Shown here: positions 1 to 64,000 of the stretch, in pieces
How positions within the stretch are numbered: the first letter of the stretch is position 1
Layout: every line of letters begins with the position of its first letter
Source of the DNA: a bacterium
GTDB lineage: Bacteria; Verrucomicrobiota; Kiritimatiellia; CAIKKV01; CAITUY01
NCBI GenBank assembly: GCA_037141135.1
Contig: JBAXDB010000001.1
Span: forward strand, 9,191 to 73,190
Direction of reading: 5' to 3'
DNA length: 64,000 nucleotides
The notes under the pieces: generated by a model
Database searches by the model: none
Told to the model about the DNA's origin: nothing
What the model saw: only the letters and a program-made list of their open reading frames with translations
Program-made: the position numbers and the translations under genes

Positions 1-2716
1 GCGTTTCCGCGCCGTGGGATCCACATGGGCCTGGGTCGGTAACAGCATATAGGCATAGGCCTTGTGCTTGGAGCGTCCGACCCGGCCTCGCAATTGATAG
101 AGTTCCGCAAGCCCGAAGCGGTCTGCGCGGTCAATTAGAATGGTATTGGCATTGGGAATGTCCAGCCCGCTTTCGATAATGGTGGTGCAAAGCAGGACAT
201 CGAATTCACCTTGTGAGAATTCGCGCATGATCTCTTCCAACGCGCCCGCTGCCAACTGGCCGTGGCCAACCCCAATCCGGGCTTCGGGAACCAGGCGCTG
301 GATCCGTTCGCGCAACCGTTCAATACTATGTACCCTGTTATGCAGGAAGAAGACCTGGCCCTCCCGGTTCAACTCACGCAGGATGGCCTCGCGTATAACC
401 GCATCGGAGTCGGGTGTAACGATGGTTTCAACAGCCAGCCGGTCCTGGGGCGGCGTCTGGATGGTACTCAAATCCCTGGCCCCGGTCATGCTCATGTAAA
501 GCGTGCGGGGTATCGGAGTGGCGGTGAGGGTCAGGACGTCCACCAGCCGTCGGATATGTTTGAAGCGTTCCTTGTGGAGAACACCGAACTTCTGTTCCTC
601 ATCAATGATTACCAACCCGAGATCCTTGAAGGCAATCGTCGGTTGAATCAAGGCATGCGTGCCGATCACGATATCTACCTTGCCCTCCGCCAGACCCTGA
701 ATCACGCGACTGCTTTCACCGCGGGTGCAGAAGCGGCTGAGCATTTCGATCCGGATGGGAAAGGGGGCCATGCGCTCGGTGAAGGTCTGGAAATGCTGCT
801 GGGCAAGAATGGTGGTGGGGACGAGGACAGCAACCTGTTTGCCGGCCATGACGGCCTTGAACGCCAGACGGATGGCCACTTCGGTCTTTCCATAGCCCGC
901 ATCACCACACAGGAGTCGATCCATGGGCCGTTTGGACTCCATATCCTTTTTCGCTTCCCGGATGGCCGATTCCTGGTCATCGGTTTCCTGATAAGGGAAC
1001 GAGGCTTCAAGTTCATGTTGCCAGGGGTTATCCGGTGGAAACGCGAAACCTTCCTGGGAATCCCGGGCCGCCTGAATTTCGAGCAGGGAGGATGCCATGT
1101 CCTGCACCGCATGCTGGGCGGCGAGTTTCTCGTGAATCCAGCGTTTTCCGCCAAGCTGGTGCAGTGCGACCGAGTGTTTACCCACGCCCACATAGCGGGT
1201 CAGAAGATGGGCATGAGCGACTGGGACATATAGCTTGGCGCCTTCGGCGTATTCAATGCACAACGCTTCCTGAAGCTGGTTGCCCACGGTAATTTCACGC
1301 AAGCCGAGGTACCGGCCAACGCCATGATCGATATGCACCACCAGATGGCCCGGTTCCATGTCCGTCCAATCTGTAATTCTGGCACCCCAGCCTGTCTGAG
1401 TCTTGCGGGTGGGCATACGTTTCCGCTGAATCTTGCGGCCATAAAGGTCCGGTTCGGCCACAACCATCAGATTGAACTCGGCACTTGCGAAGCCACCGGT
1501 CAGCGGTGCCATGATGATATCCGGTTTGGACCCCGTGAAGATTGGAGCGTAAACGTCTTCAAAACGGGCATGAGTCCCTTCACTATCAAAGAAGAAAGCC
1601 GTCCTGGTGCCGTTGGCGAGGCTTGAGGCAGTGGTGGTTAGAAAACGGCGGCGGCTGGTCTCAATGGCATCCGGATGCAGGACGTGCCGGCCGGTAATGG
1701 AGGGGAGGGGCTCCACGGGTTGAAAATCAAGCGAGAGCAGGGGACAGGTCTCATCCGGGCGGGAGCCCATGAAGACCTGTCGCAAGGCCGGGCGTGCCAA
1801 CAGGGCGGCCTCCATGGCGGCGAGTCGTTCGACATAGGCGCCAGCTTTGGCTTCCCTAACGGCTTCCTCGTAAATGGCGGCGTGAGACAGGATGGAGTCC
1901 TTATCAGCCCACACGACAATCATATCATGGTCCCCTCCTTGGAGGGGTAAGGGGTGGGTTCTCCTTTTCAAGTGGTCAAATAGAAACGCGCGATTCTCCG
2001 CCTTGGCGCGCAGGAGTATCCATTCGCTGGCGGGTGGGAGGATGGCCTCCGTCACCGGGGCCAGAGAGCGTTGTTCGGCGGGGTCAAAGGTGCGGAGCGA
2101 CTCTACCGTGGAACCGAAGAATTCGATACGCAGCGGCCAGGGACTGGTCAGTGGCCAGATATCGAGGATTCCCCCGCGCAGGGCGGCATCCCCTTGAAAC
2201 TGGACTTCAGCCGAGAAGGAATAGCCGCTCTGTTCCAGGTGAGTGATTAATTCAGTCGGGTCGACCTCATCGCCGGTTTTCAGGGTTCGGGTATGAGCCA
2301 AAAACGCCTCGCGCGACAAGGTCCGTTCCATGAGCGCCTGGGCGCAGGTGGCGATGACACGTGGTATGCCAGATACCAGTGAGGTCAAGGTGTCCAGACG
2401 GGCACCCATGACGCCAAGATCCGGTGAGGTGGCGGTGTTGGTGGGGAGCACCTCCCAACTCGGGAAGACGAGGGGTGGAAGGGTGTCGGGCGGGGTCAGG
2501 GATTGAAGATTGCGCGCCATCCACTCCAGAGTACGGGGACCGTCGGCGATCCATAGGACAGTTGAGTGTGACCAACGTGCAAGTTCCCAGACCAGCCAGG
2601 CTTCGGCGGCGGAGGGGACATCGGGAATATGAATGAGTTTAGCCCGGGAAAAAGCCTCCGCGAGCTTTGCTTGCAGTCGGCTTTCAATAGCTTTTTCCCA
2701 GAGAAAATAACTCATG
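1..2716 (-). CDS. mfd: transcription-repair coupling factor Mfd (3' end runs off left edge of window)
   Basis: The minus-strand frame is open from the ATG at 2716 to position 1; it is absent from the ORF track only because no stop lies in the window. The translation shows Mfd N-terminal domains, the helicase Walker [13 protein letters not shown], a DEEQ box ([10 protein letters not shown]), and [15 protein letters not shown] motif VI. Confidence 0.9.
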
Positions 2717-2792
2717 CTTCAATCATACCGGAAGAGAATAAGGCGGTCAAAGACGCTCTGTAACTGCAATCCTTGCCATTCTGGCTGGCTTC

Positions 2793-3089
2793 ATGCACAT
2801 TTGTGGCGTGCAAAAGGCCAAAAAGCGGAAGCCCTGGTTCTTATACCTCATTGAGTGTGAGGATAAGAGCATTTACACTGGCATCGCTGTGGATGTCACA
2901 GCACGTTATGCTGCTCACCAAAAGGGGACGGGCGCCCGTTACATGCGCGCTCATCCTCCGCGAAAGCTGCTGGCGGTGGTCGAATATACCAGTCGTTCCG
3001 CCGCCTCGCAGGCTGAGTATATGATCAAGCAAATGACGGCAGGGCAGAAGAGGGACTTTGCACGTAGTGCAAAGTCAGTGGGCAGTTGA
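2793..3089 (+). CDS. GIY-YIG domain nuclease family protein (UPF0213/YhbQ-like)
   Basis: WFLYLIECEDKSIYTGIAVDVTARYAAHQKG is a GIY-YIG signature. It is a 98 aa protein whose stop codon lies inside the heptamer repeat array. Confidence 0.75.
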   Translation: MHICGVQKAKKRKPWFLYLIECEDKSIYTGIAVDVTARYAAHQKGTGARYMRAHPPRKLLAVVEYTSRSAASQAEYMIKQMTAGQKRDFARSAKSVGS

Positions 3090-3181
3090 CAGTAGGCAGT
3101 TAGCAGTATGCAGTTGCCCATTCTTAGTTCTGGTATTTAATTTTTGCCTACTGCCCACTGCCTACTGCTTACTGTCAACTG
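3076..3181. repeat. inverted arrays of tandem heptamers (CAGTNNN x6, 29-nt AT-rich loop, NNNACTG x5), probably a bidirectional terminator between convergent genes
   Basis: Direct reading gives cagtggg cagttga cagtagg cagttag cagtatg cagttgc, then a loop, then cctactg cccactg cctactg cttactg tcaactg. The two arms are reverse complements of each other. The stop codons of both flanking CDSs fall inside the arms. Confidence 0.7.
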
Positions 3182-4037
3182 GCATAATCTGAGCCACCAT
3201 CTCAATATTCAGGTTCTGGCGCTGGCCGGATCGATCTACACCGATCAGAAAGCGGGAATAAAACTCCTGGTTCTGGCCACCCCCACCGATGGTGAAGGGG
3301 ACCCCATCACTAACGACCACTTCCGTGCTGAGCGTTTCAAAACGGGTGCGATAGGGTGAATTATCCACAAGGCCGCTCAGTTCAGGTGTGAGTTTGACCC
3401 GAATCATCGGTCCATCACCGATGACAGTAGGTTCTATGACCAGATAGGAGCCTACTCGCTGCCATTTCACCTGTTGTTCGATAATCCGGTGATGGAAGCC
3501 GTATTCCATGATCCAGTCGATATAAGGAACGTCCTCACCAATGGAAAGCGAGGCTTGTTTTCCGCTGATGACCATCAGCTGTTGCCGGGTATTTGAGCTG
3601 GTGGAGCTGTGTTGGTCGATCACAGATGGGGTGATGTGAATAGTGGATCGCATGCCGCCTTGTCCGGAATGTATGATGCGTCCGCTCCCTGCCACAGAGG
3701 CTCCCGATCGATCGCTATCGCCGGTTCCCTTGAAGGTAACCGTGACGCTAACATTTTTCTGCGGGACATTTAGTTGTTTAACCATCATGGCGATCGTGGC
3801 GTGTTGGTTGCTGGAGGCGAGTACCAGAAGTTGGCGGGTACTCCGGTCATAGACGACATGGATATCATTTCCCAGCATCCCTTTGATCATTTCAATGGAA
3901 CTCGGACCATCGGCAAATCCGAGGGGGTAAGCCTTGAATTCCGGAGTGGTTGTGATGATGTTGGTGGTTGCCCAAGTTGGTATGATCAGCCCCATTAATA
4001 AGATGATACAAAGACCCAGCAGTAATTGTGTTTTCAC
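3162..4037 (-). CDS. secreted mini-secretin-like protein (secretin N-domain plus short secretin-type C-domain), orphan
   Basis: It has an N-terminal signal peptide (MKTQLLLGLCIILLMGLIIPTWA). The region LVLASSNQHATIAMMVKQLNVP resembles secretin N domains. The C-terminal TEVVVSDGVPFTIGGGGQ resembles the conserved secretin core. At 291 aa it is far shorter than GspD or PilQ. Confidence 0.45.
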   Translation of the reverse strand: MKTQLLLGLCIILLMGLIIPTWATTNIITTTPEFKAYPLGFADGPSSIEMIKGMLGNDIHVVYDRSTRQLLVLASSNQHATIAMMVKQLNVPQKNVSVTVTFKGTGDSDRSGASVAGSGRIIHSGQGGMRSTIHITPSVIDQHSSTSSNTRQQLMVISGKQASLSIGEDVPYIDWIMEYGFHHRIIEQQVKWQRVGSYLVIEPTVIGDGPMIRVKLTPELSGLVDNSPYRTRFETLSTEVVVSDGVPFTIGGGGQNQEFYSRFLIGVDRSGQRQNLNIEMVAQIMPVDSKQ

Positions 4038-4213
4038 GTGTCGCCTCCCTTGCTGGTGTCATTATCATCCTGTTCCAGCGGTGAAGCAATGTCTTTTCCA
4101 TCGATGTGAAAAGTCGGCACGATCTGTGTAGCTGCCGCTCTGTGAGCGGCAAGGCCAGTGAGTGGGGACGTTTTTGGTTCGAGTTTTTAAATACGCTCCT
4201 ATACTCTGCCGTT

Positions 4214-4912
4214 ATGAATTTGCAGCATGGCATATTTGTTACTGGAACGGATACGGCTGTGGGAAAAACCTTTGTATCTGCGGGGATCCTTGCGGTCTTC
4301 AGGGCGGCGGGCAGGAATGTGGTGCCGATGAAGCCGGTCCAGACCGGGTGTCAATTGAGAAAAGGCACCTTGATCCCACCAGATTTGATGGTTTCACTTA
4401 AGGCTGGGGGCTTGCGCGTTTCTGCAGCCGACAGGGCAGATATGGCTCCGTACTGCTTTAAGCCCGCTTGCTCGCCTCATTTAGCTGCCAAATTGGCTGG
4501 CACGCGCATTTCCTTGAAACGCATTGAGATTGCCTACCGGCGTTTGAGTCGCAAATATGACGGGATAATTGTTGAGGGAGCCGGTGGAGTCCTGGTGCCA
4601 TTGAATGCGAAGGAAACCATGCTGGACCTGATGGTTCGACTGCAGCTTCCTGTCTTACTGGTGGCTAGACCCGGCCTGGGCACCATCAATCACACACTGC
4701 TCTCGCTGCGGGTTCTTGCTGAAGCCAAATTGAAGGTATTAGGCGTGGTTCTGAATCAAACTTCACCGGGCCGATGGGGCCAGATTGAAGAGGATAACCG
4801 CCGTACGATTGAGCGCATGGGAAACGTCAAGGTACTGGCCTGTATCAGAATTCAACGCTCACCTGCGACACGAGGTCGCAGGGATCCTAAACCTTGGCGG
4901 CGTATTCCTTGA
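4214..4912 (+). CDS. bioD: dethiobiotin synthetase
   Basis: GIFVTGTDTAVGKT is a P-loop, and IIVEGAGG and the LVARPGLGTINHT motifs follow. The ATG at 4214 is preferred over the upstream ORF-track start at 4106. The 3' end overlaps the convergent downstream gene. Confidence 0.85.
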   Translation: MNLQHGIFVTGTDTAVGKTFVSAGILAVFRAAGRNVVPMKPVQTGCQLRKGTLIPPDLMVSLKAGGLRVSAADRADMAPYCFKPACSPHLAAKLAGTRISLKRIEIAYRRLSRKYDGIIVEGAGGVLVPLNAKETMLDLMVRLQLPVLLVARPGLGTINHTLLSLRVLAEAKLKVLGVVLNQTSPGRWGQIEEDNRRTIERMGNVKVLACIRIQRSPATRGRRDPKPWRRIP

Positions 4913-5894
4913 AAAGCCGGACGTAGGTCTTGTAGTTCTCGAAAGAGACACCGGGCGGGGTCTGGTGGTCGACGGATGCTATGAAGCCGCCGGACCGCAT
5001 CACCGGCAGCAGCCGCTCAAACTCGGCGCGCATGGCCGCCTCGTCCCGCGACAGGACCATCTTGTCGTATCCGCCTAACATCAGAAACTTCGGATGATTG
5101 CGGCGGATGCGCGCCACGTCTACGCCGGACTGCCGCTCCAGGGGATACACCCCCTGCACCCCAACCTCTTCCAGCCAGGGGATCATCCCCTCCAGCTGGC
5201 CGTCCGTGTCCACCAGCACATTGATCCCGTGCCGCCGGATGACCGGCACCACCTGGCGGTAGTAGGGCGCAAGGAATTCGTCGAATGTCTCCTTCGAGAG
5301 CATGGGGCCGTTGTTGTAGGACATGTCCTCCGCAATCCCGACCATGTCCGGCTTGAAATTCTGAAGCAAGGCCTCGAGCGTCCGCAAATGGAACGCGGCC
5401 AGGTCCCGGTTGATGCGGTGCATCAGCTCCGGGGTATCGTAGAAGGCGTAAAGATGCTGTTCGATCCCCAGCAGGGTGCGCGGCCACCAGAAGAAGCCAT
5501 CGAGCCAAAGGCGGATAGCCACCTCGCCGCGGTCATGCCTGGCCTTCAACGTCCCGGCCCGCTTGACGAGCGATTCGATCGAAGCGTCCGGGTACAAGTG
5601 CGGCAGGATGGCGTCGTAGGAGGCCTCGTTCGTGATGATGCCGGCACCGTGGTGCGCCGCTCTGGGGCAATCCTGCGTGGTCATCGCCGCACAGATGTTG
5701 ATGAGCACATCCAGCCCGAAATGCCGGATCGACGCCTCCCAGTCCAGATCGGCAGGAAAGCCCTCGCGCTTCCAGCGGTCGGTGGTCTCACCCCACCAGG
5801 CCGCCCATTCAAGCATGGGATGGCGATCCACCGGCTGGAAGTTCATCACGGCCAGAAACCGTTCGCGTTCAGTCATGGGCAGCTTACTTGTCAT
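4887..5894 (-). CDS. uroporphyrinogen decarboxylase (URO-D) family protein (MtaA/CmuA-like methyltransferase-fold)
   Basis: Length and motifs (ERERFLAVMNFQPVDRHP...GGYDK) fit the URO-D/MtaA family. The start is placed at the ATG at 5894, which is preceded by a GGAGA RBS; the ORF track extends to a TTG at 5945. Confidence 0.7.
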   Translation of the reverse strand: MTSKLPMTERERFLAVMNFQPVDRHPMLEWAAWWGETTDRWKREGFPADLDWEASIRHFGLDVLINICAAMTTQDCPRAAHHGAGIITNEASYDAILPHLYPDASIESLVKRAGTLKARHDRGEVAIRLWLDGFFWWPRTLLGIEQHLYAFYDTPELMHRINRDLAAFHLRTLEALLQNFKPDMVGIAEDMSYNNGPMLSKETFDEFLAPYYRQVVPVIRRHGINVLVDTDGQLEGMIPWLEEVGVQGVYPLERQSGVDVARIRRNHPKFLMLGGYDKMVLSRDEAAMRAEFERLLPVMRSGGFIASVDHQTPPGVSFENYKTYVRLFKEYAAKV

Positions 5895-6005
5895 GGACTC
5901 ATCTCCTCTTGTGTTGACAGGCAATATCGGATATCTATCAGACAATAACTAGGCGTATATTATCCTTACGTATGGACAATATTATCTTTTAGGAGGGACT
6001 TGGCG

Positions 6006-6941
6006 ATGTCGGTAAAGAATATCCGGATTAAAGGCAGAAGTCTGCCGACCTTGGCACAAATCGGGTTGGCAACGCAATGGTTCCCCCATTATACGAACGA
6101 CAAGCTGATAACCCACCGGCTTGATGTGGTGCTGTTGAGCTTCATTATACGCGGATCCGGCGAGCATTTGATTGATGACCGCCGGTATCCATTTCAGGGG
6201 CCAAGTATCGGGATTACGCATCTAGCCCAAACGCATTGCATCCTCTCTGGCGCCGAGCCTCTTGACATCATGAACATCTACCTGGATCTGGAGCGCTTGC
6301 GACTCCCTGAACTACCGGAGCCCTTGCAGGAGATGGTTACCCGGCTACTGCCACTGAATGCCCGGTTTGTCAACCGCCTCAACCGGGTGCAGCAGCTGGA
6401 TTTGCCGCCGGACTCGGTATTGCCGGAGGTGGCGCAATGGCTGAACCGCGAATTGACCCGGCAACCCCTGGGATGGGAGGGCATGGTGGCGGGGTATTGG
6501 CAGGTCTTCCTCACGGAACTATGCCGCACCGCCTGTTCAACAGGCTTGAAGGCACCGCCCGACCTGCACCCATCGACGGGTCGGCTGGACACGGTTCGCA
6601 CCTTCATTGACCAACATTTCAGGGAGCCTTTATCACTCGCAAAACTGGCCAAGGTGGCAGGGTTGAGTCCCACCTATCTCTGCCGCGCTTTCCGCGCCTA
6701 TGCGGGCAAATCCCTTTTCACTTATTTGCTGGACCGCCGCATCCAGACCGCCATGCTGCGGTTGCGGCAAACTGATGACAAAGTGATCCGGATCGCCCAT
6801 GAAGTCGGCTTCAACGACCTGAGCTACTTCAACCGGTGTTTTAAGCGGCAATGCGGAAGCTCCCCTCGGACCTACCGCCTCACCGGCGGCAGGCGGGGTC
6901 GCAAAATTGGTCACGTCGAGAGCGATTGTTCTTCTGGCTAA
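6006..6941 (+). CDS. AraC family transcriptional regulator (cupin-like N-domain plus HTH_AraC)
   Basis: The C-terminal KLAKVAGLSPTYLCRAFRAYAGKS...IAHEVGFNDLSYFNRCFKRQCGSSP is a classic AraC dual-HTH. It is divergent from the URO-D-family gene. The ATG at 6006 follows an AGGAGGGA RBS. Confidence 0.85.
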   Translation: MSVKNIRIKGRSLPTLAQIGLATQWFPHYTNDKLITHRLDVVLLSFIIRGSGEHLIDDRRYPFQGPSIGITHLAQTHCILSGAEPLDIMNIYLDLERLRLPELPEPLQEMVTRLLPLNARFVNRLNRVQQLDLPPDSVLPEVAQWLNRELTRQPLGWEGMVAGYWQVFLTELCRTACSTGLKAPPDLHPSTGRLDTVRTFIDQHFREPLSLAKLAKVAGLSPTYLCRAFRAYAGKSLFTYLLDRRIQTAMLRLRQTDDKVIRIAHEVGFNDLSYFNRCFKRQCGSSPRTYRLTGGRRGRKIGHVESDCSSG

Positions 6942-6959
6942 AGAAATTCACACGTAATC

Positions 6960-8108
6960 TCAGGGATTGATGCGGTTGATCTGGGTGCCGGGTGGGGCCT
7001 CGATGGTGAGGTAGCCGTCCAGTTCGGAGAATTTCCCCTTGGGGATGCAGGTGAAGCGAAATAGATTCACCCCGTTGGTTTGGCTCCAGGTGGCGCTGTG
7101 ACGAATGCGGTTCCAGGGCCAACCAAACCCCTGAACTTCGCCAGTAATGATAATGCGATCTGAATGAGCCGCTGAGGGCTTCTGCTCAACAATGCAAAAA
7201 TCGGGATAGGGGTGTCCGGGTTTTTCGACAACCAACTCCACAATGGGACTGCCACCTTTTGGAATCACTTCGTTGTAGTAAATCTCTGCAAACGAGGGCG
7301 TGCTAAGCAGGACGGCCCCGATCGTCGCAATGCCCAGTGGCGGGGCCACCCAAAGCAACCATTTGGACCGCCAGATTGATTTATCAAGTGTGACGGAAGG
7401 GTAATCTTCATGAAAAGGGATGTTCATGACAAAGTAATAGATTGCCCAAGCTGCAAGGCAGGGAAAGACCGCTGACCAGAGAACGTCGGATGCGAAATGG
7501 GCGCCTGCTGCCATGCGGGCTATTCCAATGACGGTTCCGTAAACCATGGCTCCGGCCAGGAGGGAAAACCGGATGAGCCTTTTCCGGCGACGTGCTAGAA
7601 AATAGAGAACTATGAAATAATATCCCATTGAACTGTGGCCGCAGGGGAACGATTTGCCTCGGCCGCCAGTGCCCTTTTCATGGAAGCACTGGTATTCCAT
7701 CCGCCCGCCGAATTCCGAAACCATTTTGGGCCGAGGCCGTCCCCAATGATCCTTGAAGACCGTGTTGACCAGAAAGCCTGGGCCGATGACCAGTGTCAGA
7801 AAGATGAAAGCCGCATGACGACGCCATGGCGTTAAGGAGGGGCGATATCGAACCACGACGAGAAAGCCCAGTCCTGCCAGTGCCGTGATGAGCGCGGGGA
7901 TGGTGCCAAAAGTGTAGAGAAACCGAAAGAAGCCATTGAATTCAAGAGGCCAGGCATGAGGCAGCCCCGGGTGATAAAACCAGGATAATATTTTAAGATC
8001 TAGCCTGGGCGTCAAAAATGGAACTACCGCCAGCAGGGTAAGCAGAAGTATCCACGCCAGATCGGGGATCCATAGTCTGCGATAACGGGATGAAGGAGAT
8101 TCAATCAC
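6960..8108 (-). CDS. PAP2 superfamily phosphatase (LpxE/LpxF/PgpB-like) with an extra ~150 aa C-terminal domain
   Basis: All three PAP2 motifs are present: KDHWGRPRP, SFPCGHSS and GAHFASDV. It is multi-TM, and about 150 aa of C-terminal sequence lie beyond the PAP2 core. Confidence 0.8.
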   Translation of the reverse strand: MIESPSSRYRRLWIPDLAWILLLTLLAVVPFLTPRLDLKILSWFYHPGLPHAWPLEFNGFFRFLYTFGTIPALITALAGLGFLVVVRYRPSLTPWRRHAAFIFLTLVIGPGFLVNTVFKDHWGRPRPKMVSEFGGRMEYQCFHEKGTGGRGKSFPCGHSSMGYYFIVLYFLARRRKRLIRFSLLAGAMVYGTVIGIARMAAGAHFASDVLWSAVFPCLAAWAIYYFVMNIPFHEDYPSVTLDKSIWRSKWLLWVAPPLGIATIGAVLLSTPSFAEIYYNEVIPKGGSPIVELVVEKPGHPYPDFCIVEQKPSAAHSDRIIITGEVQGFGWPWNRIRHSATWSQTNGVNLFRFTCIPKGKFSELDGYLTIEAPPGTQINRINP

Positions 8109-9231
8109 AGCGGTTGATTAGGAACAGGCCAAGACCGGTGGCCAGCACCACGGGTATCCATAATATCAAGTGGGGCTGGGTCCAGGGATACTTGGTCAGG
8201 GTTTCGGCTACAATAACGAAAAGATAGAAAGAGAAAATGAGGCCCAGACTGATGCCGATGCCGATCGTAGTTTCCTGCCGATGGGTTTTGGAGGCAAGAG
8301 GAGCGCCGAGCAGGACGAAGACAAAACAGGATATGGCCATCACGATCCGTTTATTGAATTCCACCTTGAGCGCCATGTCTTGCTTGGCCAGAGCCGCGTC
8401 ATCCATTTCTGGAAAAAAGTTTTTGAGATTGCCGCGGATTTCCATGATTTCCAGCATGGACATGTCGCTTTTCCGTTTCACCTTTTTTGAATTATTCGCG
8501 CCCGTCAGACGAGAAAGATCAATGGAATAAGGGAAATGGCTGGCTGTGCCCGCGCCTGGTCGATCTTCGTAAAACGGGTCAATCCGGACATCGTACAGGT
8601 CAATCAAGATGCTCTTTTTGTCTTCTGCTGTACAGACCAAACCGGAGCGGGCCCGGATCTCGCGGGAAGGCGAATTATTCTGCGGGGCCTGATAGATGAT
8701 GATGTCTTCAATTTTATTGTCACGTTTGCTGCCGATATAGAAGGTCATACCCGAGAAATCCCGGATGGGGCGGCCTTCCTCAATCAATTGCAGGGGGGAT
8801 TCCATCCCCAACTGCTGCAGGGCCTCGCGGCGCATGTGATAGCTTTCCGGGATCAAATCGGCATTGAGGTAGAGGCACACTGCGGACATCAGGACGGCAA
8901 AGAGGATGGGTTGTCTCATGATCTGCAGCATCCGGATACCGCTGCTTTTCATGGCTGTGATTTCGCCGTTGGCAGAGAGCTTGCCAAAAGTGAGAAGCGC
9001 TGCCGTGATGATGCTGAAAGGGATTGAGAACCCGATGGCGGAGGGGAGCCCGGCGAGGAAAATCTTTCCAATCAGATAAATCGAGCCGCCCATGGCGATG
9101 GCATCCGCAATGCGGAAAAGGACCATGACGCACATGACAAATGTCAGTACGAGCAGGGTCATCACGAAGGTGACCAGATAGCTGTCGCGAACGTATCGTG
9201 AAACAATGCGCAAGTCAGGAAATCTCCTCAA
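8101..9231 (-). CDS. LptF/LptG family LPS export permease (YjgP/YjgQ)
   Basis: The topology is N-terminal TM helices, a periplasmic beta-jellyroll region, then C-terminal TM helices, at 376 aa. Its end overlaps the PAP2 gene by 8 nt. Confidence 0.75.
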   Translation of the reverse strand: MRRFPDLRIVSRYVRDSYLVTFVMTLLVLTFVMCVMVLFRIADAIAMGGSIYLIGKIFLAGLPSAIGFSIPFSIITAALLTFGKLSANGEITAMKSSGIRMLQIMRQPILFAVLMSAVCLYLNADLIPESYHMRREALQQLGMESPLQLIEEGRPIRDFSGMTFYIGSKRDNKIEDIIIYQAPQNNSPSREIRARSGLVCTAEDKKSILIDLYDVRIDPFYEDRPGAGTASHFPYSIDLSRLTGANNSKKVKRKSDMSMLEIMEIRGNLKNFFPEMDDAALAKQDMALKVEFNKRIVMAISCFVFVLLGAPLASKTHRQETTIGIGISLGLIFSFYLFVIVAETLTKYPWTQPHLILWIPVVLATGLGLFLINRCD

Positions 9232-9285
9232 AAGGTCCCGTTCTTATACTGGTGGAGAGGGGGCTAAGTCAACGCGGAAGGCGGG

Positions 9286-10875
9286 TTACTTGGTATGGGG
9301 TTCGCGCCAGGGGCCGCGATACTCGTAGGCAAAGTAGACTCGGCCGTAAAAACGGGATCGCTCAATCTGCTGAAAGTAAAGCGCCTTCTCCCAAACCCAC
9401 TTATCGTTATCGAGCAGGATGGCGGGGCGGCCCAGCAACTGCGGATTACCCAGATCCGTGTCTGGAAAGTAATCGTAAGAGGATTCCCGTCCCCCCATAT
9501 AACTGTCGGCGCTGCAAACCTGGGGGTGGTTTTTGACATAGAAGGCCAGCAAGGCGGCCCGCCCATAGGTTGATGCGATATAGAACGGCTCCTGACCTGT
9601 GTCCTTTTTCAGTTCTGCGGCGGCGCATTCGACGCTCTTTACAATTTCCTTGAATCCCGTGACACGCTTTAGCATGGGCTGGGTGCTGATTTTGATTCCT
9701 AGAATTTTGGTCCCATTGATGGCGGCTATGGGATATTTGCCCAATGCGATAAACAGGAGGCTGACGAGCCCGATCCCAACGGTCCATCGCCAGAGCTTAC
9801 GGGTGACGGCATCACTGGCGTGATGTGCGGCCAGATAGCTGGCCAGGGGAATAAGGAAAACAGTAAAACCAGCCGCCGGCCAGTTCAGTTTGACGTCGGT
9901 GCGTGATGAAATCAGCAGGTAGAAGGTCAGGATGGGGATGGCGGTGTGCAGGGCGTAAGACATGATGTCCCGGGCGTTCGATGGGGTGTTTTGCGGCTTG
10001 AAGGCTTCGCGCATGGCCCGGAACAGCAGGAATGCCGCCGGGGGAGCCAGAATGGCCAGTGGATAGATGAAGTAGGAGAGCGTCCAGAGCGGGTTGTATG
10101 GCCAGCCGCTATGGGCGGGGGCATCGCCACCGGGCAGCCGGGTGGCACCTATCAGATGGGCCAGAGTGGGCCAGTCTCTCTGAACATTCCAGATGTATAT
10201 GGGCATGGAGAAAAGAATGATGCCGGTGAGAACCGCGACTAGGGCGGGGAGTCGCTGCTTCCAGGATTGAACCACATGGCGGAAGAGGTATAACAGGATG
10301 CCGGGCAATACCAGCAGAATGGTGTATTTGCACAGCATGCCCACTCCAATCATTGAGCCCAGCAGGAAGAACGCGGCAGTGGATGAGGTTTGTTTTTGCT
10401 TCATGTGCCACCCCGTGAAGGCGGCGGTGATCCAACAGACATAGTAGGGACCGGCAGTGGTCATGAATTGGGCGGTTCCCTGGAAGACCGGGATCAGATT
10501 GAACAGGAGAAAGGCAAACCAGCCCGCCCTCATGTTCCCGCCGGAGGCGGACATGGCAAAGCGCGATAATATCAGGCTGGCGGCGAATGAGGCCAAAGCG
10601 GCGGGGAGCCGAACCGCCCACTCTGTGATGCCGAAAAAGTGGACGCTGGCGGCGATCAGCCAGGCGACCACCGGGCCCTTGCTGTAATAGGACCAATCAA
10701 GGCGTCGGGACCAGTCCCAGTACTGGGCTTCATCGGGGACCAGATCGTAGGGACAGACCCAGATCAGGTAGGCGATACGAATGGCCAGAATGGCCAGGGC
10801 GGCGAGCAAAATGCCCGCCCAACCCTTAGCCATTCGCGAGAATGGGTGGTCCAATAACGACATGGACGCAAACAT
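9286..10875 (-). CDS. GT-C glycosyltransferase, ArnT/PMT family (GT83/GT39-like)
   Basis: It has a DEAQYW aspartate motif in the first periplasmic loop and a KGP..AW motif. A multi-TM N-terminal domain is followed by a soluble C-terminal domain, at 529 aa. Confidence 0.75.
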   Translation of the reverse strand: MFASMSLLDHPFSRMAKGWAGILLAALAILAIRIAYLIWVCPYDLVPDEAQYWDWSRRLDWSYYSKGPVVAWLIAASVHFFGITEWAVRLPAALASFAASLILSRFAMSASGGNMRAGWFAFLLFNLIPVFQGTAQFMTTAGPYYVCWITAAFTGWHMKQKQTSSTAAFFLLGSMIGVGMLCKYTILLVLPGILLYLFRHVVQSWKQRLPALVAVLTGIILFSMPIYIWNVQRDWPTLAHLIGATRLPGGDAPAHSGWPYNPLWTLSYFIYPLAILAPPAAFLLFRAMREAFKPQNTPSNARDIMSYALHTAIPILTFYLLISSRTDVKLNWPAAGFTVFLIPLASYLAAHHASDAVTRKLWRWTVGIGLVSLLFIALGKYPIAAINGTKILGIKISTQPMLKRVTGFKEIVKSVECAAAELKKDTGQEPFYIASTYGRAALLAFYVKNHPQVCSADSYMGGRESSYDYFPDTDLGNPQLLGRPAILLDNDKWVWEKALYFQQIERSRFYGRVYFAYEYRGPWREPHTK

Positions 10876-10911
10876 TAATGCGGTTATTGAGGAGCGTCAA
10901 CCCTGACCTTT

Positions 10912-12672
10912 TCACACCTCATGGTGCGCGTAGTGCGTATGCAGAAGCTCATGAGAGAGATGACTCAGCGGTTTTTCAAGGAACTCCTTGTAGAGCGCCT
11001 TGATCGCCGGGTTCTCGTGTGATTTGCGCAGGGGCATGTCGATGTCTTCCACATAAAGGGACTTTGCCCGCGCCTCGCGTTTTTCGCGGTCCGGCAGCAC
11101 GGGTTGACCGCCGCCGCCAATGCAGCCGCCCGGACAGGTCATCACTTCAATAAATGCATATTCTGATTTCCCGGCAGCGATCTCGTCCAGCAGGACCCTT
11201 GCATTTTTAAGTGTATGCGCCACTGCGACCTTCAGGGTTGTTCCCCCCACATCCAGTGCGGCATGTTTGATGCCCTCAAGCCCGCGTACCGCCGTAAGGT
11301 TGATATTGGGCAGAGGCTGGCCTGTGGCCACTTCATATGCTGTGCGGACGGCAGCTTCCATGACGCCACCGGTGGTGCCGAAAATAACTGCGGCGCCCGT
11401 GGATTGACCCAGGGGATCGTCAAAGGACTCCTCCTCGAGGTGGGAAAAATCCAAACCCACGTTCTTGATCATGCGGGCCAGTTCCCGGGTGGTCAGAACG
11501 TAATCCACATCAAAGTAGGGCTCCACGCCTTTCTGCCCCTTCTGCTTCCACCATTTCCAGGCGGACTGCATTTCAGGACGGTGTGCTTCGAATTTTTTTG
11601 CGGTGCAGGGCATGATGGACACCACCACCATGTTGGCCGGGTCGATGCCGACTTTTTCGGCGTAGTAACTCTTGGCCAGGGCGCCGAACATCTGTTGGGG
11701 CGACTTGCACGACGAAAGGTGCTTGAGCAGTTTCGGGTAGAACGTTTCAATAAACGAGATCCACCCCGGCGAACAACTGGTGATCATGGGCAGGGTCCCG
11801 CCCGTGGTCAGCCGTTGCAGAAGTTCTGTTCCCTCCTCCATGATGGTGAGATCGGCCGAGAACTGGGTGTCGAACACGCGGTTGAAGCCCAGTTTCCGCA
11901 AGGCCGCCACCATTTTGCCAGTCACCAGCGCGCCCATTTCCATGCCCATGGCTTCGCCAATGGAGGCCCGGATGGCCGGAGCGGTCTGGACCACCACGAT
12001 TTTCGAGGGATCCCGCAGGGCTTTGAACACCTCGTCGGTTTCGTCGTTTTCCACAATGGCCGCCGTGGGGCAGACCACCGTGCATTGACCGCAGTTTGTG
12101 CAGACGGAATGTTTCAGTCCCTGATCCATGAAGGTCCCGATATGCGTCCGGATGCCTCGGCCGGCGAAATCAATGGCCGCCACACTTTGCACCTCTTTGC
12201 ACACGGCCACACAGCGGCCGCAGAGGATGCACTTGTTGTTGTCCCGGGTGATGGACGGGCTGGTTCCGTCCAGAGCCACCGTTTTTTTGGTGGCCGGGAA
12301 ACGGGCCTGCCGTACGTTCAGGCGCTCCGCCATGGACTGGAGTTCGCAAGAGCCGTTCCGGATGCAGGAGAGGCAATCCATGGGATGGTTTGCCAGCAGC
12401 AGTTCAACGGCCGTTTTGCGGGCCGCCAGCACGCGGGTGGAGGCCGTCTTCACGTCCATGTTCGGGGTGACCTTGGTGACGCAGGAGCGCGTCAGACTTC
12501 TTCCGCCCTTGACTTCCACCACGCATACCCCGCATGAGGCGTTGTCCGCCACATCGCGCAGGTAACATAGTGTGGGCAGATTGATGCCGGCCGACCGGCA
12601 CGCATCGAGAATAGTGGTTCCGGATTCAACATCCACGCGAACTCCGTCAATTGTCATTGAGATTGTTGCCAT
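10912..12672 (-). CDS. hydA: [FeFe]-hydrogenase catalytic subunit (HydA/HndD, M3 architecture: 2Fe-2S, 3x 4Fe-4S, H-cluster domain)
   Basis: It is strongly CpI-like: MPCTAKKFE (L2), EVMTCPGGCIGGGGQP (L3), and L1 reading TSCSPGW. There is an N-terminal 2Fe-2S ferredoxin domain and ferredoxin-type Cys motifs. The start is at the ATG at 12672, preceded by a GGAGG RBS. Confidence 0.9.
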   Translation of the reverse strand: MATISMTIDGVRVDVESGTTILDACRSAGINLPTLCYLRDVADNASCGVCVVEVKGGRSLTRSCVTKVTPNMDVKTASTRVLAARKTAVELLLANHPMDCLSCIRNGSCELQSMAERLNVRQARFPATKKTVALDGTSPSITRDNNKCILCGRCVAVCKEVQSVAAIDFAGRGIRTHIGTFMDQGLKHSVCTNCGQCTVVCPTAAIVENDETDEVFKALRDPSKIVVVQTAPAIRASIGEAMGMEMGALVTGKMVAALRKLGFNRVFDTQFSADLTIMEEGTELLQRLTTGGTLPMITSCSPGWISFIETFYPKLLKHLSSCKSPQQMFGALAKSYYAEKVGIDPANMVVVSIMPCTAKKFEAHRPEMQSAWKWWKQKGQKGVEPYFDVDYVLTTRELARMIKNVGLDFSHLEEESFDDPLGQSTGAAVIFGTTGGVMEAAVRTAYEVATGQPLPNINLTAVRGLEGIKHAALDVGGTTLKVAVAHTLKNARVLLDEIAAGKSEYAFIEVMTCPGGCIGGGGQPVLPDREKREARAKSLYVEDIDMPLRKSHENPAIKALYKEFLEKPLSHLSHELLHTHYAHHEV

Positions 12673-12691
12673 TTTAAAATCCTCCAATTTG

Positions 12692-15600
12692 TTACCAGGG
12701 AACACGAGCATTATCACGAACATCACAACGCAAACACCGCAGTGACTCACTGCGGGCCTGCTGGCCCGAATAGCCCTGCATAATTTCCGTGAAGTTGCCG
12801 CACCGCTCCTTGACCGGAATATCGCGCACCGTTACCTTCGCGCATTTTTTCGGATTTAAAGGAACCTCCATGCCATAGTCGAATTTGCGGAACAACTTAC
12901 TGAACCGGTCTTCGCCGGTCAGTTGCTTGTCGATCGCCTGTGCGGCCCGTTTGGCAAGTCCCATCGCCTCGCTGGCCGTGGCGGGGCCCGTCACCGCATC
13001 ACCCACCGCATAAATATTCGGCGCGGTAGTCTTCAGGGTGAAATTGTCGATGCGCACCGTTCCATTGCGGGCGCACTCGATGCCGTCCCTGGGCAGATCC
13101 TTTGAGCCTACCCGTTCCCCGATGGCCAGGAGAACCGCATCGCAGGGGATTTCAATGGTTTGCCCGGTGGGGATCGGGGTGGGGCGTCCGCTTTTATCCA
13201 ACGTTCCCGGCTTCATTTGCTGGAATCGCACCGCCCGGACCCGGCCCTTGGCATCGCCCAGGAAGGCTTCGGGGGCCATCATATACATGAAGCGAACGCC
13301 CTCGTCTTCGGCACCATCCAGTTCCGTCGCATTGGCGGGCATATCGCTGCGTCCGCGCCGGTAGGTCACCGTCACATCCGAGCCGAGCCTCCACAAGGTT
13401 CTGGCAGCATCAATGGCGACATTCCCGCCGCCAATGATCAGGGTTTTCTTGCCAGGCACGCCGGTCTTTTGCATGTTGAACGCTTCCAGGAAGTGGTAGC
13501 CGGGATAGACGCCCTTGAGTTCTTCGCCGGGCAGGCCGATCTTCTGGTCTTCCTGCGCTCCGATGGCGATGATGACGGCGTCATTCTGTTTGGCCAGCGT
13601 TTTGAGCGGGATATCCTTGCCCACACGCGTTTCGAACACGAAACGGACCCCGAGTTTTTTTATAAAGTCAACTTCCTTGTCCATCACCTCACGCGGCAGC
13701 CGGTAGGCGGGGATTCCGTAGCGCATGATTCCGCCCGCCTTTTTATGTTCGTCATAGATCGACACGCTATGGCCGAGCCGCGCCAAGTAGAAGGCGGCCG
13801 TAAGGCCGGCCGGGCCGGCGCCCACAATGGCGATTTTCCTGCCGGTGGCCGGTTGCTTTTCATCAATGAGCTTCTTGTAGATCGCCTTTTCCTTGCCCAT
13901 TTTGTACATCGTATCGGCCAGATAGCGGTGGATCTCGTTTTGAGCCACCGCCTGATCCAGATCCTCGCGGCGACACCGCATCTGGCAGTGGAAGTGACAG
14001 ACGCGACCAATGCTGCCGGGGAACGGATTGTCACGCAGGGTAAGCTCGAAGGCGTCCTCGATGCGCCCTTCCTTGAGCAAGGTGAGGTAGCCCGGGATAT
14101 TCATATGCAGAGGACAGGAGTTTTCGCAAAGGGCCAGGTACAGGCTTTCGCAGGCACCCGACGAACACCGCCGTTCGCGGATATGCTCCAGATATTCATC
14201 CTTGAAATATTTGAGTGTCGTCAGCACCGGGTTGGCGGCGGTCTGGCCCAGGCCGCACAATGAGGAATCGCGGATGACCTGTGCGAGTGCTTCAAGCTCG
14301 GCGATGTCCTTTTCCGTGCCTTTTCCGTTTGAAATGGACGTCAGAAGGCGCAGGGACTGGGACAACCCCTCGCGGCATGAGGTACACTTGCCGCAGGATT
14401 CAGCGGCAGTGAACCCGACAAAGTAACGGGCCACATCCACCATGCAGTTGTCCTGATCCATGACCACCATACCCCCGGAGCCCATGATCGCACCCAGGGC
14501 GGCGAGCGAATCGTAGTCGACCGGAGTCTTGAAATGTTCCACAGGGATACAGCCGCCTGAGGGTCCGCCGGTTTGCACCGCCTTGATCTTCTTGTTGAAG
14601 GAACCGGTTCCTTCGCCCATGCCGTAAACGATGGTCTCGATGGGCGTTCCGAGCGGCAATTCCACCAGGCCGGTGTTTTTTACCTTGCCCACGAGGGAAA
14701 AGACCTTGGTGCCCGCGCTTTGCGCCGTTCCGATCCCGTTGAACCACCCGGAACCCGCCGAAAGGATAGCGGGAACATTGCACAGGGTCTCCACATTATT
14801 GATGTTTGTTGGTGAATTGTTATAGCCACGCTCGGCCGGGTAGGGGGGGCGTGGCAAGGGGCGCCCTGCCTTGCTTTCCGCCGAGGCAATCAAGGCGGTT
14901 TCTTCGCCGCATACAAACGCGCCGGCGCCCTGGATGATCTCGATATCGAAACTGAAGCCCGAGCCCAGGATGTTCTTGCCCAGCAACCCGCGACTGCGTG
15001 CCGCCTGGATTGCCTTATTCAGGCGTTCGACGGCAAGGGGATATTCGGCCCGGATATACACGATACCCGACGGCGTCCCCATGGCATAGGCGCCGATGGC
15101 CATGCCTTCAATCAGCATGTGCGGATCGCTTTCAATTTCGTTCCGGTTCATGTAGGCGCCGGGATCACCCTCGTCGGCATTACAGATGATGAATTTGCCG
15201 GGTGAGGTCTGGGCCTGCATCATTTCCCACTTGCGGCCGGTCGGAAATCCCGCGCCCCCGCGGCCGCGCAGCTTGGAGTCCTTGACGGTTTCAATGACCT
15301 GCGTCGGGGTCATTTTCAGCAACGCCTTTGCTAAGGGGGCATAGCCGCCGACGGCGATATAGTCTTCGATCGATTCGGGATCAATCAGGCCGCAATCCCG
15401 GAGAACGATTTTTTTCTGGCCTTTGAAAAAGGGGATCTCATTCCATGCCGGCGTCTCAGGGTAGCCGGTTCCGAACGATACCTTGCCGGTCACAAAGTCC
15501 CAGGCTTCGATCTTGGCGCGGGCGTTCTTAGACAATGTTTCAGCGGCCTGGGAGTTGGTGGCCGCTTTCAACACCTCGGCGCATTGTTTGACCTGGAACT

Positions 15601-15865
15601 TGCTGAACAGCAGGATGGGCTTGCCGGGGAGATACAGCATGACTAGGGGTTCCTCGGCACAGAAGCCGAAGCAACCGGTGCGTTTCAGTGCGACCGGTGC
15701 TTTCATTTTTTTGATCATGGTACCGAACGCCTCAAACACTTTATCGGCGTCGTTGCCAATACCGCAGGTGCCCAGTCCGACGCTGATCATCGGCTTATGC
15801 GGGGCTACGGAGGCCAGGGCGGTTTGGCGCAGTAAATCAAGATCGTGCAGGCTTTGGATGATCAT
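12692..15865 (-). CDS. hndC: hydrogenase flavoprotein subunit: NuoF-like (HndC) fused to a GltD/NfnB-like NAD(P)H-FAD oxidoreductase domain
   Basis: An N-terminal thioredoxin-like 2Fe-2S domain is followed by the NuoF core (GRGGAGFPTG, ESCGKCTSCREG). A Cys-rich linker follows (CSSGACESLYLALCENSCP), then IAIVGAGPAGLTAA and TLIIGGGNVAIDAA Rossmann folds typical of GltD/NfnB. The protein is 1057 aa. Confidence 0.85.
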   Translation of the reverse strand: MIIQSLHDLDLLRQTALASVAPHKPMISVGLGTCGIGNDADKVFEAFGTMIKKMKAPVALKRTGCFGFCAEEPLVMLYLPGKPILLFSKFQVKQCAEVLKAATNSQAAETLSKNARAKIEAWDFVTGKVSFGTGYPETPAWNEIPFFKGQKKIVLRDCGLIDPESIEDYIAVGGYAPLAKALLKMTPTQVIETVKDSKLRGRGGAGFPTGRKWEMMQAQTSPGKFIICNADEGDPGAYMNRNEIESDPHMLIEGMAIGAYAMGTPSGIVYIRAEYPLAVERLNKAIQAARSRGLLGKNILGSGFSFDIEIIQGAGAFVCGEETALIASAESKAGRPLPRPPYPAERGYNNSPTNINNVETLCNVPAILSAGSGWFNGIGTAQSAGTKVFSLVGKVKNTGLVELPLGTPIETIVYGMGEGTGSFNKKIKAVQTGGPSGGCIPVEHFKTPVDYDSLAALGAIMGSGGMVVMDQDNCMVDVARYFVGFTAAESCGKCTSCREGLSQSLRLLTSISNGKGTEKDIAELEALAQVIRDSSLCGLGQTAANPVLTTLKYFKDEYLEHIRERRCSSGACESLYLALCENSCPLHMNIPGYLTLLKEGRIEDAFELTLRDNPFPGSIGRVCHFHCQMRCRREDLDQAVAQNEIHRYLADTMYKMGKEKAIYKKLIDEKQPATGRKIAIVGAGPAGLTAAFYLARLGHSVSIYDEHKKAGGIMRYGIPAYRLPREVMDKEVDFIKKLGVRFVFETRVGKDIPLKTLAKQNDAVIIAIGAQEDQKIGLPGEELKGVYPGYHFLEAFNMQKTGVPGKKTLIIGGGNVAIDAARTLWRLGSDVTVTYRRGRSDMPANATELDGAEDEGVRFMYMMAPEAFLGDAKGRVRAVRFQQMKPGTLDKSGRPTPIPTGQTIEIPCDAVLLAIGERVGSKDLPRDGIECARNGTVRIDNFTLKTTAPNIYAVGDAVTGPATASEAMGLAKRAAQAIDKQLTGEDRFSKLFRKFDYGMEVPLNPKKCAKVTVRDIPVKERCGNFTEIMQGYSGQQARSESLRCLRCDVRDNARVPW

Positions 15866-16377
15866 CGGCGTTCCTCCTTTTGAAGTTTTTCAATGAGCCC
15901 GAGCAATTTGCCAGGGGTGATATGCGAGTGAATGATGCCGTCAATCGCCACCACAGGCGCAAGGGCACACTGTCCGAAGCAGGCGACCGTCCGCACCGTA
16001 AAGATTTTGTCAGGGGTGGTGAACGAGGCTTCCTCATCTTCCTCAAAGTCGCTGAATCCCAATTTTGCGGCCGCCTCCATGAGGAGGGTGCGTGAGCCGC
16101 GGGTGTGGCAGGCGGTGCCCCTGCAAACCACGATCGTGTGTTTGCCCTGTGGCTTAAGGTTGAAGAACGAATAAAAAGTGGCCACCGAATAAACCTGAGA
16201 CATCGGTATGCCCGCTTTTTTTGCGACCTCCTTGAGCGTGTCCTCGCTTAAGTGGTTATGCGCGTCGTTGACTTGAAGCTCCTCGAGAATACTGAGCAGG
16301 CTGCCAGGCTTCCCCTGATATTTATGGATCGCCGATTCAAGCGCAGGAGTTCTCTTCTTTTCTGGTTTTTTCTTCAT
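15862..16377 (-). CDS. hndA: NuoE-like 2Fe-2S thioredoxin-like hydrogenase subunit (HndA/HydC)
   Basis: VCRGTACHTRGS...VACFGQCALAP is the NuoE/24 kDa 2Fe-2S motif. It overlaps hndC by 4 nt. Confidence 0.85.
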   Translation of the reverse strand: MKKKPEKKRTPALESAIHKYQGKPGSLLSILEELQVNDAHNHLSEDTLKEVAKKAGIPMSQVYSVATFYSFFNLKPQGKHTIVVCRGTACHTRGSRTLLMEAAAKLGFSDFEEDEEASFTTPDKIFTVRTVACFGQCALAPVVAIDGIIHSHITPGKLLGLIEKLQKEERR

Positions 16378-16389
16378 ACTTTCCCCTTT

Positions 16390-16405
16390 TTGTCGATGTG
16401 GACAA
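16390..16405. promoter_or_regulatory. palindrome TTGTCGATGTGGACAA 13-28 nt upstream of the hndA start, in the AT-rich divergent hyd promoter region
   Basis: It is a perfect 5-bp inverted repeat (TTGTC/GACAA) with a 6-nt spacer. It sits in the 161-bp AT-rich region between divergent hndA and hydG. The TTGT...ACAA ends resemble Rex-type half-sites but the spacing is shorter. Confidence 0.3.
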
Positions 16406-16538
16406 ATCTACGAAAGTTAGGACATTATCAGGAAATATATTTGACATCAATCCGTAACGTTAAATATTTAACTATTTTTAATTTGATCTCGATGAATGTT
16501 TCCCATGATAATGTAGCCGCAAAAAGTCAGGAAAATAT

Positions 16539-17942
16539 ATGGACGATATACAGATGGGGAAGAGTATAATTTGCGAAGCTGACATCGAGCGGCAGTTACT
16601 CGCGGGGCAGGGTGAGGATGCTGGTAGGATCCGTGAGATACTGGCCAAGGCGGCTCTGGCCCAGGGGTTGACAGATGCGGAAGTGGCGGTTCTGATGGAG
16701 ATCCGGAGCCCTGCGTTGGCCCACGAGTTGTTTCAGACTGCCAGTCAGGTCAAGGACATCATTTACGGCAAGCGGCTGGTTATTTTTGCCCCGCTCTACA
16801 TTTCGAACCTGTGCGGTAACGAATGTCTTTACTGCGCGTTCCGGGCGCGCAACACGGCTATCAAACGCCGCGCGCTCACGCAGGAGGAGATTGCCCACGA
16901 GGTGAAAGCCCTGGTGGAGCAGGGCCACAAACGCTTGTTGGTGGTGGCTGGCGAATCTTATCCGCGGGAGGGGTTCGACTATGTGCTCAAGGCCATCGAA
17001 ACCGTCTACAGTGTCAAGTCCGGCCGCGGCGAGATCCGTCGCGTTAACGCGAACGTGGCGCCCCTCACGATCGATGAATTCAAGCAACTCAAAGCCGCCA
17101 AGATCGGCACTTACCAGCTTTTCCAGGAGACGTATCACAGGGCCACCTACAGCCGGATGCACGTGGCGGGCCGCAAGAAGGATTTCGACTGGCGCGTGAC
17201 GGGGATTGATCGTGCCATGACGGCGGGCATCAATGATGTGGGGATCGGCGTGCTGCTTGGTCTCTGCGACTGGAAGTTCGAGGTTATGGCCCTGCTCCAG
17301 CACATCCATCATCTGGAAAAGGAATTCGGGGTGGGGCCCCACACGATCAGTGTGCCGCGTTTGGAGCCTGCCACTGGATCGGATGTTTCGATTCAGCCGC
17401 CGAGCCCGGTGACCGATGACGATTTCCGCAAGATTGTCGCCATTCTCCGCCTGGCCGTTCCCTATACGGGCATCATCATGTCCACCCGCGAAAACGCGCA
17501 GATGCGGCGCGAAGGGTTTGATCTGGGCATCTCGCAGATCTCAGCGGGCAGCCGCACGGATCCGGGCGGCTATTCGACGGATAGCTCCGGCGAAGTAAAC
17601 GGTCAGTTCTCATTGGGTGACCACCGCTCCCTCGATGAGGTGATTGCAGATGTGGCCGCGCTGGGCTACATTCCATCTTTCTGCACCGGGTGTTACCGGC
17701 TTGGGCGAACCGGCGCGGATTTCATGGACATGGCCAAACCCGGTGAGATCAAGTCGCATTGCGGCCCCAACGCGGTCTCGACCTTTGCCGAATACCTGCT
17801 GGACTATGCTTCGCCCGTTACCCGCGAGGCCGGGTTCCAGTTGATCGATAAGGTTATCGGTGATATGACCGGCGTGGCGAAAGAACGGTCCGAACGCCTC
17901 CTGAAGCAAGTCAAGGAAGGGAAGCGGGACGTTTACTGCTAA
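16539..17942 (+). CDS. hydG: [FeFe]-hydrogenase maturase HydG (radical SAM tyrosine lyase)
   Basis: The ThiH-like radical SAM motif CGNECLYCAF is present, with the C-terminal auxiliary-cluster motif CTGCYRLGRTG...HCGPN. Confidence 0.9.
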   Translation: MDDIQMGKSIICEADIERQLLAGQGEDAGRIREILAKAALAQGLTDAEVAVLMEIRSPALAHELFQTASQVKDIIYGKRLVIFAPLYISNLCGNECLYCAFRARNTAIKRRALTQEEIAHEVKALVEQGHKRLLVVAGESYPREGFDYVLKAIETVYSVKSGRGEIRRVNANVAPLTIDEFKQLKAAKIGTYQLFQETYHRATYSRMHVAGRKKDFDWRVTGIDRAMTAGINDVGIGVLLGLCDWKFEVMALLQHIHHLEKEFGVGPHTISVPRLEPATGSDVSIQPPSPVTDDDFRKIVAILRLAVPYTGIIMSTRENAQMRREGFDLGISQISAGSRTDPGGYSTDSSGEVNGQFSLGDHRSLDEVIADVAALGYIPSFCTGCYRLGRTGADFMDMAKPGEIKSHCGPNAVSTFAEYLLDYASPVTREAGFQLIDKVIGDMTGVAKERSERLLKQVKEGKRDVYC

Positions 17943-17944
17943 TA

Positions 17945-19342
17945 ATGAGAACCGAGCAGGATTCATTGGGTGAGCGGCAGGTGCCTGAGGGCGCACTCTA
18001 TGGTATTCACACGCTGCGGGCATTGGAGAATTTCCCGCTCAGCGGGCGTCCGGTGCATCCGGCGCTGGCCGCGGCGTATGGGACCGTGAAGCTCGCCTGC
18101 GTACGGACCAACCGGCGCCTTGGCATGTGGGCGGATGAGGCCCTGGTGGATGCCCTGGAGTCCGCCTGCCGCGAACTGATGGACGGGCGGCTGGTGGAGC
18201 ATATCCGCGTGGATGCCCTGCAGGGCGGTGCGGGAACATCCACCAACATGAACGTGAACGAGGTGCTGGCGAACCGGGCTCTGGAACTGCTCGGGCAACC
18301 GTGCGGCGCGTATAATGTCATTTCCCCACTCAACGATCTCAACCTGCACCAGTCCACGAATGACACCTTCCCCACGGCGTTGCGGCTGGCTGCCATCAGG
18401 AGTCTGCATGCCCTGGAGGCGCGGGTGACGTCCTTGCAGGAGGCCTTCCAGGCCAAGGAGAAAGAATTTGCGGATGTCGTCAAAGTCGGCCGAACGGAGT
18501 TTCAGGATGCGGTGTTGATCACGTTGGGGCGCGAAATGGGCGCGTATGCCGAGGCCTTTAATCGTGATCGCTGGCGACTCTACAAATGTGAGGAGCGGCT
18601 GCGCGTGGTGAATCTGGGCGGCACGGCCGTGGGCACTGGCCTGGGGGCGCCGCGTGATTACATCTTCCGCGTGGTGGATGAACTGCGCGAACTGACCGGC
18701 ATCGGTTTTGCGCGCGCCGAGAATCTGGTGGACGCCACGCAGAACACGGATGTGCTGGTGGAGGTATCTGGTATTCTCAAGGCCTGTGCGACCTCGCTCA
18801 TTAAGATTGCCAACGATGTACGGCTGCTTTCCAGCGGGCCGGATGCCGGGCTGGGCGAACTGCGACTGCCGGCGATGCAGGCTGGCTCCTCGATCATGCC
18901 GGGCAAGGTGAACCCGGTGATCCCCGAGGCGGTGGTGCAGGCCGCCTTGCGGGTGCTGGGCAATGACAGCACTATTGCCATGGCCTCGGCCATGGGCAGT
19001 CTGGAATTGAATGCGTTTATGCCGCTCATGGCGGATTGCCTGCTTGAAAGCCTGGATCTGTTAACCCGGGCCTGCGCCCTGTTCGATGAGCTTTGCGTAC
19101 GTGGTTTGGTCGCTTGTGCGGAGCAGTGTCGCGTACATGTTGATGGCACGGTCGCTGCCGCAACGGCGCTGGTGCCGGTGTTGGGCTATGAACGGGCTGC
19201 AGAGTTGGCCGCTGAAGTTGCAAGGTCCGGTCGGCCGCTGCGGGACCTGATAGTGGAGAGGGGCATTCTGACCGCCGAAGCTTTCACTGAACTAATTTCC
19301 GCCGAAGCCGTTTGCCGCCTCGGCCATCCTAAACAAAAATGA
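17945..19342 (+). CDS. aspartate ammonia-lyase/fumarase class II family protein embedded in the hyd maturase operon
   Basis: GSSIMPGKVNP is the fumarate-lyase signature. It is translationally coupled: 2 nt after hydG, with a 4-nt overlap to hydF. Confidence 0.85.
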   Translation: MRTEQDSLGERQVPEGALYGIHTLRALENFPLSGRPVHPALAAAYGTVKLACVRTNRRLGMWADEALVDALESACRELMDGRLVEHIRVDALQGGAGTSTNMNVNEVLANRALELLGQPCGAYNVISPLNDLNLHQSTNDTFPTALRLAAIRSLHALEARVTSLQEAFQAKEKEFADVVKVGRTEFQDAVLITLGREMGAYAEAFNRDRWRLYKCEERLRVVNLGGTAVGTGLGAPRDYIFRVVDELRELTGIGFARAENLVDATQNTDVLVEVSGILKACATSLIKIANDVRLLSSGPDAGLGELRLPAMQAGSSIMPGKVNPVIPEAVVQAALRVLGNDSTIAMASAMGSLELNAFMPLMADCLLESLDLLTRACALFDELCVRGLVACAEQCRVHVDGTVAAATALVPVLGYERAAELAAEVARSGRPLRDLIVERGILTAEAFTELISAEAVCRLGHPKQK

Positions 19343-20577
19343 ATAAGACTCCAAAAGGGTATCGGCTGCATATCGGCATCTTTGGCCGGCGCAATGTGGG
19401 CAAATCGAGCGTGCTGAATGCGATTACCAGTCAGCAGGTGTCGATCGTCTCCGACGTGGCCGGCACGACGACTGATCCGGTGGAGAAGCCCATGGAACTG
19501 CTGCCGCTCGGGCCGGTTCTCTTTATCGATACTGCCGGGGTGGATGATGAAGGCATGCTCGGCGACTTGCGCGTGCAGCGCACGAAGCAGGTGCTCGAAC
19601 GGACCGACCTGGGACTGATTATTACCGAGGGCCGCACATGGGGTTCCTACGAGCAGACGCTGGCGGCAGAACTCAAGCGGCGCAAGGTGACGGTTCTTGT
19701 TATCTTTAACAAATCGGATGTGGCCACTGTGGATGCGGACCTTATGGCCCGGCTTCTGGCCGAAGGTATTCGCAGTCTGGCCGTCTCGGCCCGGACGGGT
19801 GCGGGGATCCAATCGCTGCGGCGGCTCCTTGTGGAGTTGGCGCCGGAGGACTTTATTGCCAGTCCCAAGATTGCGGGCGATCTGGTGCCGCCGGGCGACT
19901 GTGCGGTGTTGGTGGTGCCGGTGGATAAAGAAGCGCCCAAGGGACGCCTGATTCTGCCGCAGGTGCAGACGATCCGTGATCTGCTGGACAACGATTCCTA
20001 TTGCCTGGTCGTCAAAGAACGCGAATTGCGTGAGGCCTTGGGGCGGCTGAACCGGCCTCCGGCGCTCGTGGTGACAGATTCCCAGGCGTTTCTCAAGGTG
20101 GCGGCGGATACGCCTGAGTCTGTGCCTCTGACATCGTTTTCGATTCTATTTGCCCGATTTCACGCGGATTTGGACGAGATGGTGCGGGGGGCTCTGGCGA
20201 TTGCGAAGCTCAAGGGCGGTGACCACGTTCTGATCGCCGAGGCCTGCTCGCATCACCCGATCGGTGAGGACATCGGCACGATCAAGATTCCGCGCTGGCT
20301 GACGCAGTATGTGGGTGGTAAGCTGGAGTTCGAGTACACCCGCGGTCATGATTTTCCTGCCGACCTGGCGAAGTACAAGCTCATCATTCATTGCGGGGCC
20401 TGCATGTGGAACCGGCGTGAGATGCTTTCGCGGCACCTGGTGGCACGGGAAGCTGGTGTGCCCATGACCAACTACGGGCTGGCGATTGCGTTCTCGCTCG
20501 GGATCTTTGAGCGCGCCCTGCGGCCCTTTCCCGGTGCCTATGAAATTTACCGGAAAAGTCAGGGAGTGACGATATGA
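19339..20577 (+). CDS. hydF: [FeFe]-hydrogenase maturase GTPase HydF
   Basis: The GTPase motifs GRRNVGKSS and DTAG are present, and the C-terminal cluster-binding motifs CSHHP and HCGAC. Confidence 0.9.
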   Translation: MNKTPKGYRLHIGIFGRRNVGKSSVLNAITSQQVSIVSDVAGTTTDPVEKPMELLPLGPVLFIDTAGVDDEGMLGDLRVQRTKQVLERTDLGLIITEGRTWGSYEQTLAAELKRRKVTVLVIFNKSDVATVDADLMARLLAEGIRSLAVSARTGAGIQSLRRLLVELAPEDFIASPKIAGDLVPPGDCAVLVVPVDKEAPKGRLILPQVQTIRDLLDNDSYCLVVKERELREALGRLNRPPALVVTDSQAFLKVAADTPESVPLTSFSILFARFHADLDEMVRGALAIAKLKGGDHVLIAEACSHHPIGEDIGTIKIPRWLTQYVGGKLEFEYTRGHDFPADLAKYKLIIHCGACMWNRREMLSRHLVAREAGVPMTNYGLAIAFSLGIFERALRPFPGAYEIYRKSQGVTI

Positions 20578-21710
20578 GTGCGCTGGCCGATCTGGTGCAA
20601 CAGACGGAATTCAGCCGCGAGGAGATTGCGTTCCTGCTGGGCAGGCGTGACAAGGCTGAAGTGGAAATGTTGCGTAAGGCTGCGGAGGCATTGTGCTTCG
20701 CCTGCGTGGGCAACAAGGTTCACTTCCGCGGACTGGTAGAGTTCTCAAACATCTGCGTGTGCGACTGTCACTACTGCGGGATCCGCAAAAGCAACCCGGC
20801 CCCAACGCGCTTCTTCCTGACCCTGGATGAGGTGATGCAAGCCGCGCACTGGTGCGCGGAGCAGGGCTACGGGTCGCTCGTGCTGCAGTCGGGTGAGCGG
20901 CGTGATGAGCCGTTCATCCAGTTTGTGGAAAATGCGGTCCGGATGATCAGGGCCGGGACGCGGACGGTGAAGCAGCCCGACGGGCTTGGCATCACCCTGT
21001 GTGTGGGGGAGCAGACGCGGGAGACCTATACGCGGTTCAAGGCGGCGGGAGCGCATCGTTACCTGCTGCGCATTGAATCGTCTTCTCCGCGGCTGTTTCG
21101 CCAGTTGCATCCCCCGGGGCAGACTCTTGAGCAGCGGGTGCAGTGTCTGCATTGGCTGCGCGAAGCGGGTTTCCAGGTGGGGACAGGCGTGATGATCGGG
21201 TTCCCCGGCCAGACGCTGGAAGACCTGGCGGATGATGTGCTGTTTTTCCAGTCGCAGGACGTGGATATGATTGGCATGGGGCCCTACATTGTGCATAAGC
21301 AGACGCCCATGGCGGTGCATGAGGCCGGGATGGCCCTGAGGCGCGATGAGATTTACCAGTTGGCGCTCAACATGATTGCGGTGACGCGGCTGGTACTGCG
21401 GAACGTGAACATTGCGGCGACCACGGCGCTTCAGGCGATGAAGCCCACGGGCCGTGAGGAAGGCCTGACCTATGGGGCCAACGTGATCATGCCGCAACTT
21501 ACCCCCACGGAGTTCCGCAAGGATTACCAGCTCTATGAAGGCAAGCCGTGTCTGGACGAAAATCGCGACTTGTGCAAGATGTGTCTTGAAAAGCGCATTG
21601 CCGGTATCGGCAGGGTCATTGGCTATCACGAATGGGGCGATTCGCGGCACGCCCGCGACCGGCAGGCCGCTGCGCCGCTTCATGAAGATCTGAATTGTCT
21701 TCAGCGATGA
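20574..21710 (+). CDS. hydE: [FeFe]-hydrogenase maturase HydE (radical SAM, BioB-like)
   Basis: The radical SAM motif is CVCDCHYCGIR. It overlaps hydF by 4 nt. Confidence 0.85.
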   Translation: MSALADLVQQTEFSREEIAFLLGRRDKAEVEMLRKAAEALCFACVGNKVHFRGLVEFSNICVCDCHYCGIRKSNPAPTRFFLTLDEVMQAAHWCAEQGYGSLVLQSGERRDEPFIQFVENAVRMIRAGTRTVKQPDGLGITLCVGEQTRETYTRFKAAGAHRYLLRIESSSPRLFRQLHPPGQTLEQRVQCLHWLREAGFQVGTGVMIGFPGQTLEDLADDVLFFQSQDVDMIGMGPYIVHKQTPMAVHEAGMALRRDEIYQLALNMIAVTRLVLRNVNIAATTALQAMKPTGREEGLTYGANVIMPQLTPTEFRKDYQLYEGKPCLDENRDLCKMCLEKRIAGIGRVIGYHEWGDSRHARDRQAAAPLHEDLNCLQR

Positions 21711-21732
21711 CTCCGCATACACTCTCGCCCCT

Positions 21733-22518
21733 ATGATTAGGTTGGCTAAAGATATTTTTGCGCGTCGTGATCTGCTTTCGATGCTGGTGGTCCGGAACGT
21801 CAAGATCCGCTATAAGGAGTCGGTTTTAGGGTTTCTCTGGACCCTGTTGGGGCCCGTTTTCCTGATTGCGATCTATGCCTTTTTCATGAAACTCATCATG
21901 AAGTTCCCGATGCCCATGACCGTGCTGGTGTCGGGTATTTTTGTCTGGCAATTCCTTGCCATGTGTCTTGGCGACTCATCTTTTGCCATTATCGGTAACG
22001 CCAATCTTGTTAAAAAAGCCTGCTTCCCGAGGGTGCTGCTGCCGTTGTCCATTGTGCTGGCCAATTTCGTGAATTTTCTGCTCTCCCTGCTGGTAATGCT
22101 GGTGTATTTGATGTTCATGGGACCTCATCTGGAGGGCTTCGCCTGGTTACCCCTGGCTATGGTGATTCATCTGGCGCTTTGCACAGGGGTCAGCCTGGCA
22201 CTAAGCGCCTTGAATGTTTTCTTCCGGGATGTCCAGCATATGACCGGTATCTTTACCATGGCGTGGTTTTTTCTGACCCCGGTGGTCTACGATATCTCCA
22301 TGATTTCTTCCATTACAGACAAGCATCCGATTCTCGGGCCGTTATATTTTTTGAATCCCATGGCCGGCATTCTGGCGCTTTACCGGTCGGCCTTGTTGGG
22401 GAGTCCGCTGCCGGATTTTTATTTGATTGCCCTCTCGATGGGAATGACATTCGTGGTGTTTGTGGCCGGAATAATGATTTTTCAAAAACTCCAACCCCGA
22501 TTTGCGGACGAGCTGTAA
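21733..22518 (+). CDS. ABC-2 type polysaccharide/O-antigen exporter permease (Wzm/KpsM/TagG-like)
   Basis: It has six TM helices and an ABC-2 family profile, followed by a Wzt-like ATPase. Confidence 0.75.
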   Translation: MIRLAKDIFARRDLLSMLVVRNVKIRYKESVLGFLWTLLGPVFLIAIYAFFMKLIMKFPMPMTVLVSGIFVWQFLAMCLGDSSFAIIGNANLVKKACFPRVLLPLSIVLANFVNFLLSLLVMLVYLMFMGPHLEGFAWLPLAMVIHLALCTGVSLALSALNVFFRDVQHMTGIFTMAWFFLTPVVYDISMISSITDKHPILGPLYFLNPMAGILALYRSALLGSPLPDFYLIALSMGMTFVVFVAGIMIFQKLQPRFADEL

Positions 22519-22519
22519 C

Positions 22520-23704
22520 ATGAGTGATATTGCCATACAGGTTGAAGGGGTGGGGAAGCGGTTCCGGTTAAGGAGTCCCGGTGGCCGCACATTGAAATCC
22601 ATGGTTATGGATATGATTCATGCGCCCGGAAGTGAGCGCGACCTATGGGCGTTGAAAGACGTTAATTTCACCGTCGAGCGCGGGACTACTTTGGGTTTAA
22701 TTGGAGCCAACGGGGCTGGCAAAAGCACGCTGCTGTCCGTATTGGCCGGAACCATGATTCCGACTGAAGGAAAGATCAGGACCACGGGTGTGATTTCCTC
22801 CCTGCTGGAACTCGGGGCGGGTTTCCATCCTGATCTCACGGGACGTGAAAATGTTTTCCTGGCCGGCGCCATCATGGGTTTGACGCGGGAACAAATGACC
22901 CGCCGGTTTGATGCCATTCTAAACTTTGCGGATATCGGCACCTTTATTGACCAGCCGGTGAAGCATTATTCTTCCGGTATGTATGTCCGGCTGGGATTTG
23001 CCGTGGCGGTCGAGGTGGATCCGGACATTCTTCTGATCGATGAAGTCCTTGCCGTCGGGGATGCTTCCTTTCAACGTAAGTGTCTGCGGCGGATGGCTGA
23101 TTTCCGCGAGCAGAAGAAGACGATGTTGATCATTTCACATGATCTGGGCACCATTCAATCCGTGAGTGATAAGATTCTGTTTCTGGATCATGGCCGGGTG
23201 TTGGGGCATGGGGATCCCGGTCAAGTGGTGGGCCAGTATGAAACGTTTGGGCGTAACCAGGCGAGTGCGGAACGGAGTCGGGAATGGGGTACGCGCGATG
23301 TCATTCTGACCGGTGCCGAATTTTCGGATGAGGCGGGAAATGCCACCACGAAATTCAAGTGGGGCGGCTCCCTGACGGTCCGGTTGAGCTATGAGGTCAA
23401 GAACCCGGTGGGGGCGTCGATTTTCGGGTTTGGGATTAGTGACGAGGCGGGGCGGTTGGTTCATGGAAGCAATACGGAGATTGCGTCCGTGACGATTCCG
23501 GGACTGTCCGGTTGCGGGCAGGTCGTATTGAAGCTTCCGCGCCTGAATCTGGCCCGGGGCACTTACTTTTTCTCGTTTTCAGTTCATTCGGCCGATCACA
23601 AGGTGAACTATCACCGGATGGACAATGCCTACGCCATCGGGGTGGAGACGGAAAAGAATTTTGAAGGAATCTGCCATATACCAAGCGAATGGAGCATAGG
23701 GTGA
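22520..23704 (+). CDS. ABC transporter ATP-binding protein Wzt/TagH-like with C-terminal carbohydrate-binding domain
   Basis: Walker A (GANGAGKST), the signature SSGMYVRLGFA, and Walker B (LLIDE) are present. About 150 aa of C-terminal extension are typical of Wzt O-antigen-binding domains. Confidence 0.8.
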   Translation: MSDIAIQVEGVGKRFRLRSPGGRTLKSMVMDMIHAPGSERDLWALKDVNFTVERGTTLGLIGANGAGKSTLLSVLAGTMIPTEGKIRTTGVISSLLELGAGFHPDLTGRENVFLAGAIMGLTREQMTRRFDAILNFADIGTFIDQPVKHYSSGMYVRLGFAVAVEVDPDILLIDEVLAVGDASFQRKCLRRMADFREQKKTMLIISHDLGTIQSVSDKILFLDHGRVLGHGDPGQVVGQYETFGRNQASAERSREWGTRDVILTGAEFSDEAGNATTKFKWGGSLTVRLSYEVKNPVGASIFGFGISDEAGRLVHGSNTEIASVTIPGLSGCGQVVLKLPRLNLARGTYFFSFSVHSADHKVNYHRMDNAYAIGVETEKNFEGICHIPSEWSIG

Positions 23705-24555
23705 GCAATCTTGCCGAAAATCCAGTTGTGCAGGACCTGATTGGCAGGGCTTTGGCCGAAGATATCGGCCAGGGCGATGTGACCACCTTGTCCGTGGTGC
23801 CTGAAACCAGTCGCGGTAAGGCTGTGATTCTGTCCCGTGGAAATTATGTGGTATCCGGGGGCTCTGTTGCAGAGGCGGTTTTCGCCAGGGTGGAACCTGC
23901 GCTCAGGTGCAAATGTCTGGTAGAGGATGGAACGACTGTAAAGCCGGATCAGGTATTGATGACCATTGAGGGGCCCATTAGCGGCATTCTTACTGGCGAG
24001 CGGACCGCGCTGAACTTTATGCAGCGGATGACTGGGATCGCCTCGCGCACCCGTGAATTTGTGGACAAGGTAAAGCCATTCGGGACTAAAATCCTTGATA
24101 CCCGCAAGACGACCCCCACGTTGCGCATTCTTGAAAAATATGCCGTGACTTGTGGTGGCGGGACTAATCACCGGATGGGGTTGTATGATATGGTGCTTAT
24201 CAAGGACAATCACCGTCGGCTTTGGCAGGAGGCTGGTATCAGCAATCTGCAGGGGGCGGTGGCTGCGGCGCGGGCCAGATTCCCCGGTATTCCCGTCGAG
24301 GTGGAAGTGGAATCCGAAGAGGAATTGTGTGATGCGTTGCGTGCCCGTCCCGAATGGATCATGCTGGATAACATGCCGCCTGAGCGGATGAAGGCATGTG
24401 TCGTTCTTTGCGCAAAACGCTGCAAGTTGGAGGCTTCAGGCGGGGTTTCACTGGCCACGGTTGCCTGCATTGCGGCCACGGGTGTGGATGCCATTTCCAT
24501 TGGCGGTTTGACTCATTCTGCGCCGGCAGCGGATTTATCATTGGAATTGGAATAA
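23689..24555 (+). CDS. nadC: nicotinate-nucleotide pyrophosphorylase (carboxylating), quinolinate phosphoribosyltransferase
   Basis: LTGERTALNFMQRMTGIAS...LDTRKTTP...IMLDNM are NadC hallmarks. Confidence 0.85.
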   Translation: MEHRVSNLAENPVVQDLIGRALAEDIGQGDVTTLSVVPETSRGKAVILSRGNYVVSGGSVAEAVFARVEPALRCKCLVEDGTTVKPDQVLMTIEGPISGILTGERTALNFMQRMTGIASRTREFVDKVKPFGTKILDTRKTTPTLRILEKYAVTCGGGTNHRMGLYDMVLIKDNHRRLWQEAGISNLQGAVAAARARFPGIPVEVEVESEEELCDALRARPEWIMLDNMPPERMKACVVLCAKRCKLEASGGVSLATVACIAATGVDAISIGGLTHSAPAADLSLELE

Positions 24556-25313
24556 TGGACTATTTTTTCGTTATAGATATCGGAAATACCAGCACCCATC
24601 TCGGACTGGCGCGTGGCCGGCGGATAATCCGTCAGGGCCGGATGCCGACGCGTGAGGGGCGTGATGAGCGTAAAATCATGGCGCTTTTGCGCAAAATGGC
24701 CGCAGGGCGAACGGTAAATGATGCGGTTCTATGTTCGGTGGTGCCTGGGCTTAATCCGCTATGGGGGCAGGTTCTCCAAAAACTATGCGGGAAGGCTCCC
24801 TTACTGGTGGGCCACCGCATTAATTTGAATATCAAGGTGGATTATCCGCAGCCCGAAACGATCGGTGCGGACCGGTTGGCGGATACGGCGGCCGCGTGGG
24901 AACGATATGAGTCCGCTGTGATTGTAGCCGATTTCGGCACGGCGCTGACCTTTGATGTGGTTACCGGTGATGGCCGTTACGTGGGGGGTGTGATTGCGCC
25001 CGGCCTGCCATTAATGACCGACTATCTTGCCGAGCGGACGGCCTTGTTGCCGGAGATCGGGTTAGATGGGAAGTTTAAAAACATCGGGCGCTCCACCAGT
25101 GAGGCCATGCGAATTGGAGTGGTGGTAGGTTATCGGGGTATGGTTCGTGAAATCCTCAATCATGTGAAGGCCGGGATGACTGAGCGCAAGATCCGGTTCT
25201 GTGCCACGGGCGGGTATGCCGGCCTGGCTTTGAAGGGTCTCGACACCCCGGTGGATATTATTCCGGATTTAACTTTGGATGGCCTGGTTTTATTGAGGGA
25301 GCTTAATCTCTGA
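24555..25313 (+). CDS. coaX: type III pantothenate kinase
   Basis: FVIDIGNTSTHLGL is the N-terminal ASKHA motif of CoaX. The ATG overlaps the nadC stop (TAATG). Confidence 0.8.
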   Translation: MDYFFVIDIGNTSTHLGLARGRRIIRQGRMPTREGRDERKIMALLRKMAAGRTVNDAVLCSVVPGLNPLWGQVLQKLCGKAPLLVGHRINLNIKVDYPQPETIGADRLADTAAAWERYESAVIVADFGTALTFDVVTGDGRYVGGVIAPGLPLMTDYLAERTALLPEIGLDGKFKNIGRSTSEAMRIGVVVGYRGMVREILNHVKAGMTERKIRFCATGGYAGLALKGLDTPVDIIPDLTLDGLVLLRELNL

Positions 25314-25771
25314 TGATTGGACGAATACTGGGTGTTGACTACGGGACAAAGCGGGTGGGGATTGCGATCAGTGATCCCATGGCCATGCTGGCGACCCCGC
25401 TATGCGTGGAGACGATACGCTCGGTCGACGAAGCGATAACCGCAGTGTGCCGGATTGCCCGTGACCGGGGTGCGGTCAAGATTGTTGTTGGGATTCCCAT
25501 AAATATGGATGGCTCCAGTGGTGCCATGGCCTTGGAGGCCGGGAAATTTGTCGAGTTGTTGCGGACGGCCAGTGGCTTGCCGGTGGACATTACCGATGAG
25601 CGTTTAAGCACCAGTTTGGTGGAGCGCATGCTGTTGCAGGCGGATGTATCCCGTGAACGGCGCAAGGAGGTTCGCGACAAACTGGCCGCCCAGGTTATTT
25701 TGCAGGGCTATCTGGACGCCAAGGAGTATAGTAGTAGGCAGTCGGCAGTAGACAGTGAACTTTCGACTTAA
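25313..25771 (+). CDS. ruvX: YqgF/RuvX Holliday-junction-resolvase-like putative pre-16S rRNA nuclease, with a heptamer-repeat-encoded C-terminal tail
   Basis: ILGVDYGTKRVGIAISD is the YqgF signature. The last ~12 codons are encoded by CAGT heptamer repeats. Confidence 0.8.
   Translation: MIGRILGVDYGTKRVGIAISDPMAMLATPLCVETIRSVDEAITAVCRIARDRGAVKIVVGIPINMDGSSGAMALEAGKFVELLRTASGLPVDITDERLSTSLVERMLLQADVSRERRKEVRDKLAAQVILQGYLDAKEYSSRQSAVDSELST
25725..25760. repeat. tandem CAGTNNN heptamers (about 3-5 units) at the 3' end of ruvX
   Basis: aggcagt cggcagt agacagt, preceded by degenerate agt-ending units. Confidence 0.6.
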
Positions 25772-26040
25772 GCTGTTGCTACACCAGTTGAATCTGACCC
25801 TCCCGGATCAGACTCCGCCAAGAATCTATGCGTCGACTTCCGATCACCAATACCTCGGTCCCAGCCACGTTGTCCGCTTTTCATAGGCGGGAACTGAATG
25901 GGTTTGATGATCTGAAATAATTACAATTTGACAGTTGCGTTGATTATATATTTATTGATGGACTTTTGAGCAACTCCCTGCTTTCCGCTGTGTTTGATGA
26001 GTTGCCCGGTGTGTGATGATAATTAAGGAATGTTGCTGAT

Positions 26041-27690
26041 ATGTCTACACGTGATTCTATGCCTTTTGATATTATTGGTGTGGGTTGTGGGGTGGCAACG
26101 CTCTCAACCGTGTTGCAACTGCTTAAACGTGTGAAGCGTGAGCCCGATGGTTCTCTTCAGGCCCCCAGCATTCTGATCATTGATAAGGCACCGTCGGTTG
26201 GGGCTCATAACTTGTCGGGGGCCGTTGTGGACACGGCGTCCCTGGCTGATCTGCTGGAATACGAAGATTTTGCAGGGTTGCCGCAGTATACCACGGTCAA
26301 AGAAGAGAGCTTTCGATATTTAACCCCAACCGGTTCGATGAAAGTCCCCTGGGTGCCGAAAACGATGCATGCGGAAGGCTATCCGATTGTATCCGTTTCC
26401 GCGCTGACCCGTCATCTGGCAGGTTTATGCGAAAGGGCCGGGGCCGAAATTTATTCGGGTTTTGCCGCCGTTGAGTTATTGAGGGAGAATGGACGCATCG
26501 TCGGGGTGCGCGTGGGCGACAAGGGGGTCGGTAAAAATGGCGAGCGCCGCTCGAGTTTTGAACTTGGGCCCGACTTGATGGCGTCCATGGTTATTCTGGG
26601 TGAAGGGGCTTGCGGCTTCCTGACCGAGAAGCTGTTTACTGATGAGGGTATGGCTGGCGCTAATCTCCAGACCTATGCGGTCGGCATCAAAGAATTGATT
26701 GAGACCCCCGAGTGCAAGGGGCGGGCCGGCACCATTATGCACGCTTTCGGATATCCTCTGGATTCCAAGACCTATGGGGGCGGGTTTATTTATTGCCTGA
26801 GTGACACCATGACGGCGGTTGGAATGGTCACCGCGCTGGATTACAGGAATCCCACGACCAATCCCCATGATCTGTTCAGGCTCTTTAAACATCACCCAGC
26901 GGTTCTTCCGTTCATTGCGGGAGGCAAGGTTTTGGAATACGGGGCCAAAGTCCTTCCTGAAGGAGGCATCAATTCCGTTCCCAAGTTGGTTGCGGATGGT
27001 GCTGTGATTGTGGGCGACGGTGCCGGGCTGAGTAATTCATTGCGCCTGAAAGGGGTTCATCTGGCGGTTCAATCTGGAATTGCCGCCGGGGATGCCTTGT
27101 TTGAGGGCTGGAAAAACAACAAGGATTTCTCCGTTGCCGCCCTGCAGAAATATCCTGAAAATCTTAAGGATTCGGTGCCCTGGCGTGAGTTGGAGAAGAT
27201 TAAGAACGTGCGGGCCGGTTTTACTTATGGATCCCTGCCTGGCATGGCGGTGATCGGGATGAGTCATTTCAGCTGCGGCCTGCTGCCGCCCGGGCGGATA
27301 GCCCTGGAAGAGGACCGGGAAGCAATGAAAGCCAAGGCGGATGTGAAGCCCTGCGCTTTGCCCCCGAAGGTTGGCGCGGATGAGGCGAATCTCCAGTTGG
27401 ACAGGCTCTCGGATTTATTCTTATCTAAAACGCACCATGAAGAAAACCAACCTTCTCATTTGAAAATTACGGACCCCGATAAGTGCAAGATTTGCATCAA
27501 GAAATATGGCGCCCCTTGCACGCTGTTCTGCCCTGCGCAAGTGTATGTGCTGACGGACGATCAACAGGGCATTCATATTGATTTTTCAAATTGTCTGCAC
27601 TGCAAGACCTGCCAGATAAAAGATCCCCTGAATAATATCCAGTGGACGCCCCCCGAAGGGGGTGGTGGTCCCGTGTATTCGAAGATGTAA
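26041..27690 (+). CDS. electron-transfer flavoprotein:quinone oxidoreductase (ETF-QO / FixC-like, with C-terminal 4Fe-4S domain)
   Basis: An N-terminal FAD Rossmann fold (DIIGVGCGVA) and C-terminal ferredoxin-like cysteines (CKICIKKYGAPCTLFCP, CLHCKTC) are present, at 549 aa. Confidence 0.8.
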   Translation: MSTRDSMPFDIIGVGCGVATLSTVLQLLKRVKREPDGSLQAPSILIIDKAPSVGAHNLSGAVVDTASLADLLEYEDFAGLPQYTTVKEESFRYLTPTGSMKVPWVPKTMHAEGYPIVSVSALTRHLAGLCERAGAEIYSGFAAVELLRENGRIVGVRVGDKGVGKNGERRSSFELGPDLMASMVILGEGACGFLTEKLFTDEGMAGANLQTYAVGIKELIETPECKGRAGTIMHAFGYPLDSKTYGGGFIYCLSDTMTAVGMVTALDYRNPTTNPHDLFRLFKHHPAVLPFIAGGKVLEYGAKVLPEGGINSVPKLVADGAVIVGDGAGLSNSLRLKGVHLAVQSGIAAGDALFEGWKNNKDFSVAALQKYPENLKDSVPWRELEKIKNVRAGFTYGSLPGMAVIGMSHFSCGLLPPGRIALEEDREAMKAKADVKPCALPPKVGADEANLQLDRLSDLFLSKTHHEENQPSHLKITDPDKCKICIKKYGAPCTLFCPAQVYVLTDDQQGIHIDFSNCLHCKTCQIKDPLNNIQWTPPEGGGGPVYSKM

Positions 27691-27693
27691 AGA

Positions 27694-28845
27694 TCACTCC
27701 AACCTGGGGTTGAGAAACCCGGTATTGGGGTCGGTGATCTTCTGCAGGTAGGTCAGGAGTTCGCGATCATACTCGGCATCCGCATCCAAACCCATTTCCC
27801 GGTAAATGCCGCGCAGGCGGTAGTAGCTTTCTTCAGCCTCGCGGGCGCTGCCATAGCGCTGTTCCGGCTTGGGATCAAGAAAACGTTTCAGGAGCCGCAC
27901 GATGCGTTTACTTTTCTGGAGGTAGGGTGGAAGCATGGTTTCCACCCGGCCAAACATGGAAAGCTTGAACTGCAGCAGGGTCTCGTCATCCATGTCATTG
28001 CAGGCCTGCAAGGATTCGCCGCATAACATTTCCAGGGCTACCAGCCCGGTGCTGAAGAGGTCGGTTTGCGCGCGACCTGGTTCCAGCCGGTGTGTTTCGG
28101 GGGCCATGTAAATGGGGCTCCCGAGCAAAATACTGATTTTTTCGCCTATCTCAACCGCACGGCCAAAGTCAACCAGCTTTACGGAACCCATGCGGTCGAT
28201 CATGATGTTGGAGGGCTTAATGTCGGCATGGAGGTAATTGGCCTCGTGCAGGACCATCAACCCCATGAGAATCTTGCGCAGAATATAAAGGGCCACACCG
28301 GGCTGAAGCATGAAGCGGGCCTCTTCTAACCGGAAGAGGGTATTCATGTAATGGTCCCATTCCTCATCGGTGGACTGACTGCGGGCAATGGCGAGGTGTG
28401 AGCCACTCAAAAGGTATTGCAAATCAATGCCGTCAATCACCGACATCTGAAGATAGCCGATTCCGTTGGACTCATCGTAACTGTCGCGGGTGACAAGATT
28501 ATCGCTGTGGACCGGTTGAAGTTTCGAGACCTGACTGGCAAGGCGGCCCATATCGATCCAGTATTTATCGGCAGATGAATAGATTCCCGGGTCATGGATT
28601 TTAATGGCGTGCCGGGTATGGCAGCCCCGCCCCCCCTGGCGGGTGGCCAGGAAAACCACCCCTTGCCGGCCTTTGCCGAGTTCGCGGGAAAACTGGTAGG
28701 GAATGGGGTGGAGGATGCAGCGGCTTTTGATAATGGAATGATATTCAGCGATGAGCCGGCGAATGTCCGGATCAACAGGCGGGGAGGGCGGCTGGCTCTC
28801 CAGGACTGTTTCATCATCATAGATAAGAGTCGATGGCGTTGTCAT
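27694..28845 (-). CDS. Hanks-type serine/threonine protein kinase
   Basis: The catalytic loop HADIKPSNIMI, DFG, and the APE-like SPIYMAPE motif are present. It is convergent with ETF-QO with only 3 nt between the stops. Confidence 0.8.
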   Translation of the reverse strand: MTTPSTLIYDDETVLESQPPSPPVDPDIRRLIAEYHSIIKSRCILHPIPYQFSRELGKGRQGVVFLATRQGGRGCHTRHAIKIHDPGIYSSADKYWIDMGRLASQVSKLQPVHSDNLVTRDSYDESNGIGYLQMSVIDGIDLQYLLSGSHLAIARSQSTDEEWDHYMNTLFRLEEARFMLQPGVALYILRKILMGLMVLHEANYLHADIKPSNIMIDRMGSVKLVDFGRAVEIGEKISILLGSPIYMAPETHRLEPGRAQTDLFSTGLVALEMLCGESLQACNDMDDETLLQFKLSMFGRVETMLPPYLQKSKRIVRLLKRFLDPKPEQRYGSAREAEESYYRLRGIYREMGLDADAEYDRELLTYLQKITDPNTGFLNPRLE

Positions 28846-28959
28846 TTATAGTATGAACCCTATCATAGCGGATTCTGGCTGGCAATCATGGCGGTAATGG
28901 CTTAGAGTGCATCCGTTTTGATTTTTGCCCGGGATCGGGTATTGAGCGAGGAATCATTT

Positions 28960-31900
28960 ATGCAGTGGTTGTTGAAAAAAATTATCGGGACGAAAAATCA
29001 GCGTGATGTGAAAAAGATGCAGCCGCTGGTGCTTCGAATCAATGAACTTGAACAGCAGTATCAGGCGCTCACCGAGGATCAACTCAAGGCCAAAACTATT
29101 GAATTCAAGGAACGGTTGGCCAAGGGGCAAACGCTGGATGACCTCCTGTGCGAGGCCTTTGCGGTTGTGAAAAATGCCTGCCGCCGGTTGTGTGGCACGC
29201 ACTTTGATGTGTGTGGCCACGAACTGACATGGGAAATGATCCCCTTTGACACCCAGTTGATGGGTGGCATGGCGCTGCATCATGGTAAAATCGCCGAAAT
29301 GGCGACCGGTGAAGGCAAGACCCTGGTGGCCACTCTGCCGCTGTATTTGAACGCGTTAAGCGGTTCAAATGTTCATCTGGTGACGGTTAACGATTATCTG
29401 GCCCGGCGTGACTCGCAATGGATGGGGCTCCTTTTGCAATATCTTGGGCTTTCGGTGGGGTGTATCCAAAACCAGATGAATCCCGAGGAGCGTCGTGCGG
29501 AGTACGGCAAGGATATCACTTATGGCACTAACAGCGAGTTCGGCTTTGATTATCTGCGCGACAATGGCATGGCCTGGCGTGCCGAAGATCAGGTTCAGCG
29601 CGGTCACTTCTACGCCATCGTTGACGAAATCGACAGCATCCTGATTGACGAGGCGCGGACGCCGCTGATCATTTCCGGGCCCGCCCCGGTTTCTTCGCAC
29701 CAGTATCAGGAGGTAAAGCCCCGCGTGGAACGATTGGTGCGGCGTCAGTCCGAATTGTGCAACCAATTGATTGTTGAAGCACGGACCGCCATTGAGCAGA
29801 AGGATGACGATCTGGCCATGGAGAAGCTTTACATGGTCCGGCGCGGCATGCCAAAGCACAAGCAGTTAACGCATCTGCTTGAGGAACCCTCCGTGCGGCG
29901 TCTGGTGGAGAAGGTTGAAGGCATAATGCTGACCGATATGCACAAGGAGCAGGCCCGTGCGCTCCGGGAGCAGCTGTTTTTTGTGATTGATGAGAAGGGG
30001 CACGATGCCACCCTGACGGAAAAAGGATGCGAGGAGATGAGTCCCTCCGATCCTGATGCCTATGTTCTGCCGGACCTGGTGTCGGTGATGTCGGATATCG
30101 ACGGGGATGCCAGCTTGAGCGAATCGGAACGGGCCAAAAAGAAACTGGAGTTCCAGGAGCGGGTGGCTCAACGCAGTGAGCGCATTCATAATGTGGATCA
30201 ACTGATCAAAGCCTACTGCCTGTATGAAAAGGATGTCCAGTACGTGGTGCAGGATAATCAGGTGTTGATTGTGGATGAGTACACCGGTCGCATTCTGCCG
30301 GGTCGCCGCTGGAGTGACGGGCTGCATCAGGCGGTGGAAGCCAAAGAAAGTGTGAAGATCGAGCGGGAAACCCAGACCCTTGCGACGATTACCATTCAGA
30401 ATTATTTCCGGTTATATAAGAAGCTGGCCGGCATGACGGGTACGGCGGAGACGGAAGCGGATGAGTTTCACCAGATTTACAAACTCGATGTGATGGTCAT
30501 TCCCACCAACCGGCCGGTGCGTCGGGTGGATAAGAATGATGTGGTCTACAAGACCCAACGGGAAAAATTCAAGGCGATTGTCGATGAGATTGCCGAGTGC
30601 CATGAACGGCAACAGCCGGTGCTGGTGGGAACGATTTCGGTTGAGACTTCTGAATTGGTCAGCCGGATGTTGAATCGGGCGAAGATTCCCCATAGCGTTC
30701 TGAATGCCAAAAATCATGAGCGTGAGGCGGATATCGTGGCCCGCGCGGGGCAGAAGGGGGCGGTGACCATCGCCACCAATATGGCCGGCCGTGGAACGGA
30801 TATCAAACTGGGTGAGGGGGTTATCTGGGTGCCGCGCGAGGTGATCGTGTCGCAGCTTAAGCTGACAGAAAAACTCGATGGCAAATCCATGAAGGAGCAG
30901 TTGACGGAAAAGCCCTGCGGACTGTATGTGATCGGTTCCGAGCGGCATGAGTCACGGCGTATTGACCGTCAGTTGCGCGGCCGCTGTGCACGCCAGGGTG
31001 ATCCCGGAATGTCACGTTTCTATGTGTCGCTGGAAGACGATCTGATGCGGTTGTTCGGTTCCGACCGGATTGCCAGCTTTATGGAAAAATTCGGCATGGA
31101 GGAGGGCGAAATGCTCGAACATTCCATGTTGAACCGCTCCATTGAAACCGCCCAGCGCCGCGTCGAGCAGCAGAACTTTTCCATTCGCAAGCGTACGCTT
31201 GAGTATGACGACGTGATGAATAAACAGCGGTCGATCATCTATTCGTTCCGGGGGGATATCGTTCGCGGCATTGAAACCCGCGAGCAGCTGTATGATGTCA
31301 TTTACGATGTGATCTCCACCCATGTGGACTCCATGCTGGAGGGGGGCAAAGAGGATGCCATTGAGGCCTTCCTGATCTGGGTGCACACCACCTTCCCGAT
31401 TACCGTGAAGCGTGAGGAGTTAAGCCTGGGGAAAGAGGATCTTGAGAAGGTCGTGAGGATGATCTTTGAACGCGTCAAGGATGCCTACGAGGTCAAAGTG
31501 GCTTCGGAAGGTGGCGCCCTGATGCAGAATGTGGAGCGCCAGGTGATGTTGCAGGCCATTGATCTGCATTGGCAGGACTACCTTAGGGGGATCGACGGGC
31601 TGCGGCAGGGTATCGGGATGCGGGCCTATGGCCAGAGGGATCCTCTAATCGAATACAAGCGTGAAGCGTATGATATGTTTGCCACCTTGATGGATGATAT
31701 CCGTGAAGATATCTGTGAAAAGATTTTCCGGGCTTCGGCCCAGATGCTGGCGTTCGAGCGGTTTATGCGGGAGATGCCCACCCAGACCATCCACGACGGT
31801 GTGGTCGCGCTGGGTCAGCCTGCGGAGTCGACCGCTCAGCCGGCCCGCTCTGCGGTGCGTGGCGGTGATGCCGTTATGCAGGCGGCGTTGAAAGCCGCCT

Positions 31901-32001
31901 CCACGCCGGTCCAGCGCACGACTGCGAAAGTCGGGCGTAATGATGCCTGTCCCTGCGGGAGTGGCAAGAAATACAAAAAATGCTGTGGGGAAAATACTTG
32001 A
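28960..32001 (+). CDS. secA: preprotein translocase ATPase SecA
   Basis: The MATGEGKTL Walker A, DEAD-like motor motifs and the C-terminal zinc finger CPCGSGKKYKKCCG are present. The ATG at 28960 follows a GAGG RBS. Confidence 0.95.
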   Translation: MQWLLKKIIGTKNQRDVKKMQPLVLRINELEQQYQALTEDQLKAKTIEFKERLAKGQTLDDLLCEAFAVVKNACRRLCGTHFDVCGHELTWEMIPFDTQLMGGMALHHGKIAEMATGEGKTLVATLPLYLNALSGSNVHLVTVNDYLARRDSQWMGLLLQYLGLSVGCIQNQMNPEERRAEYGKDITYGTNSEFGFDYLRDNGMAWRAEDQVQRGHFYAIVDEIDSILIDEARTPLIISGPAPVSSHQYQEVKPRVERLVRRQSELCNQLIVEARTAIEQKDDDLAMEKLYMVRRGMPKHKQLTHLLEEPSVRRLVEKVEGIMLTDMHKEQARALREQLFFVIDEKGHDATLTEKGCEEMSPSDPDAYVLPDLVSVMSDIDGDASLSESERAKKKLEFQERVAQRSERIHNVDQLIKAYCLYEKDVQYVVQDNQVLIVDEYTGRILPGRRWSDGLHQAVEAKESVKIERETQTLATITIQNYFRLYKKLAGMTGTAETEADEFHQIYKLDVMVIPTNRPVRRVDKNDVVYKTQREKFKAIVDEIAECHERQQPVLVGTISVETSELVSRMLNRAKIPHSVLNAKNHEREADIVARAGQKGAVTIATNMAGRGTDIKLGEGVIWVPREVIVSQLKLTEKLDGKSMKEQLTEKPCGLYVIGSERHESRRIDRQLRGRCARQGDPGMSRFYVSLEDDLMRLFGSDRIASFMEKFGMEEGEMLEHSMLNRSIETAQRRVEQQNFSIRKRTLEYDDVMNKQRSIIYSFRGDIVRGIETREQLYDVIYDVISTHVDSMLEGGKEDAIEAFLIWVHTTFPITVKREELSLGKEDLEKVVRMIFERVKDAYEVKVASEGGALMQNVERQVMLQAIDLHWQDYLRGIDGLRQGIGMRAYGQRDPLIEYKREAYDMFATLMDDIREDICEKIFRASAQMLAFERFMREMPTQTIHDGVVALGQPAESTAQPARSAVRGGDAVMQAALKAASTPVQRTTAKVGRNDACPCGSGKKYKKCCGENT

Positions 32002-33647
32002 TCCGGCTGCCAGGGTGGATTCGCGAGTCGTGGCGATGGGTGGCAGCCGCAGTCTCGGGCTTGTTGCTGGCGCTCGCGTTTCCCCCTTTTGAGTCTGGTC
32101 AGATTGCCTGGGTGGCCTTGATCCCGCTCTTATTGGCGCTTCTGACGCCAGCACAGGACAAACCCGTATTTTGTTGGCAATCGCCCTTTATGCTGGGGTT
32201 AACCTCAGGCCTGTTCTTCTGGCTTATTACCCTGAGTTGGCTGTTCCGGTTGTTCGATACCTCACCTGCGCCCGCGGTATTGATCGTGGTCAGCTGGCTG
32301 TTGCTGTGTGGCTACTGCGCTCTTTACCTGGGCATTTTTGCCATGTCGGTCACGTGGATAGTCAGTAAAGTGGGGAAGGATAAAATCTGGAAAACGTTGC
32401 TGCTGATCCTCCTGATCCCGATATTGTGGGTGGGTGGCGAGGTCATTCGTTCGTTTCTATTCTCCGGCTTCCCGTGGAACCTGTTGGCGATTTCCCAGTT
32501 CCGGAATGTGGTTTTGATTCAAGCGGCACAGTGGGTAGGGGCGCCCGGTGTGTCAGGGGTGTTGATGCTGGTCAATACAGGCCTTGCATTCACCGTATTG
32601 CGTTATATTCCCTACCGCAGGCAGAAACATTACACCCCGCATTTGGAACTTTTTGTTGCATTGCTGAGTGTGGGGCTTTGTTTCCGTTCAGGAGTTGGCC
32701 TTGTCAGGGAATATGCCCCTTCGAGCGGCTTTGTCACGATTACCGCCATTCAACCGGCGATCCCTCAGATAACGAAATGGACTGAAGAGCAGGTGAATCT
32801 GATACACGCCACATTCCGCCGTTTAATGGCGCAGGCGGTGAAGGATCCGGATGGCAGCCCTGACCTCATTATCTGGCCTGAAACCGCAACGCCGTATTGT
32901 GTCAGGGATGAAAAGGGGGCGTCAAAAGATTTTGTTGAGGAACTCAGCCGGTGGGGAAGTCCCTTGTTGGTGGGATCCGTCGACGAGGTCAGCAGCGGTC
33001 GGAACGTGCTGTATTATAATGCGAGTTTTCTGTTCAATACCAATGGTGTTGTGGCCCGGCACTATTACAAGCAGCATCTTGTCCCATTTGGCGAGTATGT
33101 GCCCCTGAGCGGTATTTTCCCGGGGCTGGCGTCGCTGGCGCCCATGGGCTGGAACTGTTCCGCAGGACAGGAAGCAACTGTGTTTACGCTGGGGACCGGC
33201 AAAAGCTGGGCCTTTTCATGCCTGATTTGTTTTGAAGATATCATGGCGGATTTGTCCCGCAATGCTGTCAGGAACGGAGCCCGGTTGTTGGTGAATCAGA
33301 CGAATGATGCCTGGTTTGACCGTTCTGCAGGGCCGGAACAACATCTGGCACACTGCGTATTCCGGTGTGTGGAAAACCGGGTGGCGGCAGTGCGGGTGGC
33401 AAATTCGGGGATTTCCTGCCTGATTGAACCGACCGGGCTGATTGTTGAGCAGACGGAGAATGGGATTGGTCGATCGCCGGAATCCACCGTGTTGCGGTGG
33501 CAGGTGCCGATTCCCGGGGATGATTTTGAGTTGACCGCTTATACCCGGTATGGAGATTGGTTATTGGGCATTCCCTGCGGAGTTGTCGCCGCAGTGTGTT
33601 TTATGCTAGCCTGTTTGTGCCTGCGGCGTAAGACGTCGCTTGTGTGA
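31980..33647 (+). CDS. lnt: apolipoprotein N-acyltransferase
   Basis: An N-terminal multi-TM region is followed by a CN-hydrolase domain (WPE, ICFE, the Cys of CLICFED). The start overlaps the secA 3' end, so the exact start is uncertain. Confidence 0.8.
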   Translation: MLWGKYLIRLPGWIRESWRWVAAAVSGLLLALAFPPFESGQIAWVALIPLLLALLTPAQDKPVFCWQSPFMLGLTSGLFFWLITLSWLFRLFDTSPAPAVLIVVSWLLLCGYCALYLGIFAMSVTWIVSKVGKDKIWKTLLLILLIPILWVGGEVIRSFLFSGFPWNLLAISQFRNVVLIQAAQWVGAPGVSGVLMLVNTGLAFTVLRYIPYRRQKHYTPHLELFVALLSVGLCFRSGVGLVREYAPSSGFVTITAIQPAIPQITKWTEEQVNLIHATFRRLMAQAVKDPDGSPDLIIWPETATPYCVRDEKGASKDFVEELSRWGSPLLVGSVDEVSSGRNVLYYNASFLFNTNGVVARHYYKQHLVPFGEYVPLSGIFPGLASLAPMGWNCSAGQEATVFTLGTGKSWAFSCLICFEDIMADLSRNAVRNGARLLVNQTNDAWFDRSAGPEQHLAHCVFRCVENRVAAVRVANSGISCLIEPTGLIVEQTENGIGRSPESTVLRWQVPIPGDDFELTAYTRYGDWLLGIPCGVVAAVCFMLACLCLRRKTSLV

Positions 33648-33665
33648 AGAGGGAGTGAAGTAAAT

Positions 33666-34791
33666 ATGAATGAAGATATTCAGGGCCGCATTCAGGAAAT
33701 GCGGGAGAAAACCGATGAGATGCGAGGTTATCTTTGACGTCGCCAAACGCAAAGCCACTTTAAACGAACTTGAGGCCCAAACCGCTATGCCTGGTTTTTG
33801 GGATGACCCGAACAAGGCCAAGGCGCATCTCGGGCGCGTGAATGAAATCAAGGCGGTGTTGGATCCATTCGCCCGGATTGACAAACTGGTGGAAGAAGCC
33901 GGGCTGATGGTCGAATTATCCGAGGCGGAAGAGCCTGGTCCGCTCCGGGATCACGCCCTGAGCGACGCCGCCAAGGACCTTGATCGTGCTGAAGTTCTTT
34001 TTAATGAATTAGAGACGCGGTCGCTTTTGAGCGGTCCACTCGACCGGAGTAATGCCTTTGTGACCGTCCATGCCGGCGCCGGTGGCACGGAATCCTGCGA
34101 CTGGGCCAATATGCTCTTCCGCATGTTTCAACGCTTTGCTTCGAAAAAAGGCTTTGAAGTTGAAGTCCTTGACATTCAGGCAGGGGATGAAGCTGGAATC
34201 AAATACGCTACCTTCGCTGTGCGCGGCCCTTTTGCCTATGGTTTCATGAAATGTGAACGGGGCATTCACCGGTTGGTGCGGATCAGTCCCTTCGACTCCA
34301 ATAAGCGGCGCCACACCTCCTTTGCGTCATTGGACGTCATTGCCGAGTTGGACGAGGATATTGAGGTCGAGATTGATGAAAAGGATCTGCGGATTGACAC
34401 CTTCCGGTCCAGCGGTTCGGGTGGACAGCACGTCAACAAGACAGACTCAGCCATCCGTATCACCCATATGCCGACCGGACTTGTCGTGTCCTGTCAGGCG
34501 GAACGTTCCCAGCACATGAACAAGGCCAAGTCGATGCAGATGCTGAAGGCCAAGATTTATGAGCTTGAGATGGATAAGAAGCGCAAGGAAATGGAGCGCT
34601 TCTATGGCCAGAAGGGCGAAATCGCCTGGGGCAGCCAAATCCGCTCCTATGTTTTCCAGCCCTACACCATGGTGAAAGATCATCGTACGGATGCCGAAAC
34701 CAGTAATGTCGAGGCTGTCATGGACGGTGATTTGGATCGTTTCATTGAGGCTTACCTGAAGAAGGAAAAAGTGGCTGAGAGGAAGGGGTAA
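33666..34791 (+). CDS. prfB: peptide chain release factor 2 with programmed +1 ribosomal frameshift (frame 0 33666..33737, then +1 frame 33736..34791)
   Basis: The frame-0 [26 protein letters not shown] ends at the in-frame TGA of the canonical CTT TGA C shift site, which is preceded by an SD-like GAGG. The +1 frame continues [14 protein letters not shown]... through the SGGQHVN (GGQ) motif and the RF2 domains. Confidence 0.9.
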
Positions 34792-34795
34792 GGCG

Positions 34796-35680
34796 ATGTC
34801 AGTACGCAGCATGACCGGTTATGGGCGTGGCGATGCCACGGCAAAAGGCCTCCGTGTTGAGGTCGAATTGAACTCTGTCAACCGCAAGCAATTGGAAGTC
34901 CGGATTTCGCTGCCGCGCGCCTGGCAGTCATTGGAATCGCGGGTTGGGGAATTGGTTCAGGAAGCCATTTCGCGGGGCCAGGTATCCGGTTCAATCGTGG
35001 TGCATGTTTCCGAAGCTTTGCGCGCGAAAAGCCTGAAAGTTAACAAAGAACTCGCCATGGTCTATGTGACCGAACTTCGCAAGACAGCCAAGGCATTGAA
35101 GTTGAAGGATGACCTTTCCGCGAGTTTAGTGTTGAGTCTTCCGGAGGTGGTGAGTTATTCCGGGGTGGATCAGGATGTGGATTATGTCTGGCCGGTGATG
35201 GAAAAGGGGGTCAAGGCCGCGATGGCCCAGCTCCTGGTCATGCGGCTCAAGGAAGGGGCGGCGCTGACCCATGATTTGGAGAACCGGTTGAAAAAACTCG
35301 AGGAACATCTCGACTGCATCCGGCAGGAAGCTCCTCAAGTGACGAAACGGTATCGTGAAGCACTCCGCAAACGTCTGGCACAGGCGGCGGTGACCTTGGA
35401 TGTCACGGATCCGGTGGTGACGAAGGATCTGGCCCTGTTTGCCGATCGGTCGGATATCACCGAGGAGATTACGCGGTTGGAGAGCCATCTCAAGCAGGCC
35501 TACGCCTTGTTCAAATCCCGCGAACCCGTGGGGCGGACCTTGGATTTTCTCGCCCAGGAGATGTTTCGGGAAATCAATACCATTGGATCAAAGGCCAATG
35601 AGGTCCGGATCACGCGGCAGGTGATTGAATTCAAAACCGAGTTGGAACGGATCCGGGAACAGGTTCAGAATATCGAATAG
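34796..35680 (+). CDS. yicC: YicC/YloC family stress-induced protein
   Basis: MTGYG at the N-terminus and the conserved C-terminal EINTIGSKAN...EFK are present, at 294 aa. Confidence 0.8.
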   Translation: MSVRSMTGYGRGDATAKGLRVEVELNSVNRKQLEVRISLPRAWQSLESRVGELVQEAISRGQVSGSIVVHVSEALRAKSLKVNKELAMVYVTELRKTAKALKLKDDLSASLVLSLPEVVSYSGVDQDVDYVWPVMEKGVKAAMAQLLVMRLKEGAALTHDLENRLKKLEEHLDCIRQEAPQVTKRYREALRKRLAQAAVTLDVTDPVVTKDLALFADRSDITEEITRLESHLKQAYALFKSREPVGRTLDFLAQEMFREINTIGSKANEVRITRQVIEFKTELERIREQVQNIE

Positions 35681-35706
35681 CAATTATGAAGTATGAAGGA
35701 TGAAGC

Positions 35707-36318
35707 ATGAAAGGGGCAGGTCAGAGGAGGGCGTTGTTAATTGTGGTATCGGCACCGTCAGGGGCTGGTAAGACAACGTTGTGTAACCGGCTGCTTGCCG
35801 AGCATGCCTGTATGACACGTTCCATCTCCTGTACGACCCGTGCCCCGCGCGGGGCGGAGGTGGATGGGCAGCACTATCATTTTTTGACACTTGCCGAATT
35901 CAACCGTCGTCTTGCAGAAGGATTGTTCCTGGAGCATGCTGTTGTGCATGGCAATCAGTACGGAACGCTGCGCAGCAACGTGGAGTCAGCGCTTAAGGCG
36001 GGTAAGGATGTACTCCTGGTGATTGATGTCCAGGGGGCGGCTCAAGTTCGCCGGGCGGCCCAAGCCCTGGGGGGGACCCTGGGCCGCGCCTATGTCGATA
36101 TATTTATCGCGCCACCCTCGTTGGAGACCCTGCGTGAGCGGCTTCAAAAACGGGGTGAGGATACCTCGGAAGTGATTGAGCGCCGATTGATCAATGCCCG
36201 GGGTGAAATGGAGCGGGGGCGTGAATACCAATACCGTGTGGTGAACGACAATTTGGAGCAGGCATATGCCGAACTGAATTCCATCATCAACGCGGAACAT
36301 GAACGGACATCATGTTAA
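35707..36318 (+). CDS. gmk: guanylate kinase
   Basis: The P-loop SAPSGAGKTT and the GMP-binding SCTTRAPRGAEVDGQHYHF are present. Confidence 0.9.
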   Translation: MKGAGQRRALLIVVSAPSGAGKTTLCNRLLAEHACMTRSISCTTRAPRGAEVDGQHYHFLTLAEFNRRLAEGLFLEHAVVHGNQYGTLRSNVESALKAGKDVLLVIDVQGAAQVRRAAQALGGTLGRAYVDIFIAPPSLETLRERLQKRGEDTSEVIERRLINARGEMERGREYQYRVVNDNLEQAYAELNSIINAEHERTSC

Positions 36319-37115
36319 TTGATACCCATGCCCATTTCCGGGAAGCCATGACGTCCGGCGATCTTGCCGGGATCATGGAGCGGGCTCGGTTTGCCGGGGT
36401 GGGGCGGATCATGGCGGTGGGGTGCGAACCTGAAACCAATGCGGCTGCCTTGCGCATGGCGACGGCCTATCCGGATCGCGTCAAGGCCGCAGTTGCTTAC
36501 GATCGGAGCCTGGCGGGGTCTGATGCCAAGGTTGACGATATCCGGCTATTGATCCAATCGGCTCCCGTCGGGCAGGTCACGGCCATCGGGGAGATCGGTC
36601 TTGATTTCTATTATGAACCCGAGACAGCTGAACTCCAGCAGGCATTGATGGATGCACAGCTTTCATTGGCCCGGGAACTTCGATTGCCGGTGATTGTGCA
36701 TAGCCGGCAGGCGGATGCCGAAACGTTGGCTTTATTGTCGGCCCATGCAAAAGGATGGGCAGGTGCGCCTGACCGGATCGGGGTTCTGCATTGTTTTACC
36801 GGTGAGGAAGCGTTTGCCAGGCAGTTGCTGGAATTGGGGTTCATGATCAGTTTCAGCGGGATTGTCACCTTCCGGAATGCTGGTCCGTTGCGCATGGTGG
36901 CCAAAATGATCCCTGATGACCGGTTATTGCTTGAGACCGATTCCCCGTATCTTGCCCCTGTACCCCATCGCGGCAAGCCCAATGAGCCCTGCTATCTGCC
37001 TGCCGTGGCGGCCATTATTGCCGGGGTACGGGGAGTAATGGTGGAAGCAATTGCACACATAACTTCGGACAACGCGCTGCGGCTCTTTCAGATGAATATG
37101 CAAAATCAGGAGTGA
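36312..37115 (+). CDS. tatD: TatD family metal-dependent DNase/hydrolase
   Basis: IDTHAHF, EIGLDFYY, VIVHSR and LETDSPYLAP are present. Confidence 0.85.
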   Translation: MLIDTHAHFREAMTSGDLAGIMERARFAGVGRIMAVGCEPETNAAALRMATAYPDRVKAAVAYDRSLAGSDAKVDDIRLLIQSAPVGQVTAIGEIGLDFYYEPETAELQQALMDAQLSLARELRLPVIVHSRQADAETLALLSAHAKGWAGAPDRIGVLHCFTGEEAFARQLLELGFMISFSGIVTFRNAGPLRMVAKMIPDDRLLLETDSPYLAPVPHRGKPNEPCYLPAVAAIIAGVRGVMVEAIAHITSDNALRLFQMNMQNQE

Positions 37116-37468
37116 CTGCTCAGCGATACAAAATTCAGGATTCAAAATTCAGTATTCAGAATTCAGACGTGAAGACCATCGTGCGTAAGGTGCAGTGGCA
37201 GATCAAGTTCCTCAAGCCTTTTGCGTCTGAGCGTGTCATGATTTTCGTGAACGAGCCTGTGCTGGCCGCCTATGGGAGCAGTACTTATATCTATGTTTCC
37301 GAGGAGGCGGATAATCAGTATCAGCCTGCGTTAAATTACGTGCAGGCACAGTTGGCCAAGTATCAGGCTGATGATAATCTGAAATTGGTAGGCCGATATT
37401 GGAAATTGCTCCAGTATTTTGAACATCATCGTGCAAATTGGGTAAAAGACAGGGAGTCCGACTCATGA
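37112..37468 (+). CDS. hypothetical protein (118 aa); N-terminus encoded by NNATTCA heptamer repeats
   Basis: The ORF is translationally coupled to tatD (ATGA overlap) and has no recognisable domain. Confidence 0.4.
   Translation: MTAQRYKIQDSKFSIQNSDVKTIVRKVQWQIKFLKPFASERVMIFVNEPVLAAYGSSTYIYVSEEADNQYQPALNYVQAQLAKYQADDNLKLVGRYWKLLQYFEHHRANWVKDRESDS
37131..37167. repeat. tandem heptamers NNATTCA x5 (aaattca ggattca aaattca gtattca gaattca)
   Basis: The 7-nt periodicity is read directly. The array is related to the CAG-centred heptamer family seen elsewhere in the window. Confidence 0.7.
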
Positions 37469-37648
37469 AAACGACTAATCTGGAAGTGCTAAGGGAAGTA
37501 AGGAATGAAGGCAAAAGTCATTGCGGTGTAGAACATGTACGGGGAAATGGTTATCTGGTTCTGAATTCCCGCCAAAAAATGACCACCCCGGCTACTCTTG
37601 CGAGAGAGCCCCATGGGCTCTTGTTACCGGGGTGGGACCTTTTCTAAT
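37466..37648 (+). CDS. possible small ORF (60 aa, MKTTNLEVLREVRNEGKSHCGVEH...), doubtful
   Basis: It is an ATG ORF in the same frame as the ORF-track 37438..37647 entry. It has no similarity I recognise, and its 3' end is occupied by a terminator hairpin. Confidence 0.2.
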
Positions 37649-37650
37649 TA
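37575..37650 (+). terminator. Rho-independent terminator candidate (nested GC-rich hairpin followed by a TTTTCT tract) ending the prfB-yicC-gmk-tatD transcript
   Basis: CCACCCCGG ... CCGGGGTGG is a 9-bp outer stem around an inner GAGAGCCC/GGGCTCTT stem, followed by GACCTTTTCT. Confidence 0.55.
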
Positions 37651-37727
37651 ATATGTCATAGGAATAACCCGGGGGTGGAACCGTGTCAAAACAAATTGGG
37701 CCAAATAACGTATTGAATATGAACATG

Positions 37728-38918
37728 ATGAAAATCATCTGCGCGACAAATATGCCGTTTGCGATGGAAGCTTTCAGCACCCTGGGGGACACCCGCATTC
37801 TGGAAGGCCGTCATATCAAGCCGGAGGATGTGCGGGAGACGGAGATTCTGGCGCTGCGATCCACTACAAAGGTTAATCGCGAACTACTTGAGGGGAGCAA
37901 GGTCCGGTTTGTTGGCACTGCGACGATCGGGACGGACCACCTCGATATCGCCTATTTTGATAAGGCGGGCATCAAATGGTGTTATGCGCCGGGGTGTAAT
38001 GCCAATAGCGTTTCTGAATATGTAACCGCCGCCTTGCTGTATCTGGCCTGCAAGCATGGGTTCACACTGCGCGGGAAAACCATAGGCGTCATCGGGGTTG
38101 GCAATGTGGGGCGACTTGTGGTGCAGAAGGCACGGGCATTGGGGATGCGGGTTTTGCTGAATGATCCGCCGAGGGAGAGAGCGGAAGCCAGTGGGCAGTG
38201 GGCAGTGAGCAGTGGGCAAAATGGTGAGGAGGCACCCCACTTTGTCAGCTTGGATCAGGTGTTGGCGGAGGCGGATATCATTACGGTGCATGTGCCGCTG
38301 ACCAAAGAAGGGCCGGATAAGACGATTCATCTGGCTGATGCGGCATTTTTCAAGCGGGCAAAAAAGGGGCTTATTTTCCTGAATGCAGCGCGGGGCCCGG
38401 TGGTGGATTCGTCTGCCTTGATCCACGCCTTGGATGAAGGACAGGTCAGCCATGTTATTCTGGACACATGGGAAGGGGAGCCCAATTACCGCCTGAATGT
38501 ATTGGCGCATGTTGATATTGCAACCCCCCATATTGCGGGACATTCCTTTGAAGGCAAGGTGATGGGGACGGTCATAGTTTACCGCGAAGTCTGCAAGTTC
38601 CTGGGGGTTCCGGCGACATGGTCTCATGAGTCCCTGATGCCGCCCCCCTTGGTGCCTGAAGTCAGGGTGGACGTTGCCGGGCGCGACGACCAGTCGGTTT
38701 TACGTGAGGTGGTACGGCAGGTTTATGACCTTGAAGGTGATGATCGCCGGTTCCGGGAATCCGCTGTGCTCGATGAAAAAACAAGAATGAAGAATTTCGA
38801 CCATTTACGCAGCAATTACCCTGAACGGCGGGAGTTTCAGTACACCAAGGTGAAACTGAATGGTGGGAGTAATGATTTGCGTTGTGCATTTACTGGCCTT
38901 GGCTTTAAAGTGATCTGA
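37728..38918 (+). CDS. pdxB: erythronate-4-phosphate dehydrogenase (PdxB; D-2-hydroxyacid dehydrogenase fold plus PdxB C-terminal domain) carrying an in-frame heptamer-repeat insertion
   Basis: MKIICATNMPF aligns to the E. coli PdxB N-terminus. GVIGVGNVGRLV is the NAD Rossmann motif. The start is chosen at the ATG at 37728; the ORF track extends to a GTG at 37683. Confidence 0.75.
   Translation: MKIICATNMPFAMEAFSTLGDTRILEGRHIKPEDVRETEILALRSTTKVNRELLEGSKVRFVGTATIGTDHLDIAYFDKAGIKWCYAPGCNANSVSEYVTAALLYLACKHGFTLRGKTIGVIGVGNVGRLVVQKARALGMRVLLNDPPRERAEASGQWAVSSGQNGEEAPHFVSLDQVLAEADIITVHVPLTKEGPDKTIHLADAAFFKRAKKGLIFLNAARGPVVDSSALIHALDEGQVSHVILDTWEGEPNYRLNVLAHVDIATPHIAGHSFEGKVMGTVIVYREVCKFLGVPATWSHESLMPPPLVPEVRVDVAGRDDQSVLREVVRQVYDLEGDDRRFRESAVLDEKTRMKNFDHLRSNYPERREFQYTKVKLNGGSNDLRCAFTGLGFKVI
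38189..38220. repeat. tandem CAGTGGG-type heptamers x4.5 inside the pdxB CDS (encodes ASGQWAVSSGQNG)
   Basis: cagtggg cagtggg cagtgag cagtggg caaa. Confidence 0.7.
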
Positions 38919-38925
38919 ATCTCTT

Positions 38926-40188
38926 ATGAACGCGATCATTCTATCGATTGGTGATGAGCTAATTCTCGGGCAGACCTTGGACTCCAATTCCGCCTGGTTA
39001 AGTTCCCGTTTGGCTGATCGCGGTATTATCCCCTTATATCATAAAACGATAGCTGACAATCTGGACGCCACTGTTAGTGCCCTGCGACTAGCCTGTGAAG
39101 AGACGGATTTGGTGATTGTTACAGGTGGGTTGGGGCCGACGATGGATGATCTTACCCGGCAGGCGTTTGCTGCCATGATCAATAAACCCCTGGATTTGCA
39201 TCCTCCATCACTGGAGCGGATGCGTGCCTTTTTTAAGCAGCTTGGGCGCGATATGCCGGCATCAAATCGAATCCAAGCCCATGTTCCACGAGGCGCGGAA
39301 GTCCTTGATAATGACTGGGGAACGGCGCCGGGTATCAAACTTAAAGTTGGGAAAACGTTGCTTTTTGCATTACCCGGTGTGCCCATCGAGATGGAAAAGA
39401 TGGCTGAGCGTTATATTTTCCCTCTTTTCGAGCGGAGTTCCGGCAGCGTCGTAGTGGTGGAGTCGCTCTCCACCTTCGGTGCAGGGGAATCTGTGGTTGC
39501 CGAGAAATTGGGTGAAATCATGCGGCGTGATCGCAATCCGCTGGTGGGGACAACCGTTTCCGGCGGGGTGGTGACGATCCGGCTGCGGAGTGAGGCGCCT
39601 ACATCCGATTTGGCGCAGAAACAACTTACCCGGACGGTTGCGCTGGTGAAGGAGCGGCTGGGGGTACTTGTTTTTGCTGAAGGGAAGCAGACGTTAGCAG
39701 AAGTTGTGGGGCAATTGGCGAAGGCAAAATCCAAGCGTCTGGTCACCGCTGAAAGCTGTACCGGCGGGTTGGTGGGCAAGATGCTGTCTGACGTTCCGGG
39801 AGCCAGTGCCTGGTTTGATGGCGGGTGGGTGACGTATTCAGATGCCATGAAGGTCCAGGCACTGTCAGTTCCAGCCACGTTAATTGAGCAGGGAGGGGCC
39901 GTGAGTGAATCGGTTGCCTGCGCGATGGCGGAGGGGGCTCTGAAGAAATCAACGGCTGATTTATCGGCGGCGCTGACAGGTGTTGCCGGTCCGGATGGTG
40001 GGACTGAGGAGAAGCCTGTAGGAATGGTCTGGATCGCCATTGGGTGCAGGCATGGGGCACGGATTGAGACCAAGGCCGAGTGCTTTCGATTTCCTGGCGG
40101 TCGTGAGATGATACGTGACCGGGCCGCCAAAACCGCTCTCAATTTGCTGCGCCTTGAACTGCTGAAAGTCGTTGGTTACCGGTTGTAA
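38926..40188 (+). CDS. cinA: competence/damage-inducible protein CinA (MoCF-like domain plus PncC nicotinamide-nucleotide amidohydrolase domain)
   Basis: MNAIILSIGDELILGQTLDSNSAWL is the CinA N-terminus, and the C-terminal CinA/PncC domain is TAESCTGGL. Confidence 0.85.
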   Translation: MNAIILSIGDELILGQTLDSNSAWLSSRLADRGIIPLYHKTIADNLDATVSALRLACEETDLVIVTGGLGPTMDDLTRQAFAAMINKPLDLHPPSLERMRAFFKQLGRDMPASNRIQAHVPRGAEVLDNDWGTAPGIKLKVGKTLLFALPGVPIEMEKMAERYIFPLFERSSGSVVVVESLSTFGAGESVVAEKLGEIMRRDRNPLVGTTVSGGVVTIRLRSEAPTSDLAQKQLTRTVALVKERLGVLVFAEGKQTLAEVVGQLAKAKSKRLVTAESCTGGLVGKMLSDVPGASAWFDGGWVTYSDAMKVQALSVPATLIEQGGAVSESVACAMAEGALKKSTADLSAALTGVAGPDGGTEEKPVGMVWIAIGCRHGARIETKAECFRFPGGREMIRDRAAKTALNLLRLELLKVVGYRL

Positions 40189-41698
40189 CACTGTTGCTGC
40201 GCAGAGGACCAACGGCAGGGGTTGGTTTGCGGTGTTCCCGTTTCGGGATGCCGTAAAGCATGGCGATCCGGCGATTGGCTTCCGGGAGCATGGCTTTATC
40301 CATCACAAGATCCAGTCCCAGGCTTTTTAGCCGAATGCGGGTGATTCCTTCATCTTGATCCCGGATGGCAAAGACGTCCTTCATACTTGTCACCGGCTTG
40401 TTGTTGAGTTGGGTGACCAACTCATCGCGAATTTCCTGATATCCGACATTGATTGGATCTGGAAGGACGCCGGTGAGGATGATGACCCGCTCGCCTGGTT
40501 TGGTGGGGGCCTGCGCACGTGTCAGGTAAAGATCGACCAGGCGCGGGTTGGATCGAACCATCCACTGCGCTCCGTAGGCGAGTAGATAATCGGCAGAAAG
40601 CTCCCGGAAGATAAAGCCGCCTTCCACGAGATATTCGGCCTGTTCACCCTCAATATTCAGTGGAACCAGGGATTTTGAGTCGCTATAGGCGTCCAGCTTG
40701 AGTTGCACCTCTTCACTTTTCTTGTTTCGCCAGCGTGTGATGGTGATGATATCGCCGGGGTGCCGGCGGCCGGATATTTGATGGATCAGAACCAGTCGCC
40801 CGAAGTCTGGATCGGTATAATACCCCTGCGAATCAACGGCGTATCCATCCCATTTCAATATGACATCTCCTGACTGCAGAACAGCAGCAGCACCGCTCCC
40901 GGGAATGGTTCTCAAGACCAGTACACCTTGGCGGTCATCGGTGAGTCCATAAAACTTCCGGGCGGCCGGAGCGACCAGGGGAGCCCAGGTCATCCCGGCA
41001 ATCGCAATGCCGCGATAGGGTGGGGCGCTGACATCATCGACGAACCGTTTCAGGATGGCGGTCGGCAGCACTAGACTGGTCTGGGTGGCGTCGTCATATT
41101 CCATGATCAGACCGGCCAACTTTCCCTCGTGGTAGGCAGGTGACCCCACACGCTCCAGTTTGAGGTCGGTCAGGGCTTGAAAGGTTAAAATGCTGAGGGG
41201 CGCATTGGGAAGTTGCGCGATCTGAATCGCGGTAATTCGGCCTTCCCCGCTTTGCTGCTGGCCCGCCGCGTCGAATTGAACGAGTTGGATTTTGGCGCCC
41301 GTCCTGAGGGGGGCACCCCACTGGACCGGGACATAGCCAGTGGTTGGGGCCGCCAACAGGGCGGCATTGATCCGGGGATCGGCTTCAATCACCCGGGCCG
41401 TGGTTTTGCTGGCACCGCCAGGAGGCTGTATCTCTATCAGTGTGGCATTTCTGACGAGATCCTCGGTGGTGATCAACTGGCCGTCCGTGATAACGATTCC
41501 ATAGCCGGTACGTGATTCCGGACGGGCTTTTTTCCATGGAAAATGGGAGTCAAATTTCTGGACGGTGACCAGGACTTCGACCACGCTGGCGGGAAGGCTG
41601 TTGGTTTCGGCCCGGGTCGCCGGAGTGATCAACACCGCCAGACCCAGCGCTAAAACCGTTTGTCTTATAAATTGAGAGATGTGCGAGGTGAGTTTCAT
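40139..41698 (-). CDS. S1C protease-like pseudoenzyme with PDZ domain; a paralog of the upstream DEG/Nma111-like protease that has lost the His/Asp/Ser triad
   Basis: It is clearly homologous to the protein at 41698..43221 (SVVEVLVTVQKFDSHFPW versus SVVKIFVTVQQEDFRQPW). TNAHVV is replaced by TTEDLV, DIAVL by INAALL, and GNSGGP is absent. It has a signal peptide. The start overlaps the upstream stop (TAATG). Confidence 0.7.
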   Translation of the reverse strand: MKLTSHISQFIRQTVLALGLAVLITPATRAETNSLPASVVEVLVTVQKFDSHFPWKKARPESRTGYGIVITDGQLITTEDLVRNATLIEIQPPGGASKTTARVIEADPRINAALLAAPTTGYVPVQWGAPLRTGAKIQLVQFDAAGQQQSGEGRITAIQIAQLPNAPLSILTFQALTDLKLERVGSPAYHEGKLAGLIMEYDDATQTSLVLPTAILKRFVDDVSAPPYRGIAIAGMTWAPLVAPAARKFYGLTDDRQGVLVLRTIPGSGAAAVLQSGDVILKWDGYAVDSQGYYTDPDFGRLVLIHQISGRRHPGDIITITRWRNKKSEEVQLKLDAYSDSKSLVPLNIEGEQAEYLVEGGFIFRELSADYLLAYGAQWMVRSNPRLVDLYLTRAQAPTKPGERVIILTGVLPDPINVGYQEIRDELVTQLNNKPVTSMKDVFAIRDQDEGITRIRLKSLGLDLVMDKAMLPEANRRIAMLYGIPKREHRKPTPAVGPLRSNSVTTGNQRLSAVQGAAN

Positions 41699-43221
41699 TA
41701 CTTGGACTCCTGCGACTGGACATGACTGAAGGCGGGAATGCTGTATTGCGGCAGAATCTGGGCATCAGCGTCCACGGTTTGGGTGGCATCCATGATCAGG
41801 GGATCATCCCGTCCTTCAAACCGGAACACGTGGAAGCCCTGCGATGTTTTTTTCAAGGCCTCTGGAATATCGCTGATGTTACGGATGGGCTGACCATTGA
41901 TCGAGGCTAGAATCTGGTTGAAGTGACTGGCGCAATAAGTGTTGATGGGATGAGGAAGGCGGCCGGTGAGCAGGACGAACTGGGTGCGGTCCTTAATCAG
42001 GTTATCCAGTTTGGCATAGCGAGCGGTGTAGAGCAGGTGTTGGGCTGCCGGGGTATTGAGTTCGGCGCCAAGGGTGGCCAGATAACCGCGACTGAGCGGG
42101 GAAAATATCAGACCGCCGACAATATAGTATTCCGACTTTTCGTCGTAGGTTTGACGAAAGATGAAGAGATCCGGCTTGCGCTTGAGTGGAACCACGATGG
42201 CGAGCGTATTATCCTCGCGCCAGATGGTGAAGTTTATGGTCTCGGTGCACTGTTTGCGCTCGATGAATTCACTATATTCAACGCTATTGCCATCCAGCCG
42301 GACCGAGCCGTCGTTGGCAATGGAGTGGCCGTCAATGGAAAGCAGGACGTCGCGTGGCTTGAGCAGGCCTGCGGCGGCGCCATAGGGATCCACATTGGCA
42401 ACTACCACGCCGCTTGCGCTGGCGGGAAGCTTGAGATTGGCGCGCAGTGCCGGGTTTTCCGTGCGCAGATAATCAACTCCCATTTCCGGATAACCATCAT
42501 AAACGCCGTCTTCAATATCTTTTAGAAAGTGCTCAATCACGGGAAGGGGGATGGTGTAGCCGATGTTTTGAGCGCCGACAATTCCCTGGAAGGCAATGCC
42601 AATCACCTTATTATTGAAGAGGACCGGCCCGCCGCTGTTACCGGGATTAATGGCGGCATCCACCTGCATTACAAGATGTGAATCGATGGAACTGTGGGTA
42701 TAGAGGTTGTAGTCAATCCGGGAAACGACGCCCTTGGTGAGGGAAAGTCGACCGCCTCCCATTGGATAGCCGAGCACAATCACGGCGTCATTTAAACTGG
42801 GGAGGGTGGAGCCGAATGTCAGGGGTTTGGTCCCCTCAAAAAACGATTCATCTTTAACTTCCAGCACGGCGATGTCGCAGTCGTGGGCGATAAAGCGAAC
42901 CTTGGCCGGGAATTTCCTGGTATCGCCTTCTCGCTGCACCTCGATAAAGCGTGCATCGGAGACAACGTGGGCGTTGGTCAGCAGGCGTTTCCCTTTAATG
43001 ATAAAGCCTGAGCCGCTGCCGCTCATAGGCGGGCTGGACTGCCATGGTTGACGAAAATCCTCCTGTTGCACAGTAACGAATATTTTGACAACAGATTGGC
43101 GCTGCTGGTCAATCCCTGCGATGCTTGCAAAGGGGAGGCCCATGGCGACGGCCAGTAGAAGACCCCGGAGGTTATTATAACGAAGATGTTTTGATAATTG
43201 CATGGGTGCGACAATATCCAA
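41698..43221 (-). CDS. trypsin-like S1C serine protease with PDZ domain, DEG2/DEG9/Nma111-like
   Basis: TNAHVV (His), DCDIAVL (Asp) and GNSGGPVL (Ser) are present. KVIGIAFQG...NIGYTIP..IEHFL is characteristic of plant DEG2-type and yeast Nma111-type proteases. It has a signal peptide. Confidence 0.75.
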   Translation of the reverse strand: MDIVAPMQLSKHLRYNNLRGLLLAVAMGLPFASIAGIDQQRQSVVKIFVTVQQEDFRQPWQSSPPMSGSGSGFIIKGKRLLTNAHVVSDARFIEVQREGDTRKFPAKVRFIAHDCDIAVLEVKDESFFEGTKPLTFGSTLPSLNDAVIVLGYPMGGGRLSLTKGVVSRIDYNLYTHSSIDSHLVMQVDAAINPGNSGGPVLFNNKVIGIAFQGIVGAQNIGYTIPLPVIEHFLKDIEDGVYDGYPEMGVDYLRTENPALRANLKLPASASGVVVANVDPYGAAAGLLKPRDVLLSIDGHSIANDGSVRLDGNSVEYSEFIERKQCTETINFTIWREDNTLAIVVPLKRKPDLFIFRQTYDEKSEYYIVGGLIFSPLSRGYLATLGAELNTPAAQHLLYTARYAKLDNLIKDRTQFVLLTGRLPHPINTYCASHFNQILASINGQPIRNISDIPEALKKTSQGFHVFRFEGRDDPLIMDATQTVDADAQILPQYSIPAFSHVQSQESK

Positions 43222-43394
43222 TCACTCAAAGGCTGTACAGAGGAATGACGCTTACTTAAGGTAATTTTCCGCACAACCAACCCCTAACCCCTCCAAGGAT
43301 GGGATCCATCCTATCCAACACATGGTGGTTGGCACTAAACAACTCATTAATCTGGTGCGGTATTAATGGCCACTGATGTACAGACTCCGTAAAT

Positions 43395-45143
43395 TCAGAA
43401 AAAGGCAGCCGTAAGGATAGCCTCGGCTGCGTTTGTCCAGGTCTTTGAGATTGCCCGGCCTTTCGGCAGTTGAATCATCAGCCGCCGGGAGGCTATTTTG
43501 TTTGCAAGCGAGACCGAGGCATACCGGTCAATCAGATGCGGTGGGGCGTGGTGAATGATGGCAATCAGGTTATCCAACAAATCCAAAGGTTCTTCGGTTT
43601 GCGGAACCAGTACAAATTGAAAAAGGTTGTCCGGTAATGTCCGCATGGCCTGCTGGATGAATTTCGTGAGGGGTGCCCGCTGTGTGAACAGGTCAGGTCC
43701 TTTGAAAAGAAAAGCCCGGCGGGTTTGAGTGCCTGAAAGTTTTTCCTTCCCGTGGTCCGTTACTGTGATTTGTTCGGGAAAAAGGTCGAGCTTCCTTCCG
43801 ATGAATTGCGGAGTGGGCACATCCGAGCGGAGTTTGGGGTGCCGGGCGACAAAAGTTTCAATAGCCTGAAAGGCCGGGTGATCCATGCTGGACGTTTTTG
43901 TCACTGCATAAGGGGGGAGGGGCAGCGATTGGATACCCCACTCATGTTGCCGGTCTCTCAATTCGGTGCCTGGCAGGAGCAGGGTTTGCAGGCATTGGAT
44001 GTTGGTGCTTCTCAATTTGAGTGCCCATCTCAATGACTCCTTGACCTCTTCGACTCGCTGAAGCGGGAGCCCATACATGATGTCCACGGTAACTTTGATG
44101 CCGCGTCGGGTCAAGAGGTTGATCCCCGCATCCAACCGGGACAGGGTGGTCGGGCGGCGGATAGCCTTGAGAACGGTGGCATCCCGGCTTTGCACACCGA
44201 CTTCAATCTCCACAAAATGGGCGGCAACCATCAGGCCGGCCTCTTCCGTGGTCAAACGACTGGCATTGAGTTCGGCAAAAAAGGAGAGGGCGCCGTCCTT
44301 ATTGAAGGCGGCAAGTCGGGTCAGAATCTCATGGAATCTGGGATGGGCATTAAAGGTGGGATCCACAAAGCGGATTTCGCGGGCTCCGATTTTTTTCAAG
44401 GCGTCAATTCGTGCCATGATGGCGTCGGGGTTAAGAAACGACATGGAACGGCGCAGGTGCGGGTAGCGGCAGTAAGTGCAGCGCATGGGACAGCCCCGCG
44501 AGGTTTCCAGGTAGGCCATGCCCTTGGCGTCAGGCCGGCAGGCGGCATGGCCGGGTGGTGGGATTTGGTGCGACAGTTCGACGGGACGGGGGATGGTATG
44601 CCCCCAGCGGTAGCCTTTGGGTGTCCGGAGCGCGACAGAGGAATAATTCACCGGTTTTCGGGTTCGGAAGGACCGGAGCAAGGCGGGAAAAACCACCTCT
44701 CCTTCGCCAACCGTGATGGCGTCGGCAATGGTTTTTTTGAACAGGAATGGATGCGAATAGGCCGCCTCGGGCCCGCCCAAAAGGATGCGGGTATGAGGGC
44801 GGTGCTTTTTCAAGGCCTGCATCAAACGCAGGGTTCTTTCAATGTTCCAGAGATACATGGTGCAGGCGATGAGGTCGGGCTTTCTGATGAGAATCTCCGC
44901 AAGCATGGTCGGATTGTCATGTGAGCAAGCAGTGGCGGGAAGCTGGAGAAATTCATAGTAAGCATCTTCCCCCGCCCGTTCGGCCGCGTATTGTAGATAG
45001 GTGGCAGCAAGTGGGATGTTTTCAGTATCCCCATGAATATCATTATCCAATTGGGGTAGCTGGAGAAATAAGATTTTCTTGCGTTGTGCCATAGCCGTGC
45101 TTTTAGCATTGGCCATTGAGAATGGCAAGGAGGGGTAGGACAT
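43395..45143 (-). CDS. B12-binding domain radical SAM protein (class B radical SAM) with ~200 aa C-terminal extension
   Basis: An N-terminal B12-binding-like domain is followed by CPMRCTYCRY (CxxxCxxC). The start is uncertain: 45143, or the internal Met at 45116 or 45092. Confidence 0.7.
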   Translation of the reverse strand: MSYPSLPFSMANAKSTAMAQRKKILFLQLPQLDNDIHGDTENIPLAATYLQYAAERAGEDAYYEFLQLPATACSHDNPTMLAEILIRKPDLIACTMYLWNIERTLRLMQALKKHRPHTRILLGGPEAAYSHPFLFKKTIADAITVGEGEVVFPALLRSFRTRKPVNYSSVALRTPKGYRWGHTIPRPVELSHQIPPPGHAACRPDAKGMAYLETSRGCPMRCTYCRYPHLRRSMSFLNPDAIMARIDALKKIGAREIRFVDPTFNAHPRFHEILTRLAAFNKDGALSFFAELNASRLTTEEAGLMVAAHFVEIEVGVQSRDATVLKAIRRPTTLSRLDAGINLLTRRGIKVTVDIMYGLPLQRVEEVKESLRWALKLRSTNIQCLQTLLLPGTELRDRQHEWGIQSLPLPPYAVTKTSSMDHPAFQAIETFVARHPKLRSDVPTPQFIGRKLDLFPEQITVTDHGKEKLSGTQTRRAFLFKGPDLFTQRAPLTKFIQQAMRTLPDNLFQFVLVPQTEEPLDLLDNLIAIIHHAPPHLIDRYASVSLANKIASRRLMIQLPKGRAISKTWTNAAEAILTAAFF

Positions 45144-45160
45144 TTAAATCCGAGAATAAG

Positions 45161-45251
45161 CACCCTCACCCCAGCCCTCCCCTGAAGGGAGAGGGGTTGG
45201 GACCTCCAATCTTACCTCGCCCCTTGGGGGAGAGGACTAAGGTGAGGGGTA
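45161..45251. repeat. REP-like GC-rich palindromic element, two inverted units (caCCCTCaCCCcagCCCTCCCCTgAAGGGAGAGGGG ... ACCTCGCCCCTTGGGGGAGAGGACTAAGGTGAGGGGT)
   Basis: It is intergenic between divergent genes. The same ~37-nt unit recurs at 52251..52287 and 60415..60451. Confidence 0.7.
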
Positions 45252-45362
45252 TCGAATGCAAAATCTTGAAGTTGTGTAAATTGTGTCGATTATGATAGAA
45301 AAGATATTTCGTTATGTGGTTACGAGGAAGAGTTATCAAACAGCCGAAGGGATAATGCGAGC

Positions 45363-47399
45363 ATGAAGGACATTGCAGTTAGCGACGTTCGGAATTTTGT
45401 TTTATTGGGTCATACGGCGAGTGGGAAAACGACGTTGGCGGATGCGTTATTATATAAAATGGGCGCCAGTGACAGGCTGGGTTCGGTGGATCAGGGGTCC
45501 AGTCTGGGTGATTACACTGATGAGGAAAAAGCCCGCAAAACAACCATTTATGCAAAGTCTTTCTGTGGCACCTATAAAAGTTCCGATGGCCACAACATGG
45601 ACATTGTTTTCTGTGATACTCCCGGGTATGCCGACTTTTTTGGACAGGTCATTCAGGCGAGTCGTATTGCCGGCGCCGCCCTGATCACCGTGGATGCGCA
45701 TGCCGGTATTCAGATTGGCACCATGAAAGCCTGGAAGCAGGCCTCGACGCTGGATATCCCCCGCGCCATTGTGGTGACGGGACTGGATCGCGAGAATTCG
45801 CCTTTTGATAAGGTCATGGCTGATATCAAGGCGACCTGGGGTGATCGCTGTATTCCCGTTCTGATGCCGCTGCCAGATAACAGCGGGGTGGTGGATGTGT
45901 TGGCGGCGACCAATGTGCCGGACGAGGTCAGTGAGGCATTAACGGAGGCCAAGAACGCCCTGGTGGAAATGGCCGCGGAGACGGATGACACCCTGATCGA
46001 GAAATATCTTGCAGGTCAACCTTTGTCCGCCCGGGAAATTGCCGATGGCTTGCGGCATGCCGTGTTCGATCGCAAATTGGTTCCGGTATTTGCCTGCATG
46101 GCCCTTAAGAACATCGGGGTGGGTGAACTGCTGGATGGAATTGCCCGTTTCTTTCCATCTCCTGCTGATCGTCCTGTGAAGGATGCCGACGGCAAAGCCA
46201 TTGATACGGCTCCCACCGCCCCGTTTGTCGGTTATGTCTGGCGTACGGTTAATGATCCCTTCATTGGCCACATGAGTTTCGTCTATGTCTGTGGGGGGAC
46301 GTTGAAACCCGACATGGAAGTGATGAATATCAACAAGGATCAAAAGGAACGTGTAGTCCAGTTTGTATCGTTGAACGGCAAGAAGCAGACGCCGATCACC
46401 GAGGCGGAAGCTGGTGATATCGTGGCGATTTCAAAGCTGAAGGTCACGACTCTTGGCGATGCGCTTTGTCAGGCTCCGGCGAAGAGCACCTTCGCCCCGT
46501 TTTCCTTTCCAAATCCTGTGATGTGGTATGCCGTGGCAGCCAAAACACAAGGGGATGAGGACAAGATCGGTACCGCCTTGCATAAACTGGCGGAAGATGA
46601 TCCCACGATTCATGTGGAGCGCCATGCAGACACCCATGAGACGATTATTGCTGGAATGGGTGATACCCATCTGGCGGTGGCCGTGGAGCGCATGAAGAAG
46701 CGGAACAATGTCGAAGTGACCATGAGCACGCCGAAGGTGGCTTATAAAGAAACGGTGACCGGACGCGGCGAAGGGCATTACAAGCACAAGAAGCAGTCTG
46801 GCGGGCGCGGTCAGTATGGTGAGGTTTACCTGAAGGTCGAGCCGCTTCTGGAGGGGGATGAAGATATTTTTGTGGATGCGCTTGTCGGTGGGTCGATTCC
46901 CCATAATTTCGTGCCGGCCGTTCATAAGGGTGTGGTTGATGGGATGACGAAGGGCTCGCTGGCTGGGTGCCCGGTGGTCCGGATTAAATCCACCGTTTAT
47001 GACGGATCCTACCATGATGTTGATTCCTCGGAAGTGGCATTTAAGATTGCCGCCGGCCGTGCGTTCCGTGAGGCGATGAGTAAAGCCAAGCCTGTCCTGC
47101 TGGAGCCGATCATGTCGGTAAAGATTACGATCCCCGACCACTTTATGGGGGACATCAACGGAGATATGAGCCATCGGCGCGGTCGGATTGTGGGGATGGA
47201 TGCAGGGGATGGCCTGCAGGTTATCACGGCCGATATTCCCCAGTCGGAACTGTTCAATTATTGTGCCGAACTGCGCAGTATGACCGGGGGCCGGGGTTCG
47301 TTTGAGATGGCATTTGCGAGGTATGATGTCGTGCCGGCTTCGGTGGCCCAGAAGATTATTGCGGCCGCTGCCAAGAATAAAGAAGAGGAGCAGGATTAA
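45363..47399 (+). CDS. elongation factor G family protein, divergent paralog (His-to-Tyr change in G3, NKxD replaced by TGLD)
   Basis: It has full EF-G architecture at 678 aa. G1 is GHTASGKTT and G3 is DTPGYADF (canonical DTPGHVDF). G4 is VVTGLDR (canonical VNKMDR). The domain IV loop SYHDVDSSE is conserved. Confidence 0.8.
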   Translation: MKDIAVSDVRNFVLLGHTASGKTTLADALLYKMGASDRLGSVDQGSSLGDYTDEEKARKTTIYAKSFCGTYKSSDGHNMDIVFCDTPGYADFFGQVIQASRIAGAALITVDAHAGIQIGTMKAWKQASTLDIPRAIVVTGLDRENSPFDKVMADIKATWGDRCIPVLMPLPDNSGVVDVLAATNVPDEVSEALTEAKNALVEMAAETDDTLIEKYLAGQPLSAREIADGLRHAVFDRKLVPVFACMALKNIGVGELLDGIARFFPSPADRPVKDADGKAIDTAPTAPFVGYVWRTVNDPFIGHMSFVYVCGGTLKPDMEVMNINKDQKERVVQFVSLNGKKQTPITEAEAGDIVAISKLKVTTLGDALCQAPAKSTFAPFSFPNPVMWYAVAAKTQGDEDKIGTALHKLAEDDPTIHVERHADTHETIIAGMGDTHLAVAVERMKKRNNVEVTMSTPKVAYKETVTGRGEGHYKHKKQSGGRGQYGEVYLKVEPLLEGDEDIFVDALVGGSIPHNFVPAVHKGVVDGMTKGSLAGCPVVRIKSTVYDGSYHDVDSSEVAFKIAAGRAFREAMSKAKPVLLEPIMSVKITIPDHFMGDINGDMSHRRGRIVGMDAGDGLQVITADIPQSELFNYCAELRSMTGGRGSFEMAFARYDVVPASVAQKIIAAAAKNKEEEQD

Positions 47400-47408
47400 G
47401 TCCAGCTG

Positions 47409-48317
47409 GTGAATCCCTTTGTTGCATCCATGACGCGTTGTGAGTTGTGTCCCAGGCGATGCGGGGTCAACCGGGCGGAAGGACAGTTGGGGTATTGCCA
47501 GGCGGGTGGGACGGTTGAGGTCTATCGATACGGGTTACATCACGGTGAAGAGCCGCCGGTCTCGGGGGTGAGAGGCTCCGGGACGGTGTTTTTCAGCCGT
47601 TGTACGTTAAGTTGTTTGTACTGTCAGAATTATCCCTGGAGCCAGGAGGGACAGGGCCGGGCGGTGACGGTGGATGAGATGGCGGAAATGCTGAGGTCAC
47701 TGTGCCGGGATGGGTGTCATAATTGGAACCTGGTGAGCCCGACGCCCTGGTTGCCATGGATTCATGAGGCCTGGAGCCGGGTGGTTGCGGATGGACTCTC
47801 GCGGCCAATCGTGTATAACACGAGCGGATTTGAGAGGGTTGAGCAGCTGCGTGCGCTGGCTGGCTGGGTAAATGTCTATTTGACGGATTTGAGGTATGCG
47901 CAGGATACGTCGGCGAAGGCCGGTTCAGATTGTGCCGGTTATGTCGAGGCGGCGCGGGCGGCGCTGTTGGAAATGTGGAGCCAGACGGGCCCGTTGAAAA
48001 TGGATGAGGAGGGCGTGGCGGAACAAGGGACGATTTGCCGGTTGCTGGTGTTGCCGGGACGCGCCGCTGAGGCGGTGGCCAATCTGGAATGGTTGGCGGC
48101 AGCCGTGGGGACGGAGATCCCAGTGAGTGTCATGGCCCAGTATACGCCGGCATACAAGGCTCTGAATGAGGCGCCGTGGGATCGACGCCCGACACAGGAT
48201 GAGTACGGGGATGTGGTTGAGGCAATGGAGCGGTTGGGATTTTCTGAAGGTTGGATTCAGGAATATGAAACCCCGTCGCAGGACAGTTTGGTTGGATTCA
48301 AGATGAGCCCGGGTTAA
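47409..48317 (+). CDS. radical SAM protein, PflA-like; N-terminal CxLCPxxC(x9)GxC plus CTLSCLYCQN pattern resembles AmmeMemoRadiSam-system radical SAM enzymes
   Basis: TRCELCPRRCGVNRAEGQLGYCQ precedes the CxxxCxxC motif. It starts 10 nt after the EF-G paralog stop (GTG start). Confidence 0.55.
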   Translation: MNPFVASMTRCELCPRRCGVNRAEGQLGYCQAGGTVEVYRYGLHHGEEPPVSGVRGSGTVFFSRCTLSCLYCQNYPWSQEGQGRAVTVDEMAEMLRSLCRDGCHNWNLVSPTPWLPWIHEAWSRVVADGLSRPIVYNTSGFERVEQLRALAGWVNVYLTDLRYAQDTSAKAGSDCAGYVEAARAALLEMWSQTGPLKMDEEGVAEQGTICRLLVLPGRAAEAVANLEWLAAAVGTEIPVSVMAQYTPAYKALNEAPWDRRPTQDEYGDVVEAMERLGFSEGWIQEYETPSQDSLVGFKMSPG

Positions 48318-48354
48318 TCGGGTTTGATTAAATATCAGGAAAGCGAGGAATGAG

Positions 48355-49113
48355 ATGAGCGGTCATAGTAAGTGGAAGACAATTCAGCACAAGAAGGGCG
48401 CGGCGGATGCCAAGCGTGGTAAGATTTTCAGCAAGATGGCGAAGGAATTGATGGTTGTGGCCAAGGCCGGAGGCGGGAGCCCCGATACCAATGCCGCCCT
48501 GCGCAACCTGATCGTCCGATGCAAGGCAGCCAGTATGCCCAATGAAAACATTGACCGTGCCATCAAGAAGGGTACCGGTGAATTGGCGGCGGAAATCATG
48601 GAGGACATCACCTACGAAGGTTTTGCCGCCGGCGGCGTCGGGGTGGTGGTCAAGGTGTTGACTGATAATAAAAATCGGGCAGCGGCAGAACTGCGTCACA
48701 TTTTCTCCAAGAACGGCTCGAGCCTTGCGGCGCCGGGTTCGGTGTCACGCGGCTTCAAGCGGCGTGGCCAGATTTTCGTGGATGCGAAGACCATTGAGGA
48801 GGACAAGTTGATGGATATCGTCCTGAACGCCGGTGCGGATGACATGAGCCAGGATGGCGAGCAGTTTGAGATTCTCACCGATCCCAATGCGTTTCAAGTG
48901 GTTCTGGACGCCCTTGAGAAGGCTGGCGTAAAAACTTCCGAGGATTCAGCCATCCGACTTGTGCCCGAGACATATGTGTCCATTACCGACAAAACCGTGG
49001 CCAAGGCGGTTATGAAGTTTGTGGAGACGCTGGAAGATAATGATGATGTACAGGACGTGTACACCAACATGGATATGGACGACAGCGTTCTGGCACTGAT
49101 CTCAGCGGAATAA
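48355..49113 (+). CDS. yebC: YebC/PmpR family DNA-binding transcriptional regulator
   Basis: MSGHSKWKTIQHKKGAADAKRGKIFSK is the hallmark N-terminus. Confidence 0.9.
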   Translation: MSGHSKWKTIQHKKGAADAKRGKIFSKMAKELMVVAKAGGGSPDTNAALRNLIVRCKAASMPNENIDRAIKKGTGELAAEIMEDITYEGFAAGGVGVVVKVLTDNKNRAAAELRHIFSKNGSSLAAPGSVSRGFKRRGQIFVDAKTIEEDKLMDIVLNAGADDMSQDGEQFEILTDPNAFQVVLDALEKAGVKTSEDSAIRLVPETYVSITDKTVAKAVMKFVETLEDNDDVQDVYTNMDMDDSVLALISAE

Positions 49114-49610
49114 TGCGCGTTCTCGGGATAGATACCTCGTTACGTTCAACTGGCGTGGGCGTGGTGGAGTCCTGTGCCGGCAAAATGGTGGCGATCGAGT
49201 ACGGTCGGATTCACAATGCCGACCGTCTTTCTTTGTCGGAGTGTCTCCGGCGGATTGATGGCGGGATCCGCGAGATGATCGCGCGGACGAAGCCGGAGTT
49301 GGCGGCCATAGAGGATATCTTTTTCGCCAAAAACGCCCGGACGGCCATGGTGCTTGGTGAAGCCCGGGGCGTGGTGATTGCCGTGTGCGCAACCTCCGGG
49401 ATTCCGGTGTACGAATATGCGCCGCGCCGGGTCAAGCAGTCTGTCACCGGGATTGGATCCGCCGACAAATTGCAGGTGCGTAAAATGACCATGGTGGTTC
49501 TGGGTTTGAAAGAAGAGCCGCAGGAGGATGCCGGGGATGCATTGGCGATCGCCCTGTGCCATCTCAACAGCCGGAATCCAATCGCTGAACTGGCCCCGAA
49601 ACCAATCTAG
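49113..49610 (+). CDS. ruvC: crossover junction endodeoxyribonuclease RuvC
   Basis: MRVLGIDTSLRSTGVGVVE is present, together with the acidic catalytic residues. It is coupled to yebC (ATGA-type overlap). Confidence 0.9.
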   Translation: MRVLGIDTSLRSTGVGVVESCAGKMVAIEYGRIHNADRLSLSECLRRIDGGIREMIARTKPELAAIEDIFFAKNARTAMVLGEARGVVIAVCATSGIPVYEYAPRRVKQSVTGIGSADKLQVRKMTMVVLGLKEEPQEDAGDALAIALCHLNSRNPIAELAPKPI

Positions 49611-49638
49611 GATTGGCGACAACCGCGAGGGACTATTT

Positions 49639-50232
49639 ATGATTACATTCCTTGAGGGAATTCTTGACGAGAAAGAACCTACACACGTCGTGCTTAATGT
49701 TGGCGGGGTGGGGTATGAAGTGGTGATTTCCCTGAACAGTTATGATCGTCTGCCAGCGCCGGGTGAAAAGGTGCGGTTGTTGACCCATGATCACATCCGG
49801 GAAGATGAGCATAGGCTGTTCGGGTTCATGACGGCGGATGAACGGCGGGTGTTCACCCTGTTGCTGGGGGTGTCCGGTATAGGGCCCAAGATTGCTCTCT
49901 CCGCGCTCAGCGGAATGACAGTCCGTGAAATCAAGGTGGCTATCAAGGATGGCGATGTGAAGAGGCTTAGCTCCATTTCCGGGATAGGCAAAAAGACGGC
50001 CGAACGCATGGTCATCGAACTACGTGACAAATTCGGTGCCGGAGAAATCCTGGCGGCCTCAACCACGGGGCAGTCCGAAACGGATGTCAAATTGCGTGAC
50101 GCGATTCTGGCGCTGATTTCACTGGGTTACAAACGCACTGAGGCCCAGGAACTGGTGCTGCGGGTTATCAATCAGCCCAACATGGCGGGTGCGACAGTTG
50201 AAGACATTGTGAGAAAATCTCTGGCAGGGTAA
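49639..50232 (+). CDS. ruvA: Holliday junction DNA helicase subunit RuvA
   Basis: MITFLEGIL...VLNVGGVGYEV is present, with HhH motifs (GIGPKIA, GIGKKTAERMV). The ATG at 49639 is preferred over the ORF-track start at 49528. Confidence 0.9.
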   Translation: MITFLEGILDEKEPTHVVLNVGGVGYEVVISLNSYDRLPAPGEKVRLLTHDHIREDEHRLFGFMTADERRVFTLLLGVSGIGPKIALSALSGMTVREIKVAIKDGDVKRLSSISGIGKKTAERMVIELRDKFGAGEILAASTTGQSETDVKLRDAILALISLGYKRTEAQELVLRVINQPNMAGATVEDIVRKSLAG

Positions 50233-50257
50233 ATGAAAAACTAAACAGGAGAAAAAT

Positions 50258-50794
50258 ATGGCAGAACTAAAGGGATCGAAGACGGAAAAGAATTTGCAGG
50301 ACGCATTTGCTGGTGAATCCCAGGCCCGCAACAAGTACTCCTATTTCGCCTCGACGGCGAAGAAGGAAGGCTATGAGCAGATCGCGGCGATTTTCCTGGA
50401 AACAGCCGAACAGGAAAAGACGCATGCCAAATTGCATTTTAAGGCCTTGAGTGGCATTGGGGACACGCTTGCGAATTTGAAGGCGGCGGCAGGGGGTGAG
50501 CATGAGGAGTGGACGGAAATGTATCCTCGCATGGCCAGGGAAGCCCGCGCGGAAGGTTTTGACGAGATTGCCCGGCTATTTGAAGGGATTGCCAAGATTG
50601 AGAAGGAGCACGAGGAACGTTATAAAGCCCTGCTGAAGAACTTGGAAGAGGGCAAAGTGTTCAAGAAGGATGTTAAGGTCAAATGGCGTTGCCGTGAGTG
50701 TGGCTTTGTCTACGAAGGAACCAACGCCTTGTCAAAGTGCCCGGTTTGTGAGCATCCGCAAGCCTTTTTCGAGATCACCCCGGCAAATTATTGA
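50258..50794 (+). CDS. rbr: rubrerythrin (diiron ferritin-like domain plus C-terminal rubredoxin-like CxxC...CxxC domain)
   Basis: EAQEKTHAK and the ExxH diiron motifs are present, with the C-terminal CRECGFVYEG...CPVCEHP. Confidence 0.9.
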   Translation: MAELKGSKTEKNLQDAFAGESQARNKYSYFASTAKKEGYEQIAAIFLETAEQEKTHAKLHFKALSGIGDTLANLKAAAGGEHEEWTEMYPRMAREARAEGFDEIARLFEGIAKIEKEHEERYKALLKNLEEGKVFKKDVKVKWRCRECGFVYEGTNALSKCPVCEHPQAFFEITPANY

Positions 50795-50833
50795 TCGATC
50801 TGAATAAATCCTGCGTCTCATTCGTCTAAATTC

Positions 50834-51436
50834 ATGGAGGCAATTGTTTCAATCGAGCTTCTTGAACGTGCCAGGAAGGGCGATATGGACGCTTTTCTGG
50901 CATTGTTCGAGGAGTCACGTGCAACGATTCATGCGGTGGCGTGGCGGTTGGTTGGGCCGGATGAAGCTGAAGATGTTGTGATGGAAACCTATCTGCGGGC
51001 CTGGAAGTCGGTCCCCGGCTTCACAGGGCGGTCCAGTGTAAGGACATGGTTGTGCAGGATTGCGCATAACTGCTCGGTGGACTGGTTAAGGAAACGGCGC
51101 CATGTGGTTCAGCCGCAAGACTTTGGAGAGGATGATGAGTCGGGGACTGGGGGCGGTGAGGGGGGGCAATTTGCTGATACCAGCCAGCGTGCCCCTTCCG
51201 AGGTTATGGCAGGAGCTGAATTGCAGGTTGCGATTGATTCGGCCTTGGAAACAGTCTCTCCCGAGCATCGTGTGGTGTTATTATTGAGATTTTCGGATGG
51301 TTTGAGTTACTCCGAAATTGCGGAGGCCACCGGGGTATCGATCGGTACTGTCATGTCCAGGCTGTTTAATGGGCGACGTAAACTTATTAAGGCACTTGCG
51401 AACCTTGGCATAAAGACGTCAGGAGGGTGGCTATGA
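50834..51436 (+). CDS. RNA polymerase sigma-70 factor, ECF subfamily
   Basis: Region 2 (VVMETYLRAWKS) and region 4 HTH (LSYSEIAEATGVSIGTVMSRL) are present. Confidence 0.85.
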   Translation: MEAIVSIELLERARKGDMDAFLALFEESRATIHAVAWRLVGPDEAEDVVMETYLRAWKSVPGFTGRSSVRTWLCRIAHNCSVDWLRKRRHVVQPQDFGEDDESGTGGGEGGQFADTSQRAPSEVMAGAELQVAIDSALETVSPEHRVVLLLRFSDGLSYSEIAEATGVSIGTVMSRLFNGRRKLIKALANLGIKTSGGWL

Positions 51437-51804
51437 ACAAAGGCACATGGCTAGAAATTGAGGCAGGCTTGATACGCCGGAAAACGCCGGCGATGCGAAG
51501 CGCGGTTGAATCGTTTCAGCAGGACTTCAAGGCGCGCGCCACTTTTATTCGGCAGGAAACTGTAGCTGAGACAGCGCTGTCATGGTTCCCAGTTTTGAAC
51601 TGGCGTTATGTGGTTCCCGCGGCAGCGGCGCTACTGATTGCAGGGCTTGTGATGTGGCCTTCTCCAACCGCTCTGGTTACCCAGATTAAGTCGTTGCAAG
51701 TGTTTTCACCCCACAGCTCTGTGATTATTATGGTGGATGAGAAAGAGCCCGGAACGGTGGTTTGGGTGACTGATTTGGAGTCCGGCGATGGGAATGCGGG
51801 ATAA
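51427..51804 (+). CDS. putative single-pass anti-sigma factor
   Basis: It overlaps the sigma-factor 3' end, at 125 aa, with a central TM helix (VVPAAAALLIAGLVMW). Confidence 0.5.
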   Translation: MAMNKGTWLEIEAGLIRRKTPAMRSAVESFQQDFKARATFIRQETVAETALSWFPVLNWRYVVPAAAALLIAGLVMWPSPTALVTQIKSLQVFSPHSSVIIMVDEKEPGTVVWVTDLESGDGNAG

Positions 51805-51807
51805 GAC

Positions 51808-52218
51808 ATGAATGTTAACCTTAAAATAATCTTGTTCCTTGGCATGATGTTAAGTGCGGGAGTAGCTTTTGCGGGTTCAACCTTGAGCATCAGGTTGGTT
51901 GAAGCCAGTAATGCCGGCCAGGGGATGGGTACCGGATTAGGTGATGTTGCGCACTTGCTACAGAATAATCTGCCCTATAAAACATTTCAATTGCTGGCGA
52001 GTCGTTCCATGTCGTTGCCGGCAAGTAGTGCGGCTTCATTAAGCGCCGGAATTGTCGCCCGTTGTTCTGGCGGGCAGGATAACATGCATGTGATTCTTGA
52101 ACGCGGTGGCAAAAAAATCATGCAGACCACCGTTGAACTCCGTGATGGAACCCCTTTAATCATTGGCGGGATTTCGTCCGGGCAGGGGAAGTTGATTGTC
52201 GTGCTGCTTGCGAAATGA
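51808..52218 (+). CDS. secreted hypothetical protein (signal peptide), third gene of the ECF operon
   Basis: MNVNLKIILFLGMMLSAGVAFAG is a signal peptide. No domain is recognised. Confidence 0.5.
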   Translation: MNVNLKIILFLGMMLSAGVAFAGSTLSIRLVEASNAGQGMGTGLGDVAHLLQNNLPYKTFQLLASRSMSLPASSAASLSAGIVARCSGGQDNMHVILERGGKKIMQTTVELRDGTPLIIGGISSGQGKLIVVLLAK

Positions 52219-52221
52219 AAG

Positions 52222-52350
52222 CAGTATTCAGAATTCAGGTCGAAACTTTTCCCTCGCCCCTTGAGGGAGAGGGTTAGGGTGAGGGGTTTCCATAGTCAGA
52301 ATCCAGAATGTCCACCATTCGGAATCCTGACTACTGATGACTGAATCCTG
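52222..52350. repeat. composite intergenic repeat between convergent genes: CAG-heptamers (gcagtat tcagaat tcaggtc), a REP-like unit (52251..52287), then inverted heptamers (actactg atgactg aatcctg)
   Basis: Direct reading. The architecture mirrors the 3076..3181 element, with a REP unit inserted in the loop. Confidence 0.6.
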
Positions 52351-52355
52351 ATTTC

Positions 52356-52817
52356 TTAGAATCCGTACGCGACTTTCAATTGATCTTCAGTAGGCAATGC
52401 CGGGTAATACTCGCCTCGTGGCCCGACATATTGATTGCCCAAGCGCCGCATGGTCACCGGAGTATACGAGCCATTGGAGTTTTTTACATTAATGACCGTC
52501 GTGTTGGCGGCTTCGTTGGCAGCGCCGATTTGAGCGTTCATGGCGCCCATTTGAGCGTTCGATTTATCTGTTTGGTGTCCCATAGCCCCGCCCATCAGTC
52601 CGCCCAGCGCCGCGCCAGCAACCATGCCTTCACGGTTGCCGAATGCGCCGTGACTATTATTGCCTATGATACCGCCAGCGATGGCTCCTAAAGCTGCGCC
52701 AATTGCCGCTTGATTAAAAGTTGAAGGATTCTCCTGATATTGAGGAGTGGAACATCCCACCATGACGAGCCCAGCCATTGCGATGCCTGCCGATTTGAGA
52801 ATCATTGTCTTTTTCAT
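52356..52817 (-). CDS. glycine-zipper-containing lipoprotein (lipobox LVMVGC; 17-kDa-antigen-like)
   Basis: A signal peptide plus lipobox is followed by a Gly-rich GxxxG zipper (AIGAALGAIAGGIIG...GAALGGLMGGAMG). Confidence 0.65.
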   Translation of the reverse strand: MKKTMILKSAGIAMAGLVMVGCSTPQYQENPSTFNQAAIGAALGAIAGGIIGNNSHGAFGNREGMVAGAALGGLMGGAMGHQTDKSNAQMGAMNAQIGAANEAANTTVINVKNSNGSYTPVTMRRLGNQYVGPRGEYYPALPTEDQLKVAYGF

Positions 52818-53025
52818 ATCAATCTCCCTTTAGTGAATCTTTTCATCATTAAGTCTGGTCTTTTTTATACCATGACCGTTTATATTCGTATAGACGGAAG
52901 TGATCGCTTTTTTATTCATTGATTGTAATAATCCTGGTAGTCAGAATGTTGGTATTAAACAACATGAATAATAATAAAATAACAATGCAATAAATGATGG
53001 GTTTGACACGTTATACATATCAACA

Positions 53026-54141
53026 ATGCAGATGCAAAATCAGCCCAGGATTGAAAAAAAAACGCTCATTTGCGGTCAGGCGGAATTAGTCGCCTCCAAA
53101 CTGTTTTTGCCAGCTCGTACCGAGCACGTGATTACGGCTTGTGGCCATGATGGTGTGGCATTGGAGCAGTTGCTGCACGACGAAATGATGGCTGAAGAAG
53201 CGCAGCCTGTCAGCCGGTTAATTTTTGGAGGGGGCCGTTACTATGAGGCGTTGGGCGAGGCCTATTTACGGGAGGACGGCTGTCTTCTGCGGCTAAAAGA
53301 GGCAACCTGTAGTGACGGCCAAATGTGCGCCATGCAGGCCACGGCCATTTCGGGGACATCATTGTTTCCATTGCGTCAGAAAGGGCGCAACATAGGCGTG
53401 ATTTATGAAGATGAGTGTGCCCGCTATTGTCGCTTAACGGGGGTTATTCCTCTTGTTATGACCGCCTCGCGGGAAGAGCAGACACTTGCCGTTTTTGAGA
53501 TGCTGGATTGGATTCTTACGACCAATGGGTTCTGCTTTACGGACACCATTCGCACCTGGTTCTATCTTGATCATTTGCTGGACTGGTATAAGGAGTTTAA
53601 TGATGTCCGGACTCGTTTTTTTGAAGTGCGAGGAGTCTTTAACAAACTTGTGCCGGCCAGTACGGGCATCGGGGCGGCCAATCCCTGGGGGGCGGCCTTG
53701 ACCTGCGATCTGCTCGCCATTCAACCGAGGACGGCGGATGTTTCCATTGAAGTTGCGTCTTCGCCCCTGCAGGACTCGGCTCTCAGATATGCCAGTTCTT
53801 TCAGCCGTGCCGTTGAAGTTCGCATGCCATCGCACCGCAGCCTGCTGATATCAGGAACCGCGAGTATTGATGCTGAGGGTAAAACACAATTTGCGGGTGA
53901 TCATACCCGCCAGATCGAGCGGACCCTTGAGGTCGTGACGGCCCTCCTTGAATCCCGCAACATGGCTTGGAAGGATGTGAACCGGGGAATCGCTTATTTT
54001 AAGGATATGGAAGATCGATCGATTTTCGATGCCATTTGCCGAACTTATGGTATACAACTATTCCCGTTGGCGTTGTCGCAGGCGGATGTGTGTCGACATG
54101 ACCTGCTGTTTGAACTGGAAGTTGATGCCGTCAAAATATAG
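53026..54141 (+). CDS. tandem RidA/YjgF-fold protein, possibly chorismatase (FkbO/Hyg5/XanB2-like)
   Basis: It is about 370 aa, with two YjgF-like halves. The C-terminus HDLLFELEVDAVKI matches RidA-type ends. Confidence 0.4.
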   Translation: MQMQNQPRIEKKTLICGQAELVASKLFLPARTEHVITACGHDGVALEQLLHDEMMAEEAQPVSRLIFGGGRYYEALGEAYLREDGCLLRLKEATCSDGQMCAMQATAISGTSLFPLRQKGRNIGVIYEDECARYCRLTGVIPLVMTASREEQTLAVFEMLDWILTTNGFCFTDTIRTWFYLDHLLDWYKEFNDVRTRFFEVRGVFNKLVPASTGIGAANPWGAALTCDLLAIQPRTADVSIEVASSPLQDSALRYASSFSRAVEVRMPSHRSLLISGTASIDAEGKTQFAGDHTRQIERTLEVVTALLESRNMAWKDVNRGIAYFKDMEDRSIFDAICRTYGIQLFPLALSQADVCRHDLLFELEVDAVKI

Positions 54142-54154
54142 GAAAAAAGATATT

Positions 54155-55363
54155 ATGCACACAATTTGGTTTGCTGTTCTGTCCCTGATGTTATCGTTTG
54201 TTTCTCTTTCAAATGCAGGAAACGCGACCGGTTGGCGTGGCGATGCCACCGGCCGTTATCCTGCGGCCACTCCACCTGTTTCCTGGTCTAAAACCAACAA
54301 TGTCGTCTGGAATACGCGTTTGCCTCATTTTTCCAATGCGACTCCATTGCTCCTCAAAAACAGACTTCTGGTATGTGCCGAGCCCTCTACTTTAATTTGC
54401 CTCGATGCCGTCAACGGGCAGATTTTGTGGCAGAAGACTAACACGTACGCGGATGTCCTCTCACCGTCCGAAATTGAACAGGCCAGACTTGTTTATACCA
54501 ATCTGGCATCCAACCCGCGAACTCATGATGTTACAGGGTTTACTTCGCCTTCGCCGGTAACGGACGGGAAGCGCATTTATGCGGTGTTTGGGAATGGTGT
54601 GGCGGCTTGCTATGAATTGGATGGAACGCGGGTATGGGGCCGGCTGATTGAACGGCCGCAACATGATTGGGGCCACAGTGCGTCACCGTTGTTGATTGGC
54701 AATAAGATGCTGGTACATGTGCTCAAGATGACCGCTTTGGATGTGTCCACTGGAAAGACATTGTGGGCTACCGAATCACCTCCGGGATGGGGGACATCCG
54801 TTTCTGCGCGGCTGGGTGAAGTGGAAGTGGTGATCACACCTAAAGGTGACATTTTCAGGGTTTCTGATGGGACAAAACTCGCTAAGTCTGTAGCCAAGCT
54901 GGATTACTGTGCACCGGTGGTTGAGAAAGATATTGTCTATTTTGTAGAAAATGGCGGCAAAGCTATTCGTCTTCCTGCCACAGTTTCCGAGCCGGTAAAA
55001 GTTGAGACTCTTTGGCAGACCAGCCCGGTGGCGGAGCGCTATTACGCCTCACCGGTATACTATAAGGATCGTCTCTATGCGGTCCAGCAAAGGGGAGTCC
55101 TCAGTACCATCGATGCGGTTACCGGCAAGGTCTTGTCTGAGAATAAATTAGAACTTGGCGGCACCTTTTATCCCAGCGTTACTCTGGCCGGACACAATCT
55201 TTTCGTGAGCAGTGACAATGGTGTGACGGTTGTATTTGATGTGGACGATGCAGGAAAAGAAATTGCGCGGAACTCGCTGGAACCTTTCCGGAGTTCTCCC
55301 GTTTTCGATGGCACCCGCCTCTACATACGTACGCTTGCCGGCGTTTATTGCATTGGTAAATGA
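54155..55363 (+). CDS. PQQ-like beta-propeller repeat protein (BamB-like), secreted
   Basis: A signal peptide is followed by repeated G.v.A.D..tG..lW motifs (e.g. CLDAVNGQILWQ and ALDVSTGKTLWA). Confidence 0.7.
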   Translation: MHTIWFAVLSLMLSFVSLSNAGNATGWRGDATGRYPAATPPVSWSKTNNVVWNTRLPHFSNATPLLLKNRLLVCAEPSTLICLDAVNGQILWQKTNTYADVLSPSEIEQARLVYTNLASNPRTHDVTGFTSPSPVTDGKRIYAVFGNGVAACYELDGTRVWGRLIERPQHDWGHSASPLLIGNKMLVHVLKMTALDVSTGKTLWATESPPGWGTSVSARLGEVEVVITPKGDIFRVSDGTKLAKSVAKLDYCAPVVEKDIVYFVENGGKAIRLPATVSEPVKVETLWQTSPVAERYYASPVYYKDRLYAVQQRGVLSTIDAVTGKVLSENKLELGGTFYPSVTLAGHNLFVSSDNGVTVVFDVDDAGKEIARNSLEPFRSSPVFDGTRLYIRTLAGVYCIGK

Positions 55364-56733
55364 GGGATTTCCACGACGTGATAATGCCCTTGATTGAAGA
55401 CCTGTCTGGCGGAAGAGGGCGGCTTCCATTGAAATCGATCTGAATAGATTAGTAGGCTGCCAAGCTTGAGGGGGGTTGGCGCAAGGTGCAGCGGGGTAGG
55501 CCAATAGCCGGCTTTCAGGAAGATCGTACTTTCATCAATGGTCGTCATGGCGGCAGAAACAACTTGAGTCGGATTCTGCGCGCGTGCCCATTCAACTAAG
55601 GCCGTGAGATTCTTTTCCGGCGGATCTTGAAAATGGATGGGCAGGAGTTGGATGGCCAGGCTGACAGCAATGATGAGCAGGGCGGTGAGGTTCAGTCCCC
55701 GCCGGTACCATTGGCGTAAGGGACTCCATGCACATGTGGCAATGCCATAGGCGGCGATCATGGCCATCATCGGATAAAGCGGGAGCTCGTAGCGTGGTCG
55801 CTTGTCCGGGAACAGGGTGAGTCCGATCGCCCAGAATCCTATCCACACTGAGGCAAGTAAAAACATTTGGCGGTGATGTCGGGAGACAGGGTGTCGCCAC
55901 CAGCGAAACAGGCCTGCAATCAGGGCAATCATCCAGGGCCAATAGGAGCGCCCAATTTCAACAATGTAGTACCATACGGGTTCACGGTTGCGGAGTCCTT
56001 GTAGCCGGGCCACCACCTCATGGCCGAAGTATTGGCGGGTGAAGGCCTCGCCATAGAGGTGAATCATGGAGGCGTGCCATGGAAGGGCAATGAGAAGCGC
56101 CGTCAAGGTAAGGGCGAGAATGGATGAAGCAGATCCTAACCGGTTCTTTCGCTCAAAAAACTGCCAGACGAAAAGAATGGGAATCACCATAAACGCCATT
56201 AATGGTTTGCACATCAGGGCCAGCCCGAGGGGAATTCCGGCGAGCCAGGATACGTTTTGACGATTGCCTTTGATGGCTGCCAGCCAGATCCAGACGGCGG
56301 CCAGCATAAACAGGAGCTGCCACATATCCAGACAGATCTCGCGGGAGCGGCGGAAGAACTCATAAGAGAGGGCCATCACGGAACCGGTGAGCAGGGCGAG
56401 GATTCTGCCTGAAAGTCGACGGGAAATCCCGACGGTGAGCAACACGCACCCAGCGGCGGCGAGAATGGAGGGGAGTCTTGCGGCGGCGAGGTTGATGCCG
56501 AATAAATGCAGGAAAAGCCCGTGGATCCAGAACACCAGCGGTGGTTTGTTGAAATAGCAGACAGACGGATGCTCATGGGGCGTCCAGAACAGGGTGGGGT
56601 TTTGCCAACCTTGCAATCCGACCGCGGCATAATGCGCGGTTTCTGCCCTGAAATCGCCCTGATCAAGATGGGGCAGGGTGACGGCCAGAAGGAACAACAC
56701 CGGCAACGCATAGATCCAGAATCGTCGTTTCAT
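55345..56733 (-). CDS. GT-C glycosyltransferase, ArnT/PMT family (GT39/GT83-like), second copy in the window
   Basis: KPPLVFW and RLPSILAAAG motifs typical of ArnT/PMT_2 are present, at 462 aa and multi-TM. Confidence 0.7.
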   Translation of the reverse strand: MKRRFWIYALPVLFLLAVTLPHLDQGDFRAETAHYAAVGLQGWQNPTLFWTPHEHPSVCYFNKPPLVFWIHGLFLHLFGINLAAARLPSILAAAGCVLLTVGISRRLSGRILALLTGSVMALSYEFFRRSREICLDMWQLLFMLAAVWIWLAAIKGNRQNVSWLAGIPLGLALMCKPLMAFMVIPILFVWQFFERKNRLGSASSILALTLTALLIALPWHASMIHLYGEAFTRQYFGHEVVARLQGLRNREPVWYYIVEIGRSYWPWMIALIAGLFRWWRHPVSRHHRQMFLLASVWIGFWAIGLTLFPDKRPRYELPLYPMMAMIAAYGIATCAWSPLRQWYRRGLNLTALLIIAVSLAIQLLPIHFQDPPEKNLTALVEWARAQNPTQVVSAAMTTIDESTIFLKAGYWPTPLHLAPTPLKLGSLLIYSDRFQWKPPSSARQVFNQGHYHVVEIPHLPMQ

Positions 56734-56795
56734 AATGAGTTAGTCGTTGGAAGATATTGCATCTGGGGGCGGCTTGCACTAATTTTCTGGCACAC

Positions 56796-57998
56796 ATGTT
56801 AACTGCATTCATAGGGCGATCCATCGAAGAGCGGGCGTTTGCGGCGTTACTGGCGACCGTTTGTACCATCACTTTCTCCATTGCGTTGGGACAACTCTGT
56901 GCCGCAGTGTGTTTGTTGCTGTTCCTGATGGGGCTTTTTGCGAAACAGATTACGTGGCGCAATCCGCCCGGTTTGGGAATCGCGGTAGCGTTTGTGGTTT
57001 TTGCGATCATACTCTCTGCCATTCTGGGAGACATCGCCGGTCTCTGGACGAGAGTCGGGCGGTTATTCTGGTTTATTCTTATACCTGTCACGGCTTCCCT
57101 GGTGGCAGTAACTGGGCGCGATCGCAAAGTGATTGCGGCATTTCTGGGCGGTTGTGCGGTGTTGGGGGTTAAAGATCTTGTGGTGTATCCGATACTGGCC
57201 TGGCGTAAACCCCTTCCGGATTATCTGACTGCCCTGATTGACAAAGGATCCATGACCGATGGGCAGATGCTGATGTTGGGAGTGGTGGGGACGGTGCTGA
57301 TTTTGTTGATGGCGGTCAAGGAGCGGCGCTCCATGCCCTGGTGGTGGTGGGTGATCCTGCTGGCCCAAGTAGCGGGCCTCGTGATCAACTTCAAGCGCGG
57401 ATCATGGTTCTGTGCCATGATCCTGATCGGGATTGCGGTGTTGTTGCAACTCCGGTGGCGTGCCTGGGTGGTCATGGCGTCATTACTTGTGATCTTTTTC
57501 GCGCTCCCTCCTGTACAAACCCGGATGCTTCAATTGAAGCGGGAATTCAATGTTGAGGGTGGGGGCCGGTTGACCATGTGGTTCAAAATCGCCCCCGCCT
57601 TGATACGGGACCACCCTGCCGGAATTGGATTCGGGTGTCTGACCAACGAAAAAATGAAACAGGTTTTCAGGCATGTGGAGCCGAACCGGAATCATCTGCA
57701 TGCCAATTGGGCGCAGGTGTTGGTTGAAACAGGCTGGGCCGGGCTGGCGCTGTATCTCGTATGGATGGTGAAAATGTTGCTGAACAACCTCGCCTGGGTG
57801 CGGCGCTTACGAACGGCGACAGCGGCGGAAAGAGGTGTGGCGTGGGTGGCGCTTTCCATTTTGGCCGGACTATTGTTAAACGGCCTGGTTGAGTATAATT
57901 TCGGGGATACCGAATTGATGTTTATCTATGCCGTCATTATGGGCTTAACAGGTGCTTGCATAGGCAAGTCTGTATCGGTAAAGTGGCGCGCATTATGA
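56796..57998 (+). CDS. O-antigen ligase/polymerase family protein (Wzy_C domain; WaaL-like)
   Basis: It is multi-TM with the conserved periplasmic-loop motif NRNHLHANWAQVLVETGWAGL. The ORF track starts at a TTG at 56757; the ATG at 56796 is preferred. Confidence 0.7.
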   Translation: MLTAFIGRSIEERAFAALLATVCTITFSIALGQLCAAVCLLLFLMGLFAKQITWRNPPGLGIAVAFVVFAIILSAILGDIAGLWTRVGRLFWFILIPVTASLVAVTGRDRKVIAAFLGGCAVLGVKDLVVYPILAWRKPLPDYLTALIDKGSMTDGQMLMLGVVGTVLILLMAVKERRSMPWWWWVILLAQVAGLVINFKRGSWFCAMILIGIAVLLQLRWRAWVVMASLLVIFFALPPVQTRMLQLKREFNVEGGGRLTMWFKIAPALIRDHPAGIGFGCLTNEKMKQVFRHVEPNRNHLHANWAQVLVETGWAGLALYLVWMVKMLLNNLAWVRRLRTATAAERGVAWVALSILAGLLLNGLVEYNFGDTELMFIYAVIMGLTGACIGKSVSVKWRAL

Positions 57999-58399
57999 AA
58001 CAGGGCGACAAATTGAAATGTAAACCGGCAATAAGTTCGGTGCTCATTCAAGCCATTGTGCCGGCTGTAGTCGGGCTGATTTTTTTGGTTTTGAAAAAGC
58101 CTGTGACCGCCAAGGTGTTATGGGGCATCAGCGGTTTATTACTCGTTTCCGGGCTCTTTATTCCTGCCGTTTTCAACCGGATTGAGCAGTTTGGCCGCTG
58201 GTTCGGGAAATGGGCGGGAACCGTCATTACCTGGGGCCTTATGGTTCCGGTATTCTATCTTGTTTTTGTGCCTGGCCGCTTGATTTTAAAGTTGCGCGGC
58301 ATCGACCCGATGTGTCGGAAATTTCCGACGGATGCCAAGACTTACTGGGTGCCCCGCAAGCCGGTAACGAACATGGCGGAATATAAGAGGCAATTCTGA
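57995..58399 (+). CDS. small 3-TM membrane protein, SxtJ-like (partner of carbamoyltransferases)
   Basis: It is 134 aa. The start overlaps the upstream stop (ATGA), and the stop overlaps the carbamoyltransferase start. The family assignment is made from size, topology and context. Confidence 0.45.
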   Translation: MKQGDKLKCKPAISSVLIQAIVPAVVGLIFLVLKKPVTAKVLWGISGLLLVSGLFIPAVFNRIEQFGRWFGKWAGTVITWGLMVPVFYLVFVPGRLILKLRGIDPMCRKFPTDAKTYWVPRKPVTNMAEYKRQF

Positions 58400-60228
58400 T
58401 GAATATTCTAGGCATCAGTGCATTTTATCATGATTCAGCGGCCGCTTTGGTTTGTGACGGCGAAATCATTGCTGCCGCACAGGAAGAGCGTTTTACCCGG
58501 AAAAAGCACGACCCCAATTTCCCTCTTAACGCTGTGAAGTATTGCCTGGCGGAACTTGAGAAGCGTGGCGGCACCCTCGATGCCGTCACCTTTTATGACA
58601 AACCTATCCGCAAGTTTGAGCGTATTTTAAAAACCTACTTCAGCACGGCTCCGGCAGGGTTGCAGTCCTTTATGATGGCCGTTCCGCTCTGGTTGAAGGA
58701 AAAACTCTGGATTCCGATGGAAATCGAGGAAACACTTGAGAAATGCGGGCTCAAAACAATCCCCACCATTTTTTTCCCCGAGCATCATGAATCCCATGCC
58801 GCAAGTGCCTTTTTCCCGTCACCTTTCAAATCCGCGGCGATTTTGACATTGGATGGAGTCGGGGAGTGGGCTACAAGTACGATCGGTCGTGGGGACGGCA
58901 ACAAGTTGGAGATCCTTGAGGATTTGCATTTTCCGCACTCGCTGGGATTGCTTTATTCCGCCTTTACTTATTTTACTGGGTTCCGCGTGAATTCCGGGGA
59001 ATATAAACTCATGGGCTTGGCCCCTTATGGGGAGCCGAAGTATGTGGATGTCATATGGGATAACCTTCTGGATATGCGCGAGGATGGCTCCTTCCGGTTA
59101 AATCTGAAGTATTTTGGTTTTGTCGACGGGCTCACCATGACCAATGATGCCTTCGCCGGTCTGTTTGGCGGGCCTGCCCGATCCTCCGAGAGTGAAATAA
59201 CCCAGCGTGAAATGGACATCGCCCGCTCCATTCAGGTCGTGACTGAAGAAATTGTGATCCGCATGGCGCGTCACGCCAAAAAAATTACCGGCGAAGATTA
59301 TTTATGCATGGCGGGCGGTGTGGCCCTGAATTGCGTGGCCAATGGCCGGCTTTTACGTGATGGCATTTTCAAGGATATCTGGATTCAACCGGCGGCCGGG
59401 GATGCCGGTGGCGCCTTGGGTGCGGCTCTCATGGTCGCTTATCAGGTCATGAAGCATCCGCGTCAGGCGGATAATGTTCATGACTTTATGAAAGGGTCGT
59501 TACTGGGGCCGGATATTCAGGATGCTGCCGTTGAGGCATTCCTCAAGGCCAATAACTATCCCGGGCACAAGTATGATCGTCAGCCGTGGGCCGATGAAAT
59601 TGCGAAGCTCATTGCCGCGGAAAACGTTATCGGCCTTGTCCAGGGGCGAATGGAATTCGGGCCCCGCGCCTTGGGTGGCCGTTCCATCATCGGGGATGCC
59701 AGGTCGCGGAAAATGCAGTCGGTCATGAATCTCAAGATCAAGTATCGCGAGTCTTTCCGGCCCTTTGCGCCGGCCTGTCTGGCGGAGCGGGTGAGTGATT
59801 ATTTTGAACTGGATCGGCCATCGCCTTATATGTTGCTGGTGGCGCAGGTACAAAAAGCGCGTTGCAAGGGGCTTGAGGATGCGGGGCAGCTATCGATTCG
59901 TGACCGCATCAATCAGGTGCGGTCGGATATCCCCGCCATAACCCATGTTGATTATTCTGCGCGGGTACAGACGGTGTCACCCGAAAGCAATGCGGGTTAT
60001 TACGATATCATTAAGGCGTTTGAAAAGCAGACGGGGTATGGCGTGGTCATCAATACCTCCTTCAATGTCCGGGGCGAGCCGATTGTCTCAACGCCTGAGG
60101 ATGCCTATCGCTGCTTTATGCGGACGGAGATGGATTACCTTGTGTTGGGCTCGTTTATTTTATCGAAAAAAGAACAGCCGCCGTGGCAGGATAAAGCCAA
60201 TTGGCGGACGGAATATGCTTTAGATTAA
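58399..60228 (+). CDS. carbamoyltransferase, NodU/CmcH family
   Basis: MNILGISAFYHDSAAALV is the ASKHA/Kae1-like N-terminus, with the carbamoyltransferase C-terminal domain, at 609 aa. Confidence 0.85.
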   Translation: MNILGISAFYHDSAAALVCDGEIIAAAQEERFTRKKHDPNFPLNAVKYCLAELEKRGGTLDAVTFYDKPIRKFERILKTYFSTAPAGLQSFMMAVPLWLKEKLWIPMEIEETLEKCGLKTIPTIFFPEHHESHAASAFFPSPFKSAAILTLDGVGEWATSTIGRGDGNKLEILEDLHFPHSLGLLYSAFTYFTGFRVNSGEYKLMGLAPYGEPKYVDVIWDNLLDMREDGSFRLNLKYFGFVDGLTMTNDAFAGLFGGPARSSESEITQREMDIARSIQVVTEEIVIRMARHAKKITGEDYLCMAGGVALNCVANGRLLRDGIFKDIWIQPAAGDAGGALGAALMVAYQVMKHPRQADNVHDFMKGSLLGPDIQDAAVEAFLKANNYPGHKYDRQPWADEIAKLIAAENVIGLVQGRMEFGPRALGGRSIIGDARSRKMQSVMNLKIKYRESFRPFAPACLAERVSDYFELDRPSPYMLLVAQVQKARCKGLEDAGQLSIRDRINQVRSDIPAITHVDYSARVQTVSPESNAGYYDIIKAFEKQTGYGVVINTSFNVRGEPIVSTPEDAYRCFMRTEMDYLVLGSFILSKKEQPPWQDKANWRTEYALD

Positions 60229-60237
60229 GGGACACTC

Positions 60238-60402
60238 ATGCGCTTTTTAAAACATTTGGGTAGGTTGCTTAAAGAGTTCGGGAGCTTTGCCTGGCACAAC
60301 AAGGCCTGGTGGATCATTCCCGTCGTGTTGGTGCTCCTGTTGCTGGGGTTCTTCATTGCGACCAGCACCGCCGTAGCCCCGTTCATCTACACTCTTTTCT
60401 GA
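60238..60402 (+). CDS. DUF5989-like small membrane protein (54 aa), not in the ORF track
   Basis: ATG at 60238 follows an AAGGGA RBS. The translation is MRFLKHLGRLLKEFGSFAWHNKAWWIIPVVLVLLLLGFFIATSTAVAPFIYTLF. The KxWW...APFIYTLF pattern matches the small proteins found 3' of carbamoyltransferases. Confidence 0.55.
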   Translation: MRFLKHLGRLLKEFGSFAWHNKAWWIIPVVLVLLLLGFFIATSTAVAPFIYTLF

Positions 60403-60414
60403 GTCTGAAATCTG

Positions 60415-60451
60415 CACCCTCGCCCTTCAGGGGAGAAGGCTGGGGTGATGG
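60415..60451. repeat. REP-like GC-rich palindromic unit (CACCCTCGCCCTTCAGGGGAGAAGGCTGGGGTGATGG)
   Basis: This is the third locus of the same element, lying between convergent genes. Confidence 0.65.
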
Positions 60452-60459
60452 TGTATACC

Positions 60460-61179
60460 TTATGAGCTCTTGATCAGGCTGGCATCAAGCTGGCGCAAAT
60501 AGCGCTTCCGATACCATACAAATCCGAACAGGTCGAAAATCGTCCGGGGTAGGCGTTTCATGTTGGTGTATTTAGACGTCCCCATGGTGCGGGCGCGGTG
60601 ATCCACTGCTACTTCCTTGATTTTGCGGCCGTTCAGTGTGAAGTAGGCCGGCATGAATCGATGCACCCCTTCGACATGAGGAAGGTCGTTGACGCACACT
60701 TTGCGAAAAACCTTAAGACTGCACCCCGTGTCGCGGATCCCATCGTGAGTGGCCCAGTTGCGGACACGGTTGGCAAGGCGTGAGCCCACGCGCCGGGCCC
60801 AGGTATCCTTGCGTTTTGCCCGGTACCCGCACACCGCATCATAGCCCTGGAGTTCCTCCAGCATGCGGGGAATATCGGCCGGATTGTTTTGCAGATCACC
60901 GTCAATGGTCACCAGGATATCGCCGGCCGCCAGTTGGAGGCCTACCAGCATCGCATGACTTTGGCCGCGGTTCTGGTCGTAGTGAAGCCCCCGAACGGTC
61001 GGGAAGCGGGTTTGAGCTTCCATGACGCGAGCCCAGGTCTGATCGCGGCTGCCATCGTCGACAAGCAGGACTTCCAGATCTGGAATGGCGGGATGGAGTT
61101 TGTGGAGTTCCTCCGCGAGCGGCATGACATTGTCCTGTTCATTATAAACCGGTGCTACGATGGAAACCTTCATAGTCAT
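60460..61179 (-). CDS. GT2 polyprenyl-phosphate glycosyltransferase (ArnC/GtrB/DPM1-like)
   Basis: VSIVAPVYNE, LLVDDGSRD, the DGDLQN (DxD) motif and the C-terminal amphipathic region are present. The start ATG overlaps the ftsQ stop (TAATG). Confidence 0.8.
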   Translation of the reverse strand: MTMKVSIVAPVYNEQDNVMPLAEELHKLHPAIPDLEVLLVDDGSRDQTWARVMEAQTRFPTVRGLHYDQNRGQSHAMLVGLQLAAGDILVTIDGDLQNNPADIPRMLEELQGYDAVCGYRAKRKDTWARRVGSRLANRVRNWATHDGIRDTGCSLKVFRKVCVNDLPHVEGVHRFMPAYFTLNGRKIKEVAVDHRARTMGTSKYTNMKRLPRTIFDLFGFVWYRKRYLRQLDASLIKSS

Positions 61180-62054
61180 TAATACTCCTGTGCTGGGATA
61201 TACTGATCGGAAAACGTAAGGTCCAGATTAACCAACCGGCGCCCGCGTTCCTCGGAGGCGCGCAGGGCACTGGCAAGCGTTATCAGTTTATGCTCCGCCT
61301 TTTGCCGGAGGTCCGGCAGGTTTTTATCCATATTTTCCCAGCCGACCTTGATTTTTTCGCCAGCCGTCAGATACATCTCGAGGTGATCTTTCAGGCCTAC
61401 CTCAAGGGACGCGATTTTAACCTGTTCTCCTAATTTTGACCGGTTGCAGATATCGATGATTTCAATCGCATTCATGGCAGATTGGTCCACCCGGCCTCCG
61501 GGCTTGAGGCCGGTATCCGCGTAACCGGTGATGAGGGGATAATCCCGCCCGCCTGCCCGCAGGTTGAAGACGTAGCCTTCCCGATCCACTGCCAGCGATC
61601 CCCAACGGCCCAGGCGGGCGACTGGGATGCGTTCAATGACTTCGATGATCAGGGTGTCGGGTAGGCGGCGTTGTAATTTAACCGACTTGGCGATGGGTGC
61701 TTTGCGCAGGAAATCAGAGCGAAGCGAGGTGAGGTTTGCTGCGAACATGTTGGTCCCTTCGCCAATGTGCATGTACTCCCGAACATGCGCCGGGGTGATG
61801 GTGGCACCTTCAACATGTATTTCTAGTTTGCGAATGGTGTATTTCGGATTATCCCAGAATAAAACCGCGCCAAGTTTCCACGTCAACATGGCGCCCAGGC
61901 CAACAGCAAGAAGGCCGGCAAGGGGGATCCAGACAACTTTAGGTAGAGGCAGTTGTTTTTCATTCTGCCGCTGGTCGCGTCGGGTATTGATCTTTGCAAC
62001 GTCTCCGCGGCGGCCTTTGTCAGGTTCCGCAGTTTTATCCTGTTTAAACCACAT
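61179..62054 (-). CDS. ftsQ: cell division protein FtsQ/DivIB (POTRA domain)
   Basis: A single TM helix (VWIPLAGLLAVGLGAMLTW) is followed by POTRA and beta domains, directly downstream of ddl. Confidence 0.7.
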   Translation of the reverse strand: MWFKQDKTAEPDKGRRGDVAKINTRRDQRQNEKQLPLPKVVWIPLAGLLAVGLGAMLTWKLGAVLFWDNPKYTIRKLEIHVEGATITPAHVREYMHIGEGTNMFAANLTSLRSDFLRKAPIAKSVKLQRRLPDTLIIEVIERIPVARLGRWGSLAVDREGYVFNLRAGGRDYPLITGYADTGLKPGGRVDQSAMNAIEIIDICNRSKLGEQVKIASLEVGLKDHLEMYLTAGEKIKVGWENMDKNLPDLRQKAEHKLITLASALRASEERGRRLVNLDLTFSDQYIPAQEY

Positions 62055-62985
62055 ATTGCCCTCCTGCCTGCGGTATAACCGCCGAATCCAGCGTTGCCAT
62101 TTCCATGATCTGCCGGCATAGCGCGGGGAATGAAATTCCTGCAGCTTGAGCGGCCTCGGGAAGCAGGCTGGTTTCTGTGAACCCCGGAATGTTATTCAAC
62201 TCCAATACGAACAATTCGCCCGACTCCGTAAGCCTGAAGTCCACCCGGCCCAGTCCACGGCAGCCGAGCGCCTTGAAGGTGTGTAAGGCAATGTCACGGG
62301 CTCGATCGGCCAAATCCTTGCTGAGAGGGGCCGGGCAGAGATGTTGGGACTGGCCCTTGCTGTACTTTGCATCGAAATCGTACCACCCATCAGGTGCCAG
62401 AATTTCGATGGCTGGCAGGGCGGTGCTGCCGATCACGCCCACTGTCAATTCACGTCCCGAGATAAAAGCTTCAACGATGATTTCCCCGTCATACCGGAGT
62501 GATTCTAGAAAAGCGGCATCCCATTCATCTGGGCGGCTGACTTTAAAGATGCCAATGGTTGAGCCCTGACATGGTGGCTTAACCACAACCGGCAAGGGGA
62601 GGGTAAGGCGACCTGACGGTCCGAGCGTCTCGTAAGTGGCCGTCGGAATTCCTTCCCGGACGAATACCCTTTTGCTCAGTCGTTTATCAAAGGCGGTCAG
62701 GCTGGACTTGGGGCCCGAGCCGGTGTAGGGGATTTGTCGGGACTCGAGAAGTTTCTGAATTTGGCCATCCTCGCCAAACTCCCCGTGCAGGGCGATAAAT
62801 ACGGCATCGACAGGTTCCGGAAGATCAAGAGTCCGTCCCGTGACATCCACTTCCAGCACGTCATATCCCGCTGTCCGCAGGCCGGCGGCAACCGCCGCGC
62901 CTGACTTCAGTGAAATCGCTCGTTCTGAAGATGGGCCGCCTTTGAGAACGGCAACTTTTTTAAATGGGCCCGGTGGGGTTTTCAC
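62044..62985 (-). CDS. ddl: D-alanine--D-alanine ligase
   Basis: VAVLKGGPSSERAISLKSG, ALHGEFGEDG and ATP-grasp motifs (ELNNIPG) are present. Confidence 0.9.
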   Translation of the reverse strand: MKTPPGPFKKVAVLKGGPSSERAISLKSGAAVAAGLRTAGYDVLEVDVTGRTLDLPEPVDAVFIALHGEFGEDGQIQKLLESRQIPYTGSGPKSSLTAFDKRLSKRVFVREGIPTATYETLGPSGRLTLPLPVVVKPPCQGSTIGIFKVSRPDEWDAAFLESLRYDGEIIVEAFISGRELTVGVIGSTALPAIEILAPDGWYDFDAKYSKGQSQHLCPAPLSKDLADRARDIALHTFKALGCRGLGRVDFRLTESGELFVLELNNIPGFTETSLLPEAAQAAGISFPALCRQIMEMATLDSAVIPQAGGQYVV

Positions 62986-62998
62986 GTTTTGTCCTGAT

Positions 62999-64000
62999 CT
63001 ATATATAGAGTTTAAGAACGGCCTCGCCGGTATCCCAGCGTTTCAGACGGTTGATATCGGTTGTTAATTGCGCCCACTGGGCGGAAAGGTCGGCACGGGT
63101 GGTTTCATCCGTGTCCATCTGTAGTTGTTGTTCGATCTGACTGCGGCGGTTTTGCAACTCATTACGCCACATCCCCAGAATCAGGCCTTCGACCGCCTGC
63201 CTGTCATTCCCCTCCACCCCGGCCTTGTGTGGTGCACTCAGCACCTGTGCGGCGAATGTGGAAAGATTGCGCTCCGCGTCATCACGCTCGGTCAGCAATT
63301 GCATGACATCCACTCCTTCCCGTGAGCTGTCGCGCAGTATTTCGAGAAATGCGCGGCAGGTGGGGTCGGTGATCATGGTGAAGGGCAGGAAGAGTTCCAT
63401 GATGGTCACCAGATCGGGATTGGTGCCCAGATGTTCCGCGAGAAGAACTTCGCTGATCGGCCGTTGGACTGCGACGGGTTGGGTACTCGTGCTGGCAGCC
63501 GGGGGCGGGGTGTTTCGCCGCAAGTGTTTCAGTTCGACGTTCAGGGCATCGGACGAAATGCCAAGACGCCGTGCAACGGTTTGAACCAATACGTCCCTTT
63601 GGATTGCGTTGGGACTCTGGCTGATGGTCGCCAATGCGGCCCGGCTGACCTTCATCATGCCCACTTCCGTGCGGATATCTTCCTGGCTCAGCAGGAGGTT
63701 TAGCTGGAAGTCTATGGCGGGAACGGCTTGGGATAGTGCCCTTGCGAAAGTCGGGGCCCCTTGTTTTAAAATGATCGAATCAGGATCCTCGCCTTGCGGC
63801 AGGCTGGCGACTCTGACCGCCAGGCCCATCTGCATGAAGATGACTGATGCCTTGAGAGCGGCGTTGCGTCCGGCTTCATCAGAATCAAACACCAGCACCA
63901 CGCCATCGGCGTACCGCTTCAGGATCCTGGCATGATCCTCGGTGAAAGCCGTGCCTTGTGCCGCGACGGCGGTCTTGAAGCCAGCCTGATGGCAGCGGAT
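62999..64000 (-). CDS. dnaG: DNA primase DnaG, C-terminal part (5' end beyond right edge)
   Basis: The minus-strand frame is open from beyond 64000 to a TAG at 62999. The Toprim end LVFDSDEAGRNAALKA...GEDPDS aligns to E. coli DnaG. The ORF-track Met at 63901 is internal. Confidence 0.8.
   Translation of the reverse strand: MRCHQAGFKTAVAAQGTAFTEDHARILKRYADGVVLVFDSDEAGRNAALKASVIFMQMGLAVRVASLPQGEDPDSIILKQGAPTFARALSQAVPAIDFQLNLLLSQEDIRTEVGMMKVSRAALATISQSPNAIQRDVLVQTVARRLGISSDALNVELKHLRRNTPPPAASTSTQPVAVQRPISEVLLAEHLGTNPDLVTIMELFLPFTMITDPTCRAFLEILRDSSREGVDVMQLLTERDDAERNLSTFAAQVLSAPHKAGVEGNDRQAVEGLILGMWRNELQNRRSQIEQQLQMDTDETTRADLSAQWAQLTTDINRLKRWDTGEAVLKLYI

Follow-up and report, generated by a model that had tools for sequence, protein, structure and literature searches.

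A conserved carbamoyltransferase module with SxtJ-like and DUF5989 partner proteins beside an ArnC-like glycosyltransferase gene in a Kiritimatiellia genome

Within a 64,000-nucleotide stretch of a Kiritimatiellia contig, hereafter the window, we have analyzed a unit of three forward-strand genes encoding, in this order, a J-like protein (J), a carbamoyltransferase (CT) and a K-like protein (K). The unit is embedded between genes for glycosyltransferases and a Wzy_C membrane protein (Table 1). An earlier sequence-only reading had described the same three open reading frames, and all are confirmed from the sequence at the positions it gave, with details of the junctions corrected. The single-nucleotide overlap claimed for both ends of J holds for the J/CT junction (TGATG), whereas upstream the stop codon of the Wzy_C gene (57996-57998) and the start of J share four nucleotides (ATGA). 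Likewise, the spacing between CT and K is 9 nt instead of 10, while the ribosome-binding site proposed for K is found as an AAGGGA motif. A 147-amino-acid version of J starting at TTG 57956, suggested by the program that listed the open reading frames, was rejected; it is without homologue support and most homologues fit the length of 134 amino acids.

Table 1. Features of the module and its immediate surroundings in the window.
Feature	Position	Strand	Description
GT-C glycosyltransferase, PMT_2/ArnT-like	55345..56733	-	462 aa; Pfam PMT_2 6e-20
Wzy_C (O-antigen ligase/polymerase superfamily) membrane protein	56757..57998	+	413 aa; Pfam 2.6e-16
J-like gene	57995..58399	+	134 aa; ATG 57995 to TGA 58399; predicted small membrane protein, divergent SxtJ homologue by profile comparison
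Shine-Dalgarno-like AAGAGG	58385..58390	+	8 nt 5' of the CT start, within the end of the J gene; sequence reading
Carbamoyltransferase (CT) gene	58399..60228	+	609 aa; ATG 58399 to TAA 60228; Pfam, PDB comparison
Shine-Dalgarno-like AAGGGA	60227..60232	+	5 nt 5' of the K start, overlaps the CT stop; sequence reading
K-like gene	60238..60402	+	54 aa; ATG 60238 to TGA 60402; DUF5989 (PF19451)
GT2, ArnC/GtrB/DPMS-like polyprenyl-phosphate glycosyltransferase class	60460..61179	-	239 aa; Glycos_transf_2 1e-24

The central protein, named 'carbamoyltransferase' by NCBI, matches both Pfam domains of its family far above the cut-offs: Carbam_trans_N (PF02543) with 328.9 bits against 24 (E 5.8e-98) and Carbam_trans_C (PF16861) with 238.4 bits against 27 (E 4.2e-71). 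Residues 8-594 align with proteins of known structure, with GdmN (2.4e-88) as well as NovN and TobZ. The motifs HHESH, LDGVGE, PAAGDAGG, GPRALGGRS, FRPFAP, HVD..ARVQ and NTSFN are retained in the alignment with GdmN, and we take them to lie in the active site from what is known of TobZ and GdmN and from a published remark on 'GPRALGRS'. A Kae1-like N domain is followed by a YrdC-like C domain, and both this architecture and the catalytic motifs are common to TobZ, GdmN, NovN, NodU/NolO and CmcH. Judged by these features, CT is a full O-carbamoyltransferase of the NodU/CmcH/TobZ/GdmN family, as the sequence-only reading had it, and belongs to an SxtI-like subfamily. It is not an orthologue of NodU itself, since it scores 151.8 bits against NCBIfam NF041651, for which the cut-off is 1000. 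In TobZ and GdmN the YrdC-like domain turns carbamoyl phosphate and ATP into carbamoyl-AMP and the Kae1-like domain moves the carbamoyl group onto a hydroxyl of the substrate; the same two-step mechanism is presumed for the CT of the window. To our knowledge, TobZ, GdmN, NovN, NodU/NolO and CmcH work as soluble proteins without partners of the SxtJ/K type. The J-linked carbamoyltransferases resemble each other (600-1340 bits) far more than CT resembles GdmN (only about 300 bits). They share a conserved C-terminal end (...Y.LD). A stretch around residues ~88-108, FMMAVPLWLKEKLWIP, is likewise common to them; it is hydrophobic and amphipathic, whereas GdmN is polar there.

J is deposited at NCBI as 'hypothetical protein' WCI95_00290. 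A single-chain AlphaFold2 model (mean pLDDT 87) contains three hydrophobic helices (13-32, 36-55 and 57-100), in keeping with the three transmembrane segments ascribed to J earlier, the membrane layout itself being a prediction. The C-terminal tail is conserved and basic (DP..R.FP....TYWVPRKPV....Y.RQF-COOH), and invariant polar or aromatic residues are Q19, E64, D104, R108, Y117, W118, R121, Y130 and Q133. Curated models are silent on this protein: even at E<=10, PF19588 (SxtJ) matched neither the window J nor P0062, P0055 and P0073 of its clade, the NCBIfam scan of the window J returned no match, and precomputed Pfam domains are found on none of the proteins P0001-P0123. In a profile-profile comparison by hhalign with 28 PF19588 or 'SxtJ family' proteins, however, the J proteins of the window clade are matched with a probability of 99.5 % (E 3.8e-22) over 111 columns that take in transmembrane helices two and three as well as the C-terminal tail. 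The HMM of the window clade also picks up the CT-linked J proteins of L032-L034. Because of this profile-profile homology, and despite the lack of a match to any curated model, we regard J as a divergent homologue of the PF19588 SxtJ proteins, and the SxtJ-like character claimed for it is retained in this form. The SxtJ superfamily comprises about 16,000 clusters at 50 % identity.

An HMM search had been proposed for both small proteins, and of the two it is K that matches a curated model, PF19451 (DUF5989), with 59 bits against a cut-off of 27 (E 4.8e-16, residues 10-54). The family suggested earlier is thereby upheld, yet the protein is not unannotated as had been supposed: an identical sequence, MEI7879287.1, already bears the name 'DUF5989 family protein'. 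K combines a basic amphipathic N-terminus, one predicted transmembrane helix and the C-terminal residues APFIYTLF, and it is almost invariant in 24 loci across phyla, from Kiritimatiellia to distant canonical loci. A subclade of loci is devoid of K (L001, L005, L018, L020, L022, L025, L027), so that K appears dispensable in some lineages.

Conserved co-occurrence with carbamoyltransferases in related genomes, on which the sequence-only reading had made its claim depend, is strong. CT adjoins J in every one of the 40 fetched loci with a J homologue, the TGATG overlap is kept in 26 of the 31 loci with J-CT order, and in the close clade K lies 8-15 nt 3' of CT. Two gene orders occur, J-CT-K and, in L032-L040, CT-J-K; the latter, canonical order (as in sxtI-J-K) is found in Planctomycetota and other relatives. 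Many metagenome-assembled genomes of the PVC group (Planctomycetota-Verrucomicrobiota superphylum) conserve the module in varying core-genome contexts. In the canonical CT-SxtJ(PF19588)-DUF5989(PF19451) trios, for instance those of Planctomycetota and Phycisphaerae, all three proteins are homologous to those of the window and share the J tail (TYWVPRxPV...Y.RQF), the K end (...AP-FIYTLF) and the CT end (...LD). They differ in gene order, in a longer K (64-70 aa) and in J, which has 148 aa there and carries near its N-terminus an INWxPxRRxLRxFG motif that the window J lacks. In addition, the canonical loci are without GT2 linkage, and a GDSL lipase gene is often found next to the module.

The resemblance to the saxitoxin cluster extends to gene sizes, with 405, 165 and 1839 bp for sxtJ, sxtK and sxtI (PMC2679770) compared to 405, 165 and 1830 bp in the window. 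The same three tightly linked protein families are concerned, the membership of cyanobacterial SxtK in DUF5989 being inferred from its 165-bp gene and from the DUF5989 gene following the PF19588 SxtJ gene in L035-L040. The CT motif GPRALGxRS is present in both. Thus, the equation of the trio with sxtI-J-K is correct for the protein families and not for the gene order, and the window J is too divergent for PF19588. None of the other sxt genes was found among the scanned open reading frames (16.5-21.7 and 26-64 kb), and the surrounding genes of this Kiritimatiellia-like genome serve the envelope or housekeeping functions. On the function of SxtJ and SxtK, papers from 2025-2026 go no further than 'hypothesised to work in conjunction with SxtI', in line with what the sequence-only reading had stated.

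Among the neighbours, the GT2 gene recurs most often. It is convergent with K and its start overlaps the stop of ftsQ. Its product consists of the catalytic domain only, without a C-terminal transmembrane region, and has ArnC (6.9e-36), GtrB and DPMS as best PDB relatives, three enzymes with polyprenyl phosphate as substrate. GT2 adjoins the module in 12 of 34 loci; it does so in the window, in L006-L014, and in L005 and L021. It stays in place while both outer flanks vary (window/L006, L007, L008, L009-L012, L013), and in L005 and L021 it occurs on the same strand in different arrangements; in L021, K is followed immediately by a PMT_2 GT-C gene (4e-31) and then by GT2. In the window clade, GT2 is the gene that constantly accompanies the module. 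The divergently oriented GT-C and Wzy_C genes occur together only in the window and its nearest relative L006, with GT-C found once more in L021, and so their linkage may reflect recent synteny. The earlier argument for an envelope-glycan locus is only partly upheld, since most of the genes that it invoked are not conserved partners of the module; the ArnC-like GT2 is. In a census of 141 neighbouring proteins Glycos_transf_2 ranks first (12), and PMT_2 and Epimerase (3 each) and GT1 and Wzy_C (2 each) are also represented. In L029, a gene for a WecA/MraY-type GT4 is coupled to the module on its upstream side; L016 has genes for a UDP-sugar dehydrogenase, an oxidoreductase and an epimerase, and L001 contributes NeuB together with an epimerase and a CMP-transferase. 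Glycan genes are frequent around the module in PVC-group relatives without being universal: the canonical loci L035-L040 are not obviously devoted to glycans, and in many loci of the PVC group the module borders on unrelated genes, for instance those for SpoU, an ABC1 kinase, an amine oxidase or YbeY/PhoH.

We propose, as somewhat the most probable explanation, that CT, J and K form one membrane-tethered unit that modifies a polyprenyl-phosphate-linked sugar or another envelope-glycan intermediate. J and K would be dedicated small membrane partners of an SxtI-type O-carbamoyltransferase and would retain this enzyme, which is otherwise soluble, on the cytoplasmic side of the inner membrane. The concept is that of DPM1/DPM2/DPM3, in which two very small membrane proteins tether a catalytic subunit that has no anchor of its own; there is no relationship in sequence or fold. 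The hydrophobic CT segment and the single natural CT-SxtJ fusion, P0254, are indirect hints of such a complex, although a frameshift or an assembly error could have produced this fusion. The fusion also suggests a cytoplasmic N-terminus for J, and with three transmembrane helices the basic C-terminal tail would then be located in the periplasm, which conflicts with a simple picture of the tail docking on CT. A lipid-linked or envelope-glycan substrate is considered most likely because in this lineage the module travels with an anchor-less GT2 and, in the window, is accompanied by GT-C and Wzy_C. The canonical loci without obvious glycan genes, the restriction of GT2 to part of the loci and the subclade devoid of K count against this proposal. 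Moreover, the saxitoxin trio is assigned to the O-carbamoylation of decarbamoyl-saxitoxin, a small soluble alkaloid (PMC2679770), so that a specificity of J and K for lipid-linked substrates is excluded.

That same assignment favors a reading in which J and K serve CT and all three act on a soluble small molecule, be it a metabolite, a signal or an osmolyte, the glycan neighbours being coincidental or a matter of local synteny. The occurrence of the trio in the suomilide gene cluster and the loci described above that lack clear glycan neighbours or have unrelated ones fit this idea. It leaves two conserved membrane proteins hard to account for, however, and the recurrent neighbours belong mostly to glycan families, with GT2 constant amid changing flanks and reappearing in the independent arrangements of L005 and L021; we deem a soluble substrate the less likely case, albeit one with real weight. 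More doubtful still is a role of J and K in translocation, either flipping or exporting the carbamoylated product or passing the carbamoyl group across the membrane to an SGNH/GDSL transferase in the periplasm, by analogy with the acetyl relay in glycan O-acetylation by PatA/PatB, OatA or AlgI/J/X. The invariant polar and aromatic residues of J and the invariant extracytoplasmic C-terminal motif of K exceed what a tether needs, and GDSL lipase-like proteins adjoin the module in 7 of 34 loci, with an N-terminal transmembrane anchor in all six inspected. Nevertheless, the window contains no GDSL homologue, J and K together provide only four transmembrane helices, no transporter or acyltransferase fold was found in them, and we know of no chemistry for a carbamoyl relay. 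The GDSL neighbours mirror sxtL, which lies beside sxtK in the saxitoxin cluster and is grouped with sxtJ and sxtK in the suomilide cluster, yet SxtL is conventionally assigned to decarbamoylation (PMC2679770).

Tailoring of a secondary metabolite, be it a toxin or an antibiotic, is known from the sxt, novobiocin, geldanamycin and tobramycin clusters. For the module of the window it is already disfavoured and in our view very improbable, even though the closest characterised relatives of CT (GdmN, NovN, TobZ and SxtI) all operate in natural-product pathways. The scanned open reading frames of the window (16.5-21.7 and 26-64 kb) include none for a PKS, an NRPS, an amidinotransferase or another tailoring enzyme and are of housekeeping and envelope type, among them SecA, Lnt, RF, EF-G, HydGFE and the end of the cell-division (dcw) cluster. 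The persistence of the module across PVC-group genomes in changing core-genome contexts likewise speaks against it. The sequence-only reading, which had preferred a glycan to a toxin, is supported on the latter point.

For the membrane-tethered carbamoyltransferase that we prefer, the Arn pathway offers a parallel, as functional analogy only. There, too, an ArnC-like GT2, a GT-C enzyme, small membrane proteins and an enzyme that modifies the sugar in the cytoplasm are encoded in one neighbourhood. J and K have no relationship to ArnE/F, the window GT2 lacks the transmembrane region of ArnC, and neither GT2 nor GT-C reaches the equivalog score of its Arn counterpart (137.6 bits against a cut-off of 529 for ArnC and 65.5 against 567 for ArnT, both NCBIfam). 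By this analogy, the module would act in an Arn-like lipid-carrier route with O-carbamoylation in place of the deformylation by ArnD. The YrdC-like domain of CT would form carbamoyl-AMP from carbamoyl phosphate and ATP, the Kae1-like domain would pass the carbamoyl group to a hydroxyl of the membrane-bound intermediate, and this would precede flipping and transfer to a periplasmic acceptor. The trio itself is a real conserved unit: the window holds a divergent copy of a very widespread, known module that is not new in kind, and its J and K proteins may represent dedicated membrane partners of SxtI-type carbamoyltransferases.

The module in the window is an intact segment of an SxtI-type carbamoyltransferase operon in which the enzyme is accompanied by both small membrane proteins. 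Its conservation is strong, its genes are translationally coupled, and its identity as an SxtI/J/K-type trio is close to certain. It comprises J (SxtJ-like membrane protein), CT (SxtI-like carbamoyltransferase) and K (DUF5989/SxtK-like protein). The gene content and positions given in the sequence-only reading were recovered both from the list of ORFs and from the raw sequence. That reading had placed 1-nt overlaps at both ends of J: the J/CT overlap (TGATG) stands, whereas Wzy_C and J overlap by 4 nt (ATGA), and CT and K are spaced by 9 nt instead of 10. Nor is K unannotated, since the identical sequence in NCBI is MEI7879287.1, 'DUF5989 family protein'; likewise, the record identical to CT is MEI7879286.1, 'carbamoyltransferase', and J corresponds to WCI95_00290, a 'hypothetical protein' from a metagenome-assembled genome. 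A 147-aa J from a TTG start was rejected because the 134-aa homologues and the ATGA coupling favor the ATG, and K as a spurious small ORF is excluded by its Pfam match and its conservation across phyla. In a promoter/terminator consensus scan of 55-61.5 kb, matches were no more frequent than in shuffled sequence.

Coordinates of features in the window and, where a locus label is given, in related loci with a J homologue
Feature	Position	Strand	Remarks
[FeFe]-hydrogenase maturases	16539-21710		HydG-like (radical SAM + BATS), HydF, radical-SAM HydE-like
ECF-type sigma factor, coupled putative anti-sigma factor, small secreted protein	50834-52817		roles read from translations
371-aa protein	53026-54141	+	weak FkbO/Hyg5 chorismatase-like N-terminal domain, RidA/L-PSP domain
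PQQ-like beta-propeller protein	54161-55363		after the 371-aa protein
Wzy_C-family gene	56757-57998	+	first of four consecutive same-strand genes; ORF list and raw sequence
J	ATG 57995 to TGA 58399	+	134 aa; ORF list and raw sequence
Shine-Dalgarno-like AAGAGG	58385-58390	+	before CT; raw sequence
CT	ATG 58399 to TAA 60228	+	609 aa; ORF list and raw sequence
CT hydrophobic stretch	58660-58722		residues ~88-108
CT conserved C-terminus	60160-60225
Shine-Dalgarno-like AAGGGA	60227-60232	+	before K; raw sequence
K	ATG 60238 to TGA 60402	+	54 aa, C-terminal APFIYTLF; ORF list and raw sequence
GT2	60460-61179	-	239 aa; convergent, downstream of K; start codon overlaps ftsQ stop
ftsQ-ddl	61179-62985	-	end of cell-division (dcw) cluster, upstream of GT2 on its strand
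GDSL-like neighbor	L008:4056-5471		directly beside module
GDSL-like neighbor	L013:6794-8128		directly beside module
GDSL-like neighbor	L015:8675-9952		directly beside module
GDSL-like neighbor	L028:2509-3585		directly beside module
GDSL-like neighbor	L035:8812-9447	-	directly beside module
GDSL-like neighbor	L038:1304-3070		directly beside module
K/GT2 3' overlap	L009:12399-12407		~9 nt
K/GT2 3' overlap	L010:12400-12408		~9 nt

CT carries both Pfam domains of its family (Carbam_trans_N, 5.8e-98; Carbam_trans_C, 4.2e-71) and lies below the NodU equivalog cut-off of NCBIfam. Its residues 8-594 align to the solved O-carbamoyltransferases GdmN, NovN and TobZ (2.4e-88 to 4e-70), with the hallmark motifs HHESH, DGVGE, GDAGG, GPRALGGRS, FRPFAP and NTSFN kept. 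Against the window CT, J-linked CTs score 600-1340 bits, compared to ~300 bits for GdmN. Two features are common to the J-linked CTs, namely a hydrophobic amphipathic stretch (FMMAVPLWLKEKLWIP), where GdmN is polar, and a conserved C-terminus, ...DQP.W...W..Y.LD-COOH; both are candidate membrane- or partner-binding elements. The proposed assignment of K to DUF5989 is confirmed by Pfam (59 bits, cut-off 27), and the protein is nearly unchanged between phyla (EF..F..NK.WW..P...LLL....AP-FIYTLF).

For J, the likeness to SxtJ had to be established by a longer route. Searched against Pfam and NCBIfam at E<=10, J matched no family, PF19588 (SxtJ) included, and gave noise matches to SecE and TssN only; its homologues (73 direct, 283 by profile) are all unnamed and without a precomputed Pfam domain, and tblastn against PLSDB plasmids returned no match. 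PF19588 surfaced via the J proteins of the most distant genome-scan loci (L032-L034), whose matches carry this domain and names like 'SxtJ family membrane protein'. In a profile-profile comparison, the J profile of the window clade aligned with 28 PF19588 members over 111 columns (99.5 % probability, E 3.8e-22). By this match J is a divergent SxtJ, failing curated-model membership yet clearly homologous. The PF19588 model spans 99 positions and covers the transmembrane part of SxtJ only; the best-conserved feature common to J and PF19588 members, the C-terminal tail DP..R.F....TYWVPRxPV...Y.RQF-COOH, lies outside it. An AlphaFold2 model of J (39-sequence alignment, mean pLDDT 87) predicts helices at 13-32, 36-55 and 57-100, after which come the conserved tail, in extended form, and a short helix at the end; the hydropathy profile has three hydrophobic segments, near 16-34, 42-61 and 77-98. 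Lys and Arg abound in the N-terminus as well as in the C-tail, so that the positive-inside rule fixes no topology. Foldseek found no match to the model in the PDB with E<1.

The linkage of J to CT is obligate across 40 loci with a J homologue. A genome scan with the J profile, limited to proteins with exact TYWVPR/FVPGR motifs, yielded 29 of them, from Kiritimatiellia, Verrucomicrobiota, Lentisphaerota, Planctomycetota and one Gemmatimonadales, a spread that is a lower bound given the exact motifs required; contig look-ups added 11. A CT gene abuts the J homologue in 40/40, bearing out the expected co-occurrence with a carbamoyltransferase. Kiritimatiellia and Verrucomicrobiota loci have the order J-CT-K, with the exact 1-nt J/CT overlap in 26 of the 31 loci with J-CT order and a CT-to-K distance of 8-15 nt in the close clade. 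Planctomycetota, Gemmatimonadales and the canonical loci L035-L040 have CT-J-K, which, in contrast to the order in the window, matches the sxtI-J-K order reported for saxitoxin clusters (PMC2679770). At 405 and 165 bp, sxtJ and sxtK (PMC2679770) are exactly the same sizes as the window J and K genes. The SxtJ superfamily is very large: an exhaustive profile search retrieved 16,055 representatives of 50 %-identity clusters at E<=1e-3.

L001, L002, L005, L017, L018, L020, L022, L025 and L027 form a subclade whose J is longer (153-158 aa, N-terminal W.W motif). No DUF5989 gene was found in the DNA around L001, L005, L018, L020, L022, L025 and L027, and this subclade can apparently do without K or has its gene at another site; for L002 and L017 the DNA examined stops shortly after CT, so K may still follow. 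In four of these loci (L001, L002, L017, L018) the gene immediately upstream encodes a Chalcone_3 domain.

The sequence-only reading had placed the module in an envelope-glycan locus. The module is indeed flanked by a divergent PMT_2/ArnT-like GT-C gene and the coupled Wzy_C gene (O-antigen ligase/polymerase superfamily) upstream and by a GT2 downstream, but GT-C and Wzy_C recur together only in the nearest relative, L006. The gene that adjoins K throughout, in the window and in L006-L014, is GT2, while both outer flanks vary; L005 and L021 also have a same-strand gene of this family (in L021 in the order K, PMT_2 GT-C, GT2). The solved relatives of GT2 are ArnC, GtrB and DPMS, matched in their catalytic domain only, and GT2 is without their transmembrane region; all three are polyprenyl-phosphate glycosyltransferases. 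A Pfam census took in 141 proteins encoded no more than three genes away from the module, across 34 non-redundant loci; the recurrent families were Glycos_transf_2 (12 proteins), Lipase_GDSL_2 (7), Chalcone_3 (4), PMT_2 (3), Epimerase (3), GT1 (2) and Wzy_C (2). Individual loci have a WecA/MraY-type GT4 upstream (L029), UDP-sugar dehydrogenase, oxidoreductase and epimerase genes around the module (L016), a NeuB set (L001) or GT4 genes (L028, L030) nearby.

The overlap of its start codon with the ftsQ stop makes GT2 the last gene of the ddl-ftsQ operon, where an enzyme of the polyprenyl-phosphate glycosyltransferase class is not usually expected. The K-GT2 gap is 57 nt in the window and 5 nt in L006, and in L009-L012 the two 3' ends overlap by ~9 nt, a tail-to-tail packing too tight for a terminator to fit between the two genes. 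Upstream, only 23 nt separate the predicted start codons of GT-C and Wzy_C, which diverge from each other (56733-56757); Wzy_C starts with TTG and has an in-frame ATG 13 codons downstream. One of the two starts may be wrongly assigned; otherwise the promoters would be within the neighboring coding regions.

Four observations together suggest that J and K keep CT at the membrane: their linkage to it is obligate, K is extremely conserved, CT has a hydrophobic segment, and one fusion occurs naturally. We consider it likely that they are partners of CT. The fusion, metagenomic P0254 (559 aa), joins by read-through the C-terminus of a carbamoyltransferase to a full SxtJ (residues 418-559) and is one of the best 150 of the 16,055 matches; if genuine, it implies a physical CT-SxtJ association and a cytoplasmic SxtJ N-terminus, although a frameshift or an error of assembly could also have produced it. 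The idea that GT2 is what J and K anchor was rejected, as they are linked to CT in 40/40 loci and to GT2 in about a third. In this lineage the substrate would be a membrane-bound glycan intermediate, most simply a polyprenyl-phosphate sugar made by GT2, with carbamoylation as a cytoplasmic modification step of an Arn-like route. We lean slightly toward a glycan target in general; a lipid-linked sugar specifically is a tentative proposal, with somewhat less than an even chance. The main rival, which we regard as unlikely, is a soluble substrate molecule with incidental glycan neighbors, a view that the precedent of saxitoxin and the canonical loci outside a glycan context would favor.

J and K might also carry the product across the membrane or pass the carbamoyl group on to a periplasmic GDSL/SGNH partner. 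A GDSL/SGNH lipase-like gene recurs beside the module in 7/34 loci, with an N-terminal membrane anchor in 6/6 neighbors inspected, which recalls sxtL, the neighbor of sxtK in saxitoxin clusters, and the way sxtJ,K,L are grouped in the suomilide cluster. However, no GDSL homologue was found in the window, to which this idea is not directly applicable, and we hold it to be improbable. A toxin or antibiotic role is very improbable: elsewhere in the window, the scan of ORFs at 16.5-21.7 and 26-64 kb showed housekeeping functions (SecA, Lnt, RF, Gmk, HtrA-like proteases, EF-G, HydG/F/E), with no secondary-metabolite genes among them. The hydrogenase maturase genes, with an aspartase/fumarase-class lyase between HydG and HydF, point to an anaerobic, hydrogen-metabolizing host. 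Just upstream of the glycan genes, the sigma/anti-sigma region, which also holds a convergent glycine-zipper lipoprotein-like ORF read from its translation, may be an envelope-stress regulatory unit.

More speculatively, and unlikely in its entirety, these trios would primarily be a widespread envelope-glycan machine, in which CT, held at the membrane by two mini-proteins, carbamoylates polyprenyl-phosphate-linked sugars. In lineages with a GDSL partner the group might instead be handed to the periplasmic SGNH enzyme, and the saxitoxin and suomilide pathways would have recruited the module secondarily from cell-envelope biology. The window would then represent an Arn-like carbamoyl-sugar pathway, in the order GT2, CT/J/K, GT-C, decorating the Kiritimatiellia envelope with carbamoyl-sugars.

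The trio itself is already catalogued, by the Pfam families SxtJ and DUF5989 and by NCBI names for two of the three window genes, and I/J/K are treated as a unit in the saxitoxin literature, where SxtJ and SxtK have appeared in pathway schemes since 2008 and their products are to this day no more than 'hypothesised to work in conjunction' with SxtI. New are the recognition of the 'hypothetical' J of a whole PVC-group clade as a divergent SxtJ missed by the curated model, the permuted order J-CT-K, and a polyprenyl-phosphate-type GT2 as conserved partner, which gives a substrate hypothesis open to test in non-toxic bacteria. The strongest conserved features (the J tail, the K C-terminal motif, the CT hydrophobic segment and its ...LD end) are all outside the Pfam model and are concrete targets for mutagenesis and multimer modeling. 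Should the lipid-carrier hypothesis fail, what stays is a correctly recognized copy of a common trio. For a specialist there is little surprise here, and the long-standing SxtJ/K question becomes somewhat more tractable: if the hypothesis is true, the role of J and K would be explained and O-carbamoylation would join the known sugar modifications at the lipid-carrier level.
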